Source: Candidatus Anderseniibacteriota bacterium (GTDB lineage Bacteria > Patescibacteriota > Andersenbacteria > UBA10190). Taken from it: a DNA stretch of 64,000 nt. The notes under the pieces are model-generated. The model was given only the letters and a program-made list of their open reading frames with translations, had not been told where the DNA came from and did no database searches. The stretch covers positions 79,851 through 143,850 of the forward strand of contig JACPWO010000002.1 in NCBI GenBank assembly GCA_016197005.1. Reading direction: 5' to 3'. Positions within the stretch are counted from its first letter, which is position 1; the number at the start of each line of letters is the position of its first letter. This document shows positions 1 to 64,000 of the stretch, one piece after another. A program made the position numbers and the translations under genes.

Positions 1-154
1 CGACAAGTCGGGTGCTGCCACGTGCAGCCTTGGCAATAGCGAAGTACGTGCGTGCGATCGCTCTGCCTCCTGAGAACCAAAACAAGGTTGCGCGATGGGA
101 TGGAGATAACGTTTCTCGAATCTTGCGGGTGAGGTGCAGAGAAAACTTATACAT
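1..154 (-). CDS. hypothetical protein, 5' end only (gene runs off the left edge of the window)
   Basis: Minus-strand ATG at 154-152; open frame MYKFSLHLTRKIRETLSPSHRATLFWFSGG... continues to position 1 with no stop. Not in the ORF track because it is incomplete. Confidence 0.25.
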   Translation of the reverse strand, partial: MYKFSLHLTRKIRETLSPSHRATLFWFSGGRAIARTYFAIAKAARGSTRLV

Positions 155-470
155 TGCCCTAAATATTCTTGTTTGGTTGAGGAAATCCTGATAAGCGCGT
201 CGGTTGCCTAAGAGGTACTTTTCTCCATTAAATGCATGAAAGCGCGAAGTGTGAGGGAAAAATTGGGACTCGGTTAGGTCAACTCTTGTCTTGTTTTTGA
301 TGTTTTTGGGCGCAAAAAGTGAATGCCGCTGGATGATTCGGTAGACAAGGGAAGTGCCGCTGCGGGGGTTTCCCATGATGAATACAGGTTTTTTGGGTCT
401 TTTAAGCATAGCTATACAATGCCACGAGAGTTTCGTATCCTGCCAATGGATGGCAGTTATACAGCACAAT

Positions 471-1202
471 ATGCGGTTTATCTTTCTCGGTCGACCGAAA
501 AGGGGATGTACGGCCGTGGCGCATTACCTGATAGAGAATTATGGGGGTGAATGGGTTTTACCTAGACCAAAACGAAGTCTGCTTCAGCGCAAGGTCATTG
601 TAAGTAAGAAACACGCCATGTTATCTGATCTATTGAAATATCAGTATATAGATGAGGAAACACTTAAGACCCATACTATCCTCATCACAATCCGTAATCC
701 TTTTGATCGTATTGTTTCGACGTACGAACATTCTCGCCACATATATTCATTGGTAGAGCCGGGAATTGAAAAAAGACTGATACTTGGTGGGTGGCCATAT
801 TTCACGCTACAAAAAGTTTCTAATTTTGATCGAGGCACTGCGTACTCTTGGGCAACATGGCAATGGAATCGTCTCAGAAAAGTAAATGCCATGTCATTTT
901 CTGAATACGTTCAGTACATTGGCAGAGTCAAGAACCAACCTTCGCTTACAGGGTTCCTTAAACCTCCTCCTGATATTAAAATAGTGCCAACAGTTAAGTA
1001 TATACGATACGAAAATCTGGCGGAAGATATATATGCATTTATGAAAGAACGAGGGATTACTCACCCCAAATCGTTGTCATATGTAAACGTGACTAGGAAA
1101 AATAAAAGGCCCTATCAAGAATATTATGACGATGACTCCCGACGTATTATTGAGCAAAAATACGCCGATGAAATTAAACAATTCAACTACACTTTTAATT
1201 AA
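471..1202 (+). CDS. sulfotransferase-family protein
   Basis: PAPS 5'-phosphosulfate-binding loop GRPKRGCTAV right after the start, and a 3'-phosphate-binding motif IRNPFDRIVSTYEH (RNPxDRxxS). I moved the start from the track's 354 to the internal ATG at 471 (MRFIFLGRPKRGCT), which puts the P-loop at the N-terminus as in this family. Confidence 0.55.
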   Translation: MRFIFLGRPKRGCTAVAHYLIENYGGEWVLPRPKRSLLQRKVIVSKKHAMLSDLLKYQYIDEETLKTHTILITIRNPFDRIVSTYEHSRHIYSLVEPGIEKRLILGGWPYFTLQKVSNFDRGTAYSWATWQWNRLRKVNAMSFSEYVQYIGRVKNQPSLTGFLKPPPDIKIVPTVKYIRYENLAEDIYAFMKERGITHPKSLSYVNVTRKNKRPYQEYYDDDSRRIIEQKYADEIKQFNYTFN

Positions 1203-1206
1203 GAGA

Positions 1207-3009
1207 TTAGGAAGATACTTGGTATAGCGTGAGGTCCTCACTACTCGTTTCCAGGGGTGCAAAATGTGGACACTCAAATGCGGGTAAGTAGATATATGTA
1301 AGATTGTTACGTTCAGCTATTTGTTTTTTTTGTTTACAGGTAGCTGCTCGGAAGCGATCCGGAAGCGTTGGGTCGAGGGATATTGTTCCGGACTTAGTTG
1401 CTGCTGGAAAATTACCGGTCGCTGTGCCAATAACAGTACCTTTCCATGGCAAACTGAGAAACTTTTGACCGGAAATATTGCTGAAGATACGTACATCGTC
1501 AGGATGCAAGTATCTATTAGCTGGTGCCGCGGGCCTAAACAACTGCCCCGTTTCAGGGTGGGTGAGGGTAAGTTTTTTCCAGTGGGTACGAGAAGTGTAT
1601 GTCGGAAGAAGTATCAGGAAGAATAATGGTACGGCGACAGAAAGCACACGGACAACTAATACTCGGTGCGGAAATGAACGCATTATATAAAGAGCATATC
1701 GAAATATCGTACTGAACCCAAAGCCAGCGGCCAGAGTGATAAGAAGGCTGGCGGTAATGATGGTGCGTTGTTGCCCAATAAGAACATGCCAAGGAGTAAA
1801 ACTGTATATGAGCCAGAGAAGAATGCTTACAGCCAGGGGGGCCAAGAGCCACCAGCGTTTTTGCCGAAATGCAAAATAAATACCAATGCTGGCTGCGGCA
1901 ACGAGCGGCCAAGGAATAATAGTGAACGGCGAATAGTGGGGAATGCCGCCCTCTGTGAAGTTTTGGTAGAGCAAAGCATTCTGCCACACATAGGATATAA
2001 ACCCACCAATTGTTCGGACGCTTTCGGGGGAACTGGCAACAAAAAAGAGGACAACCACAATGCCAGTCAGAATAGCGGCGCTCAGTGACAGGAGGGTAAT
2101 ACGGCGTTTGGTAGAGCTTGGTACATTTGTTGCTGTGAGAAGAGCAACTCCTAAAGCGGGAACTAGGAACAGGATTAGGGGTGGATAAAAAAGGAGCGTG
2201 ATGATGCTGCCGAGCAGTGCTGAATAGAGTGTGTGTCGGCTCAAGAAAAAAAGAGTGCAGAAAAGTCCCACCAAACCCATAGTTAGCGGTACCAATGTCC
2301 AGAGGCCAGGCAAATTTGCTCCTGACACAATATATAAACTACCTAAGGAAGCAAGTGCTGCTGGTGCGGAGTGAACATTTTGTTCTCGCAGTATAAGGTA
2401 CAGGAGCAAAACAATAATAGTATTGAAGGCGACAGATACCGCCGTGTAGTGTTGGACGGGGTCAAGGTTTAAAAGAAGAGTTAGGTTTGCTAAGAAACTG
2501 TGAGTGGCGGCTTCAAAGTTTGGAAAAGGTGCAGGTGGGTTGGTGAGTGGGTTTCCGACCGGTAAACTCTTGGTGGCAATGGCTTGTTTTATGAAAGCAA
2601 TTGCATACCACTCGTCCACGTAATAGGGGTAAGGGTAATCACGACTGTTTTTCACTTCACGCACAGTTGAAGCGATGTCGGTAGTAGGCCCGGTGTAATA
2701 AAAATGAGCAGCTCCTAAATATAAAATCGAAATAACAACAACTATTACTGCCATGTAGTCAAAGTGACGCCATGACGGTAGATGAATGTGCCAATGCTGA
2801 ACGAAACCAAGTATAAGGAGGGCAATGAGGTGGATTGTGAGCAGAACGGGATACGTGAAGAAGTGAACCGATTGAGTGGTGAGGGCCACAATAGTATGAA
2901 AACCAATAACTCCGCTTAGTATGAGAACAAACCGGAAACGACTCGTGCTGCTTCCTAACAGAAAAGGAACCAGCAAGAGAGCAAGGCCAGCGAGGAATTG
3001 TATGAGCAT
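1207..3009 (-). CDS. polytopic membrane protein, possible GT-C type glycosyltransferase
   Basis: 600 aa. More than 12 predicted TM helices over the first ~480 aa, then a soluble C-terminal domain. I see no recognisable catalytic motifs; the call rests on topology only. Confidence 0.35.
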   Translation of the reverse strand: MLIQFLAGLALLLVPFLLGSSTSRFRFVLILSGVIGFHTIVALTTQSVHFFTYPVLLTIHLIALLILGFVQHWHIHLPSWRHFDYMAVIVVVISILYLGAAHFYYTGPTTDIASTVREVKNSRDYPYPYYVDEWYAIAFIKQAIATKSLPVGNPLTNPPAPFPNFEAATHSFLANLTLLLNLDPVQHYTAVSVAFNTIIVLLLYLILREQNVHSAPAALASLGSLYIVSGANLPGLWTLVPLTMGLVGLFCTLFFLSRHTLYSALLGSIITLLFYPPLILFLVPALGVALLTATNVPSSTKRRITLLSLSAAILTGIVVVLFFVASSPESVRTIGGFISYVWQNALLYQNFTEGGIPHYSPFTIIPWPLVAAASIGIYFAFRQKRWWLLAPLAVSILLWLIYSFTPWHVLIGQQRTIITASLLITLAAGFGFSTIFRYALYIMRSFPHRVLVVRVLSVAVPLFFLILLPTYTSRTHWKKLTLTHPETGQLFRPAAPANRYLHPDDVRIFSNISGQKFLSLPWKGTVIGTATGNFPAATKSGTISLDPTLPDRFRAATCKQKKQIAERNNLTYIYLPAFECPHFAPLETSSEDLTLYQVSS

Positions 3010-3069
3010 ACTGACATTATAACATGCAAAAAACTGGCATCATTTATCTACTCTTGTCATAGTTTACGT

Positions 3070-4326
3070 ATGGGAAAAGTCAAAGAAACACCGATTTGGG
3101 ACGAAGGAGTACAGATGTCACATTTTCCGGCACTAACAGGTTCTGAAGAAACCGAAGTAGCTATCATCGGAGGCGGAATCGCTGGTCTCTCAGCAGCGTA
3201 CTTACTATCGCAAGCTGGTATTAGGAGCGTACTACTAGAAGAAAACAAGATTGGTCATGGCGCAACTGGTGTCACCACTGCTTTTTTGACGCAATACATC
3301 GATACAGAAATAAATGACTTAATAGCAATGTTCGGACAGGAAAAAGCACGAGCGATTTTTGCTTCTCATGCCGCTGCCATAGACATCATTGAGCAAATAA
3401 TTGCGGAAGAAAGAATTGATTGTGAATTTACTCGCTGTGTCAACTACATATATGCAAACAGTGAAGATGAGAACAAGAAATTACTGGATGAAGAAAAGGT
3501 AGCACACGACCTAGGGGTTGAAATGCAATTTAAAGCCCGTGGTTTGCCTTTTACATCAGCCGGATATTTAGAACTTCCGCGACAGGCAAAATTCCACCCG
3601 CTCAAGTATGTAAAGGCATTAGTAAATGCTAATCGAGGTCGTGGGGTTACAATGTATGAAGAAACAGAAGTAAAAAGCATTACTTCGCAAGTCAGTGGGG
3701 TGCTTCTGAAAACAGCCGGCGGTTCAGTACACGCCAAACATGCCATCGTTGCAACCTATGCACCTTTTGATAAAAAACTTTATTTCAAAAAAGCGTTTTA
3801 CACCACCTATATCATTCAGGGATCTCTTCCGAAAAAAACAGTGGCCGAAGGAATTTACGAAGATATGGCCAACCCTTACCACTATTTCCGAGTGGATAGG
3901 AATAAGGAAAAAGATCGAGTCATTTTAGGGGGAGCTGACCACCGTTCAGATATTCCAATGAATGCAGAAAAAAACTTTACGTCACTGGAAGATTACGCTA
4001 AGAAATTATTCCCTGATGTTTCTTTTAAGGTTGATCGGCGCTGGAGTGGTCCAATTATAGAATCGGTAGATGGGTTAGCCTTTATTGGTCCCATGCAAGA
4101 AAAAAACGTATTCTACGCGACCGGTTTTTCTGGCAATGGTATGACATACGGAACTATTGCTGCCAAAATGGCTACCGACTATATAAAGGGACGAAGTAAT
4201 CCATGGCAATCACTGTACGATCCAATGCGGGTGCCAACAGTAAAACAGCTTGCGTATAAAGGACAAGACTATACTCGCGAACTTTTTGGAGGAGCCGTAA
4301 AAAATACTATTGGGCAGCGCGACTAA
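3070..4326 (+). CDS. FAD-dependent oxidoreductase (DAO family, glycine/D-amino-acid oxidase-like)
   Basis: Rossmann dinucleotide motif VAIIGGGIAGLSAAYLL near the N-terminus; C-terminal GFSGNGMTYGTIAAKMATDYIKG typical of DAO-fold flavoenzymes. The track ORF starts at 2998; I prefer an internal Met (3070 or 3115) so it does not overlap the upstream convergent gene. Confidence 0.7.
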   Translation: MGKVKETPIWDEGVQMSHFPALTGSEETEVAIIGGGIAGLSAAYLLSQAGIRSVLLEENKIGHGATGVTTAFLTQYIDTEINDLIAMFGQEKARAIFASHAAAIDIIEQIIAEERIDCEFTRCVNYIYANSEDENKKLLDEEKVAHDLGVEMQFKARGLPFTSAGYLELPRQAKFHPLKYVKALVNANRGRGVTMYEETEVKSITSQVSGVLLKTAGGSVHAKHAIVATYAPFDKKLYFKKAFYTTYIIQGSLPKKTVAEGIYEDMANPYHYFRVDRNKEKDRVILGGADHRSDIPMNAEKNFTSLEDYAKKLFPDVSFKVDRRWSGPIIESVDGLAFIGPMQEKNVFYATGFSGNGMTYGTIAAKMATDYIKGRSNPWQSLYDPMRVPTVKQLAYKGQDYTRELFGGAVKNTIGQRD

Positions 4327-4400
4327 AAGTTGTCAGAAACAGTAACACTCTTGAGTCATATATTATTGACCCCATCACTTTCTCACTGCACGGTAAAGCT

Positions 4401-4505
4401 ATGAGTTTCTTGGGAAAACTTGGAGCAGGTGCGGTGATGCGTTTCTTGGGATTTTCTATCCCAGCCATCATAATCATTTTGCTTGTGTGGTCACTGCTTG
4501 ATTAG
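4401..4505 (+). CDS. possible 34-aa hydrophobic micropeptide
   Basis: ATG at 4401, MSFLGKLGAGAVMRFLGFSIPAIIIILLVWSLLD*. One TM-like segment, no RBS. Lies in the gap between two convergent genes. Could be spurious. Confidence 0.15.
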   Translation: MSFLGKLGAGAVMRFLGFSIPAIIIILLVWSLLD

Positions 4506-5365
4506 GCTGCAGTTGTGTCTCCGCCAAGCAGCGTAAGCACTTCCCCGGTCACGTACGAGGAGTTAACATTCGAGGCGAAGTATACATACGCTGGCGCAAT
4601 TTCTTCGGGCTGAGCAGGACGTCCTAATGGCGTATCTTGTCCAAATACGGCTACTTCCTTAGCGGGTTTATCTGACGGATTTAACGGTGTCCACACGGGG
4701 CCAGGGGATACAGCATTCACGCGAATGCCTTTTTCAACAAGCTGTTGTGCTAAGGATTTTGTGAAAGCATGAATAGCGCCTTTTGTTGAGGCGTAGTCAA
4801 TTAAGTTTTTATTTCCTTCCAGACCGGTAATAGAGCCGGTATTGATGATGGCACTACCAGACCTTAGGTGTGGCAGTGCCGCTTTTACAACGTAAAAGTA
4901 TCCATAGATATTGGTTTTAAATGTTTGGTCCCATTGTTCTTCGGATATATCCTCCAAGTTTTTTTGATGTTGCTGAAAGGCAGCATTGTTGACTACGATA
5001 TCCAGTTGTCCAAATTTCTTTATCGTCTTTTCAACCGTCTCCTGACAAAATGAGGAATCAGAAACATCGCCAAACATAAACATACAATCTGTGCCTTCTC
5101 GCTGTACTGCTTCCTCGGTTACTTTGGCGTCAGATTTTTCTTCGGGCAGACATATGCCGGCAATGGAAGCACCTTCTCGAGCAAAGAGAACAGCGACTGC
5201 TCGACCGATGCCAGAATCTGCTCCCGTGATAAGAGCAATCTTGCCTTTCAATTTTTCTGATCCTTTATAAAGAGGTGCTTCGAAGTGTGGTGATGGTGAA
5301 AGTTTAGATTCCAGACCAGGCTTTTTCTGGTGCTGGGCCGGGAAGGGAGGCTTTGGTTGATTCAT
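4502..5365 (-). CDS. SDR-family oxidoreductase, YghA/YhdF/GsiB-like
   Basis: TGADSGIGRAVAVLFAREGA (NAD(P)-binding) and YASTKGA (YxxxK). The C-terminal VFGQDTPLGRPAQPEEIAPAYVYFAS closely matches E. coli YghA as I remember it. The track ORF runs to 5428, but that extra stretch overlaps the small upstream gene in another frame. I start at the Met of MNQPKPPFP (5365). Confidence 0.85.
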   Translation of the reverse strand: MNQPKPPFPAQHQKKPGLESKLSPSPHFEAPLYKGSEKLKGKIALITGADSGIGRAVAVLFAREGASIAGICLPEEKSDAKVTEEAVQREGTDCMFMFGDVSDSSFCQETVEKTIKKFGQLDIVVNNAAFQQHQKNLEDISEEQWDQTFKTNIYGYFYVVKAALPHLRSGSAIINTGSITGLEGNKNLIDYASTKGAIHAFTKSLAQQLVEKGIRVNAVSPGPVWTPLNPSDKPAKEVAVFGQDTPLGRPAQPEEIAPAYVYFASNVNSSYVTGEVLTLLGGDTTAA

Positions 5366-5366
5366 A

Positions 5367-5546
5367 TTATTTCCGTTTTTTAGGAACCTTCTTTCCTTTT
5401 TTCCGAGCTTGCGACAGACCAATTGCAATCGCTTGTTTACGGCTCTTTACTTTCTTATTGCTGCGACCACTTTTTAGTTTTCCTCGTTTGTATTCGTGAA
5501 CGGCTTTTTTCACCTCTTTTTGTGATCCTCGACTGTATTTAGCCAT
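5367..5546 (-). CDS. small basic protein (59 aa), lysine-rich
   Basis: Not in the ORF track because it is under 60 aa. I translated it by hand: MAKYSRGSQKEVKKAVHEYKRGKLKSGRSNKKVKSRKQAIAIGLSQARKKGKKVPKKRK*. Its TAA stop is 1 nt from the ATG of the downstream SDR gene, so the two are translationally coupled. Confidence 0.5.
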   Translation of the reverse strand: MAKYSRGSQKEVKKAVHEYKRGKLKSGRSNKKVKSRKQAIAIGLSQARKKGKKVPKKRK

Positions 5547-5640
5547 AGAAAATAGTTAGAAGTTATATCTTCTACTTTTCCCTTCTTATCAAGAGATTCA
5601 ATATGACAACATATCGGTGTTGTCATAATCTTTAACATTT

Positions 5641-6243
5641 TTATAAGTCGAGAACTTCTTTGGGGTCTAGGAAGTTTTCTAGTTCCTCTTTCGTTTGAAC
5701 GTACCCGCGGACATCAATATCGTGCCCTTTATGAATACCTAAATGAAGATGTTTTCGGGTGTGTCCACTTTCTTCACTGTTAGCTGGAGCTAATATACCG
5801 ATCTTCTCACCTGATGTAACAGTTGCGCCGGAAGACGCGAGAGAATCAAGATCGAGGTGTCCATAGATAACAGTGACATCCTCTCCCTGAAGGTTACAGC
5901 GCTGCACCACTAAGCCACCGTATCCACTTACGAGCCCACTTTGTATAACTTCCCCCGCACACACTGCCATTACGGGAATATCATCATCTACTTCATTCTG
6001 ATGTATCTCTAAGTCCAACGCGGTATGAAAACCAATAAAACGTTCAGGCGGAGCGATCGGATTTTGGGCTGGGTCAGGGGTGACATACATCCCAAATGTC
6101 AGAAGCTGGGGACGTTCTTTGCTACCCGGAAGTGGATCGTACGCAGCTATCCTAAGAAAACTGCCTTCCATAGTTTGAGAAAGGAGGACTAAGGCGCCTA
6201 CAAGAAGTATACCAATACCGATAATTGCAACCGCTGTCTTCAT
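5641..6243 (-). CDS. M23-family (LytM-type) peptidase, membrane-anchored
   Basis: N-terminal TM/signal MKTAVAIIGIGILLVGALVLL; M23 metal-ligand motifs HTALD (HxxxD) and HLHLGIH (HxH), plus YGHLD. Confidence 0.7.
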   Translation of the reverse strand: MKTAVAIIGIGILLVGALVLLSQTMEGSFLRIAAYDPLPGSKERPQLLTFGMYVTPDPAQNPIAPPERFIGFHTALDLEIHQNEVDDDIPVMAVCAGEVIQSGLVSGYGGLVVQRCNLQGEDVTVIYGHLDLDSLASSGATVTSGEKIGILAPANSEESGHTRKHLHLGIHKGHDIDVRGYVQTKEELENFLDPKEVLDL

Positions 6244-6294
6244 ACCCTGTATTCTGAAGGTGCAATCAAAAAAGGAAAGGCCTTTTTATATTCA

Positions 6295-7635
6295 GTGAAG
6301 TATGATGGACACGTGAGGACAGTTATTGCGAAATTTATTCCGCGTGGCAGCATTATTTTAGCTGTAACCACATTTGGATCGTATGCTGCTGGACTCTTAC
6401 GTGATCGTATTCTGTCTCAGAAATTTGGTGCTTCGGTTATAACAGATGCGTATAATGCAGCATTCCTTCCTTCAGATTTTCTTTTTAATCTACTGGTTGC
6501 GAGCGGTATTGCTGCAGCGGGGGTACCGCTTTTTATCAGCATTTACAAGAATAATAAAACCAAAGCGCATGATTACATGAATGCGCTTCTTGTGACTGCT
6601 ACAGCAACAATGATCGTTGTTGGTGTGGCTATCTTTCTCTTTGCTTCTTCACTCAGTCATCTCGTTGCGCCCGGGTTATCCGAGGAAGGTCGACAAACCA
6701 CGATACAACTCATGCGAATCTTAGCGTTTTCTCCTATTTTATTTGCTGCATCTAATGCTCTTGGTGCGTTCTTGGTCGCTCAAAAAAGATTCTTGTGGTA
6801 CGGCCTGTCACCAATGATGTACAACGTAGGCATTATTGGTGGCGTCCTGCTTCTGACGCCTAGGATGGGGATTATAGGCGCAGCTTGGGGCGCGCTGATA
6901 GGAGCTGGATTACATCTACTTGTGCGAGTAGTAGATGCAAGTCTGTCTGGTTGGAAATTAAGATTTGCGTATGACTGGCCAAAAGCCGAGATGAAAAAAA
7001 CATTTCAACTAATGGCTCCTAAAATGATTGGACATCCGGTTGAGATGGTAACGTTCTGGATTTTTACGAGTTTAGCTTCTTTGCTTGAGCCCGGCTCAAT
7101 TACAGCACTGAATTTGGCACGAAACTTCCAAAGTGTACCAGTAAGTCTTATTGGTATTGCGATTGCAACTGCTGTGTTTCCTTCACTTGCTCATGCAGCA
7201 GTATCTTCACGTAAGGAACTGCATCATCTTTTTCAGCGCACGGCTGGCACAATCCTCCTCATTAGTGGCACAGCGGCTCTCATTATCTTTGTTAGTCGTC
7301 GGCTTCTAATATCTGTGCTTCTTGGAGGGGGAGAGTTTGATGAGATAGCTATTGCAAAAACTGCTCTCCTGCTCGGTGTATTTTGTCTATCTATTCCAAC
7401 CGAATCTGTAAGTCACCTTTTAGCCCGGACATTTTATGCCGCTCAAAATACAATAATTCCTGTTGTATTTAGTGTTATTAACCTTATCGTTGCCGGTAGC
7501 AGTGCATACATTCTTACCCAGGAAATTGGTATTGCTGGACTTCCGCTTGGATTCTTTTTAGGAAGTTTTGTGAAGTCTGCCGGATTGTATATCGTTCTTT
7601 TGCGTAAACGAGATAATGTTAGCCAACAAGGATAA
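6295..7635 (+). CDS. murJ: lipid II flippase MurJ (MviN family)
   Basis: About 14 TM helices. N-terminal signature GLLRDRILSQKFGASVITDAYNAAFLPSDFLFNLL matches the MurJ RD..A..FGA...DAF...P motif. GTG start. Confidence 0.75.
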   Translation: MKYDGHVRTVIAKFIPRGSIILAVTTFGSYAAGLLRDRILSQKFGASVITDAYNAAFLPSDFLFNLLVASGIAAAGVPLFISIYKNNKTKAHDYMNALLVTATATMIVVGVAIFLFASSLSHLVAPGLSEEGRQTTIQLMRILAFSPILFAASNALGAFLVAQKRFLWYGLSPMMYNVGIIGGVLLLTPRMGIIGAAWGALIGAGLHLLVRVVDASLSGWKLRFAYDWPKAEMKKTFQLMAPKMIGHPVEMVTFWIFTSLASLLEPGSITALNLARNFQSVPVSLIGIAIATAVFPSLAHAAVSSRKELHHLFQRTAGTILLISGTAALIIFVSRRLLISVLLGGGEFDEIAIAKTALLLGVFCLSIPTESVSHLLARTFYAAQNTIIPVVFSVINLIVAGSSAYILTQEIGIAGLPLGFFLGSFVKSAGLYIVLLRKRDNVSQQG

Positions 7636-8407
7636 CGACTTTTCGTCCAAGTTCAATTTGTTGATCGGAGCGCCAGTCGTGCATTGCATTCATAATTGTC
7701 TCTTCGCTGTAGAGGAAGTCAGCACCACGTCGTGTGCCAGGGTCATTTACGATGAATCTGCCATCGTCGGTATATCCCTTAATAACTAACATGTGATAGA
7801 GCGGTCCAGGTTGTTGGAAGTAAGGATTACCAAGTAAGCGCCCGGCAGCTGGGACAAGGACGACTTTTCCGGCAGCCAGTGCCTCTTTCATACCAGCAAC
7901 GGTTGGGTCAGGTACAACTTTAACCGCTGTAAGTTTGAAGTGGTCGGTTAAGACTTTAGCTGTTTCGGCGGCCGTTGTGTCTTCGTAATAGCCGAATTGT
8001 TTTTCTTCGAATGTCTTTATTTTCAGCATTTCAGTATCGGCCACGGTCGCATTAGGGATTGGTTTGCCCTGAACATAGAACGCAGCCATGAGAGCTGAGG
8101 CTTCTTCGCAGAATTCTTTATATGGGGCTTCCCATTGGGCATTTGGGGCTTGCACGGTAAAAGGGACAGCTAAATTTACACTGGCTTTGAGTGTCTCGGG
8201 ACGCGCGGTTTCGGTGGGAACTGGCCGAGGAGTAACGGCTGGTTGGGCATCTGTTGGTTGTGTCGTAGGTTCGGGTATATATGCCACTGGACTAGGGAGA
8301 GAGGCACGCTCGTAACTTCTTACAGCTTCATCCCGGTAACGCCAGGCAAGCCCGGCGATGCCGATTACTATAATGATAGTAATGACTGAATATATAGTCT
8401 TCTTCAT
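7619..8407 (-). CDS. secreted protein with C-terminal C39-like (papain-fold) peptidase domain
   Basis: TM/signal MKKTIYSVITIIIVIGIAGLAW, then a Pro/Thr-rich linker. CEEASALMAAFY resembles the C39_2 catalytic-Cys stretch (C..AS.LM), and YHMLVIKGY could hold the His. Start set at 8407 behind a GGAGGT RBS. Confidence 0.45.
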   Translation of the reverse strand: MKKTIYSVITIIIVIGIAGLAWRYRDEAVRSYERASLPSPVAYIPEPTTQPTDAQPAVTPRPVPTETARPETLKASVNLAVPFTVQAPNAQWEAPYKEFCEEASALMAAFYVQGKPIPNATVADTEMLKIKTFEEKQFGYYEDTTAAETAKVLTDHFKLTAVKVVPDPTVAGMKEALAAGKVVLVPAAGRLLGNPYFQQPGPLYHMLVIKGYTDDGRFIVNDPGTRRGADFLYSEETIMNAMHDWRSDQQIELGRKVVILVG

Positions 8408-8414
8408 ATATCTG

Positions 8415-9032
8415 TTACCTCCAGAATAATAAAAGGGCGGCGAGAGCAGCCATGCCAAAATCCTCAATGAGCGTGACGGACGTAAGCGGCACCTTTAGTA
8501 CCGTTCCCAAACACACACAGTGAATCTGTTCTCTTTTTACCATCTTAAGAGCTACCCCAACTCCGCTAAAGATCATTACGATCAACTCAGTCCACAGCAC
8601 CGCTCGCATCTGAAAACTGAGAATCATCGCAAAGGCAAAAAAGAGTTCGATAAAGGGGTATACATATCCGTATCCGAAAAATCTTTGCGAGAGGAGATCG
8701 TATGTCGAGTATCCTTCGGCAAATCCTTTTAGGTCCAGCAACTTAAATCCACCAAACGTTAAGAAAAAACCAATCATGAAGTACGTTGCGGTTGCAGACC
8801 AAGAAAATACGCCTTGCGTAACATCCCGGTAAGCAACCATGCCGGCTGTTGTGAGCAGAAGAGTAATAACAACGAGGAGTGGTACGTAGTTTTTCCACGT
8901 TAGTGGTCCGAGCCCTTGGTCTTCCGATCGGGCTGGCGCGCGATCCTCACGCACAAGACTCATCCCACATATTGAGCACCGTCCAGGACCTTCGCTTCGT
9001 ACATTTGGGTGCATGGGACATACGTATGCCAT
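8415..9032 (-). CDS. DoxX/MauE-like membrane protein with N-terminal CPxH...CxxCGM metal-binding ribbon
   Basis: N-terminus MAYVCPMHPNVRSEGPGRCSICGMSL is the heavy-metal-binding YHS/HMBD-type motif (PMHP...PG.CP.CGM). It is followed by about 4 TM helices of DoxX/MauE type. Confidence 0.55.
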   Translation of the reverse strand: MAYVCPMHPNVRSEGPGRCSICGMSLVREDRAPARSEDQGLGPLTWKNYVPLLVVITLLLTTAGMVAYRDVTQGVFSWSATATYFMIGFFLTFGGFKLLDLKGFAEGYSTYDLLSQRFFGYGYVYPFIELFFAFAMILSFQMRAVLWTELIVMIFSGVGVALKMVKREQIHCVCLGTVLKVPLTSVTLIEDFGMAALAALLLFWR

Positions 9033-9059
9033 AGAGTTTCTTATAATAACGAGTACTAA

Positions 9060-9815
9060 CTACTGTTTATTGTGAGATTGCTTAGCTAGACCCTCAACAG
9101 CGCGGAGCACCTCTAAAGGAATTGCGAATATGACTGTATTTGACTGATCAGAACTCAAATCATTTAAGGTGTTAAGTGTTCGCAGATGAAGAGCTCCGTC
9201 TGCCTGCGACAAAATCCCGGCTGCCTTAGCAATATTTGAGGCTGCAATGACCTCGCCTTCAGCCTTAATAATGACCGATCGTTTTTCTCGCTCCGCTTCC
9301 GCCTGTCGACCAATCACCCGCTTCATCTCCTCCGGCAGTGTGACATCCTTCAATTCTACTGACTGCACTTCAATTCCCCAGGCATCAGTGGCTTTATCGA
9401 CAATTGCTCGAATGCGCTCGGCGATTATATCTCTCTTAGAAAGCAGCTCATCTAAATTCACCTCACCGATCACGTTCCGCATAGTCGTTTGTGCCAGCTG
9501 AGAGACAGCATAATAAAAATCTTCTACCTCAATAATCGCTTTCTCAGCGCCGCTAACTTTGTAGTAAATGACAGCATTTACTGTTACCGAAATATTATCT
9601 TTCGTAATAGCCTCTTGATCAGGGACATCAACTGCCTTAATACGCATATCCACCTTTTGGTATGTTTGAACTACCGGAAACACCAGACGCCATCCCGGCT
9701 CCATGATCTTAGAATATTTTCCAAGAGTAAACTTTACTCCCCGCTGATACTGATTAATCTGCCGAATGGATACAATAACAATGAAGAGTGGTAAGAGAAA
9801 AAGATATTCGTACAT
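9060..9815 (-). CDS. SPFH/band-7 (stomatin/prohibitin-like) protein
   Basis: N-terminal TM, then the SPFH core QRGVKFTLGKYSKIMEPGWRLVFPVVQTYQKVDMRIKAVDVPDQEAITKDNISVTVNAVIYYKV, then a coiled-coil tail. Confidence 0.85.
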   Translation of the reverse strand: MYEYLFLLPLFIVIVSIRQINQYQRGVKFTLGKYSKIMEPGWRLVFPVVQTYQKVDMRIKAVDVPDQEAITKDNISVTVNAVIYYKVSGAEKAIIEVEDFYYAVSQLAQTTMRNVIGEVNLDELLSKRDIIAERIRAIVDKATDAWGIEVQSVELKDVTLPEEMKRVIGRQAEAEREKRSVIIKAEGEVIAASNIAKAAGILSQADGALHLRTLNTLNDLSSDQSNTVIFAIPLEVLRAVEGLAKQSHNKQ

Positions 9816-9819
9816 AAAT

Positions 9820-10311
9820 CTAATGTTTTAGTGGATACTTATCCTGACGTTCTTGGGCTTCTCTTTTGCGCTGCTTAATCATTAGGTCGCTTACCATAAG
9901 TCCGCGCAATGACTTTACACTATAGTAAAGCGCGAAGAAGAATATAATCGTGAGCAGCTGGTCAGTTGCGAATAGGGCCAGCGGGATGTCGTTGTATCGA
10001 CTGATCGCGTGGTATTCAAATGAGAGGAGAGCAAGGATGGAAACGATGACATCGAAGAACATAATCCACCGCTGCATAGGATTCGTCAGTCCCGCCACAA
10101 TATTCACGACCAAAAGAGCAAGAAGTGAGATGAAGGTAGGTACTGGTAGGACATCATTAAAGAATGGCAAGGCTACTAATATGACTATTCCCGCAGCAAC
10201 AAAAAGCCTGCGAACGGTATCTCCGTAATAATGCTGAAAAGCGTTCGGGGGAGCGTATTTCCTCCGAGAAGACTCAATTTGGCTCTCATCAATCTCGATT
10301 CTTGGGGACAT
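9820..10311 (-). CDS. integral membrane protein (4 TM), first gene of the SPFH operon
   Basis: Hydrophobic helices and no soluble OB-fold, so not a classical NfeD. Co-oriented with the SPFH gene and 4 nt upstream of it. Confidence 0.4.
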   Translation of the reverse strand: MSPRIEIDESQIESSRRKYAPPNAFQHYYGDTVRRLFVAAGIVILVALPFFNDVLPVPTFISLLALLVVNIVAGLTNPMQRWIMFFDVIVSILALLSFEYHAISRYNDIPLALFATDQLLTIIFFFALYYSVKSLRGLMVSDLMIKQRKREAQERQDKYPLKH

Positions 10312-10371
10312 AGCGGATATGAGCCAACTTTAGCATAGAGAGGACTCTTGGCTAGTGTGAAGTATTTCTTC

Positions 10372-10400
10372 TTGACATTCACTCTGCTTTGCTCTATCAT
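10372..10400 (+). promoter_or_regulatory. sigma70-like promoter, TTGACA-17-TATCAT
   Basis: TTGACA at 10372-10377, a 17-nt spacer, then TATCAT at 10395-10400. About 95 nt upstream of the DEAD-box helicase start. Confidence 0.4.
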
Positions 10401-10458
10401 CCTTTCATTACTTTAGAGCGCACTTAAGCACTCAGTAACGGACTCGACCTTACGGCTA

Positions 10459-10494
10459 CATATGTGACCTGACAGGATCTGGGTCACACATATA
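10459..10494 (+). promoter_or_regulatory. imperfect inverted repeat (stem-loop or operator) abutting the helicase start codon
   Basis: CATATGTGACC-tgacaggatct-GGGTCACACATAT. The 10-12 bp arms end 1 nt before the ATG at 10496. No Shine-Dalgarno is visible. Confidence 0.4.
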
Positions 10495-10495
10495 T

Positions 10496-11770
10496 ATGAC
10501 GACAGGTACACCCTCCGCGCAGGGCGTTTCATTTTCGGATTTAGGACTTTCCCCAAAGCTATTGGGGGTACTTTCTAGTCTCAAATTCACGATTCCAACC
10601 CCAATTCAATTGAAAGCTATCCCAATCGCCGCTGCCGGTAAGGACGTTATTGGTATTGCTCAAACGGGCACTGGAAAAACACTAGCCTTTGCCTTACCGC
10701 TTTTGCAGCAAGCCTCACTAACAAAAAAACAGGGACTTATCATTGTCCCGACGCGTGAACTCGCTGCCCAAGTAGCCGAGCAGTTTAATGCTATTGGAAA
10801 ATCATTTGGTCTTCGCCAAGCTCTCTTAATTGGAGGCGGGGCGATGTATCACCAGATTGAACAGATTAAAAAGCGACCTCACGTTATTATTGGTACCCCG
10901 GGACGCATCATTGATCACCTGGAAGGAAAGCGTCTCAATTTAAGTAGTGTTGGTATCCTCGTGCTTGATGAAGCGGATCGCATGTTGGATATGGGATTTG
11001 CGCCACAAATAAAACAGATTTTAAAACATGTTCCTAAACAACGACAGACCATGTTATTTTCTGCAACAATGCCATCCGAAATTGTGAAGATTGCGCAGGA
11101 ACACATGAAGATGCCAGTGCGAGTAGAAGTAGCCCGAGCTGGTACTATTGCTGAACGTGTTAACCAGGAACTCTTTATTATTGAACGCAATGATAAGTTG
11201 CGTCTCTTGGATAAACTTTTAAATGAATACTACGGAACAGTGCTCGTGTTTTCTCGCACCAAATATGGGGCTAAGAAAATTTGCCGCTCAGTCCGCCACA
11301 TGGGACATAGCGTAGCGGAAATTCACTCAAATCTATCTTTGCCACAGCGTCGTCGCTCACTGGAAGGATTTAAGTCTGGAAAATTCCGTGTCTTAATTGC
11401 TACTGATATCGCCGCTCGTGGGATTGATGTTACTGATATTGAAGTAGTTATTAACTTTGATTTACCAGATAGTCCCGATGATTATGTCCATCGCGTAGGA
11501 CGAACGGGTCGAGCCGGAAAGACCGGACACGCTATTACGTTCATTACTCCTGATCAACGCAGTAAAATACGTATGATTGAACGCCTCGTTCGTCAGCAAC
11601 TCCGTATTTCACCGCTTCCTGAGTTGCCAGCAGCTCGAGCTATGCCAGCACACGTCCCGACCTCTAGCGGCTACCAGCATCGTAATCGTCGAGTATTTCG
11701 CCGACCAACGAGGCAGCAACCGCGCTATGCTCACAAATCAAGCGGTCGTGGGGCTCGTATCCATTCCTAA
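10496..11770 (+). CDS. DEAD-box ATP-dependent RNA helicase
   Basis: Q-motif region; motif I AQTGTGKT; motif II VLDEADRML; motif III SAT; motif VI HRVGRTGRAG; Arg-rich C-terminal tail. Confidence 0.95.
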   Translation: MTTGTPSAQGVSFSDLGLSPKLLGVLSSLKFTIPTPIQLKAIPIAAAGKDVIGIAQTGTGKTLAFALPLLQQASLTKKQGLIIVPTRELAAQVAEQFNAIGKSFGLRQALLIGGGAMYHQIEQIKKRPHVIIGTPGRIIDHLEGKRLNLSSVGILVLDEADRMLDMGFAPQIKQILKHVPKQRQTMLFSATMPSEIVKIAQEHMKMPVRVEVARAGTIAERVNQELFIIERNDKLRLLDKLLNEYYGTVLVFSRTKYGAKKICRSVRHMGHSVAEIHSNLSLPQRRRSLEGFKSGKFRVLIATDIAARGIDVTDIEVVINFDLPDSPDDYVHRVGRTGRAGKTGHAITFITPDQRSKIRMIERLVRQQLRISPLPELPAARAMPAHVPTSSGYQHRNRRVFRRPTRQQPRYAHKSSGRGARIHS

Positions 11771-11776
11771 ATACCT

Positions 11777-13588
11777 ATGAAGCCAAACATTCGAAACGTT
11801 GCTATTATTGCGCACGTTGACCACGGTAAAACTACTTTGGTTGATGCTTTACTGCGTCAATCTGACTCATTCCGCATTAAAGAAGAAGACTCCCACCTCA
11901 TCATGGATTCAAATGAATTGGAACGTGAGCGTGGCATTACTATTTTTTCTAAAAACGCAGCCGTCACATACAAGGGCTGCAAAATTAATATTATAGACAC
12001 TCCGGGTCACGCCGATTTCGGTGGCGAAGTAGAACGTATCATGACCATGGCTAATGGAGCGTTGCTTTTAGTTGATGCCAAAGACGGGCCAATGCCACAG
12101 ACAAAGTTTGTCTTAAAGAAAGCGCTCGAAAAAGGCCACAAAGTAATTGTGGTTATTAACAAAATCGATGTGCCAGAAGCGCGAGTGCAGTGGGTACTAG
12201 ATCAGACGTTCGGCTTATTTGTTGATTTAGGAGCAACGGACGAACAGGCAGATTTTCCAGTTTTGTATGCCTCGGCTATTCAAGGAAAAGCCGGAACAGA
12301 CCCTGACTTAGCGGCAATGAAAGATATTACGTCTGTTTTTGATGCCATTGTTGAATACATCCCGGCACCAAAAGTTGAACAGGGCCCAACTCAAATGCTG
12401 ATAGTGAACGTTTCCTACGATTCGTACAAAGGACAGATTGCAGTCGGACCACTGGTTGCCGGTACTTTGAAAATGGGCCAGCAAGTAAAACGGATTGAGG
12501 CTGATGGCAAAATGACTGCTGGAAAAGTTACAGCGATTATGACATTTGATGGTTTAGCTAGAGTCGAAGTAGCAGAAGTTGCCGCCGGAGATATCGTGGC
12601 AATATCTGGTGTCGAGCCAATAAAAATTGGTGAAACTATTGCTGACTTTGATGATCCGAAACAGCTTCCTGTTATTAAAATTGATGAGCCGACAGTAAAA
12701 ATGAGTTTTGCTGTAAATACGTCACCCTTGGCTGGAACAGAAGGAGAATACTCCACGTCTCGTCATCTAAAGACGCGTCTTATGCGGGAGACGTTGTCGG
12801 ATGTTGCCTTACGGGTAGAAGCACAAGGAAGTTCAGACTCAGCCTTTACGGTTTTTGGACGAGGTGAACTGCACTTAGCTATTTTGGTAGAAAAAATGTT
12901 GCGTGAAGGCTATGAATTCCAAGTGGGCAAGCCTCAGGTAATTTTCAAAGAGGAGGATGGAAAAAAGACAGAACCGTTTGAAGATGTATACATAGAGTGT
13001 CCTGAAGAATTTTCCGGAACAGTTATTGAGCGTATGGGAAAGCGCAAAGGTGAAATGAAAGATATGAAGGTAGATAAGGCAGTAGCTCACATGCACTTCC
13101 TGGTTTCAACGCGTGGTCTCATTGGGTACCGCTCAGAATTTCTTACTGACACTCGTGGTGAAGGCATTATTAGCACTCTCTTTCATGGGTACTTACCGTA
13201 TGCCGGTGGTATTGAAACCCAAGCTCATGGTTCACTCGTTGCTCATGAAGCTGGTGTTAGCCGTCATTACGGGCTAGTCGCAGCTCAGGGTCGTGGTGTT
13301 TTGTTCATTAAACCAGGCATCAAAGTGTACGAAGGCATGATTGTCGGACAAAATTCTCGGGCTGAAGATATTGATGTAAACGTCTGTAAAGAAAAGAAGC
13401 TGTCGAATATGCGGGCAGTAGGAGATGGCGCTGCTGAAGGACTACACGCCCATAAAGACTTAAGCCTGGAAGAAGCAATTGAATACTTGGGTGATGATGA
13501 GTTACTGGAGGTTACTCCGAAAAATCTTCGTCTACGCAAAATGTTTCTAAGTAAGCACGATCGAAAACGAGCCAAGAGTGCGAGCTAA
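11777..13588 (+). CDS. typA: translational GTPase TypA/BipA
   Basis: G1 motif AHVDHGKTTL, DTPGH, NKID. 603 aa, an EF-G-like domain order, and the TypA C-terminal domain. Confidence 0.95.
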   Translation: MKPNIRNVAIIAHVDHGKTTLVDALLRQSDSFRIKEEDSHLIMDSNELERERGITIFSKNAAVTYKGCKINIIDTPGHADFGGEVERIMTMANGALLLVDAKDGPMPQTKFVLKKALEKGHKVIVVINKIDVPEARVQWVLDQTFGLFVDLGATDEQADFPVLYASAIQGKAGTDPDLAAMKDITSVFDAIVEYIPAPKVEQGPTQMLIVNVSYDSYKGQIAVGPLVAGTLKMGQQVKRIEADGKMTAGKVTAIMTFDGLARVEVAEVAAGDIVAISGVEPIKIGETIADFDDPKQLPVIKIDEPTVKMSFAVNTSPLAGTEGEYSTSRHLKTRLMRETLSDVALRVEAQGSSDSAFTVFGRGELHLAILVEKMLREGYEFQVGKPQVIFKEEDGKKTEPFEDVYIECPEEFSGTVIERMGKRKGEMKDMKVDKAVAHMHFLVSTRGLIGYRSEFLTDTRGEGIISTLFHGYLPYAGGIETQAHGSLVAHEAGVSRHYGLVAAQGRGVLFIKPGIKVYEGMIVGQNSRAEDIDVNVCKEKKLSNMRAVGDGAAEGLHAHKDLSLEEAIEYLGDDELLEVTPKNLRLRKMFLSKHDRKRAKSAS

Positions 13589-13613
13589 CAATTCGGGTCT
13601 CTGAAGGGGGATG

Positions 13614-15443
13614 TTAGAGTTGTGGAGAATACTTTCGAATGTGCGCCAGCATGCTCAGAAGTTCGCTCACAAACTGCTGACGACTACTTACTTTTCCGAT
13701 TTCTTTAAGACCTTGTTCAAGTTCGCTCAGTTCTCGGTAGTAGTCTTTTAAGGAATCCTTAGCGGATGCATCTCGTTTTTGGGCGAGACGTTTTTCGTAA
13801 TTTTTAAGATCACTTTCCGCATGCGTGACTGGACGAGTAATGCTAGATCCTTCGTGTCCTTTTAGAAGTTTGTTTTTCTTTGCCTCATTTGCTCGCCGTT
13901 CAATTTCATGGAGCAGCGCTTTGTAATCTGTGTCGTCAATGAGAGAGGAGGTATCATTTTCCAACTCAAGGGAGTAAGTATGTTTGGAATTTATCTTGGC
14001 TTGACCAGAGAATTCACTCTGCGTAGTTTCATTCTCATCTGCGTAGGAAAGAACAAGATCAAACGGCCCGGTCCCCGTGCCGGTTAGTTCGATATCATAC
14101 TCACCTGGGGGTGGATCTGAAATAGTGAGCATTTTTATACCGTTTAGATCAGCTGGGTCCCAATCGAAATCTGCATTTTGAAATGTATTTTGGTTGGCAG
14201 ACAAGATTTCTCCATTAGGTCCGTGCACAATTGGCAGGACAGGGGATAACACATCAATACCGAGCCCGGAAGTAGCTAGGTGAACAGGAATAAAATCTCC
14301 TACAGGATTTTCTACTAGAGCAGCTATAACAAGGTCTTGTGATTTTCCTGGCAATTCATCGTGTTGGGCGCTCAGTGGCGCAGCTGCTACTCCCACAGCC
14401 TGCGCACTGGAAACAAGAACTGTTTCATCGCCAGTCGTGGAGTCTGTTTGCGGTGGGTCAGGATTGCCGTGACCATCACGCCAGCGGTCTAGTTGTAGGT
14501 CTTCCACTGTCCGGTCGTGGGTTATGGGCACAGTTGCGAGGGTGTCAAAACCGGTACCAGCGACAGTCAAAACATCAATATTAGCTAATCTGTCTTTCGT
14601 ATCGTGTAGTGCTTTCAGGAAAAGATTTTCTCCTTGTTTGAGTTGAGAAGTAGCAAGAGTAGTTCCAGCGCGTTTTACGAAAGGGTTAATAGGAATGAGT
14701 TCGGCTAAGGAAGGGAAAAACATTCTGTAAGTACTTGGTCTTTTTAACTCTTCTTTTTCTCGAGTTTTCTTGATGCTTCTTTCAATCCTATTTAGCCATT
14801 GCCTTCCTAGATAATTCCATCGAAGAGGGAGTCTTCCACTCTCCCAAACTACATAGGAATCGGATGCTCCTTCGTTCGGTGTGCCGAGCATAATTAACTG
14901 ATCAACGTCGTTTCGGTACTGCGGTCCGCTTTGTACATAAGCTCTTGCTACCAATCCACCCATACTGTGCGCAACAATATCTACTTTATCTGCCCCACTC
15001 ATATTTAGTGCTTTATTAATCGCAGGAACCAGGTATTCAACCGCAGATTCAATATTGCTTTGTCGCCAATCATAAAAGACTACAAACAAATCTTTATCTT
15101 TTTCGTATCCCTCTGCTTCAAGTCGTTCAATGAGCGCGTCGTACCAATCCACGGTTGGTGTAAAATCCCATTCACCTACTGAGGTTGCACAATGGTCTTT
15201 TAAAATACATTCGCGATTATGTGAGCCGGCGAGGCCAGGAAGAAGGAGAACTGGGTCACGTACAACTGGTGGTGGTGCACACCATGGCAGCGCGGGGTTA
15301 AATTGGCATTGGCCCTGACAAAAGGAATTTTGGGGAAACAGATTGCAGTCAGGTAGTTGAAAGATCTGTCCACTAGCACCGAAAGGCGTCGCTAATATAA
15401 GTGCAAGAAAAAGAAATAGTAAGTTATTTCTAATACCGTTCAT
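13614..15443 (-). CDS. secreted alpha/beta-hydrolase (lipase/esterase, LCAT- or PGAP1-like) with coiled-coil C-terminus
   Basis: Signal peptide MNGIRNNLLFLFLALILATPFGASG; nucleophile elbow DIVAHSMGGLVARAY (GxSxG); lysine- and glutamate-rich C-terminal helical region. Confidence 0.55.
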   Translation of the reverse strand: MNGIRNNLLFLFLALILATPFGASGQIFQLPDCNLFPQNSFCQGQCQFNPALPWCAPPPVVRDPVLLLPGLAGSHNRECILKDHCATSVGEWDFTPTVDWYDALIERLEAEGYEKDKDLFVVFYDWRQSNIESAVEYLVPAINKALNMSGADKVDIVAHSMGGLVARAYVQSGPQYRNDVDQLIMLGTPNEGASDSYVVWESGRLPLRWNYLGRQWLNRIERSIKKTREKEELKRPSTYRMFFPSLAELIPINPFVKRAGTTLATSQLKQGENLFLKALHDTKDRLANIDVLTVAGTGFDTLATVPITHDRTVEDLQLDRWRDGHGNPDPPQTDSTTGDETVLVSSAQAVGVAAAPLSAQHDELPGKSQDLVIAALVENPVGDFIPVHLATSGLGIDVLSPVLPIVHGPNGEILSANQNTFQNADFDWDPADLNGIKMLTISDPPPGEYDIELTGTGTGPFDLVLSYADENETTQSEFSGQAKINSKHTYSLELENDTSSLIDDTDYKALLHEIERRANEAKKNKLLKGHEGSSITRPVTHAESDLKNYEKRLAQKRDASAKDSLKDYYRELSELEQGLKEIGKVSSRQQFVSELLSMLAHIRKYSPQL

Positions 15444-15741
15444 CTATTGATTCGCCATATAAAGCTTTAAACGCAGCTGCTTGGCCAAGATCAAGGATGA
15501 GTATATCTGCCCGCCAGGCGAGCCAGGCAAGAACTACACCAATGATGAGAGCAAAGAAAATTGCTTTTATAGTCCATTTACCCAGTTTCCAAAGAATTAT
15601 GAACGGGATAATCAAAAGAAGTATTTGGCCATAAGGGACAATGAGATCTGTTAGAAAGGCTGTTATTACTGGCCATTTGTCCTCTGTATAAAACTGTGAG
15701 GGGTCATCCCCAATTAGTTTCAGTATCCAATCTGCAATCAT
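15430..15741 (-). CDS. small membrane protein (103 aa)
   Basis: 2-3 TM helices. Its 3' end overlaps the start of the lipase gene by 14 nt, and the two are co-oriented. Confidence 0.35.
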   Translation of the reverse strand: MIADWILKLIGDDPSQFYTEDKWPVITAFLTDLIVPYGQILLLIIPFIILWKLGKWTIKAIFFALIIGVVLAWLAWRADILILDLGQAAAFKALYGESIDERY

Positions 15742-15838
15742 ACAAAAACTATATCAATATTCCGCCATCGCAGGAAATCGAGGATAAAAAATAAGCTAAC
15801 TCGTTGACTCTCAGGTACGATAGGTATATACAAAAACT

Positions 15839-16468
15839 ATGAACCAGCGAATAATCGTCGCTTCTCTTGTGGCCGCAATCGTCGTAGTTGCAATCGCAAT
15901 TGCTGCTGGCTGGTATTTTATAAATCCAAAAGAAGCCAGTGCACCAACCGAAAGCACACCACAACCAACTCCCCCAATTGATGTAGAAAATACAGTATTT
16001 ACTGGTCCAGCTGCGGGACTGTTGTCACTGGGAGAAGATATAATGTGTACGTTTCAAGACGCAGGCACTGAAGGTACGGTATATATCACTGGCCAAGGAA
16101 AACAAATGCGTGGAGATTTTGTAACACAAGTAAATAGCACCGCCACAAATGTTTCCCTGATTCGGGATAATCAGTACACGTATATATGGTCTGATACTGA
16201 GTCGCAGGGGATAAAGATGGCCGTAACGCAGGAACAGGCTATCGGAGCAGCTCCGCAAGACGATACGAATCAGAATGCCATGCTTGATAAGGCATACACG
16301 TATGATTGCAATAAGTGGACAGTGGATATGACTAAGTTCACACCTCCAGCCGGAAAGAATTTCGTTGATCTCGCGCAGCAGCAAGTGCCACAACTCGATT
16401 GTGCTAAGTGTAAAACTCTCAAAGGAGCAGCTAAAAAGCAGTGTCTTCAGGCTCTTAGTTGCAAATAA
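15839..16468 (+). CDS. membrane-anchored or secreted hypothetical protein, Cys-containing
   Basis: N-terminal TM MNQRIIVASLVAAIVVVAIAIAAGWYFI. Six Cys in the ectodomain, with a CAKCK...C cluster at the C-terminus. Confidence 0.4.
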   Translation: MNQRIIVASLVAAIVVVAIAIAAGWYFINPKEASAPTESTPQPTPPIDVENTVFTGPAAGLLSLGEDIMCTFQDAGTEGTVYITGQGKQMRGDFVTQVNSTATNVSLIRDNQYTYIWSDTESQGIKMAVTQEQAIGAAPQDDTNQNAMLDKAYTYDCNKWTVDMTKFTPPAGKNFVDLAQQQVPQLDCAKCKTLKGAAKKQCLQALSCK

Positions 16469-16510
16469 AGCGAGTACTGTAATAAGTTTTAATATTTATA
16501 AGTAGTTTTT

Positions 16511-16900
16511 GTGACGACAGAAGAATTTGAAAAATTAGTTGAAGAAGGTTTTGCAAAAATTCCGGAGCGACTACGAGAAAAAGTGAAGAACGTGGCTATT
16601 TTTGTGGAAGATGTTCCCTCACTGGAGACTCGAAAAAAACAAAACCTATCTCGTTACCAAACACTTTTTGGATTGTACGAAGGAATCCCAAATACGCGCC
16701 GGGCACATTATGGGGTGGGAATGACGCTGCCGGATAGAATCACTATTTTTCGTCAACCAATTGAGTCAGCCGCGGAAGGTGATCCGGAACACATACGAGA
16801 AATTGTTAGGGACACTATATGGCATGAAATCGCGCATCATTTTGGTATGGATGAGCCGGCCGTGCGCGCGAGCGAAAAGAAACGCAGACTCCGTCAATAA
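16511..16900 (+). CDS. zincin-like small metallopeptidase (Zincin_1 or DUF1025-like)
   Basis: HExxH at WHEIAHHFGMDE, plus conserved LFGLYEGIPNTRR and LPDRITIFRQPIE blocks. GTG start. Confidence 0.6.
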   Translation: MTTEEFEKLVEEGFAKIPERLREKVKNVAIFVEDVPSLETRKKQNLSRYQTLFGLYEGIPNTRRAHYGVGMTLPDRITIFRQPIESAAEGDPEHIREIVRDTIWHEIAHHFGMDEPAVRASEKKRRLRQ

Positions 16901-17041
16901 AAAGCGGGTAGTAAAGTGATACTTTCTTGCAAGTGGCCTTTTTTAAAATCCACACCTCACCCCTTGAGCTACTATCTGATGCGGGGTACAGTGACACGAT
17001 GTCTCAATTATTGAATTTCACAGATAGGGGAGGTGAGTTTA

Positions 17042-17617
17042 ATGAGTGACTACGATCAAGAAAAGAAAGATGGCGAACAAGGATGGATGCAACGAATACA
17101 AGAGTCGCCTCGAACCGTAACAGTTCTTCTCATCATTCTCATCGCTGCTGCCGCTATTTACGCTTTCTCAGGTGACCGACCGGCTCCAGGCGAAGAAGCA
17201 CCCACTGACGAAGACGTAACGGAAGAACAGGCTGAGGAAGAAGGAGATACAACTGGAATAGAAGACGGAGAAGAAGTAGCGGAAGAAGAAGGTACTGCTG
17301 CACCTGAACTTCCACCAGCTGAGCGCATCGAAGAAGGATTTGTCGAAACCGCTCAGAGTGGAGAAGGCATCACTCACTTAGCCCGACGTGCTGCGAGTCA
17401 GTATTTGTCAGAAAACAACGCAGGGTATGAAGTGACGAAAGAACATAGCGTCTTCATTGAAGACTATGTTCAAAACCAACTCGGTACACGTGGTCTGGCT
17501 TTGGGGGAACAGATGACGATTACGAATGACCTTATTGCCCAGGCAGTTGAAGCTGCCGGACAGCTTTCTGAGAATCAACTCAAAAACTTAAGTCAATACA
17601 CGTCAGCTTTACCGTAA
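17042..17617 (+). CDS. membrane-anchored acidic protein, hypothetical
   Basis: RBS GGGGAGGTGA 6 nt upstream of the ATG at 17042. One TM, then a Glu/Asp-rich segment, then a conserved-looking C-terminal domain. The track's GTG start at 17033 sits inside the RBS. Confidence 0.45.
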   Translation: MSDYDQEKKDGEQGWMQRIQESPRTVTVLLIILIAAAAIYAFSGDRPAPGEEAPTDEDVTEEQAEEEGDTTGIEDGEEVAEEEGTAAPELPPAERIEEGFVETAQSGEGITHLARRAASQYLSENNAGYEVTKEHSVFIEDYVQNQLGTRGLALGEQMTITNDLIAQAVEAAGQLSENQLKNLSQYTSALP

Positions 17618-17640
17618 AAGAATGCGGATAGCTAAGCCAA

Positions 17641-17665
17641 GAAACCCTGCGTGCGGCAGGGTTTC
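17641..17665 (+). other. perfect 10-bp hairpin (GAAACCCTGC-gtgcg-GCAGGGTTTC)
   Basis: It lies between the stop at 17617 and the msrA coding start. No U-tract follows it. It may be an attenuator or an RNA-processing structure. Confidence 0.4.
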
Positions 17666-17680
17666 TGGTATACTGGACGT

Positions 17681-18226
17681 GTGTCTGCAACTGAAATAGC
17701 CGTATTTGGTGGAGGTTGCTTCTGGTGTACCGAAGCAGTATTTCAAGAACTGCGAGGAGTTGTGTCTGTTATGCCGGGGTACGCTGGAGGAGAAACAAAG
17801 AATCCGACGTATGAAGAAGTCTCAAGTGGGAAAACCGGTCACGCGGAAGTTATTCGTATCGAATATGATCCGGAAAAGATTGCCTATCGAGATCTTCTGA
17901 CAGTATTTTTCGCTTCGCATGATCCCACGACAATGAATCGCCAAGGAAATGATGTCGGAACGCAATATCGTTCCGTGGTGCTGTACTCTACTCCTTCTCA
18001 AAAAGAAGAGGCGGAGAAAGTAATCGAGGAAATTAATACATCTCACGCTGAAGGCGGAGAAGTTGTAACTGAAGTAAAGCCGCTCGGAGGATTTACCAAG
18101 GCTGAAACCGAACATATTAACTTTTACCGAAATAACCCCGATCAAGCCTACTGCCAGGTTATTATTAATCCGAAACTAGAAAAAATTCAGAAAAAGTTTG
18201 CCAATTTACTCAAAAATAATTCCTAA
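17681..18226 (+). CDS. msrA: peptide-methionine (S)-S-oxide reductase MsrA
   Basis: Active-site motif FGGGCFWCTEAVF, YRSVV, and the typical length. I prefer the GTG at 17681 (MSATEIAVFGGGCFWC). The track's start at 17651 falls in the hairpin loop. Confidence 0.9.
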   Translation: MSATEIAVFGGGCFWCTEAVFQELRGVVSVMPGYAGGETKNPTYEEVSSGKTGHAEVIRIEYDPEKIAYRDLLTVFFASHDPTTMNRQGNDVGTQYRSVVLYSTPSQKEEAEKVIEEINTSHAEGGEVVTEVKPLGGFTKAETEHINFYRNNPDQAYCQVIINPKLEKIQKKFANLLKNNS

Positions 18227-18230
18227 ATAT

Positions 18231-18638
18231 ATGTCAGAAAAACGTATGAAAGCCGACAGCGAACTTCCCGAAGAGCTGTACCAAGTGGCACGAGAAAAAG
18301 GAACGGAAGCACCTTTTTCTGGAAAGTATGTGGATAACAAAGAAAAAGGAATGTACGTCTGTGCTGTATGCGGTAATCAACTTTTTTCTTCTGACACAAA
18401 ATTTGATTCCGGCACCGGCTGGCCGAGCTTTACGGAACCTGCCAACCTTACAAATATTGCTTTAAAAGAAGATAACGAAATGGGTATGCGGCGGACGGAA
18501 GTAGTGTGTAAAAATTGTGGTGCCCACTTAGGACACGTATTCGAAGACGGACCGGCGGAGGCGGGTGGAAAACGGTATTGTATCAACTCAGTGTGTCTTG
18601 AACTAGAAAAAGAGGGGGGTGGTAGTGATGGAAGGTGA
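18231..18638 (+). CDS. msrB: peptide-methionine (R)-S-oxide reductase MsrB
   Basis: GTGWPSF, CxxC zinc site CAVCGNQ...CKNCGAHLGHVF, RYCINS. The ATG at 18231 is 4 nt after the msrA stop. Confidence 0.9.
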   Translation: MSEKRMKADSELPEELYQVAREKGTEAPFSGKYVDNKEKGMYVCAVCGNQLFSSDTKFDSGTGWPSFTEPANLTNIALKEDNEMGMRRTEVVCKNCGAHLGHVFEDGPAEAGGKRYCINSVCLELEKEGGGSDGR

Positions 18639-18732
18639 TATGCAAAAAAGTGATGACCAAGGAAACGTTTGTCCAGGATGCGGTCATATGCATAAAGAGG
18701 ACGGCAGCTGCGATTGCGGTTGTGAGTCAAGG
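18628..18732 (+). CDS. possible 34-aa Cys-rich micro-protein
   Basis: MEGDMQKSDDQGNVCPGCGHMHKEDGSCDCGCESR*, with a CxxC...CxCxC pattern. Its start overlaps the msrB stop, and it ends 8 nt before the next gene. Confidence 0.25.
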
Positions 18733-18740
18733 TAAGCGCT

Positions 18741-20213
18741 ATGCAAAAGGAGCAAGTACAATATAGTTTTCTTGCTCTTTTTGTTTGGCTGCTCATTGCT
18801 GTTTTCTCCGCAGCCTATATTTACATCGGGTATTTGAATCTGACTCACCTGCGAGCAGGGGTGGATTTGGGAACTTACACCCAGCTACTCCACAACGTGA
18901 GCGAAAACCGAGTACCACCTTTTAATACTCTCAAGGAAATGGTTGCCTGGGGTGATCACGCCCACTTCATTCTGGCGATTTTTGCTCCGCTGTTTTCATT
19001 GTGGCCACATCCCATGTTCGTGGTGGTATTGCAGGTCATAGCACTTACCACGTCCGCCTGGCCAATATTTGCCATTGCTCGGAAAAAACTTGGCAGTGCT
19101 TTCTTTGCGCTGGCAATGACGATCGCGTACCTCGTTTTCTTTGGCGTTCAATATGCCCTGGATTTTGATTTCCATGCCAATACGCTTACAGCGGCAGCTT
19201 TGGCGTGGACATTCTATGCCTTTGAGACAAAGAAATGGCGATTGTTTTGGATAACATACGTGCTGGGACTACTGACACGAGAAGATGCGGCTGTCTTTTA
19301 TTTTGCATTGGCTGTCTATATTTTCTTAGCATACCGAAAGCAGTACAGACGGTTTTCGTTGATAATTGGCACTTTATCTCTCATTTATTTTTTTGCCGTT
19401 ACCTATTTTATTATGCCGCACTGGCAAGCGAGTGGAACACCGTTGGCATATTTTGATGTACCGGAATCTACTCGAAATCCAGTCGCTCTGGCTTGGTGGA
19501 TTATAACCAACCCCAAAACGATTTTACAGAACATGACGGAGTCAGACGTTGCTCGGCGTACGATGCGATACTTATTCCAATCCTTTGGCTTTCTTCCACT
19601 GGCTTCTCCCTTCACGTATCTGCTGGCTGCACCTAATTTCTTAGCCCGGTTCTTAAGTCCCGAAGGACAGCGTCATATGATGAATTTTCATTACAGTGTA
19701 AGTTTAGTTTCAATTTTGGCGTATGGAGCAATTCTGGGCACAGCTACCCTGACAAGCATACCTTCGTGGATAAGTCGGCGAACCTCTTCTCCAGCTCTTA
19801 AAAAATATATTATCTGGGCAGCTGCCGTAGTTTTATTGGTGGGCACACTCATATCTTCCTGGCGAGATATTGATTTGCCTCTAAGACAACTTCTGAGTGA
19901 AGAAGCGTTTAACCATCGATATGGTCTTGAAGTGCCATATGCAGAAGTACTGCAGCTACGTAACTCAATTTCACCCGAGGATAGTGTGGTTGCTACGTCG
20001 GGAGCAATTCCGCTCCTGGCAGTGCGTGAAGAAATATATTTGTTGCAGGAGATGCCAGTGAAGCCGGTTGATTGGGTTATTTTGACGCTGCGCGGAAATA
20101 CGTGGCCGCTTTCTCAAGCAGAGTTAGTTGAGACTGTAAGAAGTCTGCGATCAAGCCCTGAGTATGAACTTGTAGTTGGCAGTACCTACTTGGCAGTATT
20201 TCATCACCGGTAG
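18741..20213 (+). CDS. DUF2079-like polytopic membrane protein (putative GT-C glycosyltransferase)
   Basis: 490 aa, about 12 TM helices. The N-terminal loop motif GVDLGTYTQLL resembles the DUF2079 G.DLG.F.Q signature. There is a soluble C-terminal domain. Confidence 0.45.
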   Translation: MQKEQVQYSFLALFVWLLIAVFSAAYIYIGYLNLTHLRAGVDLGTYTQLLHNVSENRVPPFNTLKEMVAWGDHAHFILAIFAPLFSLWPHPMFVVVLQVIALTTSAWPIFAIARKKLGSAFFALAMTIAYLVFFGVQYALDFDFHANTLTAAALAWTFYAFETKKWRLFWITYVLGLLTREDAAVFYFALAVYIFLAYRKQYRRFSLIIGTLSLIYFFAVTYFIMPHWQASGTPLAYFDVPESTRNPVALAWWIITNPKTILQNMTESDVARRTMRYLFQSFGFLPLASPFTYLLAAPNFLARFLSPEGQRHMMNFHYSVSLVSILAYGAILGTATLTSIPSWISRRTSSPALKKYIIWAAAVVLLVGTLISSWRDIDLPLRQLLSEEAFNHRYGLEVPYAEVLQLRNSISPEDSVVATSGAIPLLAVREEIYLLQEMPVKPVDWVILTLRGNTWPLSQAELVETVRSLRSSPEYELVVGSTYLAVFHHR

Positions 20214-20225
20214 TACGGTTAGTTT

Positions 20226-21209
20226 ATGCAAAACCCCATTTCGTTTCACGAACATATATTGGAGGAAAAAACACTATCACCCGAAGTGCGAACTGATATT
20301 GAACGTATTTTGGATGACTTACTAATTGCTGTTAAAAGTATTCACAACAAACTCTCACGAGCTGGCCTAATAGATATCCAGGGAGAGGCTGGTAGTGAAA
20401 ACGCATCTGGCGATGCTGTAAAAAAGCTTGACCGAATTGCTCACGAGGCAGTTGTAAGTACGCTTCACGCAGGTGGATGCGTGGGGTTCATGGCGTCAGA
20501 AGAAGAAAAGGAAATTATTGGGGGAAGCTCAGATGGAAAATATGTAGTTGTGTTCGATCCGCTTGATGGTTCATCAAACATTGATGCCAATGTAAGTGTC
20601 GGGACTATTTTTTCTATTTATAAAAGAAAAAATGAGGCAGAGAATGCTAATGAGCAGGTATTGAGACGTGGTAGTGAGCAGATTGTTGCCGGATATGTCA
20701 TCTATGGTTCAAGCACAATGCTGGTATACACCGTCGGCGCCGGAACGCATGGCTTCACACTCGACCCTTCTCTCGGTGAATTTTATTTATCTCACCCACA
20801 TATTCAAACACCGGTTGATGGCACGGTGTACAGTATTAACGAAGTGTATGAACCACACTTTAGCGGTGCAATGAAGGCATTTTTAAGTGAGATAAAGGAA
20901 CATGGCCGATATACTGGACGCTACATTGGCAGTTTAGTAGCCGACGTCCATCGCAATTTACTGTATGGTGGCATATACATTTATCCCGACAAACCAAAAG
21001 CGAAATTGAGACTTTTGTATGAAGGGTTTCCGATGGGCTGGATAGTTGAGCAGGCTGGAGGGGCCGCTTCAAACGGAACACAAAAAATCTTAGACATGAT
21101 CCCAGCAGAACTGCACCAACGCACGCAATTGGTTATTGGTAGTAAGAATGATGTTGCTCGGTATGAGGAGTTGGTGAAACAAGAAGAGCTCGGTACAATT
21201 AACGCATGA
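20226..21209 (+). CDS. fbp: fructose-1,6-bisphosphatase class 1
   Basis: FBPase signature DPLDGSSNID, GRYIGSLVADVHRNLLYGGIY, 327 aa. Confidence 0.9.
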   Translation: MQNPISFHEHILEEKTLSPEVRTDIERILDDLLIAVKSIHNKLSRAGLIDIQGEAGSENASGDAVKKLDRIAHEAVVSTLHAGGCVGFMASEEEKEIIGGSSDGKYVVVFDPLDGSSNIDANVSVGTIFSIYKRKNEAENANEQVLRRGSEQIVAGYVIYGSSTMLVYTVGAGTHGFTLDPSLGEFYLSHPHIQTPVDGTVYSINEVYEPHFSGAMKAFLSEIKEHGRYTGRYIGSLVADVHRNLLYGGIYIYPDKPKAKLRLLYEGFPMGWIVEQAGGAASNGTQKILDMIPAELHQRTQLVIGSKNDVARYEELVKQEELGTINA

Positions 21210-22192
21210 ATAATCTTCACGAAATCGCCCGGGATTTGGCCGTACCGGGAAAAGGGATTTTAGCGGCTGATGAAAGTTTAAAGACAGCCAAAAAACGCCT
21301 CGAATCAGTAGGGGCAGAAGATAATGAAGAAAATCGTCGCATGTATCGTGAACTCTTCTTCACGGCTGACGGAATTGGTGATTACCTTTCAGGGGTGATC
21401 CTCTTTGATGAAACATTTTGGCAGAAGTCTTCCGATGGTACTCCGTTTGTAAAACTCCTCGAGAGTAAAGGGGTTATGCCTGGTATTAAAGTAGATATGA
21501 GTACGGCTCCAATGCCAAATTTCCCGGGAGAAGAATTTACACAAGGTTTTGATGGCCTTGCCCAGCGTTTAGAAAAATATGTTGAGGGAGGTGCCAAATT
21601 TACTAAGTGGCGCAATGTTATCCGCATTGGCGACACTATGCCTTCAGATATGAATTTACGAGAGATGGCTATAGGAATGGCCCATTACGCAGCAGCCGTC
21701 CAAGCAGTCGGAATGGTACCAATGGTGGAACCCGAAGTGCTCCTCGAAGGCAGTCATACTATTGAACAAGCTGAAGAAGTAACAACCAAAACACTGCAGC
21801 GTATGTTTGAAGAGATTAAGAATTATAACGTTGATGTGGCTGGATTGGTTTTGAAATCTAGTATGGTGCTGGCTGGAGATAAGGCTCCCAAACAATCGAC
21901 ACCAGAAGAAGTAGCAGAAGCAACCCTAAGAACATTTGAAGCTTCCGTGCCCGAAGAAGTTCCAAGTATTGTCTTTCTTTCTGGAGGACAAACTACCCAG
22001 CAAGCTACGGATAATCTTCAAGTAATTGCACAGAAGAATAATGGACCTTGGCAGATCAGTTTTTCGTATGCACGAGCACTCCAAGGACCAAGCCTCACCA
22101 TCTGGGCAGGGAAATCCGAAAACATTCCCGCCGCTCAAGAAAAATTCATTGAGCGCCTCAAGGAAACAGCTGCAGCCCGCGACGGAAAGTAG
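21206..22192 (+). CDS. fba: fructose-bisphosphate aldolase class I
   Basis: GKGILAADES N-terminal signature; about 330 aa with a class I architecture. Its ATG overlaps the fbp stop (ATGA). Confidence 0.9.
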   Translation: MNNLHEIARDLAVPGKGILAADESLKTAKKRLESVGAEDNEENRRMYRELFFTADGIGDYLSGVILFDETFWQKSSDGTPFVKLLESKGVMPGIKVDMSTAPMPNFPGEEFTQGFDGLAQRLEKYVEGGAKFTKWRNVIRIGDTMPSDMNLREMAIGMAHYAAAVQAVGMVPMVEPEVLLEGSHTIEQAEEVTTKTLQRMFEEIKNYNVDVAGLVLKSSMVLAGDKAPKQSTPEEVAEATLRTFEASVPEEVPSIVFLSGGQTTQQATDNLQVIAQKNNGPWQISFSYARALQGPSLTIWAGKSENIPAAQEKFIERLKETAAARDGK

Positions 22193-22228
22193 TCATCGCA
22201 ATAAAAATCCCCGTACAAATTTTTGAAA

Positions 22229-22702
22229 TTAGTATTTGAGGTTTTTCTTTATATCCACGCCGTTTTGCGAGATTCGCTCAAACACCGCGGCAGCAGTGGC
22301 GATTACGACAGAGACAAAAATCAGAAAAAGACCCATAGCAACCCCGCCCGCAATGTCATCACCAGGCCGAGCTATGAATAGGTAGGCTTCTGCCCCAACG
22401 ATAAAACCCCCAGTAATTAATACACAGTATTTTATAGTTCTCAGACCCTGTATGGCAGCTTGCGAGAATGCCTGATTTTGTCCGACGTATCCCAATACTT
22501 TAAATGCTTGATAAAGCGCCACGAAAAACGGAACGGATCCGATATACGCATACGCCAGAAAGGGATCTTTGAAATAGATCTCAAATAGGGTGGCGTGTAC
22601 ATTCCTGCCCTCGATGTGAGGTTCCCACAACAGGGCCGTAAGAATGCCGATGCCGATGAGTATAATAACTATTTGAAGAAATATTGTTGAACTTCTTTTC
22701 AT
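22229..22702 (-). CDS. small 4-TM membrane protein (DUF2975-like?)
   Basis: 157 aa with four hydrophobic helices. No recognised motifs. Confidence 0.35.
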   Translation of the reverse strand: MKRSSTIFLQIVIILIGIGILTALLWEPHIEGRNVHATLFEIYFKDPFLAYAYIGSVPFFVALYQAFKVLGYVGQNQAFSQAAIQGLRTIKYCVLITGGFIVGAEAYLFIARPGDDIAGGVAMGLFLIFVSVVIATAAAVFERISQNGVDIKKNLKY

Positions 22703-22844
22703 AATGGTTTTTATAAATTTATACTTCGTAGCTTAAGTTATTACTTATCGTTAGTCAATATATATTTATCGTTATTTATAGATAGAGAAAATGCTAAACC
22801 TTTTTTGTGCAGCGAAATCGAAAGAGAACGCAGACTATTTGAAG

Positions 22845-22917
22845 TGGACTGTAGCGGATTCGAACCGCTGACCTCTACAATGCGAATGTAGCGCTCTACC
22901 AACTGAGCTAACAGCCC
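22845..22917 (-). tRNA. tRNA-Ala (anticodon CGC)
   Basis: I folded the reverse complement GGGCTGTTAGCTCAGTTGGTAGAGCGCTACATTCGCATTGTAGAGGTCAGCGGTTCGAATCCGCTACAGTCCA by hand. It has a 7-bp acceptor stem with the Ala identity pair G3:U70. The anticodon stem is CTACA/TGTAG, the loop TTCGCAT gives anticodon CGC, and the T-arm is GGTTCGAATCC. CCA is not encoded. Confidence 0.85.
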
Positions 22918-23057
22918 GTATTCAAAATAATAGACAGAGAAGACGAATAAACAAATAACAGTTGAGAGTTAGCCATCATGCATATCTGTCAACCATGGCT
23001 GACTATATAGAATGAGTGCGCGCTTGCGGCAAGAGATAACACGGGAATACTCGAAGC

Positions 23058-23579
23058 ATGATGGTGCAGCTGAGATCTCGTCGTGCTCCTCCGTGGAGCC
23101 CTGCCTCCATGCGCGCTCTGCGTGAAATGGAAAAAAGATATGGCGCTGCTCAAGAACAAACCGATCACTTTGCGGTTTGGTATTTTAATGGGCCATGGAA
23201 ACGAACGGTAGTGTACCGCGAGACTGTACCACATCACTTTCCTCATCCCCACGAAGATGTGTTATCTCAAACAGTGGACTATCCCGTGCCGGTAAATAAA
23301 GTAGAAAAGCTTATGGAGTTTGATGGCAGTCTTGTTATCGATCGAACAAAGGGAGAGTTAACGGCTCACTGTAACAGTGAGGAACTTAATCGAGCACTTT
23401 TAAATTTGGCTCACGATATCGTTATTGGGAAGCAAACACCTGACGAAGCGCGTGAAATGTTGCGTAGTATTTACAATGCCCTCCGTCTAAATTGGCCGGA
23501 AGACTATGCAGTAGCCCTAAATTTTTCGAGATTGGACCCGCTCTACGAAGCCCGAGATCCCGACCGAGCGGGTAAATAG
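23058..23579 (+). CDS. hypothetical protein
   Basis: 173-aa ORF with no motifs I recognise. I prefer it over the overlapping antisense ORF at 22989..23252. The true start may be an internal Met (MRALREMEKRYG). Confidence 0.3.
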   Translation: MMVQLRSRRAPPWSPASMRALREMEKRYGAAQEQTDHFAVWYFNGPWKRTVVYRETVPHHFPHPHEDVLSQTVDYPVPVNKVEKLMEFDGSLVIDRTKGELTAHCNSEELNRALLNLAHDIVIGKQTPDEAREMLRSIYNALRLNWPEDYAVALNFSRLDPLYEARDPDRAGK

Positions 23580-23697
23580 CAGAACACACTTTTTCCTTAT
23601 TACAAGATAGACAAAGAAAGAACAGGTTGTTATAACAAACAGTTATGCCAATACAGCTGGGTGCACAGAAAATCAATAGGAAGGGAGGTGACAACAT

Positions 23698-24420
23698 ATG
23701 ATGAATCGTCTTTTCGCAAGCGTAGTCGCTATGGCTATGGTTTTTGCTCCAAACACTAGCATTGCTTTAGCTATCGGCGGTGCTGAAATCCAAATTGATG
23801 GGTTTGAACTCACTGAATGTGATCCAGATACCATCGAAGTTGCCTTCAATGTCGTGGTTGCCGAAGAAGGAGCCCTCGACTTAGTTGAAGTAAAGAAGGA
23901 TGGCACTATCCTCTTTGAAAGCGAACACGTTAATGATCCAGAAACAATTGAGTTCACAAAAGAAGCTCTCACTCCTGGTTCACACACGCTCACCGCAACC
24001 ATCTACAATAACGATGACAAAGAAGTTGTGCTCGTATCCGACACATACACCTTTGATGTAGAGTGCGAACGTTCTCCTCAGGTTATTGATGAGAGCAATG
24101 CGCACGTAAACATTAATGGTTCTGGCGGTGATGCAGATTGCTGCCCAGGTAACGGAGGGGGAAGCAGCGACAATGGATCTGACAAGACTTCTACTGTTGC
24201 AAAGAAACCAGCAGTAAAGGGTGCTACTACAAAGGCAGTCAGTTCTAAGAAGTCACTGAAGCCGTTGAACAGCGTATTTCGTTCTGTATTTGGCCGCACG
24301 CCAACGTTTACAGAGTGGAAATACTGGGCAAACCGGTATCTTACCGACAAGCCACAATGGAATGCTCTATACGGAGCTATGCAGTGGCACAAATTGCGTG
24401 GCCACACAATGGGTGCATAA
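23698..24420 (+). CDS. secreted protein with Lys-rich linker and conserved ~50-aa C-terminal module (shared with the S8 protease)
   Basis: Strong RBS GGAAGGGAGGTGA; signal peptide MMNRLFASVVAMAMVFAPNTSIALA. The C-terminus FRSVFGRTPTFTEWKYWANRYLTDKPQWNALYGAMQWHKLRGHT aligns with the C-terminus of the gene at 30622..32304. Confidence 0.55.
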   Translation: MMNRLFASVVAMAMVFAPNTSIALAIGGAEIQIDGFELTECDPDTIEVAFNVVVAEEGALDLVEVKKDGTILFESEHVNDPETIEFTKEALTPGSHTLTATIYNNDDKEVVLVSDTYTFDVECERSPQVIDESNAHVNINGSGGDADCCPGNGGGSSDNGSDKTSTVAKKPAVKGATTKAVSSKKSLKPLNSVFRSVFGRTPTFTEWKYWANRYLTDKPQWNALYGAMQWHKLRGHTMGA

Positions 24421-24446
24421 AACACATTAACGTGTGTTATAACCAA

Positions 24447-24476
24447 GCCCGCCTGTATAGGCGGGTTTTGGTTTTC
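24447..24476 (+). terminator. rho-independent terminator
   Basis: CCCGCCT-gtat-AGGCGGG stem-loop followed by TTTTGGTTTT. Confidence 0.6.
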
Positions 24477-24538
24477 TGACATTATTGGGGATAAGTGGTA
24501 TTGCCAGCAGTTCAATCGATCATTAGCGTAAGTATGAT

Positions 24539-25192
24539 ATGCAAAACGCATGGGGGACATGGGCGTTAGCGCTTGTTGCTTTTGGAGTATTTACTCTTGG
24601 GGCAGTAGAAGTGAAGGCTGTGAATTTTGACGAACTCCGTCAGCAGCTTGAGGAACGCCGAGCTGCTCGTCGTGCTCTTTTAGAAGAACGTTTTCCAGAT
24701 AGTAACGATAACGAGCCGACACAGCCAAATGAAAACGGAGAAGAAAATACTTTGCCACAAAATCCAGCGACATGTGAATGCTCCACAAAATTAGGATTAG
24801 CTCGTCCAGATATTCGTTGGAATAACGGAGTACTAGAATTAGTGCCAAGATTTGATGTAGCAATTACGGTTGATGGGGAAGAAGGCGCGGAGCCATGGGA
24901 TCTTACCTTGGCGTATAACGGGAAAGTAGAAAACACTACCTTCAACGGGCAGCGTCAGTTTGGAGCCCAATGTTTCGATGGTCGGTATAAATACAGTGGT
25001 ATTGCCAGTCAGCCAGTTACTGTGTCTAGTATTCTCCGCAGTGCTTTTGGAACAAAAGCAGATCAAGAAGTTCCGGTCCATCTAGCCGCTACGCTCAGTG
25101 GTTGTGACAGCGACAGTATTACGAAGCAAGCAGCGATTCGTATTAGAGATTTGGGGAATATGAAAATAGGTACCTGGAGAACCGTACGATAA
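24539..25192 (+). CDS. secreted hypothetical protein
   Basis: Signal peptide MQNAWGTWALALVAFGVFTLGAVEVKA; four Cys in the mature part. Confidence 0.45.
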   Translation: MQNAWGTWALALVAFGVFTLGAVEVKAVNFDELRQQLEERRAARRALLEERFPDSNDNEPTQPNENGEENTLPQNPATCECSTKLGLARPDIRWNNGVLELVPRFDVAITVDGEEGAEPWDLTLAYNGKVENTTFNGQRQFGAQCFDGRYKYSGIASQPVTVSSILRSAFGTKADQEVPVHLAATLSGCDSDSITKQAAIRIRDLGNMKIGTWRTVR

Positions 25193-25439
25193 TTACTACC
25201 ATTTGTAATATTTCATGATGTTTTTTGAATTGAAGCAAGAGCTGATGCAAGTAAAAAGTGAGTTAGAAAACAAAAAGTGGTCTAACTGTGGATAACTTCC
25301 TCTTGCGTATCATCTCTGTTCACATGACGATACAACGATCTCTTAAAAACGGTTATTTCAGCAGAATTTAAGGGAATTAGCCTTACAAACATAATGCAGA
25401 CGAACACAATAAATAAAATATGGAAGGAGGTGAGTGCAG

Positions 25440-26567
25440 ATGAATACACGATACTTAGCATCTTTGCTTAGCATTTCTACACTCGCTCTTCTTTTAACAG
25501 TAACGCCAGCAATGGCAGCTGTTGAAGTAGAAGTAGAGGGGGAAAATGCTAACACTGGCTCTGATTCTGATAACACCAATGATTATGATGTCGATAACGA
25601 CTATGATCTTGATGTTGATAACGACGGCGATGTTGATAACGATGCTGATGTTACTGCCGATACCGGCGATAACGATCAGAACGACAACACTACTGGCGGC
25701 GATCAGGAATCAGGCAAAATCAACGGTTCAGTCGAATGGGAGAACGTAGTTAACGCTAGCGCAGCTCTCGTTGGAGCAGATACAGATGGTAACCTCACGG
25801 TTGAAGGAGACTTCAACAATGAAGAAACCGGTTCTGATTCTGACAATACAAACGAATTGGACGTTGATAACGACGTAGATATCGACATCGACAATATTGC
25901 CGATATCTTGAACGATTTGGACTTTACCGCCGATACAGGCGATAATGACCAAAACGACAACACCACAGGCGGTGACCAAACTTCCGGCGACGCTACATTA
26001 GTAGCGATGTTCGGTAATTGGGCAAACAACGGTGGATACGCTGGGTCTGGCGCAGGAAGCGTCGAAGTCGAGGTTAAAGGTTCTAACCAGGAGACTGGTT
26101 CAGATTCCGATAATACGAACGACTTTGACATTGACAACGATTATGATCTCGACATCGATAACGATGCCGACTTTAATAACGATGTCGACGTAACGTTAGA
26201 CACAGGAGATAACGACCAGAGCCGCAACACTACTGGTGGAAGTCAAGAATCTGGCAAAGCTAAAGTTACAGTTGACCTCGTCAACGTAGCTAACAGCGGA
26301 GCTGGAGCTTCTACAGGTGGTAGCAGCATTGCGGTTGAAGCTAAAACAAGCAACAACCACACTGGTTCTGACTCGGACAACACTAACAACGTAGACGTCG
26401 ATAACGACGTTGACGTTGATGTTGAAAATGACGCTGACGTCGATAACGACGTTGATGTTACTGCCGATACAGGCGATAACGACCAGAATGACAACACCAC
26501 AGGAGGAAATCAAACTTCCGGTGATGTAGAGATTGAAATCTCAATCTCTAACGACGTGAACAACTAA
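25440..26567 (+). CDS. secreted Asp/Asn-rich tandem-repeat protein (4 x ~90 aa)
   Basis: RBS GGAAGGAGGTGA 9 nt upstream of the ATG at 25440; signal peptide MNTRYLASLLSISTLALLLTVTPAMA. There are four copies of TGSDSDNTN-x-DxDNDxDxDxDND-...-TADTGDNDQNDNTTGGxQxSG. Confidence 0.6.
   Translation: MNTRYLASLLSISTLALLLTVTPAMAAVEVEVEGENANTGSDSDNTNDYDVDNDYDLDVDNDGDVDNDADVTADTGDNDQNDNTTGGDQESGKINGSVEWENVVNASAALVGADTDGNLTVEGDFNNEETGSDSDNTNELDVDNDVDIDIDNIADILNDLDFTADTGDNDQNDNTTGGDQTSGDATLVAMFGNWANNGGYAGSGAGSVEVEVKGSNQETGSDSDNTNDFDIDNDYDLDIDNDADFNNDVDVTLDTGDNDQSRNTTGGSQESGKAKVTVDLVNVANSGAGASTGGSSIAVEAKTSNNHTGSDSDNTNNVDVDNDVDVDVENDADVDNDVDVTADTGDNDQNDNTTGGNQTSGDVEIEISISNDVNN
25556..26545 (+). repeat. in-frame tandem DNA repeat, about 270-nt period, 4 copies
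   Basis: Copies of GG(C/T)TC(T/A)GA(T/C)TC(T/C/G)GA(T/C)AA... begin at about 25556, 25830, 26098 and 26364. Confidence 0.6.
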
Positions 26568-26690
26568 CAGCTAGGACGTACGTCACAGCTGAACTAAAAG
26601 TTCACCCGTTTGTGAGCGGGAGGCAGGCCTTAAAACTTGTCTTCCGCCACGAGCGATGGTATATAGAGGAGATTTTTAAAATATTCATGA

Positions 26691-29600
26691 ATGATAATTA
26701 CTAATCGCAAACTGAAACACATTACATCGCAGGGGGTAGCAATTTTTGTCAGCACAATGCTGGTATTTGGACTTCCTTCTGCTGTTTTTGCGCAAGAAGA
26801 AACTCCAACTGAGCAAGCCCCACCTTCCGAAGAAACAACGGCTGCTCCTGCCGAAGTAGAAAAGCCATGCACGAGTGGCTGTAACCAAGGGGCGAATCAA
26901 GGTGTAGGCCAAGGTGGACCTACGGTTGAGGATCTAGGCGGGACGTATGATGAGCAAGGTAGTGCAGTATTGCCTGCTGGTACACAAGATACGCGTCAAG
27001 GCGCGGGTCAAGGTACACCGCAAGCTGCTAGCACTTCAGCGGATGTGAGTGGAAGTAACACGAATACCGGTTCGGGTTCAACAAACACTGCTGGTACAAA
27101 TGTTTCGAATACTCAAACAACTGGTATTACGAATACCGCCACTGATTCAAGCTCTATCGATGCTTTGGGTAATACTGGTGGTAATACTAATAGTGGCAAT
27201 ACGAAAACGGGGCCAACCACAACTGGCAATGCTAGTATTGGTGTCACTCAAGTAAAAAACGATAATACTGCCGTAGTTGGTGGAGATGTTGGTCTAGCTG
27301 TATCTGGACATAATGGCGACTACAATGGCGATCTCAACCTAGATTTTAATGGTCTGGCTTCCCTTTTAGCAGGTGATGGATCCGAGCGATCAGTCCAGGC
27401 TGTAAATAATGCGACTGGCTCCAACTCATCGAATGATGTGGTGGTGTCGTTTGAAGATATTAGTGATACCGAAGTACAGAATGATGGGGAGATTACAAAT
27501 GATGTCGATGTAGCTGCAATCACAGGACAGAACGATGCCAGTCGTAATACGTCTGGTGGCACGATTCTCACGGGTGATGCCAACATTGCTGCTACGCTCG
27601 TCAATTTGTTAAATACCACTGTTCTGAATGGAAATGTGTTTGTCACAGTAAAAGATATTTTTGGTAATTTAACCGGTAATATTAATATTCCTGACTTAGG
27701 TCAGCTCGCCTCATTTCTTTCTGGCGGCGGTCAAGTTGGTGTAGAAGCAGACAACAGCAACACTGGCAGCAATTCAAGCAATTCAATTGATGTAGATATC
27801 ACTGACGAAGACACCTTCACGGTAGATAACGAAGCAAATATAGATACAACAGTTCGGGCTCGCGCAATAACTGGTCAAAATGAAGCCTCAGATAATACTG
27901 GTGGTGGCTTTATTGATACCGGCGACGCTTCTGTATCTGCCAGCAACATTACAATCGCTAACACCACTATTGAAGGTGGTAACTGGGGACTAGTTATCGT
28001 AAATGCACTAAATAAATGGCTTGGTTTTTTAGTGGGTGATTCTGGTGAAGTACGAGCACTTTCGCAGGACGAAACAATTCGTGAAGTTGAGGCTCGCAAC
28101 AACAATACCGGGTCAGGTTCAGATAACACGATTGAAGTTGATGATGTCACTCGGGATACCACTTCCGTAGATAATGACGCGGATATTACAAACAACATCA
28201 CAGCGAGTGCAATCACCGGGCAAAATACAGCTAACCGAAACACTGGTGCTGGTGCAATCAAAACTGGTAATGCAACTGTAAAAGCAACTGCCATTAATAT
28301 TGCAAACACCACTGTAAAGAACGCTAACTTAGGCATCGCAGTAGTTAATATTTTCGGCGACTGGCTCGGTGATCTGTTCTATGGTGGTCAGTCTCTCTTT
28401 GGTGCAAATAGTGCCGCTAACACTCAAGTAGAGGTAGAGGCAGAGAACGAAAATACCGGAGCTGATTCTGACAATACGGTTGATGTAACTGTTGACCGAA
28501 GTCATGTAACCGATATCACCAACGATGCCGATATCTCTACAACCCTGGAAACCGAAATAGATACCGGTAACAACCGTACGAACCGCAATACACGTGGTGG
28601 TTCCATCGAAACCGGAAACAGCGACCTAGCTCTCCATAGCCGAACGATTGCAAACTTGACTGCTCTTATGGATGGCGGCGGACTCAATATTGATGTTCAT
28701 GGAGATAACAATTCAACCGGAGTTGATTCCAAGAATATCATTCGGGCTACTGTTAATGACGAACGTATTATTACCGTGACCAACGATGCAAACGTAAGCA
28801 CTATCCTGCCAGGTCTGGTGAATACTGGTAACAACGAGTCAAGCGACAACACAATTGGTGGTGAGATTGAAAGCGGAGATATTAATGCCAAGGTGGCTGT
28901 CGATAATATGGTCAACCGCTTCATTCTCGCTCTCGGCTCTCCAATAACAACTGGTACGGGTGCAGCGGCTGTTATTGATGGTGACCTCAATAATAACCTG
29001 ACCGGATCGGGTTCACTCAACACCAATGACATTGACGCCACCCGTGACTTCTTACGTACGCTCTTTAATGACGCGGTAGTAAATACAATTATCGACTTAC
29101 TCTTTAACACCGGCGGTAATCAGTCGAATGATAATACGGGGACCGGCTCAACTTCGCCGTTTGCTCCTGCCTCTACGCCTACAACGAGTGCTGCGGCTTC
29201 CACAACTCCTGCTCCATATGTAGCCGCTATTGCGCAACCGCTTGGATATAGCCAGGCAACAATTGACGAGGTGTCGGAGAACAAAACGAATGAATCTTCA
29301 TCAACGGCAAATACTGAAGCGCAGAGTGATCAACAAGAAGACGGAGACAGTAAGACATTTATGGCCGCTTCTGAAGAGTCAAAAACTGTTTTCAAGAAAG
29401 TAGCTGCAGTTTCAACACCAGATTCATCTGAAGATGCCGAAGAGTCAGATATTGTTCCACAACCAGTAGTGGCAACAACTACCCTGCCTCCTCGTAATCC
29501 TCGTCGTCCGCAAAGACTGGCTGCTCTTATCCGCCCATCGCTAGCCGCCGCTCCATCTACGAACGTTCCTGCACCGCAACATTCAGTATCTCCAGAGACC

Positions 29601-29693
29601 AAGCAACAACCAGGTTTTCCAACAATTATTGTTATTGGAACAATATTTGGCACGCTCACCGGAGGGGCAGCAGTGCGACGCCTTTCCGTATGA
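26691..29693 (+). CDS. large secreted repeat protein (1000 aa), S-layer/adhesin-like, with PGF-CTERM-like C-terminal anchor
   Basis: - Signal peptide MIITNRKLKHITSQGVAIFVSTMLVFGLPSAVFA.
- At least five ~115-aa repeats with the skeleton NTGSxSxN...ND(A/D)(D/N)I...AITGQNxAxxNTxGGxIxTGD(A/S)...NTT.
- A Ser/Thr/Pro/Ala-rich linker.
- C-terminus PGFPTIIVIGTIFGTLTGGAAVRRLSV, a tripeptide then a TM helix then a basic tail. Confidence 0.6.
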   Translation: MIITNRKLKHITSQGVAIFVSTMLVFGLPSAVFAQEETPTEQAPPSEETTAAPAEVEKPCTSGCNQGANQGVGQGGPTVEDLGGTYDEQGSAVLPAGTQDTRQGAGQGTPQAASTSADVSGSNTNTGSGSTNTAGTNVSNTQTTGITNTATDSSSIDALGNTGGNTNSGNTKTGPTTTGNASIGVTQVKNDNTAVVGGDVGLAVSGHNGDYNGDLNLDFNGLASLLAGDGSERSVQAVNNATGSNSSNDVVVSFEDISDTEVQNDGEITNDVDVAAITGQNDASRNTSGGTILTGDANIAATLVNLLNTTVLNGNVFVTVKDIFGNLTGNINIPDLGQLASFLSGGGQVGVEADNSNTGSNSSNSIDVDITDEDTFTVDNEANIDTTVRARAITGQNEASDNTGGGFIDTGDASVSASNITIANTTIEGGNWGLVIVNALNKWLGFLVGDSGEVRALSQDETIREVEARNNNTGSGSDNTIEVDDVTRDTTSVDNDADITNNITASAITGQNTANRNTGAGAIKTGNATVKATAINIANTTVKNANLGIAVVNIFGDWLGDLFYGGQSLFGANSAANTQVEVEAENENTGADSDNTVDVTVDRSHVTDITNDADISTTLETEIDTGNNRTNRNTRGGSIETGNSDLALHSRTIANLTALMDGGGLNIDVHGDNNSTGVDSKNIIRATVNDERIITVTNDANVSTILPGLVNTGNNESSDNTIGGEIESGDINAKVAVDNMVNRFILALGSPITTGTGAAAVIDGDLNNNLTGSGSLNTNDIDATRDFLRTLFNDAVVNTIIDLLFNTGGNQSNDNTGTGSTSPFAPASTPTTSAAASTTPAPYVAAIAQPLGYSQATIDEVSENKTNESSSTANTEAQSDQQEDGDSKTFMAASEESKTVFKKVAAVSTPDSSEDAEESDIVPQPVVATTTLPPRNPRRPQRLAALIRPSLAAAPSTNVPAPQHSVSPETKQQPGFPTIIVIGTIFGTLTGGAAVRRLSV

Positions 29694-29699
29694 TGTGCT

Positions 29700-30611
29700 A
29701 TGTTTCAAAAGTTGTCTGACGCAATTCGTAAAGATAAAAAGCGTGCCTACCTTCTGCTCGGAGTAGGAGTGCTTGTATTGCTTCTCATATTAATACAAGC
29801 GACTACTCCTTCTCGTCGTATGCGACAATTGCGTGGAGCAGCTGAGAATTTAGCGGCCGCCGAAACGATGCATACCAAAGCTGAATTAGAACTTAACTTG
29901 CCGGTACAACTTCGTACTCAGGAGCGACCCATTGTTGGTGTAACCGCTCGAGTAGAAGGAGATGTAGACAATCGCGGCGAGCGTCCCCAGCTCAGTGGTA
30001 CTGTTTTCACCGAAGCACGAGGCCGAGGTATGATCCTGTTTGCTGATGGTCAAATTCGCATTCTGCAAGATAAGGTTAGATTCAATTTAGTAAATCTTCC
30101 TGCCCTTCTTAATCCACGCGGCACCCTCATTAACAAATGGACGAACGTTGAGGTTCCGCTGCTTGAGACAAATAACAGTGATGAAGTTAAAAATGCCATT
30201 GGTGCCATTGTCGCTGGAGCAAAATATGTAGGCGAAGAAGATCTACCAGGAGTTGAAGGGGTGTCGGCGAAAAAGTTTACTCGTACATTTACGGCAGAAG
30301 AGGAAGAAGTACTCAGCGAGGCATTTCGTCAGGGACATAGCGGTAATCGCGGATTACATATCCTGACCCGCTTGCTGCGCGCCTTTGATGTGCGGACATT
30401 TGAAATATGGGTCACGGGCGATGAAGTACGACGCGTCTATACGGAGTTCGCTAAAGAGAATGACGCTGAGCCTCGCGCGAAATTAACTCTGGAGTTTAGT
30501 GATTTTGGAAAAGAAGTAACCATCGAGGAGCCTGAACAGGAGATTAATGTTGATGGTGCAGTCTTTGGGCGAATCTTCGGTCGCGGCGAAATCAGCGAGA
30601 TAGAAAATTAA
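29700..30611 (+). CDS. membrane-anchored hypothetical protein
   Basis: N-terminal TM AYLLLGVGVLVLLLILI. Starts 7 nt after the previous stop. Confidence 0.45.
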   Translation: MFQKLSDAIRKDKKRAYLLLGVGVLVLLLILIQATTPSRRMRQLRGAAENLAAAETMHTKAELELNLPVQLRTQERPIVGVTARVEGDVDNRGERPQLSGTVFTEARGRGMILFADGQIRILQDKVRFNLVNLPALLNPRGTLINKWTNVEVPLLETNNSDEVKNAIGAIVAGAKYVGEEDLPGVEGVSAKKFTRTFTAEEEEVLSEAFRQGHSGNRGLHILTRLLRAFDVRTFEIWVTGDEVRRVYTEFAKENDAEPRAKLTLEFSDFGKEVTIEEPEQEINVDGAVFGRIFGRGEISEIEN

Positions 30612-30621
30612 AGATACGGTT

Positions 30622-32304
30622 GTGAGTTTCCGTGTCTGTTTTACTCGCAGTCTGGCACTACTGCTGGCGCTTATCCTTGTTACTCCGCCGCTGACTCTGA
30701 AAGCGGAAGAAGGATCAGTGTATTTAATAGTAGAAGCTGATCATTTCTTTGACATACCTCGAGATATTCGTCTGCAGACACATGTGCGTCCGCTCGGGAG
30801 AGATGAAGCGCTGCAGCGCTGGTATTCGGTAGAGGTAAGCGAAGACGAAGCTGACAGTATATTAGAGCAGCTACAAGCTTCCTCAGCTATTATTTCTGCT
30901 CGCCGCTCTTATATCTATACAACCGCTGCATTGCCAAACGATGCTCTTTTCTCGCAGCAGTATGCCTTGAATAGCCAAAGCTCGCCTCTAGCAGATATTA
31001 ATGCTTCCGCCGCCTGGGACAGGACGACGGGAAGTAGTAGTACTGTCATTGCCATCATTGATGGTGGTGTTGAGGAAGATCACGAAGATCTCCGAGGAAA
31101 AATATGGACGAATACGGACGAGGTAGTTGGTAACAATATTGATGATGACAATAACGGGTATATCGATGATGCTCATGGCTGGGATTTTATTGGACAGCGC
31201 CCTTCTGGCGAAGCTATTAACCACGCTACCCACGTAGCTGGTATTGCGGCAGCCAGTGGTAATAACGGTATAGGTGTTGCCGGTGTAGACTGGGGAGCCC
31301 GAATAATGTCAGTGCGAGTACTCTCCTCCAACGGAGCGGGTCGTGAAGACAGTATTATTGAAGGCATAGAATACGCTATTGCCAATGGTGCTGATGTTAT
31401 TAACCTCAGTTTGGTTGGTGCTCCCTCGAATGCATTGCAAGAAGCAATTGAACATGCGTATACCGCCGGGGTTGTGGTAGTAGCTGCCGCAGGAAATTCA
31501 AACGCTAACACCTCTTCATTCCAAGTTTTTCCGGTATGTGCCGATGGTGGTAGTAATATGGTGCTTGGTGTTGGGGCAACGGATGAGTCTGCTGAGCCGG
31601 CGAGTTTTAGTAATTACGGTGATTGTGTTGATATATCTGCTCCGGGAAATCATATTTTGAGTGCTCGCACACGAAGTAGGTATGGTGAAATGTCAGGCAC
31701 TTCCATGAGCGCGCCGTTTGCAGCGGGTGTAGCTGGTCTGTACTTATCCATCCATCCTGGCGCTTCCCCCAGTGAAGTTATAAATGCCTTGAGCGCGAGT
31801 GCGGGCAATTTTGTTGGTGAAGACAGCGATCAATGGAATGCGCAATATGCTGGTCGTCTTGATGCCGCCGCAGCCGTTGGTAGCTCTGTGCCCGAACCAA
31901 CACCAACTCCTACATCTTCATCTTCTCCTACCCCGACTCCTCAGCCGGAAAATACGAGTAGTTCACAACAAAATTCTGGTGGCAGTAGTGGTGATTCGGG
32001 TGGTGGAGGAGGCGGCGGTGGCGGAGGTGGGGGCGGAAGCTCAGAAGAATCAAAGCCAGCAGCCAAGCCAAAACCGAAACCAAAGGTATTGGGTATAAAA
32101 ACAGTAAAGCCTAATCTAGCGCTGATTCCACAAATAAACGCAGCCTTTCGTTTAGTCTTTGGAAGAAACCCGTTGGTAGTTGAACATGGGTATTGGTATG
32201 GTCGCGTAAAGCGCGGAGACAAGCGTACCTTTATCGAGCTAGTTGGGGCAATGGCCTATCAAAAAGCTAAAGGCTTTACCTACGTTCCCCTGAAAAAGAA
32301 ATAA
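30622..32304 (+). CDS. subtilisin-like serine protease (peptidase S8) with Pro/Thr linker, Gly12 tract and conserved C-terminal module
   Basis: Catalytic triad regions IAIIDGGV (Asp), HATHVAGIAAA (His), GTSMSAPFAAGVAGL (Ser). The C-terminus has PTPTPTSSSSPTPTPQP, then GGGGGGGGGGGG, then a KPKPKPK linker, then FRLVFGRNPLVVEHGYWYGRVKRGDKRTFIELVGAMAYQKAKGFT. GTG start. Confidence 0.85.
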   Translation: MSFRVCFTRSLALLLALILVTPPLTLKAEEGSVYLIVEADHFFDIPRDIRLQTHVRPLGRDEALQRWYSVEVSEDEADSILEQLQASSAIISARRSYIYTTAALPNDALFSQQYALNSQSSPLADINASAAWDRTTGSSSTVIAIIDGGVEEDHEDLRGKIWTNTDEVVGNNIDDDNNGYIDDAHGWDFIGQRPSGEAINHATHVAGIAAASGNNGIGVAGVDWGARIMSVRVLSSNGAGREDSIIEGIEYAIANGADVINLSLVGAPSNALQEAIEHAYTAGVVVVAAAGNSNANTSSFQVFPVCADGGSNMVLGVGATDESAEPASFSNYGDCVDISAPGNHILSARTRSRYGEMSGTSMSAPFAAGVAGLYLSIHPGASPSEVINALSASAGNFVGEDSDQWNAQYAGRLDAAAAVGSSVPEPTPTPTSSSSPTPTPQPENTSSSQQNSGGSSGDSGGGGGGGGGGGGGSSEESKPAAKPKPKPKVLGIKTVKPNLALIPQINAAFRLVFGRNPLVVEHGYWYGRVKRGDKRTFIELVGAMAYQKAKGFTYVPLKKK

Positions 32305-32306
32305 TT

Positions 32307-32954
32307 CTATTGTTGTAGCGCTGAATCGATCGAACTTTTGAGAGCAGTAGCTGAGTACGAACCAGTATAATGCTGGTCGTTTATAAAGAGAGTTGGTGTA
32401 CCTCGAATTCCCAGGGCGCGGCCATCAGCAACGTCAGCAGCTACAACATCACGATGAGTATGTTCATCTAAGGCTGTTCGAAATGCTTCCATATTCAATC
32501 CTAATTCCTGGGCATATTTTTCTAGGTCAGCACGCGTCAGGGCCGGTTGACTTTCAAACATCTTGTCATGGTATTCCCAAAACTTTCCTTGTTTTTGTGC
32601 TTCAACGGCAGCTTCAGCTGATAGCTGAGCGTGTTCGTGAAGTTGAGTAAGCGGGAAGTGACGGAAAACGAATTTGACTGACTGATCAGCATATTCTTCC
32701 TTTAGTTGTTTCAAAAGAGGGTGAAGAGATCCGCAGGCAGGACACTGAAAGTCTCCAAATTCGACCACAGTTACTTTAGCGTCTTGAGCACCAAGGACTG
32801 GATCATCTTCTTGTGATAATCGCTCTGGTTGATCGACACTTGGACCAACTTCGCCAGTTTGGGCGGCATTGCGGTTGGTATATAATCCGGCACCAATAAT
32901 GATGCCAACAGTGGCAACAATTACGCCAATAATCACTTTGGTGTCAGTTGTCAT
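32307..32954 (-). CDS. DsbA-like thiol:disulfide oxidoreductase (thioredoxin fold), membrane-anchored
   Basis: CxxC active site FGDFQCPACGSLHP with an N-terminal TM. I start it at MTTDTKVIIG (32954); the longer track ORF would overlap the VKOR gene. Confidence 0.75.
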   Translation of the reverse strand: MTTDTKVIIGVIVATVGIIIGAGLYTNRNAAQTGEVGPSVDQPERLSQEDDPVLGAQDAKVTVVEFGDFQCPACGSLHPLLKQLKEEYADQSVKFVFRHFPLTQLHEHAQLSAEAAVEAQKQGKFWEYHDKMFESQPALTRADLEKYAQELGLNMEAFRTALDEHTHRDVVAADVADGRALGIRGTPTLFINDQHYTGSYSATALKSSIDSALQQ

Positions 32955-33339
32955 GTTGTTTAGGGTGCAGCCATACAATAAAAAAGGCAAGAGTGGCCAA
33001 GACGGCACTGGCGACACACCATTGGCACCAAGCTTCAACCACAAAAGCCTCCAGATACGTAAGATACAAGGACACAATAAAGCCGCTTGCAGTTATAAGC
33101 TTGAGCCACGTTTTTTTCTCTAGCGCTGTAGCGATGCCTAGTGCGGCATAAAACAGAATTCCGTACGCAGCCGTTGGAATACCGAAGTGCGAAGCAAATC
33201 GACTAGCTTGAACTATGTGACAGCCACCATCGTCACCGCATAGGAGCGGCAAGGCGGAGACGTGCGTAATAAACAAGTAACCAGATATGAGTAATCCGGC
33301 AAACGCGACGGTAGCAAGTAAGTATTTTCTTGCAATCAA
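32944..33339 (-). CDS. vitamin K epoxide reductase (VKOR) family protein
   Basis: 4-TM protein with a loop Cys pair LLCGDDGGC and a TM CxxC, AWCQWC. It overlaps the downstream DsbA-like gene by 11 nt. Confidence 0.7.
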   Translation of the reverse strand: MIARKYLLATVAFAGLLISGYLFITHVSALPLLCGDDGGCHIVQASRFASHFGIPTAAYGILFYAALGIATALEKKTWLKLITASGFIVSLYLTYLEAFVVEAWCQWCVASAVLATLAFFIVWLHPKQHDN

Positions 33340-33341
33340 GA

Positions 33342-33623
33342 TTACCCCCAGCGATCTCTCTCGAGTCGGGCAACTCGTTCGGGAATATCAGCAAATTTTT
33401 CTATCAAGGACTGTACCATTCCTACTAACGTGTTCATTTTATCTTTCACATAACCCATATCTGCTTTCATGTCTGATACATCATTTTTGAGTACAGAAAT
33501 ATCCTCTTTCATTGGTGCCAGTTCTTGGTGTAATTCGTCTTTCGTTACCACTTTATCAAATGATCGGTTAATCATTCCCATTGCATCCTCAAATTCATCT
33601 TTGGTAACGTAGTCGTCTTTCAT
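33342..33623 (-). CDS. small coiled-coil protein (93 aa), hypothetical
   Basis: Heptad-like acidic sequence. Sits between glyA and the VKOR gene. Confidence 0.35.
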   Translation of the reverse strand: MKDDYVTKDEFEDAMGMINRSFDKVVTKDELHQELAPMKEDISVLKNDVSDMKADMGYVKDKMNTLVGMVQSLIEKFADIPERVARLERDRWG

Positions 33624-33649
33624 ATCTTTTTTACTATATCACGCCGAAA

Positions 33650-34918
33650 TTAAATATCGAGCGGGAATTGTTTGCACAATTCGAGGACTTGTCCACGAAT
33701 TTTCTGCTGCAACCCTTCATTATTTGGATCGTGAATAATCTCAGCAATCCATGTTCCAATAGATCGCATTTCTGTTTCTTTCATACCCCGGGTGGTAAGT
33801 GTTGGCGTTCCGAGCCTAACACCACTTGGTTTGAAAGGCGAAGAAGGATCAAACGGAACGGTATTGCAGTTTGTTACAATTCCGCCCTGTTCCAGAGATG
33901 CTGCCATTGGTCGTCCGAGACCAATTCCAAGTGGGCGTAAGTCAATGAGGAGGAGGTGAGTGTCGGTACCATCGGTTACGAGCTTTATGCCTTCGGCCAT
34001 GAGCGTTTCAGCAAGAGCCTTAGCATTCGCCACAATCTGGGCGGCATATTCTTTAAAAGAAGGTTGTAGTGCTTCACCAAAGGCAACTGCCTTAGCAGCA
34101 ATAGTATGTTCGTGTGGGCCACCTTGTAATCCCGGGAATACCGCTTTGTTTATTGCTTTCGCATATTTCTCGTGAGACATAATAATGGCTCCGCGTGGCC
34201 CCCGTAATGTTTTGTGAGTAGTCGTAGTTACAAATTGTGCAGCGGGGAAAGGACTCGCATGTACACCAGCCACAACGAGGCCAGCAATATGAGAGATATC
34301 GGCTAGATGCAGGGCACCAACTTCATCAGCGATAGATTGAAAACCAGCAAAATCAAAGGTACGAGGATAGGCAGTAAAGCCGGAAATAATGAGTTTTGGT
34401 TTATGTCTGCGAGCAAGTTCTCGCACTTGATCTAAATCAATGCGCTCGGTCTTTTCATCAACGGCATAATGAACAGGGGTAAAGTAACGACCAGAAAAGT
34501 TTACGGGGCTGCCGTGTGTTAAATGACCACCGTGGGTCAGATTAAGTCCCATAAACGTATCCCCCTTTTCAAGAACAGCTAAAAATACAGCTTGATTAGC
34601 TGGACTACCAGAATTTGGTTGTACATTTACATGTTCGGCCCCGAATAACTGTTTGGCACGGTCAATGGCCAGAGTCTCAATTTCGTCAGCGTGAGCTTGG
34701 CCTTGATAGTAGCGCTTAGTTGGGTAGCCTTCACTGTACTTATTAATAAGGATGCTGGCTGAGGCTTCGCGAACGGCTGGACTGACATGGTTCTCTGAAG
34801 GAATCATGGTCAAAGTCGTTTGTTGACGCTCTTCTTCAGCTTTAATAATATTCGCAACTTCCGGATCAGTTTCTGTTAAACGAGTTTTTATTCCTTCACG
34901 CTGCTTTTGCATGCTCAT
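33650..34918 (-). CDS. glyA: serine hydroxymethyltransferase
   Basis: PLP-lysine motif TTTTHKTLRGPRGAII; 422 aa. Confidence 0.95.
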   Translation of the reverse strand: MSMQKQREGIKTRLTETDPEVANIIKAEEERQQTTLTMIPSENHVSPAVREASASILINKYSEGYPTKRYYQGQAHADEIETLAIDRAKQLFGAEHVNVQPNSGSPANQAVFLAVLEKGDTFMGLNLTHGGHLTHGSPVNFSGRYFTPVHYAVDEKTERIDLDQVRELARRHKPKLIISGFTAYPRTFDFAGFQSIADEVGALHLADISHIAGLVVAGVHASPFPAAQFVTTTTHKTLRGPRGAIIMSHEKYAKAINKAVFPGLQGGPHEHTIAAKAVAFGEALQPSFKEYAAQIVANAKALAETLMAEGIKLVTDGTDTHLLLIDLRPLGIGLGRPMAASLEQGGIVTNCNTVPFDPSSPFKPSGVRLGTPTLTTRGMKETEMRSIGTWIAEIIHDPNNEGLQQKIRGQVLELCKQFPLDI

Positions 34919-35381
34919 ATGCTCGAGTATATGTTACGAATGAAAAATTATCATAGTGAGTTTGCGTTTGCGGAATCCATTCCTGTTTTGTAACGCGAGG
35001 AAAAAACGCATCACCCTCATATGAGTCATGAATATGGGAGATGTATAATCGATCTGCTATCGGTAGGAATTGTTGATAGACGAGTTCGCCACCCGCAACC
35101 ATGATTTCACTTCCAAAACGTCCCGCTGTTTCCAGGGCGTCGGGGATAGAAGGCACAAATTGGACAGTATCGCTGGTAGATGAGAGTTTATTACTCAAAA
35201 CAATAAGAAAGCGATTGTCTAAGAGGTTGGGAAGCGATTCAAATGTTCGGCGACCAATAATAACAGGCTTACCTTCCGTAAGTGTTCGGAATAATTTCAT
35301 TTCCTGTGGCAGATGCCACGGCATTAGGTTGTTTTTACCTATGACGCCGTTTTTGGCGACAGCTGCAATGATTGAAATCAT
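34896..35381 (-). CDS. folA: dihydrofolate reductase
   Basis: MISIIAAVAKNGVIGKNNLMPWHLPQEMKLFRTLTEGKPVIIGRRTFESL; 161 aa. Overlaps glyA by 23 nt. Confidence 0.9.
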   Translation of the reverse strand: MISIIAAVAKNGVIGKNNLMPWHLPQEMKLFRTLTEGKPVIIGRRTFESLPNLLDNRFLIVLSNKLSSTSDTVQFVPSIPDALETAGRFGSEIMVAGGELVYQQFLPIADRLYISHIHDSYEGDAFFPRVTKQEWIPQTQTHYDNFSFVTYTRAYEHAKAA

Positions 35382-37054
35382 ATATTGATCCGCTCGAGCG
35401 ACTTTAACTTCTCCTGAATCTTTTCTTCCTGCCCCCTGCGAGCAAAGTCATAATTACCCATGTTCACCCGCATATGTTCAGTAATAAGTGGATAAACTTT
35501 TTCTAAGAGCTTAAATTTGTCCTGTTCAATCTTGCGGTAATCTGGGTGCCCTTCAGGAATAGTACGTAACTCCATTTCCCAAAAACATTCCCGTAGATTC
35601 TTGTATTGCATAAACCGTACTCGGTGGGCCATTGCTACCGCATATTGAGCTAGTATACGATCTTTCTTCGCAATTTTTACATACACCTTTTCTACTTTCT
35701 CAATCGCTTTGCGGTAGGGCTTATCAAATCCAGAGTCCTTGAGTTCAATTGGTGTATCGTAACCATGTTCAACGGTAAATACCTGTCGTTGTTGAGATAA
35801 CATTCGATGACGGTGCAAGTCTCGCCAAGCGCCAATATTCATGGAGATATCAAAACGTACGAATGCGTTTTCAAAAGCACGGCCGACTTTTTGCCACCGT
35901 TGAGTACGACCATCCAAGTAAGCAGTAATAATATTACGCTTTTTGCCATCTGACATACCACGAACCGCAGTCATATTTTCTTCCCAACTTCCATTATTAT
36001 TTGGTGCTGAATACAGCATTCCGGCAATAATCTTTTCTTCACCTTCCGAATCGTACTCCACAAGTTTTACTGCTTCACTGGTAGCGGTGTTAGCCAGCTC
36101 TGCTTCTTCAACAAATTCAGCGACCCGATCACCACGACCAGCCATATATTCTTGGTAGGCGCGGGCATTTTCTTGTCCGTCTTTGTCTTTTAAGCGACGC
36201 AAGAATGATGGCGTAATCTTGTAGAGTTCATCAACTGTTTCTTGAGCAGCCCAGCGAATCTCTCCAAGCGAATGTCTGAGCGAGCGAGCGGCTAAGTATT
36301 CAAACGCTTGCCCGTTACCAAAAAATGCAACCTGTGAAAGAGTGGACACTGGTAGTAAGCCACGCAAAGTATCAAAAGCTTTCTTTTCAACCACCCCTGC
36401 CTTTTCTTGAGGAAACTTTTTCTGCAGCCACGCCTGGAGTTTCGGTAGAAGACTAATATAAGTCTTAAACAGACTATCCATTGCTGCTCGGTATTCTTTT
36501 TCTAGCCCCATCTGTTTAAGAGAGGGGTCTGTGTAGTACATATACCCACCATCTATTTTTCGGGAGAAGTCTACGTACCGAGTTGATTTCTCTATTGGTG
36601 CTAGGCCAATGCGCTGATCTTCAAAGTGTTTGATAGCTACCTGAGAGATACCAGAATACACCACATGCATACCAGCCATTTGCGCAATGGAGTCGTCACC
36701 ATATTGTGCGAGCCATTTGGCGTAGAAACTGCGAGCCCGAGGATTAGAAAAAATATCCTGGATGGGATGTTTCTTTAAGAAATCTATAAATGCTTGGAGA
36801 TGATCACCATACTCAGATTTGTCATCCAAAAACGGTTTAATATATTCCTTGAGGAAAATGGGGCGGAGGTCTTCGGCAGCACGGCTAGTCCGGGAACACA
36901 GAGCGCCAATAACTTCAGGAGAGAAAATAAGCGGGGCATATACTGGTTTATCAAGGTTTGTGAAAAAAAGCTGGAGGTTCTTTTTGTCTTTCGACGAGTA
37001 TGAATCCTTCTCAAAAGGAGGAGCAAAATCATCATGAGAAAGCTTTTTTGGCAT
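35378..37054 (-). CDS. thyX: ThyX-like flavin-dependent thymidylate synthase, long form with two Thy1-like halves
   Basis: - The C-terminal half carries LHRHRMLSQQRQ, which resembles the ThyX RHR...S motif.
- The N-terminal half has a degenerate version, SGISQ...DQRIG...STRYV.
- No ThyA signature is present.
- It overlaps folA by 4 nt. Confidence 0.45.
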   Translation of the reverse strand: MPKKLSHDDFAPPFEKDSYSSKDKKNLQLFFTNLDKPVYAPLIFSPEVIGALCSRTSRAAEDLRPIFLKEYIKPFLDDKSEYGDHLQAFIDFLKKHPIQDIFSNPRARSFYAKWLAQYGDDSIAQMAGMHVVYSGISQVAIKHFEDQRIGLAPIEKSTRYVDFSRKIDGGYMYYTDPSLKQMGLEKEYRAAMDSLFKTYISLLPKLQAWLQKKFPQEKAGVVEKKAFDTLRGLLPVSTLSQVAFFGNGQAFEYLAARSLRHSLGEIRWAAQETVDELYKITPSFLRRLKDKDGQENARAYQEYMAGRGDRVAEFVEEAELANTATSEAVKLVEYDSEGEEKIIAGMLYSAPNNNGSWEENMTAVRGMSDGKKRNIITAYLDGRTQRWQKVGRAFENAFVRFDISMNIGAWRDLHRHRMLSQQRQVFTVEHGYDTPIELKDSGFDKPYRKAIEKVEKVYVKIAKKDRILAQYAVAMAHRVRFMQYKNLRECFWEMELRTIPEGHPDYRKIEQDKFKLLEKVYPLITEHMRVNMGNYDFARRGQEEKIQEKLKSLERINI

Positions 37055-37176
37055 CTATAAATCATGTCATGCAAGCGAAGGAAATGGTACTTGACAAAAT
37101 TAGACAATGTAGTATTTTGCTTGAATACCGCAGTTTGCGGTGAGGTTCTCTTTACACCCCTAGCTGGAGGGCGATC

Positions 37177-37563
37177 ATGAGTCTCGATGTTGGAGAAGAT
37201 AGAGCATGTGAGCGTAATTGTCCTCCAAGCATGCATCCTGCGGTTACAAAGGAGGAGGAAATTCCTATTCTCCTTGTGACAACCAGGCGGAGTTGTCTGC
37301 TGCTCCCCATTGTGGAGGACATCATTCGAGTGATGCGGGACGATGGGCCTCTCGAGGTTCAAGATTCCGACATCTCTCAAGCGAGAGCACTCCTTTTGAC
37401 CCGTCTCGAAAAGCTTCGAAAAGAAAGGCAGCACACCCTCGAGAACAACGGTATTATCGCTGATGGTTTTCTCCGTCTCGAGTTTGATTTTCGAGAAGAG
37501 GGTGACTATCGGCGCGCCGATCAAGTTCGAAGCCTTTTCTTGCTCCTCATGGGGACGAAGTAA
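37177..37563 (+). CDS. hypothetical small protein (128 aa)
   Basis: RBS GGAGGG 6 nt upstream of the ATG at 37177. The C-terminal half is predicted helical. No homology recognised. Confidence 0.35.
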   Translation: MSLDVGEDRACERNCPPSMHPAVTKEEEIPILLVTTRRSCLLLPIVEDIIRVMRDDGPLEVQDSDISQARALLLTRLEKLRKERQHTLENNGIIADGFLRLEFDFREEGDYRRADQVRSLFLLLMGTK

Positions 37564-37585
37564 TCAGTCGGTAGGAAAAATTTAG

Positions 37586-37626
37586 CGCTTGGTTTCACAA
37601 AAAACTGAGCGCCTTTTCTTTTTTTA
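37586..37626 (+). terminator. weak terminator-like hairpin plus T-tract
   Basis: GCGCT...AGCGC with a large loop, followed by CTTTTCTTTTTTT. Confidence 0.25.
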
Positions 37627-37644
37627 CAAAAGATCGCACACTAG

Positions 37645-38910
37645 GTGGTTATGGCTGTCCCGCATGTGGAATATTTATACAGTTTAAACCGCTACGAAAT
37701 TAAGCCGGGACTTGAACGCATGAATGCACTGATGAAAGCACTTCGTCATCCAGAAAAGAAATTTAAGAGTATTCATATTTCCGGAACAAACGGAAAAGGG
37801 TCGGTGGCGGCAATGGTAGAGTCGGTACTACGAACGAGTGGGCTTAAAACAGGTTTATACACGAGTCCCGATATCTATTCATTTAATGAACGCATTCAAG
37901 TAGCTGGTGAGCCCATCTCTGACGAGAAATTAGGTGAAATAGTGTGGCGTCTCAGGGAAATCGCTGATCGAGAAGAAATTCCAGCAACCTTTTTTGAAAT
38001 TGGAACAGCCGCCGCCTACATATATTTTGCTGAGCAAGAAGTAGATGTAGCAGTCATAGAAGTGGGTATGGGCGGACTGCTTGATGCAACGAATGTCATC
38101 ACTCCCGTAGTATCCGTTATTACCAACATTGGATTAGATCACCAAGAATTTTTAGGAGACACCAAAGAGAAAATAGCGACAGAAAAGGCGGGCATTATTA
38201 AGCCGGGTATTCCTTTTGTTACCGGTGAAAATGATCCAACAATTCTAAAAATTCTTTTAGATACAGCTACAAAAAATAACGCGCCCACTGTAGAAGCACG
38301 GAAAGATAATGAAATAGAAGTCGTGGACAATTCCTGGGAAGGGCAAAACGTGAAAGTGTCAGGTTCCTGGAAAGGGGAACTGTCGCTTCCCCTACTCGGA
38401 GAGCATCAGGTAGAAAATCTAAAGGTCGCCCTCGCAACTCTTACTGCCCTTCAATCCACGTTTAAGAAGCTGTCGTTTGAAAAGATACAAAATGGAATTG
38501 CTGCTACTCGATGGGCAGGTCGTTTAGATGTTATTAGTAAAAATCCTCTCATCCTAGTTGATGGTGCTCATAACGCTGACGGCGTGGGAGCATTGATTAC
38601 TTTCATGCAGAACGTTCCGCGCAAAGAAGTGTTGGTGCTGGGGGTAAAAAGGGGAAGAGATATGACTGCCTTTTTGCCACTTGCTTCTATGTTTCAACAT
38701 GTCATTGTCACGAAAGGAAATTTTATGCCGGAGGATCCCAGTATCATAGCCGCCGCACTAGATGGTCATCCATCTATTAGTATGTGTAGTGATGTACCGC
38801 GAGCACTCCGTCTGGCTGTGCAGAAAGCTGGCACCGGTACTACCTTAATTGCCGGATCGTTGTATCTCGTTGCTGATGCACTAGCTGTACTTCGTAGGCG
38901 AACGGTATAA
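37645..38910 (+). CDS. folC: folylpolyglutamate synthase / dihydrofolate synthase
   Basis: Mur-ligase P-loop HISGTNGKGS; 421 aa; FolC-type C-terminal domain. Confidence 0.85.
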   Translation: MVMAVPHVEYLYSLNRYEIKPGLERMNALMKALRHPEKKFKSIHISGTNGKGSVAAMVESVLRTSGLKTGLYTSPDIYSFNERIQVAGEPISDEKLGEIVWRLREIADREEIPATFFEIGTAAAYIYFAEQEVDVAVIEVGMGGLLDATNVITPVVSVITNIGLDHQEFLGDTKEKIATEKAGIIKPGIPFVTGENDPTILKILLDTATKNNAPTVEARKDNEIEVVDNSWEGQNVKVSGSWKGELSLPLLGEHQVENLKVALATLTALQSTFKKLSFEKIQNGIAATRWAGRLDVISKNPLILVDGAHNADGVGALITFMQNVPRKEVLVLGVKRGRDMTAFLPLASMFQHVIVTKGNFMPEDPSIIAAALDGHPSISMCSDVPRALRLAVQKAGTGTTLIAGSLYLVADALAVLRRRTV

Positions 38911-39020
38911 TTGAATCACTTATGTTTGAGCCAATCGCTTGGCAAACCTCAATCGAGAGGGGGTTATACATCATCAAAAATATTTTAATTATTGCCTTGG
39001 CTGTTGTTCTGAACGCGCGG

Positions 39021-39854
39021 TTACAGCCCTTGAGATTTAATCAGCGCTAAGCCTCCTAATAAGCCACCTTCTTCTCCAAGTACTGGAGGAACAAATTCGG
39101 GTAGTTGGGGGTAGATAGAAATCATATCTCGAACTTTCTGCTTTACTGTTTCCAGTTTCAGACTTTTCATAATAGAGCCGCCGATAATAACAATATCTGG
39201 TGACCAGAAGACTATTACGTTATTAAGACCACAAGCCAGGTTATACGCTTCTTTATCCCATATCTTTGGGTCTTTAATATTCTCGGGAGGGGTGCCGTGA
39301 ATCTTGAGGAGAGAAGCACCACCAGCTACTGCTTCGAGGTGACCAATACTTCCACAGGCGCACGTCGCACCGGTAGAGTCAATGACCTGGTGTCCTGGTT
39401 CAAAACCCATGGCGTTGGCATCTACTTTTTGATCCACGACGCGACAACCACCAATACCGGTACTGACTGTAATATAGACAACAATGCGATGTCCTTTACC
39501 GGCTCCTGCCATTGCTTCGCCCAAGCAGATGACTGCAGTGTCATTTTCTAAATAGACAGGTGCATGCAGAAGCTGTTGTAAGTCATCTCGTAAATTCTTA
39601 CCACGCCAACCTGGTAAATTTGGGGCGTTTAAAATCTGATTCTTTTCTTTATCCATTGTTCCAGGAATACCACCAGCTGCGGCTACAATTTGCTCACCAC
39701 CGGTAAGTTCCAGAGCTGCTTTCTTAAACTCTTGTAGCGCTTTGGCGTAGTCGTTCGTCTGTGTTTTTAAGAAGACTGTCTTCTCAATTGTTTGTCCGTC
39801 TCGAGATAGTCCCAATCGTGTTTTGGTACCGCCGGTATCAAACGCTAAATACAT
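39021..39854 (-). CDS. ROK-family sugar kinase (glucokinase-like)
   Basis: N-terminal ATPase motif LAFDTGGTKTRLGL; ROK zinc motif CACGSIGHLEAVAGG. It has no N-terminal HTH, so I call it a kinase rather than a repressor. Confidence 0.75.
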   Translation of the reverse strand: MYLAFDTGGTKTRLGLSRDGQTIEKTVFLKTQTNDYAKALQEFKKAALELTGGEQIVAAAGGIPGTMDKEKNQILNAPNLPGWRGKNLRDDLQQLLHAPVYLENDTAVICLGEAMAGAGKGHRIVVYITVSTGIGGCRVVDQKVDANAMGFEPGHQVIDSTGATCACGSIGHLEAVAGGASLLKIHGTPPENIKDPKIWDKEAYNLACGLNNVIVFWSPDIVIIGGSIMKSLKLETVKQKVRDMISIYPQLPEFVPPVLGEEGGLLGGLALIKSQGL

Positions 39855-39912
39855 AGAGTTAATAGGTCGTAAAGGATAAATTTTATATACCGTATGATGG
39901 TATCATAACTGT

Positions 39913-40374
39913 ATGCGGAAGGTATTCACCTTAGCGATTGTTGTCAAGGACGGGAAAATTCTCCTGGGAAAAAAGCAAAAGAAGCACGGAGCTGGCTTCT
40001 GGAACGGCTTTGGGGGAGGGGTGGAGGCCGGCGAGACTATTAAAGAGGCCGCTATTCGTGAATGTCAGGAAGAAGCTGAAATTACGCCGACAGATATGGA
40101 AAAAAGTGGAGAGATTACCTTTATCTATCCGGACGCGCCCTTGAATGCCCGCGAGCATGAAGTGCATATCTTTACAGTGAGGACATTTACTGGCACGCCC
40201 GCCTCTACCTCGGAAATGCAGGAGCCGACGTGGTTTGCGCCAGAAGAAATCCCCTATAACTCTATGTGGCCAGATGATAAACAGTGGCTCCCGCTTCTTC
40301 TTCAAGGCAAACAATTTAGTGGCTACTTCAGATTCAATGAGGCCAAGGAAATTGTGGATTGGCAGCTGCAATAG
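39913..40374 (+). CDS. NUDIX hydrolase (MutT/NudB-like)
   Basis: Nudix box GGGVEAGETIKEAAIRECQEEAEI. Confidence 0.85.
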   Translation: MRKVFTLAIVVKDGKILLGKKQKKHGAGFWNGFGGGVEAGETIKEAAIRECQEEAEITPTDMEKSGEITFIYPDAPLNAREHEVHIFTVRTFTGTPASTSEMQEPTWFAPEEIPYNSMWPDDKQWLPLLLQGKQFSGYFRFNEAKEIVDWQLQ

Positions 40375-40427
40375 AGGGAAAAATACGCTATTGTGCAAAC
40401 ATATATCCTTCGCCATAATGCAAAGAT

Positions 40428-40673
40428 ATGAAAAATGTAACTATTTACACAACTCCTTCATGTGGCTGGTGCCGAACCACTAAGGATTATTTTAAAGAGC
40501 ACAATATTCAGTACAACGAAATTAATGTTGCTGCTGATGCCGCTGCTCGTGGCGAGATGATTCAAAAATCCGGCCAGATGGGGGTTCCAGTTATAGATAT
40601 TGAAGGTGAGATCGTTGTTGGTTACAACCAACCAAGATTAGCACGTTTACTCGAAATTTCTGAGCCCGCTTAA
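40428..40673 (+). CDS. glutaredoxin-like small redox protein
   Basis: 81 aa with VTIYTTPSCGWCRTTKDYF (CxxC near the N-terminus) and a Grx/NrdH-like fold. Its stop codon is immediately followed by the ATG of the DsbA-like gene. Confidence 0.65.
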   Translation: MKNVTIYTTPSCGWCRTTKDYFKEHNIQYNEINVAADAAARGEMIQKSGQMGVPVIDIEGEIVVGYNQPRLARLLEISEPA

Positions 40674-41408
40674 ATGGAAGAACAACCTCAGTTTAAAAAG
40701 GAAAAGTTTACCGCTCCAATGGCAGTCGTTGTGGCCGGTGCGTTAATTGCAGCTGCATTATATTTCCGACCAGCTGGAAGTCCGACAGGGGTACAACCAG
40801 GAGCAGAAGCCCCTTCTCACTTAACTGAAGAAAAACTCATTGAACATGCGGAAGCAGCTGGTGTCCCAGACGTTGACGCGTTTCAAACGTGTCTAGAAGA
40901 CAAGCAATATGACGGGGAAATAGATGCGGATTTAGCTGATGCTGCCGCGGCCGGAGGAACGGGCACACCATATACAATTTTAATTGGACCAAATGGTGAA
41001 AAAGTCCCAATAGGAGGAGCCCTCCCTTATGAGGCGGTAAAAGCGGAAATAGATAACCTGCTGGCTGGTAAAACCCCGGTTGCTCCGGCTAATCCCAGTC
41101 CGACGCCAGAGATAACCTTTAGAGTAATTGATGATACCGATCACGCTCGTGGACCAGCCGGTGCTCGGATTACGATGCTTGAATACTCAGATATTGAATG
41201 TCCGTACTGTCAGCAATTCCATCCGACGCTCGAACGAGTAATGGAGGAATATCCGAACGATGTCCGTTGGGTATACCGCCATTTCCCACTGGAACAAATT
41301 CATCCACATGCTCGGGAAGCAGCTAATGCTACGGAATGTGCTGCTGTTCAGGGGAAATTCTGGGAACTAACTGACTACCTGTTTACCGAAGCAATTAAAA
41401 AAGGATAA
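40674..41408 (+). CDS. DsbA-like thiol:disulfide oxidoreductase, membrane-anchored
   Basis: N-terminal TM; CxxC site DIECPYCQQFHP; conserved RHFPL as in the other DsbA-like protein. Confidence 0.75.
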   Translation: MEEQPQFKKEKFTAPMAVVVAGALIAAALYFRPAGSPTGVQPGAEAPSHLTEEKLIEHAEAAGVPDVDAFQTCLEDKQYDGEIDADLADAAAAGGTGTPYTILIGPNGEKVPIGGALPYEAVKAEIDNLLAGKTPVAPANPSPTPEITFRVIDDTDHARGPAGARITMLEYSDIECPYCQQFHPTLERVMEEYPNDVRWVYRHFPLEQIHPHAREAANATECAAVQGKFWELTDYLFTEAIKKG

Positions 41409-41444
41409 ATAAAAAAAATCCACCGGCAGGTTTTTGCAGGTGGA
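41407..41444 (-). terminator. rho-independent terminator for the minus-strand operon
   Basis: TCCACC...GGTGGA hairpin with an A12 run on the plus strand, which is a U-tract on the minus-strand transcript. Located 10 nt past the FHA gene stop. Confidence 0.45.
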
Positions 41445-41453
41445 ATGGAACGG

Positions 41454-41846
41454 TCAGCTGGGTTGTACCAAAGTGAGGATGTGCAAGTCACCAAGGCCGA
41501 TTGTGGCGCCAGCGCCAACACACTTGATCTCACCCGGCTTCAATGCGTTGCCGTTTACTGACGTTCCGTTTCGGCTGCCAGCATCGCTAATCGAAACGGA
41601 GCCGTCCGCATGGACCGATAGGGTGCAGTGGCGTCGCGATACGTCGCCATATGGAATTTTGATACTGCCCTCTCTTCCCACGACGTAATCACCGGGTGCA
41701 AGATTGTACCCTTCTTGGAGATTAGTCTGAAGGCGTATCACTGGCGCATCGGCCCTCATCGTCAAGTCACTTTCGGTACCAAGGGTACCATCGAGCTTTT
41801 CCAGGTCGGGCGTCATGGCAACCCCCCAAAAGAGTGAACGAACCAA
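41454..41846 (-). CDS. FHA-domain protein
   Basis: FHA signature VVGREGSIKIPYGDVSRRHCTLSVHADGSVSISDAGSRNGTSVNGNAL. Confidence 0.8.
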   Translation of the reverse strand: MVRSLFWGVAMTPDLEKLDGTLGTESDLTMRADAPVIRLQTNLQEGYNLAPGDYVVGREGSIKIPYGDVSRRHCTLSVHADGSVSISDAGSRNGTSVNGNALKPGEIKCVGAGATIGLGDLHILTLVQPS

Positions 41847-41879
41847 GGTTCTACCTGTCGCTACCTTTTCACAAATTCG

Positions 41880-42626
41880 TTATAAAGTCAAGCGTTTAAA
41901 GATGCGCTCGGGGATGAGTTTGATAATCAGCATGATGTAGCGCCAAAACCAAGGCGTGTACGTGACATCTCTTTTCTTATGTATGGCGTGAACAATATCT
42001 CGCGCGACATCCTCCGGTTTTGCCCAGAGCAGACCCTTTTTAAAGTCAGCAGTCATGGGTGTATCTACTTGCCCTGGCTTAATTGTCACTATGTGAATAT
42101 GTGGATGCTCTTTTACGAGTCTGTTGCGTAGTCCAGATAGCCATGACGTAAGAGCTGCTTTTGCGGTGCCGTAAATATAATTACTTTGGCGACCGCGATC
42201 ACCAGCTACTGATGAGATGACGGCAATCGTTGTTGGTGAAGTTGCCTTTTTAATACTGAGATCGTTAATGATTTCGGTTAAGAGTGAGGCCACGCTTATG
42301 AAGTTTGTTGTCAGTTCCTGCCTTGCCACTGCAAAGTCTTTTTCGCCCGCTTTTTGGTTGCCCAATGTGCCGTACGCAACCAAATAAATGGCAACGGGAG
42401 TGGTGTGAATTTGTTGCACTATATCTTCATGTTTTTCTAAGAGAGAGAGATCAGTAGTAATAGTTTTAACGTCAGTTGCGCCCCGCGTGCGGAGATCTTC
42501 AGCTACGATTTTGAGTCGATCTACACTGCGATCAATTAAAACGAATCGTGGCTTCTCCTCTGCCCACAGACGAGCTGATGCTTGAGCAATAGCTGAGGCG
42601 GCGCCAAAAACGACAATCGTTTTCAT
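41880..42626 (-). CDS. SDR oxidoreductase, DprE2-like (decaprenylphospho-2-keto-ribose reductase homologue)
   Basis: Glycine-rich motif VFGAASAIAQ, catalytic YGTAKAA, about 248 aa. Its ATG overlaps the TGA of the upstream DprE1-like gene (ATGA). Confidence 0.65.
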   Translation of the reverse strand: MKTIVVFGAASAIAQASARLWAEEKPRFVLIDRSVDRLKIVAEDLRTRGATDVKTITTDLSLLEKHEDIVQQIHTTPVAIYLVAYGTLGNQKAGEKDFAVARQELTTNFISVASLLTEIINDLSIKKATSPTTIAVISSVAGDRGRQSNYIYGTAKAALTSWLSGLRNRLVKEHPHIHIVTIKPGQVDTPMTADFKKGLLWAKPEDVARDIVHAIHKKRDVTYTPWFWRYIMLIIKLIPERIFKRLTL

Positions 42627-43933
42627 GTATTCTTTGTAACACGCTTCCAAAAACTGGAGGAGAAGGCTGGGTCAATATATTTTTTAAACTCAGCTGCCTC
42701 AGGGTAGGAGTGACGGAACATGGCCGGCGACATGTGTGCGTCCTTAGCGGGGTACAGACTACCCCCTGCTTTCAAAACAACGTCGTCTAGTTTCTGAAAA
42801 AGGTTCAGCAATTTTTCACCAGCATGCGGAAAATCCATGGCTAGTGTAAACCCCGGACGGGGAAAGGACAGGAGAGCGGGCGTATTCTTTTTTCCAAGCG
42901 GTTTTAGGGTAGTTATGGGTGAGGCAAAGCCGGCCGCAGCTACTTCTTGTAATATTGTATGCAATGTTTCACCACTTTTTTCAGTCGTAACTTGGCACTG
43001 GTATTGGAGGAATCCATTGCGACCATACAATCGGTTCCAATAACCAATGGCGTCTTGAGGGTAGAAAAATGGCTCATAGTGGGTAACGTATTTCTTTTTT
43101 GTAACGATCTGTCGATAAAAATACAGTGTATTAAAGATTTTTATTGTGAAGGAATTAAGCAGTGAGACTGGTAGTGTTATCGGAACAGTAAATTTTGGTG
43201 GCCGATAATATTTTTTCTCTTGCGAATTATCTCTTTCTTCTTCTGGTAGGTGATTTCCGCGTAAGACAATACCACGTCCTGTTTTCCGGCCGCGTGCCGA
43301 TGAATCAAGTGAGGCAATAACGTATTCGAAAGCAGGAAGAGAGGCAGTTAGAAGTTCAATTGTTTGAGTAAGATCCTCTGTCTTTGTTGCTTCGGCCGCA
43401 AGAAGCCTACTCGGTGCTTTCTTAAGTTGTATTTCAGCCCAGGTAATAAGTCCGGTGAGACCGAGGCCACCAATCGTCGCCTTAAAGAGTTCTGTATTTT
43501 GCTGAGAAGAACATGTAATACGTCCATTAGAACGCAGAAGTTCAAATTGAGTAACATACGCTCCAAAACTGCCGGCTCGATGGTGATTCTTTCCATGAAC
43601 GTCGTTGGCAATAGCTCCGCCGAGGGAAACAAATTTTGTTCCGGGAGTGACGGGTAAGAACCATCCTTTGGGAGTAATAAATTTCAGTATTTCACCAAGA
43701 CTTACACCAGCTTCGCATCGCAGGAGTCCTGTTTCTGGGTTAAATGAGATGAAATGATTCAAGAAGCGAGTAGAAATTGATGTGCCGTCTTCATTGAGGG
43801 CCACGTCCCCATAGCTGCGACCCATACCAAATGCCAGAAGGGGCCGACTAGTTGGTAAGTCGTCTGTTCGCCATAATAACGGGTGCACGCTTTGGTTGGG
43901 TGGTAAATAATTTCCCCACGATGAATTGCTCAT
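42623..43933 (-). CDS. FAD-dependent oxidase, DprE1 homologue (decaprenylphosphoryl-beta-D-ribose 2'-oxidase family)
   Basis: Several blocks match M. tuberculosis DprE1 nearly exactly as I remember it: GMGRSYGDVAL, LGGAIANDVHGKNHH, GYWNRLYGRNGFLQYQ, LSFPRPGF. Confidence 0.85.
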   Translation of the reverse strand: MSNSSWGNYLPPNQSVHPLLWRTDDLPTSRPLLAFGMGRSYGDVALNEDGTSISTRFLNHFISFNPETGLLRCEAGVSLGEILKFITPKGWFLPVTPGTKFVSLGGAIANDVHGKNHHRAGSFGAYVTQFELLRSNGRITCSSQQNTELFKATIGGLGLTGLITWAEIQLKKAPSRLLAAEATKTEDLTQTIELLTASLPAFEYVIASLDSSARGRKTGRGIVLRGNHLPEEERDNSQEKKYYRPPKFTVPITLPVSLLNSFTIKIFNTLYFYRQIVTKKKYVTHYEPFFYPQDAIGYWNRLYGRNGFLQYQCQVTTEKSGETLHTILQEVAAAGFASPITTLKPLGKKNTPALLSFPRPGFTLAMDFPHAGEKLLNLFQKLDDVVLKAGGSLYPAKDAHMSPAMFRHSYPEAAEFKKYIDPAFSSSFWKRVTKNT

Positions 43934-45390
43934 GCTGCGAAGAAGAGAATCATGATCGTAATGACAGCTGCGGCATAACTAAACCAATCTTTACCAGCGT
44001 AAACCGTTGGATCTTCATGCATGCTGCCCGCATTAGTCACATTCCACATGCGCTGCAAGCCCAAGAAGAAAATAGGGATGAGAAGCCAGAGAAGGATCGG
44101 TGTTGTGTATAGAGGAGTTACCGCCGGACTGGTTATATACAACGCGAGTACTCCTAGAGAAAGATAGCTGCAAATAAGTCCAAGAATTGTTAGAGGTTTG
44201 CGGTGAGTTACGGTGTACCCTCGACCGGTGGCCTTTTTGCGTCCGCTTTCTTCAAGGTTACTAATCTCAGAGACTCGTTTTATTAAAGCCAAGCTAAAGA
44301 AAATGAGGGCAGCAAACAGCAAGAGCCATGGAGATACAGGAATGCCGGTCGCCGCGCTGCCAGCAAAAATTCTCAGGACATAGAGCGATGTTATAAGGAT
44401 AACGTCGAGAGCAATAACTTTTTTAAGGCGAAGAGAATACGCCAGATTGAGAACGATATAAATAAGAATGAGCCACAAGAATGGAAGCGGCAGAAGGAGT
44501 GTTATGAGTAAACTTAAAATACCCAGGGTAAGTCCGGAGATAAGAGCCGTTTTTATGGTCATCTTTCCGGAGGCAAGTGGACGGTGTTTTTTGTGAGGAT
44601 TCTGGCGATCAGCCGGAAGATCAACTAAATCATTTAAAAGATATACTGCGGAGGCAATGGCGCTAAAGGAGATGAAAGCAAAACCGGCCATACCTAATGC
44701 TGGAATATTGAATATTTGATGAGCAGTAAGCAGAGGAACGAAAATAAGAAGATTTTTTATCCATTGATGCCAGCGAATACTTCGCAAAAAGACTTTCAGT
44801 GAAAGTCGATGTTCACCAATTGTTTGTGAGATAGGCCCAAGTTTTTTGGCAGCTTCTGCAACCCCACGAGAAGTATTTACCAAGATTCGCTCACTGGCAT
44901 GTTTCCAAACAATTAGATCAGCCATGGAGTTACCGGCATAGGCAAATTTTCCCTCACCGAACCTATCAATCAGAGCCGCGGCTTTGTCAGAGCCAGTCAT
45001 TCCCCGCGCTTTGCTACTAGCGATGACGTCGTCAAAAAGACCAATGTGTTCTGCAACCATACGGGCAAATTTTTCATTACTTCCCGTCACCAGATACAAC
45101 TTTCGGCCATTTTGCCTTTCGTGTTTCAAATACTCAATAAGTGCTTCATTATAAGGTAGTAAATCCACCACCAGTTCTGCCCGTGAGGCAATTTCATGTT
45201 TACCGGCCCCTTTCCCGGACTTCATCCACCGAAAAACGTGCAGTGCCATGAATGGTTTGTCCTTGAGGAGCGTAAACAAAGCCTCGGCCATTGTATCGGA
45301 AAGTGTCAGCGTTCCGTCTAAATCTACGCATAAAGGGGGCTTCTGCAGCATATGGCGATGGTAGCAGGGCAGTGTCAGGTTTGCTACCAT
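43930..45390 (-). CDS. HAD-phosphatase / UbiA prenyltransferase fusion (decaprenyl-phosphate phosphoribosyltransferase-like)
   Basis: The N-terminal HAD motifs are CVDLDGTLTLSD (motif I), LVTGSN, K...GNSMADL. The C-terminal part has about 8 TM helices and the UbiA Asp-rich motif LLNDLVDLPADRQN. Its stop overlaps the DprE1-like ATG. Confidence 0.8.
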   Translation of the reverse strand: MVANLTLPCYHRHMLQKPPLCVDLDGTLTLSDTMAEALFTLLKDKPFMALHVFRWMKSGKGAGKHEIASRAELVVDLLPYNEALIEYLKHERQNGRKLYLVTGSNEKFARMVAEHIGLFDDVIASSKARGMTGSDKAAALIDRFGEGKFAYAGNSMADLIVWKHASERILVNTSRGVAEAAKKLGPISQTIGEHRLSLKVFLRSIRWHQWIKNLLIFVPLLTAHQIFNIPALGMAGFAFISFSAIASAVYLLNDLVDLPADRQNPHKKHRPLASGKMTIKTALISGLTLGILSLLITLLLPLPFLWLILIYIVLNLAYSLRLKKVIALDVILITSLYVLRIFAGSAATGIPVSPWLLLFAALIFFSLALIKRVSEISNLEESGRKKATGRGYTVTHRKPLTILGLICSYLSLGVLALYITSPAVTPLYTTPILLWLLIPIFFLGLQRMWNVTNAGSMHEDPTVYAGKDWFSYAAAVITIMILFFAA

Positions 45391-45396
45391 GAAGGG

Positions 45397-46416
45397 ATGG
45401 CACTACTCGAGGGGGCTTTTTGGGAAGCCGAAGTATGGGGAAATACGTTAAATGACTACACGCTAGCGCTCATACTCTTTGTCGTTGCACTCGTTATTTT
45501 AAAGTTGGTGAAATTCTACATTGTTAACCGTGTCTCCAAAGTCATTGTTAGGAGCCGAACGCATATCGATGATGCACTACTCGAAGTATTCGACACTATC
45601 CGTCCACCCTTCTATATTTTTATATCCTTCTATGGGGCAACACGTCTGCTGACGCTCGAGGGACAGCCAGAAAAAGTAATGAATGTTATTTTGCTGCTTT
45701 GGGTAACGTGGCAAGTAGTTGCCACCCTTCAAATCTTTATTGACTACTTGATACAAACACGTCTGGCCGGAGCGCAAGATGTTGCGCGGAAAGCAATCTC
45801 GGGTATTGTCAGCGGTTTGGCGAAAATTGTGCTGTGGTCAGTGGCTCTCTTGTTCGTCCTTTCCAATTTAGGTGTTGATGTAACGTCACTTCTAGCTGGT
45901 ATTGGTATTGGAGGGTTAGCTATAGCGCTTGGTGCGCGCAGTTTACTGGAGGATTTGTTTAGTTCCCTCGCTATTGTATTTGATCGACCCTTTGCTCCTG
46001 GTGACTTTATTGAAGTCGCTGGAGAAAAAGGCACGGTGCAGAAAGTTGGTGTGAAAACTACTCGTATCAAATCTCTTTCTGGAGAGGAAGTTATTATTCC
46101 TAACAGGGACTTGGCATCTTCTCGTATTCGCAACTACCGACACATGCAGGAACGGCGCGTAACATTTCAGATATCTGTAGATCCAACTCTTTCTCGGCAG
46201 AAGCTTGAGCAGATTCCCGTTCTGGTAGCCGGTGCCATGGACGGCCACGGTCGATTTAAGTGGTGTCGTGTTATTTCTTTAGCTAAAGATAAAACAACAT
46301 TCGATGTAGCTTATTTTGTCGGGACGTATGACTACTCAGATTATTTAGACACCCACGAGAAAGTGTTACTAGCTATTCGAGAAGCATTTGAAAATGAGGG
46401 TATACACCTAGCATAA
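45397..46416 (+). CDS. small-conductance mechanosensitive channel (MscS family)
   Basis: 3-4 TM helices, then the MscS beta-domain signature FDRPFAPGDFIEVAGEKGTVQKVGVKTTRIKSLSGEEVIIPN. Start moved to 45397 to avoid the divergent overlap. Confidence 0.8.
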   Translation: MALLEGAFWEAEVWGNTLNDYTLALILFVVALVILKLVKFYIVNRVSKVIVRSRTHIDDALLEVFDTIRPPFYIFISFYGATRLLTLEGQPEKVMNVILLLWVTWQVVATLQIFIDYLIQTRLAGAQDVARKAISGIVSGLAKIVLWSVALLFVLSNLGVDVTSLLAGIGIGGLAIALGARSLLEDLFSSLAIVFDRPFAPGDFIEVAGEKGTVQKVGVKTTRIKSLSGEEVIIPNRDLASSRIRNYRHMQERRVTFQISVDPTLSRQKLEQIPVLVAGAMDGHGRFKWCRVISLAKDKTTFDVAYFVGTYDYSDYLDTHEKVLLAIREAFENEGIHLA

Positions 46417-46430
46417 GGGCGATATAATAA

Positions 46431-47177
46431 ATGTTTGAATTTTTTCCGGCACGTGAAGTTGTCTTGGAGATCAATGGTTTTACAGTTCGTTGGTATGGCT
46501 TACTCTGGGCAATTTCCTTTTGGCTGGTATGGTACCTCATACCAAAATTACAAAAATATCGAAACCTCTCTCTTTCTCGTGATGAGTGGACTCGAATTAT
46601 TGCCTACGGAGCCATAGGTGCTTTGCTTGGGGGACGATTAGGTTATGTGTTGTTGTATGAACCAACATATTTTTTTCAGTATCCACTGGAAGCTTTCGCT
46701 ATTTGGCAGGGTGGAATGGCATCACACGGTGGAGTAGTAGGTGTTGTAATTGGAGTTTGGTTTGCCACTCGCCTAAATACTACGATGAAAAACCTTCTGC
46801 AACTTACTGATGTTGTAGTTGTACCGGTTGCTTTAGCCTTGGCTTTAGGACGACTGGGCAACTGGATTAACCAGGAGTTATTCGTTCGTAACTTTGCACT
46901 ACTAGCAGTTGCAAAGGACTTATGTATTGCTGGTCTTTGTTACTACGTTCTTAGAAAAACAGACGAAAAACGCCGTGGAATAGTTACGGCCATCTTTCTT
47001 ATTAGTTACAGTCTCCTCCGTTTTTGTATAGAATTCCTGCGAGATGATCCCTGGCCAGAGGTATGGGGTCTGACACGTGGGCAGGTATACACGTTGCCCC
47101 TGTTGGCACTTGGCGTATGGTTACTAGTATGGCTACAAAAACAACCTCAGCTTTCGAAGAAGCCTACAGTCGGCTAA
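46431..47177 (+). CDS. lgt: prolipoprotein diacylglyceryl transferase
   Basis: N-terminal FTVRWYGLLWAISFWL; signature GGMASHGGVVG; several TM helices. Confidence 0.8.
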   Translation: MFEFFPAREVVLEINGFTVRWYGLLWAISFWLVWYLIPKLQKYRNLSLSRDEWTRIIAYGAIGALLGGRLGYVLLYEPTYFFQYPLEAFAIWQGGMASHGGVVGVVIGVWFATRLNTTMKNLLQLTDVVVVPVALALALGRLGNWINQELFVRNFALLAVAKDLCIAGLCYYVLRKTDEKRRGIVTAIFLISYSLLRFCIEFLRDDPWPEVWGLTRGQVYTLPLLALGVWLLVWLQKQPQLSKKPTVG

Positions 47178-50100
47178 ACAAGGGCCAAAAGAAGGCCGTA
47201 GATACTATTGATGGACCGGTCATGGTACTGGCTGGCCCAGGCACTGGTAAAACCCAGACGCTCACGGTGCGTATTGGTAATATTCTCCAAAAAACACAAC
47301 TGGATCCGTGGAATATCCTCTGCCTTACATTCACAGAGTCAGCCGCGGCTGAAATGCGGGAGCGTCTCGCCGATATGATTGGTTCCTCGGCTTATCATGT
47401 CCGCATCAGTACCTTTCATTCGTTTTGCAATCAGGTTATTCAAGATCACCCGGAAATCTTTGCCTTATCATCAGATTGGAAACCACTAGCGGAAGTGGAA
47501 CGGGTCAAGCTCATGCAAGATATTTTGGATAACCTTCCTGGTACGAGTTCACTTAAACCATTTACTGCCCCGTACCTCTACCTAAAAGATTGCGTACAGC
47601 ATATTCAAGCACTGAAACAGGAAGACATTTCACCGAAAGATTTTTCGGAAGTTGTGAAAAAGCTAGCAGCGTTTGCGAAAGAGGTTGGAGAAGAGGTAAA
47701 AACTTTTTCCGAGAAGAAGCCAACTGATCGTACGGATAAAGACTGTGAAAGTGTGTTAGCGCGTGTTCTGGCCGCTGCGAAAAAACATAAGTTGCCAGCA
47801 GTATTTGATGAGCAACTTAAAGATGTTGAGAGTAATTTTATAACGATGGGGGAAGCGGCTGAAGATAAGCGCACGGCCGGTAAAGCCAGAACAAAATGTA
47901 AGAATGACTTGAAACGTGTCTTTACTCGCATTGAAAATAATGTGCCGCGGTGGCGAGAACTCAAAAAAGTATATGAGCAGTATCAGGAAGCGCTGCAGAA
48001 AAACGGACGGTATGACTTTGAAGACATGATTATCTTGGTTGTGCAGGAGTTTCGACGGAATAAAGATTTACTTGCCGACTACCAAGAGCAATTCCAATAT
48101 ATCTTAGTTGATGAATTTCAGGATACGAACGGCGCTCAAAACGAAGTAGTAGATTTTCTGGGGAGTTTTGATGAGACGCCGAATATCTTCGTTGTTGGCG
48201 ATGATAAGCAATCTATTTATCGTTTTCAGGGAGCATCACTGGCTAACATGCTAGCCTTCTACGAGAAATATAAAGAACATGCCGCGGTTATTACGCTGTC
48301 AGAAAATTACCGCAGTCAGAAAATAGTTCTTGATGCCGCTGCCGCTGTTATCTCTCGTAGTAAATATTCCCTCGCAAAATTAATTCCGGGGGTCTCAATT
48401 GACCTTATCCCACAAGCAAAAATTACTCCGAAGCCCATTACCCAGTACATTGTCGAATCCTCGGAACAAGAAGTGGCAGTGCTGGCTGATGAAATTTCAA
48501 CCCTGCTTAAGAAGGGAGTAAGTCCAAAGGAAATTGCGGTACTTGTTCGGTATAACCGAGATGCAGCGGACATTGCGCCGGCGTTAAGAAAATTTAACAT
48601 ACGAGCCTCGCTGGCGGCTGGTGAAAATGCTTTAGCACAGACGGCTGTTATACAATGGCTGTCTATTTGGCGTTATCTTCTGTCTCCTTCAGGTAACGAT
48701 TATCTCCTGGCAGATATTATTCGGTTTTCCTGGTGGGATATCTCGGCGCTTGATAGTCTACGTGCCATTCACGCTGCGGGTAGGCAGCGACGAACTCTGA
48801 CGACAACATTTACGGATAAGCAACTATTGATAGAAGCAGGGGTTGAAAACCCAGCCAAAATTATTCAGCTGATAGAGCTCTTGGCTTCTTGGGAGAAACT
48901 TGCTGCTAACACTACTATTTCCAATCTCGTCACCACGATGTTGGAAGAATCTGGTTGGCTGCAGCATATTCAAGACGATGCAACTGGATTAGCCGCTCTT
49001 CAGCACATGAGTCGAGTGCTCGAGCAGACAAAAGAAATTGCTGGAGGTGATCATTCTTTTTCTCTCAAAGACTTTGTTGAGCTCATTGATCTACACATTC
49101 GTCATGATGTGCCACTGATGACACCGCAACGACGTTTGGGAAAAGACAGTGTAACCGTCATGACTGCCCATAAAGCTAAGGGATTAGAATTTGAGTATGT
49201 ATTTCTTCCGCGGTTTATAGACAAGTCATGGGGTGGAGGCAGAACGCCGTACCGATTACCGTTGCCAGACGGCTTAGTAAAAGGAGACTTGGTGGCTGAG
49301 GGAGAAGCGGAAGAAGATGAACGCCGTCTCCTCTACGTTGCGCTTACACGCGCTAAGAAAAATATTACAATTAGCCGCGCTCGTGTAAACGCTGCCGAAA
49401 AGCCAGTCGCGCCATCCCTATTCTTGCATGAACTGCCAGAAGAGACCCTTAAAACAATTGAGAAACAGGAGAAGAGTGAAGATGCAGGAAAGCGCTTAGT
49501 AGAAGGAGAACTCAGCTCATCGCCACCTGCTTCTTCGTCGGATCTTAAGGATTGGGTCAGACAGATCCTTGATGGCTACGTTATGAGTGTTACGCATCTC
49601 AATCACTACCTGGAAGATCCACACCTGTTTTATACCCGGCATATATTGCGTATTCCTTCAGTGCGATCGTTTTACCAAGCAATGGGAACAGCGGTACATA
49701 ATGCGCTGGACGATTTCTTCCGCCGCTTTAGTGAGAGCGGTAAACTACCACCACGATCCTTTTTACTTGAGCGATTTAAACGTCATCTGCAGCGCGAAGC
49801 ACTGACTAAACAGGAATTTGAAGACGTTTTGGCAGTAGGGAATGAACAGCTCGGTGGGTATTATGATTTTTACAAAACTGGATTTGTTTCAAAGACGTTA
49901 GGTGAGTACGACTTTCGATCACACAATGTACGTGTTGATGGTGTTCCTATTACAGGAAAAATAGATAAGATCGAGCTAATAAACGATAAAGAAGTGAATG
50001 TGGTTGATTACAAAACCGGTGCACCAGAAAAAGCAGCAGTTCGTCTCAAACCAGGTGGGGATTACCACCGGCAAATTGTGTTTTACAAACTTCTGGCAGA

Positions 50101-50278
50101 GCAGTCACCGGAATTTAAGTATGATGTAATATCTGGCGAAGTAGACTTTATTCGCCCGACTAAATCTGGAAAATTCGTAAAGAAAAAAATTGAAGTAACT
50201 GGAAAAGATCTTGAAGAACTTGCACAAACACTTAAGCGTGTATGGCAAGAGATCCAGGAACTCAAGTTTCTAGATTAA
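47129..50278 (+). CDS. UvrD/PcrA-type DNA helicase fused to a C-terminal PD-(D/E)XK (RecB/AddB-type) nuclease domain
   Basis: Walker A VLAGPGTGKTQTL, DEFQDTN, ENYRSQ, TAHKAKGLEFEYVFL. The C-terminal VDYKTG...Y block is typical of RecB-family nucleases. It overlaps the lgt 3' end by about 49 nt. Confidence 0.8.
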   Translation: MATKTTSAFEEAYSRLNKGQKKAVDTIDGPVMVLAGPGTGKTQTLTVRIGNILQKTQLDPWNILCLTFTESAAAEMRERLADMIGSSAYHVRISTFHSFCNQVIQDHPEIFALSSDWKPLAEVERVKLMQDILDNLPGTSSLKPFTAPYLYLKDCVQHIQALKQEDISPKDFSEVVKKLAAFAKEVGEEVKTFSEKKPTDRTDKDCESVLARVLAAAKKHKLPAVFDEQLKDVESNFITMGEAAEDKRTAGKARTKCKNDLKRVFTRIENNVPRWRELKKVYEQYQEALQKNGRYDFEDMIILVVQEFRRNKDLLADYQEQFQYILVDEFQDTNGAQNEVVDFLGSFDETPNIFVVGDDKQSIYRFQGASLANMLAFYEKYKEHAAVITLSENYRSQKIVLDAAAAVISRSKYSLAKLIPGVSIDLIPQAKITPKPITQYIVESSEQEVAVLADEISTLLKKGVSPKEIAVLVRYNRDAADIAPALRKFNIRASLAAGENALAQTAVIQWLSIWRYLLSPSGNDYLLADIIRFSWWDISALDSLRAIHAAGRQRRTLTTTFTDKQLLIEAGVENPAKIIQLIELLASWEKLAANTTISNLVTTMLEESGWLQHIQDDATGLAALQHMSRVLEQTKEIAGGDHSFSLKDFVELIDLHIRHDVPLMTPQRRLGKDSVTVMTAHKAKGLEFEYVFLPRFIDKSWGGGRTPYRLPLPDGLVKGDLVAEGEAEEDERRLLYVALTRAKKNITISRARVNAAEKPVAPSLFLHELPEETLKTIEKQEKSEDAGKRLVEGELSSSPPASSSDLKDWVRQILDGYVMSVTHLNHYLEDPHLFYTRHILRIPSVRSFYQAMGTAVHNALDDFFRRFSESGKLPPRSFLLERFKRHLQREALTKQEFEDVLAVGNEQLGGYYDFYKTGFVSKTLGEYDFRSHNVRVDGVPITGKIDKIELINDKEVNVVDYKTGAPEKAAVRLKPGGDYHRQIVFYKLLAEQSPEFKYDVISGEVDFIRPTKSGKFVKKKIEVTGKDLEELAQTLKRVWQEIQELKFLD

Positions 50279-50303
50279 TAAATCGTAATCGTGCAAAGCG
50301 CTT

Positions 50304-51932
50304 TTAGCCTCGGATAAGGTGTTCTGCAGCGTATTCTTTCGACGCACCAATCTTCTTACCAGGATTAAAGATGTTATTCGGATCAAAAATATTCTTTACT
50401 TCTTCAAATAATTTGTACACTTCTTCACCGTACATTTTTTTCAGATAATGGCTTCTTACTAATCCATCATTATGCTCAGCCGACATTGACCCTTTGTACG
50501 CAAACACAAGGTCATATACTTTCTCAGACAGTTCCGGAATTATAGCCCGCTGTTTTTCATCAGCTAAATCCATAAGAGGAATGATGTGAAAATTTCCGTC
50601 TCCGACGTGTCCGGCAATCGTGTAGAAAATATCATACTGCTTAAGGATTTTTTCCAGTTGCGGCAGAAATTCTGGCAAATGTCGTGGCTGAATAATGAAG
50701 TCATCAATAAAAGGAGCAGTTTTCTTCGTTTTTACTCTCTTACGTAGCAAATTGAAACTTTCACGGCGAATCGTCCAATATTTTTCTGCTTCATTTTCAT
50801 TACGAGTGATACGAGTAGCAGTAACGAGGCTGCGCACTCCTTGTTCGGCAGCACGCACTCGCATGATGATTTCTTTTTCGTCATAACCAGAAAATTCCGC
50901 AATTAAGATAAGTTTAGGAAGACCGCCGGTGAGTATGAGTTTTACTTCTGGAATAAACTGAAGGGCCAGTGAAAAAATCTTAGTTTTCATTTGTTTTAGG
51001 AGCTGTGGAAAGAATTTCATGGCGAGCTTTAACGTATTGTCATCGTATGACTCAAAACTTTCTGGTTGATGCCGTAAAACAGCTGGAATGATTTGAGATA
51101 GGTTGTCGGTACTACGCAAGAACATAATGAGCATGCGCGAATGAGGTTTTGGCTTTATTAACCGAAAAGTAATTTCAGTAATAATGCCAAGTGTTCCTTG
51201 AGAGCCAACCAGCAGTTGTCCTAAATCAAAACGTCCGTCTTTTTCCACATTCCACAGACTATATCCAGTTGAGTTTTTAGAAACTCTCGGAGTCATTTTT
51301 TTAATAAGTTTACGGTTTTTTTCAAGTAAGCTACTGATACGACGGTAAATTTCTCCCTCCCATGTTTGCATCTGTTTCTTTTTCTCAAGCTCTATTGGTG
51401 AAAGTGATCGAAATGTGTATTCATTTCCATCGGCCAGCACCGCCTTAAGGTTTTTCACATACTTTTCTGTTTTGCCATACGACAGTGTTTTCTCGCCACC
51501 AGAATTATTCGCAACCATTCCGCCAACCGTGCACAAACTCTTCGATGCGGGAAACGATGGGAGTAGTACTCCCAATTTTTCCGTTTCTTTTTCAAAGTTG
51601 CGATAGAACAACCCCGGTTGAACTACCGCCTCGTGGTCGTTTATCTGCACGATCTGGTTCATGTGTTTGTTTACATCAACCACCACAGATTCGGTTAACG
51701 CTCCACCGCTCATGTCCGTGCCCCCAGAACGTACAGTCAAAGAAATATTTTTTTCTTGGTTGGCATATTGTACGAGCGCTTGAACGTCCTCAGTATTTTT
51801 GGGGTAGGCAACTGCTTGCGGCACAAGCTCAAATAAGCTGGCATCACGGCTGTACCGTGTCAGCGTATCTAAGTCACCTGCTACTCCTCCTTTTATAACT
51901 GCGTTTAGCGCAGCAACAATACCCTCCGGCAT
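50304..51932 (-). CDS. FAD-linked oxidase (GlcD / D-lactate dehydrogenase-like, PCMH FAD-binding)
   Basis: FAD-binding N-terminal domain with VRSGGTDMSGGAL; 542 aa, with a C-terminal FAD-oxidase domain. Confidence 0.7.
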   Translation of the reverse strand: MPEGIVAALNAVIKGGVAGDLDTLTRYSRDASLFELVPQAVAYPKNTEDVQALVQYANQEKNISLTVRSGGTDMSGGALTESVVVDVNKHMNQIVQINDHEAVVQPGLFYRNFEKETEKLGVLLPSFPASKSLCTVGGMVANNSGGEKTLSYGKTEKYVKNLKAVLADGNEYTFRSLSPIELEKKKQMQTWEGEIYRRISSLLEKNRKLIKKMTPRVSKNSTGYSLWNVEKDGRFDLGQLLVGSQGTLGIITEITFRLIKPKPHSRMLIMFLRSTDNLSQIIPAVLRHQPESFESYDDNTLKLAMKFFPQLLKQMKTKIFSLALQFIPEVKLILTGGLPKLILIAEFSGYDEKEIIMRVRAAEQGVRSLVTATRITRNENEAEKYWTIRRESFNLLRKRVKTKKTAPFIDDFIIQPRHLPEFLPQLEKILKQYDIFYTIAGHVGDGNFHIIPLMDLADEKQRAIIPELSEKVYDLVFAYKGSMSAEHNDGLVRSHYLKKMYGEEVYKLFEEVKNIFDPNNIFNPGKKIGASKEYAAEHLIRG

Positions 51933-51947
51933 AGGGGAATAATAGCA

Positions 51948-51976
51948 TTGATTCGCTTCTCACGCGGGCGTACAAT
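51948..51976 (+). promoter_or_regulatory. sigma70-like promoter TTGATT-17-TACAAT, predicting a leaderless transcript
   Basis: The -10 box ends 7 nt before the ATG at 51984. There is no room for an SD. Confidence 0.4.
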
Positions 51977-51983
51977 TTAACGT

Positions 51984-52505
51984 ATGAAAACAGGCACTAT
52001 AACAGCAGTTGTTGGGGTAGTTATTATCGTAGCTGTAGCTAGTATGTTCGCTTTTCGAACTCCGGCCGAGGCACCAGCAGTAACACCAACTCCAGGATTC
52101 CAGGACGCAACGGCACCAGCATCAGATAGCGGTCAGTTTATTCAGCTGCAGCCGAGCACAACTCCTAATACGTCTCTTTTGCCAAGCGTAAGCCCCGCGG
52201 CTGGAACGACCCAACAGAACACAACTACTGCCGAATCAATTGCCATTTCTATTGATGACACTGGCTTTACTCCTCGCACAGTAAGTATTGCTTCGGGAAC
52301 AACAGTTGTATTTACAAATAATGGACAAGCGAAGCACTGGCCTGCGTCTGATGTTCACCCTACCCATCAAGCCTTACCAGGATTTGATGCTAAGCATGGG
52401 CTAGAAACAGGCGAGACATACTCATTCACATTTATCAAGACGGGTAGCTGGAATATGCACGATCATCTTAACCCCAGTGCTACCGGCATAATTACCGTTC
52501 AATAG
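51984..52505 (+). CDS. secreted or anchored cupredoxin-like domain protein (copper site apparently degenerate)
   Basis: N-terminal TM; Pro/Thr-rich linker; C-terminal beta-sandwich pattern TVSIASGTTVVFTNNG...HW...GETYSFTF...GSWNMHDHLNP...GIITV. This resembles the cupredoxin_1 or EfeO fold, but no Cys ligand is present. Confidence 0.4.
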   Translation: MKTGTITAVVGVVIIVAVASMFAFRTPAEAPAVTPTPGFQDATAPASDSGQFIQLQPSTTPNTSLLPSVSPAAGTTQQNTTTAESIAISIDDTGFTPRTVSIASGTTVVFTNNGQAKHWPASDVHPTHQALPGFDAKHGLETGETYSFTFIKTGSWNMHDHLNPSATGIITVQ

Positions 52506-52538
52506 TCACTTCGTGTCTGCTCGGCAGGAGCAGGCATA

Positions 52539-52547
52539 TGCTATACT
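52539..52547 (+). promoter_or_regulatory. extended -10 element TGcTATACT immediately upstream of pilB
   Basis: TATACT ends 6 nt before the ATG at 52554. No SD. Suggests a leaderless start for the pilus operon. Confidence 0.3.
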
Positions 52548-52553
52548 TTTCGA

Positions 52554-54278
52554 ATGGCGGAAAATACCGGCGTCAAAATCCTTCAGTCGCTAGCCGAGAA
52601 GCAGCTCATTACGTTTGAGCAAGCTAATCAGCTGCGTGGTCAGATTGAAGGCGGCGCCAATTTATACGAACTGTTAGTGGATGGCAAGGTTGTAAACGAA
52701 GACCAATATATGGAGGCGTACGCTGCGGCCGTAGAAATTCCATATGTGAATGTCGGCGAGATGCAGATTCCGAAAGAGATCCTCGATATTGTCCCTGAAT
52801 CCACCGCGCGTGGGCATCGCATTGTCGCGTATGAACAAACCCCCGACCTCGTAAAGGTAGCAATGGCTGATCCAAGTGATCGGCAGATTGTTGAATTCAT
52901 CCGCAAAAAAGTAGATGTACCAGTAGAAGTAGCTATTACTTCGCCTTCGAGTATTCGCAAAGTCTTAGCACAGTATCAAGATACTCTTGAAGCCGAGCTT
53001 TCCAACTTAATTAAGCAAGCTCAAACAGTTACTGGCACGGGAGAGCTGACAAAAGTAGCCGAAGACCTGCCGACAGTTAAAATAACAGAAGCAATTTTGA
53101 AGCACGCTATTCTGCAGGGAGCTTCAGATATACATATTGAACCAACGGAAGACCAGCTCATAGTACGGTATCGAGTTGATGGGCTGCTGCACAATGTTCT
53201 AACGCTCCCGAAAGCGGTGATGGCGGGATTGGTGGCACGTATAAAAATCTTAAGTCGTCTCAAAATTGACGAACATCGTCTGCCTCAGGACGGACGTTTT
53301 AAACTAGAAAGTGATGATTACCAGGTAGCATTCCGTGTTTCAACGCTCCCGGTATTTGATGGCGAAAAAGTTGTTATGCGTTTACTCGATGAATCTGGAC
53401 AAGGACTGAAGCTTGATGATATCGGCATGAACGACAAGGCGCTCAAGGTATTCCGCAAAAATATTAATGAACCGCACGGTATGGTGCTCGTTACTGGCCC
53501 AACTGGTTCTGGTAAAACTACTACGCTCTACGCTGCCATGCGTGAGCTTAACCAGCCAGAAGTAAACATCAGCACCATTGAAGATCCAATTGAATACCGG
53601 ATGGAAAAGATTAATCAGACGCAAGTGCAACCCAAAATTGGACTGAATTTTGCTACGGGTCTGCGCGCTCTCGTTCGTCAAGATCCCGACATTATTATGG
53701 TTGGTGAAATCCGTGACGAAGAAACCGCTTCCTTGGCGGTAAATGCTGCTTTGACTGGACATATGGTTCTTTCCACCTTACACACCAATAGCGCCGCTGG
53801 AGCGGTGCCTCGGATGCTCGATATGAAAGTAGAACCATTTTTGATTGCTACAACTGCTAATGCGCTGCTGGCGCAACGTCTTGTCCGCAAACTCTGTCAA
53901 GAATGTAAGGTCGCCGGAAAAGCAGATAAAACGATTATGGATAGCCTGGCAGCCGCTTTAGATATTGAGCACATGCTCAAAGTGCTTCAGGAACAAGGAG
54001 CAGTAAAAAAGGAAGCTGCTTGGGAGGACATCCCTATTTTCCAACCAAAAGGGTGTCCTAAATGCCAAGATGGTTATCGCGGACGACTGGGTATTTACGA
54101 GATATTTGAATTAAGTCCAGCCATTCAGAAATTAATTACCTCGAACGTTACTTCACAGGATATAGAAACAAAGGCACGGGAAGAGCAGGGAATGGTGACT
54201 ATGATTGAAGATGGGATGATAAAAGTTACCCAAGGTATTACCAGTGTGGAAGAAATTCTTCGAGTCGCTAAAGAATAA
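52554..54278 (+). CDS. pilB: type IV pilus / T2SS assembly ATPase PilB (GspE family)
   Basis: N-terminal T2SE_N domain; Walker A LVTGPTGSGKTTTLYA; Asp box; Walker B; His box; the CxxC...CxxC tetracysteine motif CQEC...CPKC. Confidence 0.9.
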   Translation: MAENTGVKILQSLAEKQLITFEQANQLRGQIEGGANLYELLVDGKVVNEDQYMEAYAAAVEIPYVNVGEMQIPKEILDIVPESTARGHRIVAYEQTPDLVKVAMADPSDRQIVEFIRKKVDVPVEVAITSPSSIRKVLAQYQDTLEAELSNLIKQAQTVTGTGELTKVAEDLPTVKITEAILKHAILQGASDIHIEPTEDQLIVRYRVDGLLHNVLTLPKAVMAGLVARIKILSRLKIDEHRLPQDGRFKLESDDYQVAFRVSTLPVFDGEKVVMRLLDESGQGLKLDDIGMNDKALKVFRKNINEPHGMVLVTGPTGSGKTTTLYAAMRELNQPEVNISTIEDPIEYRMEKINQTQVQPKIGLNFATGLRALVRQDPDIIMVGEIRDEETASLAVNAALTGHMVLSTLHTNSAAGAVPRMLDMKVEPFLIATTANALLAQRLVRKLCQECKVAGKADKTIMDSLAAALDIEHMLKVLQEQGAVKKEAAWEDIPIFQPKGCPKCQDGYRGRLGIYEIFELSPAIQKLITSNVTSQDIETKAREEQGMVTMIEDGMIKVTQGITSVEEILRVAKE

Positions 54279-54292
54279 GATATACTTTATAT

Positions 54293-55510
54293 ATGCCAAT
54301 ATTCTCTTTTGAGGGGCGAAGAGAAGACACTGGAGAAGTTGTGTCCGGAGCACGGGAAGCAGTCTCGCATACGGCGCTCGGGCAAGATCTTCTGTCAGAA
54401 GGAGTTTTACTAACTCGTTTTGAGGAAAAGAAACGGAAAAGTCCGGCCGATTCTATATTTGCGTCTCTCCTGGCCCATGTTCCAGTGCTTGAGCGATTAC
54501 TCTTTGCTCGTTACTTCGCTCTTATGCTTCGAGCGGGATTAGATGTGAAGCGCTCACTGGCTGCCCTGGCTGAACAAACGCGGAGTAAACCAATGAAAGC
54601 GGCGCTGCAGTCGGTCTATCAAGGAATTGAGCGTGGACAGCAGCTGGCCGAAAGTATGGCAGCACATACCAATGTGTTTTCTGAGCTATTTGTTAGTTTC
54701 ATTCGTGTCGGTGAGGCTTCCGGACGTTTACAAGAGTCTTTGGAAATTTTGGCCAAACAGCTACAAAAAGAATTTGAACTCAAGCGTGCTGTCCGGGGTG
54801 GTCTTCTTTATCCAGCCATTATTGTGCTGGCCCTGATTGCCGTTGGAATCGCGATGATGATATTCGTGATTCCAAAGTTAGTAGAAGTATTCGAAGGATT
54901 TGATGTTGAGTTACCGCTCACAACTCGTATTTTGATTACCACGAGTGGTTTTTTCCATCATTACTGGTACCTCGTTATTCTCATTGTCATTATTCTGGTT
55001 GGAGGAAGTTGGGGGCTGCTACGAGTGAAATCAGTGAAAGCATTCATTATGCACTGGATGCTGTATGTGCCAATCATCGGCAATATTATTCAGCGAGTGA
55101 ATCTTGCTCGATTCTCCCGAAATATTAGCTCGCTGCTCGATAGCGGCGTGCCATTCATTGAAACGCTGCAGATATTAGGGGAAAACACCCCCCACCCTTC
55201 CTATGCTGCTGTATTTGCTGGGGCCGCTGATTATGTGAAGCAGGGAAAAGAGTTAAGCGCATATTTATCTCAACATGAGAAACTATTTCCTTCTCTGGTG
55301 ACGAATATTATGAAAGTAGGAGAAGAGACAGGTGAGCTAGCTGCAGTATTACAAGAAGTAGCTATCTTCTATGAAAGTGAAGTAGACCAGACGATGAAGA
55401 ATTTAACTTCGGTTATGGAGCCAGTGCTCATGGTCGTAATTGGTCTCGCCGTTGGTGCTCTGGCTATTTCCATCATCTCCCCAATTTACGGATTGGTGAA
55501 TGTAATTTAA
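54293..55510 (+). CDS. pilC: type IV pilus platform protein PilC (GspF family)
   Basis: 405 aa with two GspF repeats and 3 TM helices; typical FARYFALMLRAGLDVKRSL and LSSLLDSGVPFIETLQIL blocks. Confidence 0.85.
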   Translation: MPIFSFEGRREDTGEVVSGAREAVSHTALGQDLLSEGVLLTRFEEKKRKSPADSIFASLLAHVPVLERLLFARYFALMLRAGLDVKRSLAALAEQTRSKPMKAALQSVYQGIERGQQLAESMAAHTNVFSELFVSFIRVGEASGRLQESLEILAKQLQKEFELKRAVRGGLLYPAIIVLALIAVGIAMMIFVIPKLVEVFEGFDVELPLTTRILITTSGFFHHYWYLVILIVIILVGGSWGLLRVKSVKAFIMHWMLYVPIIGNIIQRVNLARFSRNISSLLDSGVPFIETLQILGENTPHPSYAAVFAGAADYVKQGKELSAYLSQHEKLFPSLVTNIMKVGEETGELAAVLQEVAIFYESEVDQTMKNLTSVMEPVLMVVIGLAVGALAISIISPIYGLVNVI

Positions 55511-55518
55511 GTGCGGCC

Positions 55519-56988
55519 ATGAACGGTAGTCGCGGCTTTACCATTATCGAAATCGTAATAACGACGTTTCTTATTGGTACGGTTGTCGTCGGCGTCTTCG
55601 GTCTTTTCTTGCTATCACTGCGCTCTGCTCAAGAGTCGGAGAGACGAGTAGTAGCAGTGGCACTTGCGAATGAACGAATGGAAATGGTACGGAATCTTCC
55701 TTATGTAAACGTTGGCACGTCTGGTGGTATTCCAACGGGGCCTATTTTGCAGATCGAGACAGTTGCTCGCAATGGCTTAGATTATTTAGTGAAAACAGAC
55801 ATTCGATACGTTGACGATGAATATGATGGAAAGGCTGCTGCGCCAACTGAAGAGGATGATCATATAACCATTTGTCATCGCCCGGGGACTCAATCAGAAA
55901 ACACTCTCACTATTAGTTCGCAAGCTTGGCCGGCTCACCAAGCTCATGGTGACTATCAAGGAGAATGTGGTAATCCTGATGATGGCACGGGAGATGGTGA
56001 CGAATATAACGCAGATTACAAACAGGTTCGTGTTGAAGTGTCATGGACAAGTCCTTCCAACCCGTCTCCCGTTCTCTTTATTACTTACATTGCTCCTCCC
56101 GGCATTGAGGGAGGAGAGTTAGGGGGGACACTGGATTTACAGGTAATTGACGCTGCCGGAGTAGGCGTTCCTAGTGCGCAAGTGGTCTTAATAAATGATG
56201 ATACAAGCCCAGCTATTAACCTGACTACGCAGACAGATAGCGATGGGCGCCTTATTCTTCCGGGGCTGCCGGAAGAGGCTGATTCCTACGCGTTAGCAAT
56301 ATCCAAGGCAGGATATACCAGTGAGCAGACGTATGACTCGTCAGCCAGTTTTGTTCCTGACGCAGATCATGGACACCTTTCCATGATTTTAAAGGCGTTA
56401 ACCAGTAAAACATTTTCAATTGATGAGACGGCTTCACTGATTGTAAATACCAAAGATGCCACGGCAACTGCTGTTCCGGATATTGCATATACCCTCCGTG
56501 GTACCAAGACAATTGGTACTGATGGTAGTGGTAACCCCGTATATGTCCTTGATGAGACTGCGGCAACTAACAGTGCTGGAACTCATACCCATTCGGCGCT
56601 GGTGTGGGATTCATATAACTTTCAAGTAGACGGGGAGACGAGTGGGTATGACATAAAGGAAACGAGCTTGTTGTTACCACTTGTTGTGCTTCCCGGAGAC
56701 GATCTAACCCTGGATGTTACGCTTGTTGAGCATACGCCGCTTTCCTTACACGTCACGGTTGCGAATAGTGAAGGACTTCCAATTGACAATGCCACAGTTA
56801 CACTAACAAAGAACCCAACGTTCACCGAAGAGCAAGGGACAGGAGTTTTGGGACAAGTTTTCTTTGCTGATCTTCCCACTACTGCTACGTACACGCTTAC
56901 TGTTGATGCGCCAGGGTTCACCTCTTCGTCTCAGCAGGTACCAGTTGATGAAAGTGAACGCATTCGAGTTCAACTCTCAACGCCATGA
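55519..56988 (+). CDS. type IV pilin-like protein (class III signal peptide), large
   Basis: N-terminus MNGSRG/FTIIEIVITTFLIGTVVVGVF is a prepilin cleavage/methylation motif (G|FTxIE). 489 aa. Confidence 0.65.
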   Translation: MNGSRGFTIIEIVITTFLIGTVVVGVFGLFLLSLRSAQESERRVVAVALANERMEMVRNLPYVNVGTSGGIPTGPILQIETVARNGLDYLVKTDIRYVDDEYDGKAAAPTEEDDHITICHRPGTQSENTLTISSQAWPAHQAHGDYQGECGNPDDGTGDGDEYNADYKQVRVEVSWTSPSNPSPVLFITYIAPPGIEGGELGGTLDLQVIDAAGVGVPSAQVVLINDDTSPAINLTTQTDSDGRLILPGLPEEADSYALAISKAGYTSEQTYDSSASFVPDADHGHLSMILKALTSKTFSIDETASLIVNTKDATATAVPDIAYTLRGTKTIGTDGSGNPVYVLDETAATNSAGTHTHSALVWDSYNFQVDGETSGYDIKETSLLLPLVVLPGDDLTLDVTLVEHTPLSLHVTVANSEGLPIDNATVTLTKNPTFTEEQGTGVLGQVFFADLPTTATYTLTVDAPGFTSSSQQVPVDESERIRVQLSTP

Positions 56989-57593
56989 AAGGATTTACTG
57001 TTGTTGAGACCGTAGTCGTTTTGGGTTTAAGCTTAATGCTTATAACTGCATTGCTGCGTTTTTTAGTTGCCGGCTATCCACTGGCTTCAGTCACGCTGCT
57101 GCAATCTAATTCAAACGAAACTGCGCGGGTACAGTTAAAACGTATTGCCAAAGAAATGCGGCAGATACGATATGCAGACACCGGCGCCTATCCTTTGGTT
57201 GACATGTTGCCGCAAAAAATGGTGTTTTACGCGAATATCGATACTGATGCGGCTACTGAGCGAGTACGATACGAATTAAATGGGACTGACTTAACTCGTG
57301 CCATATTGGAACCAAGCGGAAATCCTATTACGTATAATGTTGCAAACGAACACGCAACGGTAGTGGCAAGAAATATTCGGAATGGAACTAATCCTATTTT
57401 TGTTTACTACAACGGTGATTATCCGGAGGACACTGTAGCCTTAACGCCCGCCGATGTAACCGACGTAAAATACATTCAGTTTCACTTATTGATAGACGCA
57501 AATCCCGATCGGGAACCGAATGCGATTGAAGTAGCTTCTCAGGTACAACTGCGCAATCTCAAGACGAATCTAGGGCAGACAACTGACCCGTAG
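56985..57593 (+). CDS. type IV pilin-like / pseudopilin protein
   Basis: MKG/FTVVETVVVLGLSLMLI prepilin N-terminus; 202 aa. Overlaps the previous gene by 4 nt. Confidence 0.65.
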   Translation: MKGFTVVETVVVLGLSLMLITALLRFLVAGYPLASVTLLQSNSNETARVQLKRIAKEMRQIRYADTGAYPLVDMLPQKMVFYANIDTDAATERVRYELNGTDLTRAILEPSGNPITYNVANEHATVVARNIRNGTNPIFVYYNGDYPEDTVALTPADVTDVKYIQFHLLIDANPDREPNAIEVASQVQLRNLKTNLGQTTDP

Positions 57594-57605
57594 TATAGTA
57601 AAGAC

Positions 57606-58796
57606 ATGAGACAACAGGAGGGGTTCACGCTTATAGAAGTCTTGGTAGCTGCTTTTCTGTTGGCGGTAGGGGCTGTTGCCGTCACTGGGCTTATTATCCT
57701 AAGCTCCCGTCTTTCATTTGAGTCAGAGCGTAATGCCGTCGCTCAAGGAGTTGTGAATCAATGGATAGAGTATGTTCGCGTGCTCGATTACGACCAGGTT
57801 GCACTCACCGCGGCTGCCCCTGATTCTGGATTATTGACCGACCAAGAAATAAATCAGAATGGACAAAAATATAATCTTTCATTTCGAGTTGAGTTAGAAG
57901 ATGATCCGGGAAATGGTATAAACACGGCGCTTGACGCCACGAATGCCGATTACAAAAAGGTATTTGTTACCGCTACCTGGAATACTGCTGGGGGCGGTAG
58001 TCGTAGTGTTGTTAGCAGTATCATCGTAACTCGTCTCAGTAATCCTATTACGTGCACCTCTGGTAATTACTCGTGCCCCGGCCCCGCTGGAAATAAGAGT
58101 GTTCGCTGTCCGGCTAGTGGGTTTTGTCCAGCCGTTCAGCTTTGTAATCCGGGCGAGCGACAATGTTTTGGTAATACGGTAATCTGTCCATCTGATGGTC
58201 GTTGTCCAGGATCACCCCCCGATCCCGATACGAGCTGCCCGGCCGAAGCATATTTTTGTAGTGACACAACAAGTGGTGGAATTGTCTTGAGTGAATTTTT
58301 CCCTGACCCGGAAGGAACAACTGATGACGATGAATACATTGAAATTACCAATACTGGTAACGGCAGTCTTGATTTAACTGGCTGGAAGCTTGATGACGGA
58401 CCTGGTGGCAGCTCGCCTTACTTCATTCCGCCCGGCACCATTATTCCTCCGGGCGACTACACAACGTTTGATCGCTCGGATACTAATATAGAGCTTGATA
58501 ATAATGGCGACAGTGTTCGTGTCTTTGATCCATATTGGAATAATGTTATTGATGAATCATACGACGAGGCCGTTGAAGGACAGTCATACACCTGGGTGTG
58601 CGATAGTTGTGGTAGTGGCAGTAGTGGTGGGGGTAGTAACGGTGGTGGCAGCAGTGGTGGATATGGTTGGTATCCTCCCTCACCGGGTGGACCGGGACCG
58701 AGCGGAGGCGGGTATGGCTCAGACGATTATTCTGGTTCCGATGATTACGACGGTGACGGGTGCAGCAATCTTAATGAATATTTAGGAAATTGCTAA
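57606..58796 (+). CDS. type IV pilin-like protein with Cys-rich region and C-terminal lamin-tail domain (LTD)
   Basis: MRQQEG/FTLIEVLVAAFLLAV prepilin N-terminus. LTD signature IVLSEFFPDPEG...EYIEITNTGNGSLDLTGWKLDDGPGGSSPYFIPPGTIIPPGDY. C-terminal GSDDYSGSDDYDGDG. Confidence 0.6.
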   Translation: MRQQEGFTLIEVLVAAFLLAVGAVAVTGLIILSSRLSFESERNAVAQGVVNQWIEYVRVLDYDQVALTAAAPDSGLLTDQEINQNGQKYNLSFRVELEDDPGNGINTALDATNADYKKVFVTATWNTAGGGSRSVVSSIIVTRLSNPITCTSGNYSCPGPAGNKSVRCPASGFCPAVQLCNPGERQCFGNTVICPSDGRCPGSPPDPDTSCPAEAYFCSDTTSGGIVLSEFFPDPEGTTDDDEYIEITNTGNGSLDLTGWKLDDGPGGSSPYFIPPGTIIPPGDYTTFDRSDTNIELDNNGDSVRVFDPYWNNVIDESYDEAVEGQSYTWVCDSCGSGSSGGGSNGGGSSGGYGWYPPSPGGPGPSGGGYGSDDYSGSDDYDGDGCSNLNEYLGNC

Positions 58797-60130
58797 TGAA
58801 GTTCTCCTCCTTCAATTCTAAAGTTGGTAGTGCCCTTATAATGGTGACAGTCATTTTTGGTATGTTCGTTGTGATTATGGGAGCAACGACGGCGTATGTG
58901 AATCGTCAATTTAATCGCACGGTCCATGACGAAGCCAGGGAGGCTGCCCTTTACGCAGCCGAAGCCGGTCTCAACTACACTACACAAGCATTAACTGAAG
59001 CGTGGTATAAACCGAATGAGCTTTTAAGTAAGGGAAGTATAGGTATGCCAATTAATATTGATCCTGCCGCAAAAAGTTCTGTGTTGGTATTTTTTGGAAA
59101 AGAACCAACACTTGAAGAAAGCCAGGGACTAAGAGTTGTGTCTAACGGGCTCGCGTTCGGCGGTGAGTGCAGAGCTATTGAAGCTGTTATTCATCGAGCA
59201 TCAAATCAGAACAATGTGTTTAAGATTGCTTACCAAGACATCTTGAGCAAATGCTCAGTCCCGCGGTGTTGGGTAGGTGTCCAAGGAACACGTGACCATA
59301 CTGAAGGACCAAACGGTTCTGTCTATTACTCCTGGGCTTCTTCGGGAACAACCTCATGTTCTTCTGATACTGATGCCAGTGTATCGGGTACATCTGGTTC
59401 ATCGACCTTGGCTGGTAGCAGCTCGGAAGTAGCGGTGACGTGTCAGTGCTCTTTAGGAGGAGAAGTAACCGATTCTATTGCCTGTATACCGGGAGAAACT
59501 GCGTGTGAGCAAGGCAGCAGTGTCTCGTTACCTCCCGCTCCTGTTCCGGGTAGCTCTGATGAACCTGAATCAAATAATTCAGATCAATCGGAGGAGAATG
59601 GGAGCAACGGAACAAATCCCACACCTTCAAGCTCTTCTCCTCCTGACCCAACACCAACATCTTCTGATGATGGCAATGCTAGTGACGATGGTGATGGTGG
59701 AGATAGTGAGAATGAGGGAAATGAGGCTTCAGATGATTATGTTTCACCTACGCCACCTGGCCAGCCAGCTCCAAGTTCAACCCCAGAACCAGAACAGTGC
59801 AGCTACCAACCTTCCAGTTGTCCAGCGGGCACACCACCAAATAGTTCGTGTGTATCATGGGAATGTGACTCTGATATGGATTCAGACGACGATGATAATG
59901 GAGGCGACGGCGGAGACGATAGTGGCTCGTTTATGTGTGTAGCCGACTGTGAGCTTGCCAATGCAGATCCAGTTAGTGGTGAGTGTATTGGTGGCTATCA
60001 AACTACAATTTACTTTGAAGAGGTGCCAACCAGTGGACAAGTGTTAGCTGAGTGTCAAGGGCAACAGCTAGATACTTGTCGGGCCTATCCAGTAACGGAA
60101 CCATGTGGCGATAGCTCTGACGATTATTAA
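58790..60130 (+). CDS. PilX-like minor pilin / pilus assembly protein, Ser/Thr/Pro/Asp-rich
   Basis: N-terminus GSALIMVTVIFGMFVVIMGATTAY followed by AREAALYAAEAGLNY, as in the PilX N-terminal domain. Long low-complexity S/T/P and acidic tracts; many Cys. Confidence 0.45.
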   Translation: MLMKFSSFNSKVGSALIMVTVIFGMFVVIMGATTAYVNRQFNRTVHDEAREAALYAAEAGLNYTTQALTEAWYKPNELLSKGSIGMPINIDPAAKSSVLVFFGKEPTLEESQGLRVVSNGLAFGGECRAIEAVIHRASNQNNVFKIAYQDILSKCSVPRCWVGVQGTRDHTEGPNGSVYYSWASSGTTSCSSDTDASVSGTSGSSTLAGSSSEVAVTCQCSLGGEVTDSIACIPGETACEQGSSVSLPPAPVPGSSDEPESNNSDQSEENGSNGTNPTPSSSSPPDPTPTSSDDGNASDDGDGGDSENEGNEASDDYVSPTPPGQPAPSSTPEPEQCSYQPSSCPAGTPPNSSCVSWECDSDMDSDDDDNGGDGGDDSGSFMCVADCELANADPVSGECIGGYQTTIYFEEVPTSGQVLAECQGQQLDTCRAYPVTEPCGDSSDDY

Positions 60131-60138
60131 CACGTGAT

Positions 60139-62718
60139 ATGAATAAATATTGGATTAAACAAGCAAAAGGATACACCGCAGTTGAATTGGTGATTGCAAT
60201 GGGCATTGCTGGTCTCGTCATTGCGGCTACTTCTTTGTTTATTAGCCGCGGTATTGGCAGTAATAGGCAACAATTTGAGCAAGTACTAACAACGGAAAAT
60301 GCTCGAAAACAATTAAAAACTATTTCGGATACAGTGCGAGACGCGCGGAATCGAGTACAAGATGATTGGCTGCTGCGGGCCGAACCGAATGAAATTATGG
60401 TGGCAGCTAATGTTGATAATGACGCAGAAATTGAGACAGTCCGATATTTTTTGGATGGCAGTGAGCTCAAGCGAGGCGTAACCCAACCAGGCGGCGAGGA
60501 AAAAGTGCGGACAGTCACTCGCGGCGCTCGTAACCTTGAATTACAGGAAAACCTATTCACCTATGCTTCTTCGGAAGGAAATACCCTAGAAGAAGGACAA
60601 GCAAATTCGGCAAATGTTGAACGAATTATTGTTTCGCTGCGCGTTGACAATAATACTGACCAGGATCCTGGAGCGGCTCAACTGCTCGTTGAGCTTACAT
60701 CTCGAGCCGATTCAACGGAAACAGCGCGCATGTGGCCAATATCACTTAATTTTCCTCAGAATCCCGAGGAATGGGACGGAGCAGATGGGCCAGTTGAAGT
60801 GACCATCACAAACCCAGAAACAGGGGAGCAAACCATGACCGAAACTACGATTGCTGCGATTAATGACGGCCGGATGGAAACGTACAGTGGTGGATACTAT
60901 GTGAATCTTAATTATCAATCAACTACAGACGGATCAGATCTTCCGGGTTGGTACACCTGGGCCGGACCAATTTTTATTGGGTCAAGAGATGGGGCAGTTA
61001 TTACGAAAATCGACAAATTTTTGCAAAACGAGCTTTGTTTAGGAAGAAACATGCCAGAACTTCTAACCGGGTGTGAGCGACGGTGGGTAGCGGCTGGAGT
61101 GGAACCAGAACTTTACAAAACCTATATTCCTATTATTTTATTCCGACAAACAAATGGCCAATTAGATTATGTAAGGGATATTTCATACGGCATCGAAAAG
61201 GAAGTCTCACCTACTCCGGAACCATCTGCAACTCCGACCCCACCAGCTGATGACACCACCTGTTTTATAGAAGTTACTGCTCCGAAGAATGGCACTGTCA
61301 AGCCGCCTACTTATAAGTGGGATTTGGCAGTCTATGTGAACGGTGGAAATCCGGACTCAAATAGTAATGAAGTTTATTACTTTGATAATGGTAAATACTT
61401 GGGATCTTCAAGCTTAAATTCCGGTTCCGGCTATGGCCTTAATTCAAACTCGGGGGGTTTTGCTCAGGGTGTAAGTATAAATCCAGCCCCAGGAAATCAC
61501 ACCGTTATTGCTACGCTTAATGCTCCACCGATAAATAGTCCAGGCGGACAGCTGGTTGTGCCGACCACGATGCCTGGAGCCTCAAGTTGTAAATCAGAGC
61601 CCATTACCTTTACGGTGTCGTCGCCGTCTACTCCCACGCCAACTCCAACTGGCAGCGCTGCCTGTACTGATTTTGCTCCGTTTCTATCCATTACCACTAA
61701 TCCGATGTGCATTAACAAGCCACAGCTTTTCTTGCCAGCTGTCATGGAAGATATCAATTTTACCGGCAAAATTGATCCTGGCTTATTGCAATATGTTGGT
61801 ATTACGAGTGTTTCTTTCGTTTCATACAGTGATGGATGCCCACTTCAGCCAGGAGGCCAAGTTTCAGGTCAAAGGCAAAAAAATTGGAATTATACCGGAA
61901 GTAACGTCTACGACGGGCAGCTGGAATATAGCAGTAGCGATCGAACACAAGCCTGTGCTGATAATTTTACGATTAGATTCCAGGTAACTTATGTAAATAA
62001 AGCTACCGGCAAAATCGGAAATGTAACTGCTATTAAGACGTTAGATCCATGTTTTATGGATGCTTGGGGACAACCAACTCCCGCTCCGACCCCTTCCTCA
62101 TCCTGTCCAGTAGCATCAACTCCAACACCTACTCCAACACCTACTTCTAACCCAACTTCTAACCCAACTCCAGCACCAGAAATAGCTAACCCGCCCACTC
62201 TTACCTGGGCAAATCTCGGTCCTGGCTGTTATAACCCGGGAGAGACATTTGTTACGAACTTCACTCTTAAACTCCCGTCGCAAAACACCTACAATGCCGG
62301 GTATATTGGACCAGCTGTTATTCGAGCGGTTGAAGGGTATAGCAGTGCCCCGGGCATTACCATTTACAGCAATGATCCACCCGAACCACAGGAACAAACG
62401 AGCGCTGGTGGTACCTCACCCAATCGACTCACTGATATCACTGCTACAAAAATACACTCCTTAACGAAGCAACAAGACCTTATATATACCGTATCTTTTC
62501 ATGTTAATGAGCTCGTAGATTCAGGAGCAGGGAATACAAGAAACGGTCCCGTTACCATACCGTTTAAAGTGAATTATGATGTAAAGCCCGGTTTGCCCGG
62601 TGGCGACGGTATACTCGAAACTACATCGTCTATTAGTAGATGTTGTCATTACCAACCAGTCCAGTGTCCCAGCGGATCGGCGCCAGGAAGTTTCTGTCAG
62701 GCCTGGGTATGTCCCTAA
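60139..62718 (+). CDS. large pilin-like protein (859 aa) with Thr/Pro-rich linkers
   Basis: MNKYWIKQAKG/YTAVELVIAMGIAGLVIAA prepilin-type N-terminus. Linkers SPTPEPSATPTPPADDTT, SSPSTPTPTPTGSA, PTPAPTPSSSCPVASTPTPTPTPTSNPTSNPTPAPE. Confidence 0.55.
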   Translation: MNKYWIKQAKGYTAVELVIAMGIAGLVIAATSLFISRGIGSNRQQFEQVLTTENARKQLKTISDTVRDARNRVQDDWLLRAEPNEIMVAANVDNDAEIETVRYFLDGSELKRGVTQPGGEEKVRTVTRGARNLELQENLFTYASSEGNTLEEGQANSANVERIIVSLRVDNNTDQDPGAAQLLVELTSRADSTETARMWPISLNFPQNPEEWDGADGPVEVTITNPETGEQTMTETTIAAINDGRMETYSGGYYVNLNYQSTTDGSDLPGWYTWAGPIFIGSRDGAVITKIDKFLQNELCLGRNMPELLTGCERRWVAAGVEPELYKTYIPIILFRQTNGQLDYVRDISYGIEKEVSPTPEPSATPTPPADDTTCFIEVTAPKNGTVKPPTYKWDLAVYVNGGNPDSNSNEVYYFDNGKYLGSSSLNSGSGYGLNSNSGGFAQGVSINPAPGNHTVIATLNAPPINSPGGQLVVPTTMPGASSCKSEPITFTVSSPSTPTPTPTGSAACTDFAPFLSITTNPMCINKPQLFLPAVMEDINFTGKIDPGLLQYVGITSVSFVSYSDGCPLQPGGQVSGQRQKNWNYTGSNVYDGQLEYSSSDRTQACADNFTIRFQVTYVNKATGKIGNVTAIKTLDPCFMDAWGQPTPAPTPSSSCPVASTPTPTPTPTSNPTSNPTPAPEIANPPTLTWANLGPGCYNPGETFVTNFTLKLPSQNTYNAGYIGPAVIRAVEGYSSAPGITIYSNDPPEPQEQTSAGGTSPNRLTDITATKIHSLTKQQDLIYTVSFHVNELVDSGAGNTRNGPVTIPFKVNYDVKPGLPGGDGILETTSSISRCCHYQPVQCPSGSAPGSFCQAWVCP

Positions 62719-62744
62719 AGAAATATTTTCGTTAGTATTTCACG

Positions 62745-64000
62745 ATGGCAACAGGATTAGAAAAACAGATCTGGATATTCCTAGGTTTGCTGGGAGTGGG
62801 ACTTTATTGCCTATTCTTGAACTATCCTAATCAGGTCATATTTGATGAAGTTCATTTTGGAAAATTTGTAACTGCTTACTGTTGCACTGGTGAGCGATTC
62901 TTTGATATTCACCCGCCGCACGCCAAGTTACTCATTGCCGGCGGTGCCAAAATTCTGGGATATACTGGTGGGTTTGATTTTGATCATATTGGAGAATCGT
63001 ATGGGGATATATCGCCGTGGAAGCTGCGAGCGGTACCAGCCTTGGCGGGAGCTCTCCTTCCACTCGTCATCTTTGGAATCTTGCGTGCGGTGGGAGTATC
63101 GCTCTCCTTTTCAATTGTGGGAGCCTTGGCGATTGCTCTCAATAATGCGCTGATTGTGCAGTCGCGGCTTATTGGGTTAGACAGTATGCTTCTCCTATTT
63201 GAGTTCAGTGCCGTTTTGGCGTCAATTCGCGGCATGAAAAAACTGCCCCAGATAGAGTGGAAGTGGTGGGTTGTTGCCGGTGCACTATCTGGGTTAGCTC
63301 TCGGAGTTAAATTTACCGGTCTGGCGGCAATCGCAATAGTCATGTGTATTGTTGTTATTACGCTTGCTGAAGAATTACGACAGCATTCGGTTAGTTCAAT
63401 ACTGTTTTCTCGTTACACGAAAATAGTAGCAACTGTTCTAGCGTCAGCGTTTATTGTGTATGTAGGCGGTTGGTTTCTTCACTTTCAACTTCTTACTAAC
63501 CCTGGATCGGGCGATGCCTGGGGAATACCAACCGGAAATTTTGTTACCGATGTCATTAAGGAACACAAGACTATGCTGGGAGCGAACTATAACCTCACCG
63601 CAACGCATCCGTATGAAAGTAAGTGGTGGCAGTGGCCGGTCATGACCCGCTCGGTATTTTATTGGACGGGTCCTAACGGTGAGTGGATATACTTCTTGGG
63701 AAATCCAATTATTTGGATCGGCTCTTCTTTGATATTTCTGACTGCTCTCTTCTCAGCTGCGCTTAGTGGTTTACGCCACTGGCCCCGAATTGCTTGGATT
63801 TTCCTCGCTGGTTACCTGATTGCATATATTCCACTTATGCGTGTCCCACGAGCACTATTTCTCTATCACTATTTAACGCCACTTCTCTTCGCAATTTTGT
63901 TGGGAGTGTGGTGGCTGGATGCTACACTGTCAGGTGAAACAAAAAAGAAGGCGGCGGTAGGGTTAGGAATTTTATTTGTGCTGGGTTTTGTGGCTATGGC
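62745..64000 (+). CDS. PMT-family (GT39, GT-C fold) protein O-glycosyltransferase, 3'-truncated by the window end
   Basis: I translated frame 0 from the ATG at 62745 by hand. It is absent from the ORF track because no stop occurs before the window end. MATGLEKQIWIFLGLLGVGLYCLFLNYPNQVIFDEVHFGKFVTAYCCTGERFFDIHPPHAKLLIAGG is the canonical PMT N-terminal loop with the DE motif. Later LIVQSRLIGLDSMLL and HPYESKWWQWP also fit. It starts 26 nt after the last pilin-like gene. Confidence 0.8.
   Translation, partial: MATGLEKQIWIFLGLLGVGLYCLFLNYPNQVIFDEVHFGKFVTAYCCTGERFFDIHPPHAKLLIAGGAKILGYTGGFDFDHIGESYGDISPWKLRAVPALAGALLPLVIFGILRAVGVSLSFSIVGALAIALNNALIVQSRLIGLDSMLLLFEFSAVLASIRGMKKLPQIEWKWWVVAGALSGLALGVKFTGLAAIAIVMCIVVITLAEELRQHSVSSILFSRYTKIVATVLASAFIVYVGGWFLHFQLLTNPGSGDAWGIPTGNFVTDVIKEHKTMLGANYNLTATHPYESKWWQWPVMTRSVFYWTGPNGEWIYFLGNPIIWIGSSLIFLTALFSAALSGLRHWPRIAWIFLAGYLIAYIPLMRVPRALFLYHYLTPLLFAILLGVWWLDATLSGETKKKAAVGLGILFVLGFVAM

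Follow-up and report, generated by a model that had tools for sequence, protein, structure and literature searches.

A glycosyltransferase gene of the protein O-mannosyltransferase (PMT) family GT39 lies within a type IV pilus operon of an Andersenbacteria genome, which raises the question of whether its product is dedicated to pilins or serves the cell more generally. The window (i.e., the whole 64,000-nt stretch of contig JACPWO010000002.1 that was analyzed) carries on its plus strand, head to tail, pilB, pilC, five pilin-like ORFs (mp1 to mp5), and the PMT ORF, as the ORFs and their Pfam matches confirm (Table 1). The gaps from pilB through the PMT gene are, in order, 14, 8, −4, 12, −7, 8, and 26 nt; of the 0- to 26-nt spacing claimed by a previous sequence-only reading, the upper end is correct, but two junctions are overlaps. 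The pilB product scored 550.6 bits against TIGR02538 (PilB), below the equivalog cutoff of 675.65. A cupredoxin-like gene in the same orientation, ending 48 nt 5′ of pilB, may open the operon, and its product is a candidate PMT client; orthologs occur just 5′ of pilB in five further loci (L007, L010, L013, L014, and L017).

Table 1. Features of the pilus operon, with window coordinates
Feature	Position	Strand	Evidence or sequence
Cupredoxin-like protein, membrane-anchored, with juxtamembrane S/T/P-rich linker	51984..52505	+	PF13473, E 6.6e-07; linker PSTTPNTSLLPSVSP
pilB, type IV pilus extension ATPase	52554..54278	+	PF00437, E 6.7e-134, plus MshEN domain
pilC, platform protein	54293..55510	+	PF00482 (T2SSF), two stretches, E 5.9e-56
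mp1, core minor pilin, PilV-like, 489 aa	55519..56988	+	Prepilin motif RG↓FTIIE; two CarboxypepD_reg domains
mp2, core minor pilin, 202 aa	56985..57593	+	Prepilin motif KG↓FTVVE; start overlaps mp1 stop by 4 nt
mp3, accessory pilin-like, 396 aa	57606..58796	+	Motif EG↓FTLIE; PF07963, 9.8e-08; PF00932 (lamin-tail), 1.8e-16
mp4, accessory PilX/GspK-like, 446 aa from TTG start (gene callers put the start later)	58790..60130	+	Weak GspK N-terminal match
mp4, two S/T/P-rich tracts, residues 271-295 and 318-334	59600..59791	+	GSNGTNPTPSSSSPPDPTPTSSDDG and VSPTPPGQPAPSSTPEP
mp5, accessory pilin-like, 859 aa	60139..62718	+	Motif KG↓YTAVE
mp5, Thr/Pro linker 1, residues 355-371	61201..61251	+	EVSPTPEPSATPTPPAD
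mp5, Thr/Pro linker 2, residues 486-510	61594..61668	+	...SSPSTPTPTPTGSA
mp5, Thr/Pro linker 3, residues 644-681	62068..62181	+	GQPTPAPTPSSSCPVASTPTPTPTPTSNPTSNPTPAPE
GT39 protein O-mannosyltransferase without MIR domain	62745..64000 (first 418 of 440 codons; runs off window end)	+	PF02366, PF16192
FDEVHFG, catalytic Asp-Glu (DE) motif, extracytoplasmic loop 1, residues 33-39	62841..62861	+	Invariant in 24 homologs
FDIHPP, second conserved loop-1 motif, residues 53-58	62901..62918	+	Invariant in 24 homologs

The window ends inside this operon, which comprises ~20 genes over ~18 kb. Extension past position 64000 with contig JACOTL010000006.1 (GCA_016178385.1; locus L001) recovered the full PMT gene and its neighbors. 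The ORF (L001 positions 12607 to 13929; identical to NCBI protein P0001) stops 67 nt beyond the window and encodes an intact 440-aa protein, with neither the frameshift nor the internal stop against which the sequence-only reading had cautioned. That reading had the PMT gene as the last of the operon, which is not the case: on the same strand it is followed by genes for a 460-aa PilX-like protein, PilM, PilN-like and PilO-like proteins, and a second PilM, and by further genes. PilM/N/O, correctly reported as missing from the window along with PilD and PilT, are thus encoded just beyond its end, whereas no major pilin, PilD, or PilT was found within the window or the next 10 kb. The downstream gene lies 78 nt from the PMT gene, and no terminator-like site was detected in either gap flanking the latter in L001; the sole convincing plus-strand terminator-like hairpin (L001 positions 21150 to 21166) occurs after the end of the cluster, ~7 kb past the PMT gene. 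We infer that the PMT gene is transcribed together with the pilin genes.

The frame-0 ORF starting at 62745, with the previously noted VIFDEVHFGKF...FDIHPP loop, was recovered and is a genuine GT39 PMT-family GT-C enzyme with intact catalytic motifs. It scored 131.5 bits against PF02366 (PMT; cutoff, 22.7) and 94.8 bits against PF16192 (PMT_4TMC; cutoff, 32.4), and did not match PF13231 (PMT_2) at an E value of ≤0.01. A profile search of the PDB returned only fungal PMTs (Pmt4, Pmt1, and Pmt2; E values of 6e-81 to 6e-59), aligned in two segments, one on either side of the absent MIR insert. With the AF2 model of the protein (pLDDT, 88.4; pTM, 0.92), the top seven Foldseek matches were all PMTs (TM scores of 0.86 to 0.90; 0.89 for Pmt4), followed by AglB at 0.56. 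Membership in ArnT/GT83 was rejected, as the sequence and fold matches above noise were all PMTs and ArnT was not among 50 Foldseek matches. In the profile alignment, FDEVHFG is the same in Chaetomium thermophilum Pmt4, and FDIHPP, which extends to an invariant FDIHPP..K across the 24 homologs, pairs with FFDVHPPLGK. The DE residues are needed for activity in actinobacterial PMTs (PMC11727336, PMC12331936). By these resemblances, the enzyme is most probably active and the sugar that it transfers would be mannose.

Fungal Pmt4 and Pmt1-Pmt2 (GT39; PDB 9i5k, 9e61, and 6p25) have the same GT-C transmembrane core fold, a common C-terminal 4-TM module, an identical VVFDEVHFGKF stretch in Pmt4, and FFDVHPPLGK in place of the FFDIHPPHAK found here. 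However, they are 750 to 820 aa long and bear a MIR beta-trefoil in a large external loop, whereas the 440-aa protein described here lacks MIR, is a bacterial plasma membrane enzyme, and is encoded in a pilus operon. The actinobacterial Pmt proteins (Mycobacterium tuberculosis Rv1002c, Corynebacterium glutamicum Cg_1014, and Streptomyces coelicolor Pmt) are likewise MIR-less GT39 enzymes with a DE motif, which draw on polyprenyl-phosphate-mannose and act on exported proteins, at Ser/Thr within S/T(/P)-rich linkers (PMC11727336, PMC12331936, PMC5882110). The AF2 model predicts a short beta-hairpin (strands 304-308 and 314-317) in the external-loop region of the WW-like hairpin of MtPMT. Nonetheless, the protein is shorter, belongs to another phylum and context, and is not an ortholog, scoring 27.8 bits against NF058602 (cutoff, 800); the comparison with actinobacterial sequences rests on this score, while the fungal PMT match is strong. 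To our knowledge, no actinobacterial pmt gene lies in a pilus operon.

Class III signal peptides had been assigned to all five pilin-like proteins; four carry the canonical G↓(F/Y)TxxE motif, but mp4 has a hydrophobic N terminus without G↓FxxxE, resembling that of the conserved 460-aa PilX-like protein encoded 3′ of the PMT gene, and a long acidic S/T/P/D-rich tail. The core minor pilin gene mp1, whose product has no S/T/P tract, comes after pilC in almost every CPR pilus operon examined, and mp2, without a Pfam family at an E value of 0.01, is its conserved partner in all CPR loci examined. The mp3 product, with a Cys-rich middle and a Gly/Ser-rich C terminus, is present in some genomes and missing from others. 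In mp5, a conserved N-terminal module of ~350 aa precedes strain-specific modules joined by Thr/Pro linkers; a search of 5.8 billion proteins returned only two homologs, aligned over the N-terminal 40%, and one of them (P0123) has a TPTPTP tract at the aligned position of linker 2. The (S/T)P linkers reported earlier are real, but among the pilin-like proteins they belong to the longest and the third longest rather than to the top two in length. Among 25 scorable loci, about 10 showed S/T/P-rich tracts in pilus-cluster proteins, never in the conserved core minor pilins; L010, L011, L013, L026, L048, L054, and L069 are examples with none. Because more than half of the loci lack such tracts in these proteins, no acceptor is conserved within the operon. 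Core pilus proteins showed no difference in composition with or without a PMT gene in the operon. Linkers of the same kind occur in four non-pilus secreted proteins of the window (at 15839, 26691, 30622, and 51984), and hence are not pilus-specific.

In a scan of species-representative genomes, 26 others kept the order pilB-pilC-mp1-mp2-[variable genes]-PMT-PilX-like-pilMNO, at only 59 to 67% PilB and 38 to 53% PMT identity. With this recurrence, the arrangement is far beyond chance. It was also found in 9 of the 12 Andersen-type metagenome contigs for which sequence upstream was available, and the nearest relative (L164) shares both the gene order and TPTPTP linkers. In relatives, the PMT gene often lies −4, 1, or 3 nt from its neighbors, with start/stop overlaps in many, and the PMTs linked to pilus genes fall into a single clade. 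Between mp2 and the PilX-like gene lie zero to four accessory genes of differing kinds, while the PMT gene stays next to the PilX-like gene; in ~65 other CPR operons, the PilX-like gene directly follows mp2 with no PMT gene. The placement is conserved across a whole CPR lineage yet missing from those other CPR operons, and we found no published description of a PMT gene within a pilus operon. It is best read as a putative lineage-specific insertion in Andersenbacteria. One member of this group, L009, lacks every pilus gene at the locus, where the order is cupredoxin-PMT-nucleotidyltransferase, with the cupredoxin-like ortholog directly 5′ of the PMT gene; this PMT occupies the same chromosomal frame and is nested inside the pilus-linked clade. 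Among the 80 loci kept of 223 confirmed matches in the scan, no genome appeared twice, and this PMT may be the only close GT39 in its genome. No linkage to pilus genes was seen for the homologs in Paceibacteria/Yanofskybacteria, Bdellovibrionota, and Proteobacteria; five from the latter two phyla adjoin a GT2 synthase gene. Unrelated genes near the operon (FAD oxidase, cupredoxin, nucleotidyltransferase, PrsW, epimerase, and L20) are equally syntenic in Andersenbacteria, and the conserved gene order may in part reflect no more than phylogenetic inertia.

The DPA-like donor operon invoked by the sequence-only reading consists of real genes, for UbiA-, DprE1-, and DprE2-like proteins (positions 41880 to 45390, minus strand; HAD-UbiA, 546 bits; DprE1, 352.8 bits; DprE2, 161 bits), but nothing found here supports its link to the PMT. 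These genes lie 17 to 21 kb away on the opposite strand with five unrelated genes between, and such genes occur near PMT in only 1 of 80 loci, in which UbiA alone is found at the same syntenic position. Proteobacterial and Bdellovibrionota members of this PMT subfamily adjoin a GT2 synthase gene rather than UbiA/DprE genes. Every characterized GT39 enzyme that we know of uses polyprenyl-phosphate-mannose as the donor. No synthase for this donor was found in the 74 kb examined.

Our preferred explanation, held with about even confidence, is that an active O-mannosyltransferase, probably a general one, was inserted specifically in this lineage; it would be coexpressed with the pilus genes and modify accessory pilins among other clients. 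The CPR-wide operon has the form pilB-pilC-mp1-mp2-PilX-like (460 aa)-pilM-pilN..., and the Andersenbacteria would have gained, between mp2 and the PilX-like gene, variable large accessory pilin-like proteins and the 440-aa MIR-less PMT. By homology, the enzyme would use a polyprenyl-phosphate carrier as its source of mannose on the outer side of the cytoplasmic membrane, and its acceptors would be Ser/Thr residues of proteins that are membrane-anchored or undergoing export, within stretches that are unfolded and often rich in Pro. Its gene would share a transcript with the pilin genes, to which it is probably coupled translationally in many relatives. Since prepilins reside in the membrane before assembly, with the globular portion exposed to the exterior, we infer that mp4 and mp5 are the most obvious clients in this genome, and the pili may be sugar-coated. 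The enzyme is probably the general PMT of the cell rather than pilin-only, with linker-bearing surface proteins, e.g., the cupredoxin-like protein 5′ of pilB and a subtilase, as other likely clients. A general role is consistent with L009, which keeps the PMT without pilus genes at the locus, and with actinobacterial PMTs, whose substrates are S/T-rich linkers in numerous secreted proteins (PMC11727336). Weighing against this explanation are the lack of a conserved acceptor in the operon, with more than half of the loci devoid of tracts in pilus proteins, the equal synteny of unrelated neighbors (inertia may account for part of the synteny signal), the absence of a major pilin (a possible real target) from the window and the next 10 kb, and that of the mannose donor synthase from the 74 kb examined.

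A dedicated pilin O-glycosylation system, as originally proposed, would have the PMT act on its Thr/Pro-rich pilin-like neighbors and perhaps the major pilin, possibly with a DPA-like donor from UbiA/DprE1/DprE2, whose homologs the window does encode. We consider it doubtful. The PMT gene is embedded in the operon, with its position kept in at least 26 species and overlapping start/stop codons, it shares its insertion slot with the accessory pilin-like genes, mp4 and mp5 together carry five S/T/P tracts, the nearest relative keeps both order and linkers, and glycosyltransferases in pilin clusters have precedents in TfpW and TfpO (bioRxiv 10.1101/2020.04.19.049825, PMC11841053). However, the PMT of L009 persists without pilus genes while nested in the pilus-linked clade, ~60% of loci have no tracts in pilus proteins, core pilus proteins are alike in composition regardless of PMT, similar linkers decorate non-pilus proteins, and no genome appears twice among the 80 loci kept. 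Moreover, the DPA genes are distant and on the other strand, and GT39 enzymes are mannosyltransferases, this subfamily pairing with a GT2 synthase elsewhere.

L009, the homologs without pilus linkage, the equally syntenic flanking genes, and the lack of a conserved acceptor tract in core pilus proteins would also suit a housekeeping PMT functionally unconnected with pili, which landed once in the Andersenbacteria ancestor and was kept by synteny inertia, merely using the operon promoter. This is rather unlikely: despite heavy turnover in the slot, the PMT gene keeps its place, with the last pilin-like gene on one side and the PilX-like gene on the other, its tight coupling to pilin genes in many genomes (−4 to +3 nt) points to cotranslation stoichiometry over mere tolerance, and, with abundant membrane-anchored pilins coexpressed, some modification is likely, if only opportunistic. 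Highly improbable is a non-protein acceptor, i.e., a lipid or cell-wall glycopolymer, as for ArnT-like GT-C enzymes, for instance in envelope remodeling where the pilus crosses. Some homologs have a precomputed PMT_2 match, GT-C acceptors are diverse, and the NCBI name is only "phospholipid carrier-dependent glycosyltransferase"; yet the query itself matches PMT and PMT_4TMC rather than PMT_2, its sequence and fold relatives are PMTs and not ArnT, and fungal Pmt4 has identical loop-1 motifs.

Among known pilin glycosylation enzymes, TfpW and TfpO/PilO of Pseudomonas aeruginosa and PglL of Neisseria are, as predicted here, membrane glycosyltransferases with polyprenyl-linked donors that act at the outer face, and they are likewise encoded next to pilin genes. 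TfpW is a GT-C arabinofuranosyltransferase that modifies Ser/Thr (bioRxiv 10.1101/2020.04.19.049825; PMC11841053), but not a GT39 enzyme, and TfpO and PglL are Wzy_C-type O-oligosaccharyltransferases. Their genes directly follow that of the major pilin, whereas the neighbors here encode minor and accessory pilins with no major pilin nearby, and the L009 locus argues against their type of pilin specificity for this PMT. The T4P-1 and T4P-2 systems of the saccharibacterium TM7x share with this locus type IVa-like CPR machinery that includes core minor pilins and large PilX proteins, which in TM7x lack the canonical signal for prepilin peptidase and are candidates for tip adhesins (PMC11623550). 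O-glycosylation of TM7x PilA1, PilX1, and PilX2 has been predicted only in silico, and that study mentions glycosyltransferases only for host genes and describes none in the TM7x pilus loci (PMC11623550), whereas the operon described here includes a GT39 gene.

The co-directional run of pilB, pilC, five pilin-like genes (mp1 to mp5), and a GT39 gene of the PMT family described in the sequence-only reading was confirmed on the + strand from 52554 to the window end, with intergenic gaps of 14, 8, -4, 12, -7, 8, and 26 nt in order from pilB to PMT. A regular expression run from each potential start across the 64 kb retrieved exactly four proteins with the canonical G|(F/Y)TxxE prepilin motif, all within the pilus operon; of the five class III signal peptides originally proposed, four thus stand, whereas the 446-aa ORF (mp4) has a PilX/GspK-like N terminus instead. 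The frame read from 62745 is open for 418 codons, and its extension on the 492-kb source contig JACOTL010000006.1 of assembly GCA_016178385.1 (L001; a Candidatus Andersenbacteria MAG, reached through an exact match of the mp5 protein), which continues past the window, yielded an intact 440-aa ORF free of frameshifts or premature stops, with the stop codon 67 nt past the window. The view of PMT as the last gene of the operon had to be abandoned, since a gene for a 460-aa protein with a PilX-like N terminus (X460), pilM, PilN-like and PilO-like genes, a second pilM, and further ORFs continue on the same strand. PilD and PilT are indeed missing from the window, as had been reported, but the PilM and PilN/PilO-like proteins that had likewise gone unseen are encoded just downstream; PilM_2 matched twice in this region, where the PilN and T2SSM_b matches were weak. 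The type IVa pilus components present are therefore PilB, PilC, PilM/N/O-type proteins, and the four proteins with canonical prepilin motifs. Searches by regular expression, Pfam, and tblastn failed to reveal a major pilin, PilD, or PilT anywhere in the window or within 10 kb downstream; they may be encoded elsewhere in the genome. No terminator-like site occurs in the 26-nt or 78-nt gap flanking PMT, and the sole convincing one on the + strand lies past the cluster end (L001 21150-21166); the promoter/terminator consensus scan was not enriched over shuffled sequences and was used only for the absence of terminator-like sites beside PMT.

Features of the pilus operon, its continuation on L001, and other genes discussed (window coordinates unless marked L001)
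Feature	Position	Strand	Remarks
1000-aa protein	26691-29693	+	Thr/Pro-rich linker; no Pfam match
303-aa protein	29700-30611	+	no Pfam match
S8 subtilase	30622-32304	+	Thr/Pro-rich linker
FHA-domain gene	41454-41846		beside DPA-like genes
DPA-like gene set	41880-45390	-	SDR (DprE2-like), DprE1 homologue, HAD-UbiA fusion
pilB	52554-54278	+	PF00437, E 6.7e-134
pilC	54293-55510	+	PF00482
mp1, pilin-like, 489 aa	55519-56988	+	
mp2, pilin-like, 202 aa	56985-57593	+	
mp3, pilin-like, 396 aa	57606-58796	+	
mp4, pilin-like, 446 aa	58790-60130	+	PilX/GspK-like hydrophobic N-terminus
mp5, pilin-like, 859 aa	60139-62718	+	
PMT ORF	from 62745, past window end	+	418 codons in window without stop
X460	L001 14008-15390 (window-equivalent about 64146-65528)	same as PMT	directly 3' of PMT
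pilM, first copy	L001 15395-16420	same as PMT	PF11104
PilN-like (180 aa), then PilO/T2SS-M-like (196 aa)	L001, 3' of first pilM	same as PMT	
105-aa ORF	L001, between PilO/T2SS-M-like gene and second pilM	same as PMT	
pilM, second copy	L001 17854-18891	same as PMT	243-aa and 124-aa ORFs follow
Small nucleotidyltransferase	L001 20002-20415	same as PMT	another PilN-like gene also lies here

Several features of this cluster deserve mention in their own right. Two PilM paralogues per operon, each followed by PilN/PilO-like genes, are common to many Andersenbacteria-type loci; in most other CPR loci, the PilM2-like copy alone follows the PilX-like gene. The small cytidylyl/adenylyltransferase-like gene that ends the pilus cluster in most Andersenbacteria-type loci whose downstream end was seen best matched RfaE domain II (63 bits, below the cut-off). 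Among the pilin-like proteins, mp2 gave only a nonsignificant N_methyl match in Pfam/NCBIfam (E 0.57), and in mp3 a prepilin N terminus is combined with a lamin-tail domain (PF00932, E 1.8e-16), a region rich in Cys, and a C terminus rich in Gly, Ser, and Asp; such a combination looks unusual for a minor pilin.

The PMT family call made from sequence alone was upheld by the HMM searches. PF02366 matched with 131.5 bits (cut-off, 22.7) over profile positions 3-244 of 245, and the C-terminal four-TM module PF16192 (PMT_4TMC) scored 94.8 bits on the window fragment (cut-off, 32.4) and was also precomputed for the full-length protein (P0001). The sequence contains NQVIFDEVHFGKF...FFDIHPPHAKL, in which D34-E35 within FDEVHFG forms the DE motif of the first extracytoplasmic loop and aligns to the DE of Pmt4; these residues are needed for PMT activity (PMC12331936, PMC11727336). 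FDEVHFG and FDIHPP..K are invariant in the alignment of 24 homologues, the profile of which retrieved only fungal PMTs from the PDB (CtPmt4, 5.7e-81; ScPmt1, 1.4e-71; ScPmt4, 8.8e-71; ScPmt2, 5.5e-59). VVFDEVHFGKF is identical in the PMT and fungal alignments, and FFDIHPP aligns with FFDVHPP of Pmt4. Each fungal match consists of two stretches flanking the MIR domain, the alignment jumping Pmt4 residues about 331-543; MIR is absent from the PMT described here, which has only 440 aa. The AlphaFold2 model (pLDDT 88.4, pTM 0.92) superimposed on Pmt4, Pmt1, and Pmt2 (9i5k, 9e61, 6p25) with Foldseek TM scores of 0.86-0.90, the next family being AglB/OST at 0.5-0.58. The enzyme thus shares its loop-1 motifs and GT-C fold with fungal PMT1/2/4, whereas the MIR beta-trefoil that the eukaryotic subfamilies (PMT1/2/4, POMT1/2) have in the large luminal loop is lacking; known bacterial PMTs lack MIR as well (PMC12331936). 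Assignment to ArnT/GT83, named beforehand as the outcome that would overturn the call, was rejected, as PF13231 did not match at E <= 0.01, no ArnT appeared among the PDB sequence matches or the 50 Foldseek matches, and the sequence and fold matches above the noise were PMTs. Orthology to the actinobacterial Pmt was ruled out by a score of 27.8 bits against the cut-off of 800 of its equivalog model NF058602. Collectively, the Pfam and profile matches, the predicted fold, the invariant motifs, and the low NF058602 score place the protein among the MIR-less bacterial GT39 enzymes but outside the orthologue group of the actinobacterial Pmt characterised so far. By homology, it would transfer mannose from polyprenyl-phosphate-mannose (PPM) to Ser/Thr residues of proteins; no PPM synthase turned up within the 74 kb covered.

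Conservation of the operon position was assessed with a PMT profile scan limited to one genome per species, in which 80 loci were kept of 223 confirmed matches and their ORFs were annotated with the proteins of the window. At least 26 genomes retain the order pilB-pilC-mp1-mp2-[0 to 4 variable pilin-like genes]-PMT-X460-pilM-pilN-pilO. In an NJ tree of 81 PMT sequences, the 26 pilus-linked genomes form a single clade, all of Andersenbacteria type, although some of these records carry the ENA label Saccharibacteria. Divergence within the clade is considerable (PilB identity, 59-67%; PMT identity, 38-53%), with PMT frequently overlapping or directly adjoining the genes on either side (-4, 1, or 3 nt). 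The gene order of the window recurs in the nearest relative (59% PMT identity). Reciprocally, X460 (mean identity of 63% within Andersenbacteria) was used against metagenome contigs. PMT lies immediately 5' of X460 in 9 of the 12 Andersenbacteria-type contigs with upstream sequence, whereas about 65 contigs of other CPR lineages (X460 identity, 35-45%) show pilB-pilC-mp1-mp2-X460-pilM with an empty mp2/X460 slot and no PMT. PMT and the variable large pilin-like genes are thus a lineage-specific insertion at one slot of a CPR-wide operon. Since the arrangement is lineage-conserved and PMT sits mid-operon, the original observation is essentially right and stronger than the sequence alone could show. 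In Paceibacteria/Yanofskybacteria, Bdellovibrionota, Deltaproteobacteria, and further groups, the operons of the PMT homologues contain no pilus genes; a GT2 synthase gene (PF00535) adjoins PMT in five proteobacterial or Bdellovibrionota loci.

X460 itself, with more than 500 metagenome matches and a position directly after mp2 in the approximately 65 other-CPR loci examined, appears to be a conserved CPR pilus component that has yet to be characterised; neither X460 nor mp4 has a Pfam or NCBIfam match. Three Yanofskybacteria loci (L059, L067, and L074) carry an unrelated pilus locus, consisting of pilC, a pilin gene, pilD, and three or four pilin-like genes, at 5-10 kb from PMT on the opposite strand; this proximity was probably inherited from their common ancestor and is likely to be coincidental. 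In the midpoint-rooted NJ tree, which has no support values, the PMT clade of Andersenbacteria falls with the enzymes of Proteobacteria, Bdellovibrionota, and Nitrospirales, not with those of other Patescibacteria, a placement that hints weakly at horizontal acquisition.

The distribution of Ser/Thr/Pro (S/T/P) tracts bears on the candidate acceptors. Two such tracts occur in mp4 and three in mp5. Only two relatives of mp5 were detectable among 5.8 billion proteins; what both share with it is just the pilin-like module at the N terminus (about 350 aa), and one of them retains TPTPTP linkers between otherwise unrelated modules. These features fit a modular tip or adhesin protein undergoing rapid diversification. 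With two partial relatives, domain assignment and deep alignment of mp5 were not possible, and its AlphaFold2 model, built from a three-sequence alignment, was unusable (pLDDT 30.4). Of the 25 loci that could be scored, only about 10 have stringent S/T/P tracts in pilus-cluster proteins; PMT directly follows mp2 in six genomes, five of which (L010, L011, L013, L014, and L026) have no Thr/Pro tract in the pilus cluster. The S/T/P composition of mp1, mp2, and X460 did not differ between operons with and without PMT, and a co-evolved acceptor tract in the core pilus proteins was discarded on these grounds. Linkers of the same kind are found outside the pilus genes of the window, in a 209-aa membrane protein (15839), the 1000-aa protein (26691), the subtilase (30622), and a cupredoxin-like protein encoded just 5' of pilB (51984). 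Because each bears a Thr/Pro-rich linker, the 1000-aa protein and the subtilase are further candidate O-mannosylation clients.

A PMT locus in another Andersenbacteria MAG (L009; DATIIA01, contig DATIIA010000082.1) has the outer gene order of the window over positions 1-12154 (HAD-UbiA, MscS, Lgt, UvrD-like helicase, FAD oxidase, and cupredoxin) and no pilus genes. Its intact PMT (9998-11323) nests beside those of L013 and L014 in the NJ tree and lies directly between the cupredoxin gene, which thus still adjoins PMT, and a small nucleotidyltransferase gene (11328-11738) 4 nt downstream, of the type that normally closes the pilus cluster. L009 may be a natural pilus-less variant.

How far the enzyme is devoted to the pilus can be judged from these observations. 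A connection of the enzyme to the pilus draws strength from the tight coupling of PMT to pilin genes, from its place next to accessory or minor pilin genes in at least 26 genomes, and from the persistence of this position despite heavy gene turnover in its own slot; moreover, pilin biogenesis and PMT topology suggest that prepilins, anchored in the membrane with the globular part exposed, would be within reach of the PMT active site. A pilin-adjacent, positionally conserved PMT is what survives of the earlier proposal of dedicated pilin glycosylation. Exclusivity is argued against by the intact PMT of L009 at a locus devoid of pilus genes, the sparse tracts with no conserved acceptor among pilus-cluster proteins, and the linkers on non-pilus proteins, and no genome had two PMT loci among the 80 kept of 223 confirmed matches. 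We therefore regard an enzyme dedicated to pilins as doubtful, and its combination with a DPA donor overreaches.

A housekeeping enzyme with no role in the pilus appears unlikely, and action of a protein with this PMT fold on a non-protein acceptor is very improbable. Recruitment of a eukaryote-like GT39 PMT as an integral pilus accessory, which would O-mannosylate accessory pilins or those of the pilus tip, and perhaps also the major pilin, while they wait in the membrane, can be put forward tentatively. The reading we prefer, at about even confidence, is that of an active, probably general protein O-mannosyltransferase: Andersenbacteria would have inserted a general PMT into the accessory slot of the pilus operon, where it would be co-expressed with linker-bearing pilus proteins and probably modify them.

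The DPA-like donor genes invoked earlier are real, but their link to PMT found no support. DprE2 and DprE1 models scored 161 bits (cut-off, 250) and 352.8 bits (cut-off, 500), respectively, and the HAD-phosphatase/UbiA fusion (PRK08238) scored 546 bits, above its cut-off; this fusion resembles the described fused phosphatase-PPPRS enzymes (PMC11127046). As judged from these matches, the set is a predicted polyprenyl-phospho-pentofuranose donor pathway. It lies 17-21 kb from PMT on the opposite strand, with five unrelated genes between. BLAST of UbiA, DprE1, DprE2, and DUF2079 against the ORFs of 83 loci gave one UbiA match, at the syntenic position in L009; among the 80 PMT loci kept of 223 confirmed matches, L009 alone has UbiA within 10 kb of PMT, and none has DprE1 or DprE2. 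The sole UbiA match being syntenic, a DPA donor feeding PMT was rejected for want of support, the distance and strand also speaking against it. L009 retains the UbiA fusion, with a GT4 gene in the place expected for DprE1/E2. No GT-C gene adjoins the DPA-like set in the window; a DUF2079 membrane protein (PF09852, E 6.5e-44; 18741-20213, +), encoded directly 5' of FBPase and class I aldolase genes, is possibly GT-C-like and would be an equally plausible partner for the DPA-like pathway.

CPR/Patescibacteria rely on type IV pili for host attachment, and we know of no report on post-translational modification of these pili. Our literature search found no paper joining a PMT/GT39 enzyme to type IV pili or to Patescibacteria. 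Actinobacteria are the only bacteria with characterised GT39 enzymes, although thousands of bacterial genomes encode members of the family (PMC11727336); a study of Saccharibacteria pili predicted O-glycosylation sites in silico only and named no enzyme (PMC11623550). The present finding joins two known kinds, the bacterial PMT and the pilus-cluster glycosyltransferase. If PMT was recruited to the pilus, the result would be a PMT-type pilin glycosylation system without precedent and, for the first time, a functional context for a bacterial PMT outside Actinobacteria, and a glycan coat might influence how these ultrasmall episymbionts attach to hosts or evade phages; a merely general PMT would still extend protein O-mannosylation to a new phylum, a less remarkable result. 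With PMT fixed in the pilus operon throughout a CPR class, glycosylated pili in uncultured episymbionts become a concrete, testable hypothesis. The interval between mp2 and the PilX-like gene emerges as a variable cargo slot of the CPR pilus operon that collects lineage-specific adhesin-like genes and PMT, and a compact 440-aa MIR-less PMT with fungal-type loop-1 catalytic motifs could serve structural and mechanistic work.

Finally, a 558-aa ORF elsewhere in the window (35378-37054, -), in an operon with DHFR (34896-35381) and SHMT (33650-34918), contains two Thy1 (ThyX) stretches. ThyX proteins are usually about half this length, and the ORF may encode a tandem-fused flavin-dependent thymidylate synthase.

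Follow-up and report, generated by a model that had tools for sequence, protein, structure and literature searches.

What does a lamin-tail domain (LTD), a module that recurs on extracellular nucleases, do on a pilus subunit? Patescibacteria rely on other cells, and their type IV pili belong to the small set of surface machines with a demonstrated part in attachment to the host; the modules that these pili present at their tips are therefore a route to both host range and mechanism. Within the 64-kb stretch of DNA analysed here (the window), a real gene of an uncultured, ultrasmall Patescibacterium (Candidatus Andersenbacteria) encodes a small pilus subunit that carries an LTD on a Cys-rich stalk. 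With the LTD standing alone on a pilin and no enzyme attached, the protein is also a clean construct for asking what the ligand of these domains is.

A modular minor pilin

The 396-aa product (Table 1) is built, in this order, of a prepilin leader, a PilV/GspI-like pilin module, the Cys-rich stalk, the LTD and an acidic tail. Both globular modules, pilin and LTD, were modelled with confidence by AF2, the stalk had a pLDDT below 50 and the tail was likewise of low confidence. The pI is 4.05 (mature or whole protein), and low-complexity Gly/Ser and SDDY stretches are found within the sequence. NCBI holds an identical protein from the Candidatus Andersenbacteria MAG GCA_016178385.1 and has already annotated its LTD, under the name "lamin tail domain-containing protein".

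Table 1. Features of the LTD pilin gene, its locus and the disulfide-related genes of the window
Feature	Position	Strand	Evidence
DsbA-like thioredoxin beside VKOR (longest ORF)	32307-33077	-	PF13462 110.5 bits, PF01323 74.3 bits
VKOR	32944-33339	-	PF07884 73.2 bits
Second DsbA-like protein	40674..41408	+	PF13462 67.1 bits, PF01323 55.0 bits
PilB-type assembly ATPase (T2SSE, MshEN N-domain)	52554..54278	+	T2SSE 446.6 bits, MshEN 54.5 bits
PilC-type platform protein (T2SSF)	54293..55510	+	T2SSF 188.2 bits
Paralogous PilV-like modular pilin, 489 aa, two CarboxypepD_reg domains	55519..56988	+	PF13620 73.2 bits, 2 stretches
Pilin-like protein, 202 aa (G/FTVVE signal)	56985..57593	+	Motif scan; family matches sub-threshold
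Modular minor pilin (LTD pilin), 396 aa	57606..58796	+	ORF; Pfam N_methyl and LTD each over cut-off
Leader peptide MRQQEG (residues 1-6)	57606..57623	+	Sequence; PF07963 31.7 bits, TIGR02532 22.2 bits
Pilin module, residues 7-149; long N-terminal helix (modelled 9-58) and four-stranded sheet; GspI/PilV class (predicted)	57624..58052	+	
Cys/Pro/Gly-rich stalk, residues 150-222; 10 Cys, spacing 5-10 residues	58053..58271	+	Cys positions
Lamin-tail domain, residues 223-361; includes a Gly/Ser-rich loop insertion (~336-354)	58272..58688	+	
Acidic C-terminal tail, residues 362-396; SDDY repeats; terminal Cx9C loop ending at the C-terminal Cys	58689..58793	+	Sequence
PilX/GspK-like Cys-rich acidic protein	58796..60130	+	GspK N-terminal match 17.2 bits (weak); 18 Cys, pI 4.05
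Pilin-like protein, 859 aa (G/YTAVE), S/T/P-rich linkers, C-terminal 4-Cys motif	60139..62718	+	N_methyl 18.6 bits, sub-threshold; 16 Cys
PMT-family protein O-mannosyltransferase, cut by window end	62745..64000	+	Full gene in L001/L002: PF02366 131.3 bits, PF16192 104.1 bits

The class III prepilin signal claimed in the preliminary description (G/FTLIEVLVA, the slash standing for the cleavage site) is well founded. The N terminus consists of MRQQEG followed by FTLIEVLVAAFLLAVGAVAVTGLIIL, that is, a six-residue leader with Gly at its end, Phe at +1, Glu at +5 and a hydrophobic helix thereafter, and its scores exceed the cut-offs of both PF07963 (N_methyl, 21.2 bits) and NCBIfam TIGR02532 (16.3 bits). 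Cleavage by a prepilin peptidase is predicted after Gly6. No prepilin peptidase (Peptidase_A24) was found among the scanned ORFs of the window and neither a major pilin nor PilT was found in its 64 kb, so that the processing of the leader and the type of filament are what we infer from the protein and its neighbours.

Assignment of the pilin module to the PilV/GspI class draws on the predicted fold, a long alpha1 helix packed against a small antiparallel sheet as in GspI. The family models for PilV (TIGR02523, 30.7 bits, cut-off 52.2) and GspI (TIGR01707, 14.8 bits, cut-off 44.35) both scored below threshold. The best structural matches of the module were pseudopilins of type II secretion systems (T2SS), with weak fold similarity to TT_C0855 and TTHA1218 as well, and sequence searches of the PDB gave no match beyond the N-terminal helix. 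Taken together, the protein is very probably a modular minor pilin, of the GspI/PilV class, of a type IV pilus.

The pilus locus

The genomic context points in the same direction, and location in a pilus operon is supported by pilB and pilC upstream and by the four pilin-like genes that adjoin the LTD pilin. Altogether the locus contains pilB, pilC, five pilin-like genes, a PMT gene, a PilX-like gene, pilM and a weak pilN match, tightly packed with gaps of 8-14 bp or overlapping genes. A promoter and terminator scan of positions 51800-64000 gave counts not above those of shuffled sequences, and no operon boundaries can be claimed from it. The part beyond the window comes from the loci L001 (21 kb) and L002, where the PMT gene is followed by a PilX-like gene of 460 aa, by PilM (PilM_2, 94 bits) and by two weak matches, one to PilN (20.2 bits) and one that is PilO/T2SSM-like. 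The PMT-family protein is a candidate pilin glycosyltransferase.

The immediate neighbours deserve a closer description. The 489-aa protein is a paralogue of the LTD pilin (35% identity over residues 1-104, BLASTP E 5e-16). For the 202-aa protein, the single-sequence AF2 model (pLDDT 41) provided no usable fold for a GspJ/PilW assignment. Downstream, the likely ATG of the PilX/GspK-like gene overlaps the stop codon of the LTD pilin (TAATG; start as called in L001), and the N terminus of its 446-aa product matched the GspK model weakly (cut-off 130). A 217-bp indel distinguishes assemblies of the same population in the PilX-like neighbour.

These genes bear on whether the LTD faces outwards at all. 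The protein could instead belong to a short, envelope-anchoring filament or pseudopilus, in which the LTD binds the membrane or wall of the cell itself and positions or stabilises the machine. Mans et al. (2004; cited in PMC6085458 and also quoted in PMC5118699) suggested that the LTDs of prokaryotes target proteins to structures associated with membranes, the pilin module resembles pseudopilins most closely, and the absence of a PilT retraction ATPase and a major pilin extends to the 21 kb of L001. This last point says little, since the contig of this genome alone measures 492 kb, and PilM with the weak PilN/PilO-like matches is typical of type IV pili. Patescibacteria do build real surface pili (PMC11623550), and several very large modular pilins of the locus (489, 446 and 859 aa), with Ig-like or carbohydrate-binding-like domains, fit outward display better. 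We consider an envelope anchor rather improbable, and display of the LTD pilin at the pilus tip reasonably likely.

The lamin-tail domain

The LTD match reported in the preliminary description held up in the Pfam search, with 60.9 bits for PF00932 (almost twice the gathering cut-off of 34.3; E 1.8e-16) over profile positions 3-99 of 109. The Ig-like fold ascribed to it agrees with the AF2 model, a confident lamin-type Ig-like beta-sandwich, and alignment with canonical bacterial LTD repeats showed that their core motifs (NEF.P.P, E[YW]IE..N, L.GW.LDD, LNN.GD.V.L, W...YPPSPG) are kept, the closing W...YPPSPG coming after the Gly/Ser insertion of ~20 residues.

In known DNA-receptor pilins, an electropositive surface or motif makes the contact with DNA. 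The net charge of the LTD segment is about -20.5, with no more than three Lys/Arg in it, and the LTD pilin sequence contains no GRxR-type motif. Nor is the LTD fold generally electropositive: the mean net charge of 580 LTD segments (from the top LTD matches) was -10.7, with 0.5% of them positive. Among the window ORFs no com genes (ComEA, ComEC, DprA) were found, and the only sequence resemblance to characterised DNA-binding pilins was in sub-threshold ComGE/ComGF matches of the N-terminal helix (13 bits), no homology to the parts of such pilins that bind DNA being found. The link to DNA uptake put forward in the preliminary description is thus left without direct support.

As an explanation, capture by a tip LTD of extracellular DNA that a retracting pilus draws back to the cell, to be taken up or scavenged for nucleotides, in the manner of the minor-pilin receptors of competence pili, is disfavoured because of the strongly negative charge and the scarcity of Lys/Arg, even if cation-bridged binding would still be compatible with both. 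The literature offers no settled function for prokaryotic LTDs (PMC6085458), and the case for DNA is made solely by the company that the domain keeps: it recurs on extracellular nucleases (ExeM/NucH/Xds type), haloarchaeal ComEC-like metallo-beta-lactamase proteins and Hvo_1477, connected with eDNA metabolism (PMC6085458, PMC5118699, PMC8289736, PMC4486849). On the same side, the in vitro activity of ExeM drops without its LTD, and Patescibacteria lack full nucleotide synthesis, several being naturally competent (PMC11623550). In vivo, however, ExeM deprived of the LTD degrades DNA almost normally (PMC6085458), and TM7x T4P-2 mutants still show wild-type competence (PMC11623550). We regard DNA capture as unlikely. 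In its bolder form, an uptake pilus of Patescibacteria would use the LTD at its tip as the receptor for extracellular DNA or nucleoprotein, perhaps with divalent cations as a bridge; we see this as a long shot. If true, prokaryotic LTDs would have a defined function for the first time, and it would become clear why they are repeatedly fused to extracellular nucleases and ComEC-like proteins and how these nucleotide-auxotrophic ultrasmall bacteria capture DNA.

The cysteine-rich stalk

The Cys-rich module noted earlier was confirmed, with a different count and spacing: the protein has exactly 14 Cys rather than more than 14, and the arrays are Cx5C, Cx6C and Cx10C rather than CxxxxC. Ten of them are in the stalk (residues 150, 157, 168, 174, 180, 187, 194, 200, 211 and 218), and the others lie at 332/335 and 386/396. 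The stalk has no Pfam match. All ten stalk Cys are conserved in the closest relative (P0002, see below), which at 63-66% identity makes a chance pattern untenable. We had considered whether the stalk is the same element as the 4-Cys motif of two neighbouring proteins; the strict pattern matched these neighbours alone, the resemblance of the LTD pilin (C-x6-CPGP...) being loose, and the idea was discarded.

Up to five disulfides may form in the stalk, and "rigid disulfide-stapled stalk" is our guess at its nature. The two DsbA-like genes and the VKOR gene that had been pointed out elsewhere in the window are real by their Pfam matches and could make the disulfides of the pilin, VKOR and the DsbA-like gene beside it being a candidate disulfide-forming pair (32307..33339, minus strand). 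A disulfide-rich stalk together with these genes would fit the idea that the surface proteins of these organisms rely on oxidative folding outside the cytoplasm.

Relatives and the variability of the head

Close relatives were very rare in the searches run: one other LTD-bearing cluster (P0002) and two relatives that have no LTD. P0002 is 63% (BLASTP) or 66% (HMMER, MAFFT) identical to the LTD pilin and keeps every module at 61-67% identity, together with the SDDY repeats and the terminal Cys. The fusion is thus conserved in the sole close relative, which led us to reject a chance or artefactual origin, with the reservation that two LTD-bearing clusters make thin evidence of conservation. A HMMER search of 1.84 billion representatives returned 8,129 matches, mostly multi-LTD proteins, and P0002 alone combined a prepilin motif with an LTD among the best 150 of them, a count that does not give the true frequency of the architecture because pilins with one LTD and an unrelated pilin module would stand too far down the ranking. 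A word-indexed search with residues 1-225 recovered P0002 and one short pilin only, and a scan of metagenome contigs with stalk and LTD gave one weak LTD match. In the profile scan of genome contigs we found generic PilV-like pilins (26-56% identity over the N terminus) and no close relative among the matches listed.

The two relatives that have no LTD (P0158, whose gene directly follows pilC, and P0085) preserve the pilin module together with some of the stalk and differ in their C termini, a pattern in keeping with the exchange of heads on a constant carrier. Among the Patescibacteria relatives of the pilin module, many carry PF13620 in place of the LTD.

Such variability could also mean that the LTD has no specific ligand and serves as a spacer, shield or variable decoration, for example a cap, acidic, glycosylated and antigenically variable, that shields the tip or keeps phages from adsorbing. 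The heads of the relatives (LTD, Cys-rich repeats or none), the indel in the PilX-like neighbour, the PMT gene within the locus and the low-complexity stretches would all agree with it. Against this, the LTD is as conserved between the LTD pilin and P0002 (61%) as the pilin core (63%), the canonical core motifs have been maintained, and the modular pilins studied so far are adhesins (PMC8179133, PMC11623550). We find a head of this kind, devoid of a ligand, very unlikely.

A proposed binding head at the pilus tip

The reading towards which we lean, with some reserve for the chain as a whole, is that of a binding head displayed at the tip. The six-residue leader would be removed by a prepilin peptidase encoded elsewhere, and the pilin module would assemble with the other minor pilins into a priming complex destined for the pilus tip, on the model of GspI in the GspI-J-K tip complex. 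An I-J-K-like complex is suggested by analogy, the putative partners being weakly classified (the GspK-like N terminus) or unclassified (the 202-aa protein). The DsbA/VKOR system would oxidise the stalk, which would then hold the LTD off the filament as a ligand-binding head, and the 489-aa paralogue with its two CarboxypepD_reg domains would lend the same tip a second, different head.

Given how extremely acidic the LTD is, naked DNA would be a less likely ligand than a molecule on the surface of a host or partner cell or a polymer of the matrix (glycan, protein or cation-bridged polymer). An adhesion target is, in our estimate, quite possible though short of probable, and adhesion is a better guess than DNA uptake.

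Comparison with known minor and modular pilins

The LTD pilin refines known biology, since pilins with grafted domains are established, the domain pair has been catalogued and the LTD is annotated by NCBI. We take the entry IPR001322 to be that of the LTD. An N_methyl motif combined with a domain that is not specific to pilus biology, as here, characterises the 1,219 "modular pilins" of Raynaud et al. (2021; PMC8179133), which these authors argue to be probably tip-exposed. Their Dataset S1 contains IPR012902-IPR001322 in six proteins and IPR012902-IPR013545-IPR001322 in one, and IPR012902-PF13620 is their third commonest architecture. The pair of pilin and LTD is therefore already catalogued, though unstudied, and ours is a modest further example. 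Like those proteins, it is a minor pilin encoded with pilus machinery and with predicted tip display; it differs in its GspI/PilV-like carrier, its occurrence in a Patescibacterium and its linker, a 10-Cys stalk of ~70 residues instead of a short loop. PilB (pilin and vWA) and PilC (pilin and lectin) of Streptococcus sanguinis share with it the class III signal and a small pilin module bearing a grafted domain, but the graft here is an LTD, which is not known to have been characterised on any pilin.

GspI/XcpV/EpsI pseudopilins and PilV, which are subunits of tip or priming complexes, lack the ~250 extra C-terminal residues of the LTD pilin, whose scores fall below the cut-offs of these families. 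Among proteins with the same graft, ExeM of Shewanella, the Xds/NucH nucleases and the haloarchaeal ComEC-like proteins and Hvo_1477 also carry PF00932 on secreted or envelope proteins; in ExeM, Xds and NucH it accompanies an enzyme, whereas the pilin has no catalytic domain attached.

Minor pilins thought to act at the tip include PilA2/ComZ of Thermus thermophilus, ComP, FimT and VC0858/VC0859, of which ComZ has a large extra module. The LTD pilin is strongly acidic, unlike these DNA receptors. A parallel comes from Saccharibacteria, where minor pilins bearing accessory domains at their C termini take part in attachment to the host and have been proposed to bind glycans (PMC11623550). PilX1 and PilX2 of Nanosynbacter lyticus TM7x are, like the LTD pilin, minor pilins of Patescibacteria type IV pili that carry large accessory domains at the C terminus; a role as adhesins that bind the host from the tip has been proposed for them, and pilin glycosylation is suspected (PMC11623550). 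These domains are a beta-jelly-roll and a beta-propeller rather than an LTD, and the two proteins belong to a PilX-like class in another phylum-level lineage.

Domain architecture of the LTD pilin

A protein identical to the LTD pilin (LTD, lamin-tail domain) is named "lamin tail domain-containing protein" in NCBI, on the 492 kb contig JACOTL010000006.1 of the Candidatus Andersenbacteria MAG GCA_016178385.1, and two Logan assemblies also carry it. The LTD had thus been annotated before; the NCBI name is silent on the pilin context. The N terminus (MRQQEG/FTLIEVLVAAFLLAVG...) is a prepilin signal, as the preliminary description had it, with a leader of six residues ending in Gly, Phe at +1, Glu at +5 and then a hydrophobic helix; it matches N_methyl of Pfam (31.7 bits, cut-off 21.2) and TIGR02532 of NCBIfam (22.2 bits, cut-off 16.3). 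The lamin-tail domain proposed there was recovered by Pfam (PF00932, residues 221-311, 60.9 bits against a cut-off of 34.3, E 1.8e-16). The rest of that description was correct except for the details of the Cys-rich module: the protein is rich in Cys, with exactly 14 of them (not more), spaced Cx5C, Cx6C or Cx10C (not CxxxxC) in the ten found within residues 150-218. The remaining four are residues 332/335 and 386/396.

Residues 1-56 match the PilV model at a score (30.7 bits) under the cut-off of 52.2, and a profile of the pilin module retrieved 723 proteins, several of them named PilV by their sources. When the C-terminal half was aligned with canonical bacterial LTD repeats, the LTD extended to about residue 361, keeping the closing motif W...YPPSPG after a Gly/Ser-rich loop insertion of ~20 residues. 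An AlphaFold2 model (input alignment of 19 sequences) is confident in two globular parts, residues 9-144 (pLDDT mostly >90) and 224-322 (85-93), and drops below 50 for residues 145-223 and 323-396. The structural matches were the Ig-like domain of Lamin B1 (score 9.3; 2.1 A / 87), GspI (3ci0_I; 8.2; 1.9 A / 79 of 83), XcpV (7.8; 2.4 A / 83) and EpsI (7.8; 2.3 A / 82). Foldseek agreed (probability 1.0 for lamin Ig folds, 0.87 for a Thermus competence pilin). The fold model, the PilV matches and the LTD-repeat alignment led us to divide the protein into five modules (see table).

Features of the LTD pilin, its locus and other window genes (window positions, strand in brackets, or protein residues)
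Feature	Position	Details
Sulfotransfer_2 family protein	354-1202 (+)	30.8 bits
Six successive genes	23058-32304 (+)	173, 240, 217, 377, 1000, 303 aa; no Pfam match
Longest DsbA-like ORF	32307-33077 (-)	
VKOR ORF	32944-33339 (-)	
Thy1 (ThyX) ORF	35378-37054 (-)	558 aa; two Thy1 matches
Cupredoxin-like protein	51984-52505 (+)	173 aa; PF13473 29.7 bits
Series 1, PilB-type ATPase		T2SSE 446.6 bits
Series 2, PilC-type platform protein		T2SSF 188.2 bits
Series 3, PilV-like paralogue	55519-56988 (+)	489 aa; two CarboxypepD_reg domains
Series 4, pilin-like protein		202 aa
Series 5, LTD pilin	57606-58796 (+)	396 aa
Leader	residues 1-6	
GspI/PilV-class pilin module	residues 7-149	
10-Cys, Pro/Gly-rich stalk	residues 150-222	
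LTD	residues 223-361	
Acidic tail	residues 362-396	SDDY repeats, terminal Cx9C loop
SDDY motifs, LTD pilin	58700-58793 (+)	GSDDYSGSDDYDGDG
Series 6, PilX/GspK-like protein		446 aa; Cys-rich
4-Cys motif, PilX-like protein	59798-59866 (+)	residues 337-359; CSYQPSSCPAGTPPNSSCVSWEC
Stretch missing from NCBI contig	59901-60117 (+)	217 bp
SDDY motif, PilX-like protein	60100-60130 (+)	GDSSDDY
Series 7, pilin-like protein		859 aa
4-Cys motif, 859-aa protein	62644-62712 (+)	residues 836-858; CHYQPVQCPSGSAPGSFCQAWVC
PMT-family protein O-mannosyltransferase	62745-64000 (+), continued L001 14923-16245	PF02366 131 bits; PF16192 104 bits

Relatives

Close relatives of the LTD pilin are very rare. HMMER found 8,129 matches among 1.84 billion representative proteins, almost all of them multi-LTD proteins aligned over the LTD alone, and the sole full-length one among the matches listed was P0002 (381 aa). 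Identity to this homologue is 87% in the leader and helix, 63% in the pilin core, 67% in the stalk, 61% in the LTD and 51% in the tail, with all ten stalk Cys conserved; so far as this single available close relative shows, the pilin-LTD fusion is therefore conserved. In collections of genome and metagenome contigs, no further close relative was among the matches listed. Two relatives have no LTD: P0085 (195 aa) stops after the pilin module and a shorter stalk, and in P0158 (874 aa) the pilin module leads into only part of the stalk and then, in place of the LTD, into a large region of Cys-rich repeats. The gene of the latter is directly after a pilC with 72% identity to that of the window. 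Among the best 120 of the 723 pilin-module matches, an LTD is found in one (P0002) and PF13620 in about a dozen, from Patescibacteria where named. The picture that these comparisons suggest is one of a constant carrier, the pilin or the pilin plus stalk, with interchangeable heads.

The pilus locus

The gene belongs to a tightly packed, same-strand series whose neighbours overlap or are separated by 8-14 bp, and which represents a locus for type IV pilus assembly that includes a block of minor pilins. The two loci that extend past the window end (L001, from NCBI, and L002, from a Logan assembly) add the O-mannosyltransferase of the PMT family, then another PilX-like protein, PilM, weak PilN and PilO/T2SSM-like matches and a further PilM-like gene. 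The window ORFs scanned gave no match to a prepilin peptidase, a major pilin, PilT or a com gene. We propose that the leader would be removed by a PilD encoded elsewhere and that the LTD pilin would join the other minor pilins, in the manner of GspI in GspI-J-K, in a priming complex reaching the pilus tip. DsbA/VKOR may oxidise the stalk, giving up to five disulfides, and the LTD would be presented as a binding head. Both DsbA-like genes and the VKOR gene mentioned in the preliminary description are indeed elsewhere in the window, and their link to this protein is plausible. As listed, the VKOR ORF and the longest DsbA-like ORF share 134 nt; translation of DsbA probably begins further downstream, leaving an adjacent VKOR-DsbA pair.

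Of the minor pilins, the 489-aa PilV-like one comes first after pilC. It is paralogous to the LTD pilin (35% identity, residues 1-104), and an insertion at ~residues 105-165 of its pilin module (motif ITICHRPG...AHQAHGDYQGEC) contains only two Cys (119 and 150). With this CarboxypepD_reg protein beside the LTD pilin, the locus may equip its PilV-like carriers with two kinds of head.

Several other observations were made at the locus. A near-identical 4-Cys motif of ~23 residues, found in the PilX-like and 859-aa genes and nowhere else in the window by a six-frame regex scan, could be a small disulfide module in common or an inter-subunit contact; the stalk start of the LTD pilin is only loosely like it. 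The 217 bp missing from L001 are present in L002, and the NCBI version of the PilX-like protein (374 aa) lacks the final 72 codons (6 Cys) and ends instead in a short out-of-frame tail. The junction shows no microhomology, and the difference reflects either an error of assembly or a tip protein that varies within the population. The PMT gene, which separates the minor-pilin block from the PilX-like, pilM and pilN genes, together with the long Ser/Thr/Pro-rich linkers of the 859-aa and 446-aa proteins, suggests O-glycosylation of pilus subunits. Acidic SDDY motifs, common to the C termini of the LTD pilin, P0002 (TSDDYYGSDDYC) and the PilX-like neighbour, resemble tyrosine-sulfation sites; a connection to the Sulfotransfer_2 protein of the window is pure speculation. 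The cupredoxin-like gene directly precedes pilB and has the same orientation.

Charge and possible ligand

The LTD segment has a net charge of -20.5 with three Lys/Arg, and the whole protein a pI of 4.05 (median for window proteins, 6.0). LTD segments from the top matches (n=580) average -10.7, with 1.7% at -20 or less and 0.5% positive. Such acidity makes direct electrostatic DNA binding unlikely and favours a cell-surface or matrix component as ligand, possibly with bound cations. Adhesion-type binding by the LTD is what we tentatively propose, with a probability somewhat short of one half. The preliminary description had rightly seen a pilin carrying an LTD and offered DNA uptake or host adhesion as its role, and the first is the weaker option: DNA capture by so negative a domain is improbable. 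Were the LTD a DNA receptor, prokaryotic LTDs would gain a function. These are found on extracellular nucleases and ComEC-like proteins, and an association with membranes has been proposed for them; deletion of the LTD from ExeM lowers activity in vitro and leaves it nearly normal in vivo. An envelope-anchoring or pseudopilus role for the LTD pilin has a slim chance, and an LTD acting as a non-specific cap a slimmer one; part of the probability is given to none of these readings.

Other genes of the window

Two of the six successive genes are extremely acidic (pI about 4.05-4.07) and a subtilase (Peptidase_S8, 168.5 bits) directly follows the run, which may be a further surface-protein cluster. 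The Thy1 ORF adjoins DHFR and SHMT genes and is roughly twice the usual ThyX length; this and its two Thy1 matches suggest a duplicated or fused flavin-dependent thymidylate synthase.

Comparison with known modular pilins

We take IPR001322 to be the LTD, so that IPR012902-IPR001322 would stand for a pilin motif plus an LTD. "Modular pilins", defined as proteins with the IPR012902 pilin motif and a domain not specific to pilus biology, number 1,219 in 264 architectures and are, it was argued, probably tip-exposed, and the vWA module of S. sanguinis PilB has been shown to be an adhesin (Raynaud et al., 2021; PMC8179133). Dataset S1 of that study lists IPR012902-IPR001322 in six proteins, a GspH-containing variant in one, and IPR012902-PF13620, the architecture of the 489-aa neighbour, as the third commonest (66 proteins) (Raynaud et al., 2021; PMC8179133). 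No study of a protein of this kind turned up in a full-text literature search that combined "lamin tail domain" and "pilin". In Saccharibacteria, host binding is aided by minor pilins with C-terminal accessory domains, for which glycan binding has been proposed, and T4P-2 mutants have normal competence (PMC11623550). The LTD pilin joins the established modular minor pilins with an architecture that is catalogued but unstudied, and what sets it apart is a single feature, the conserved 10-Cys stalk.
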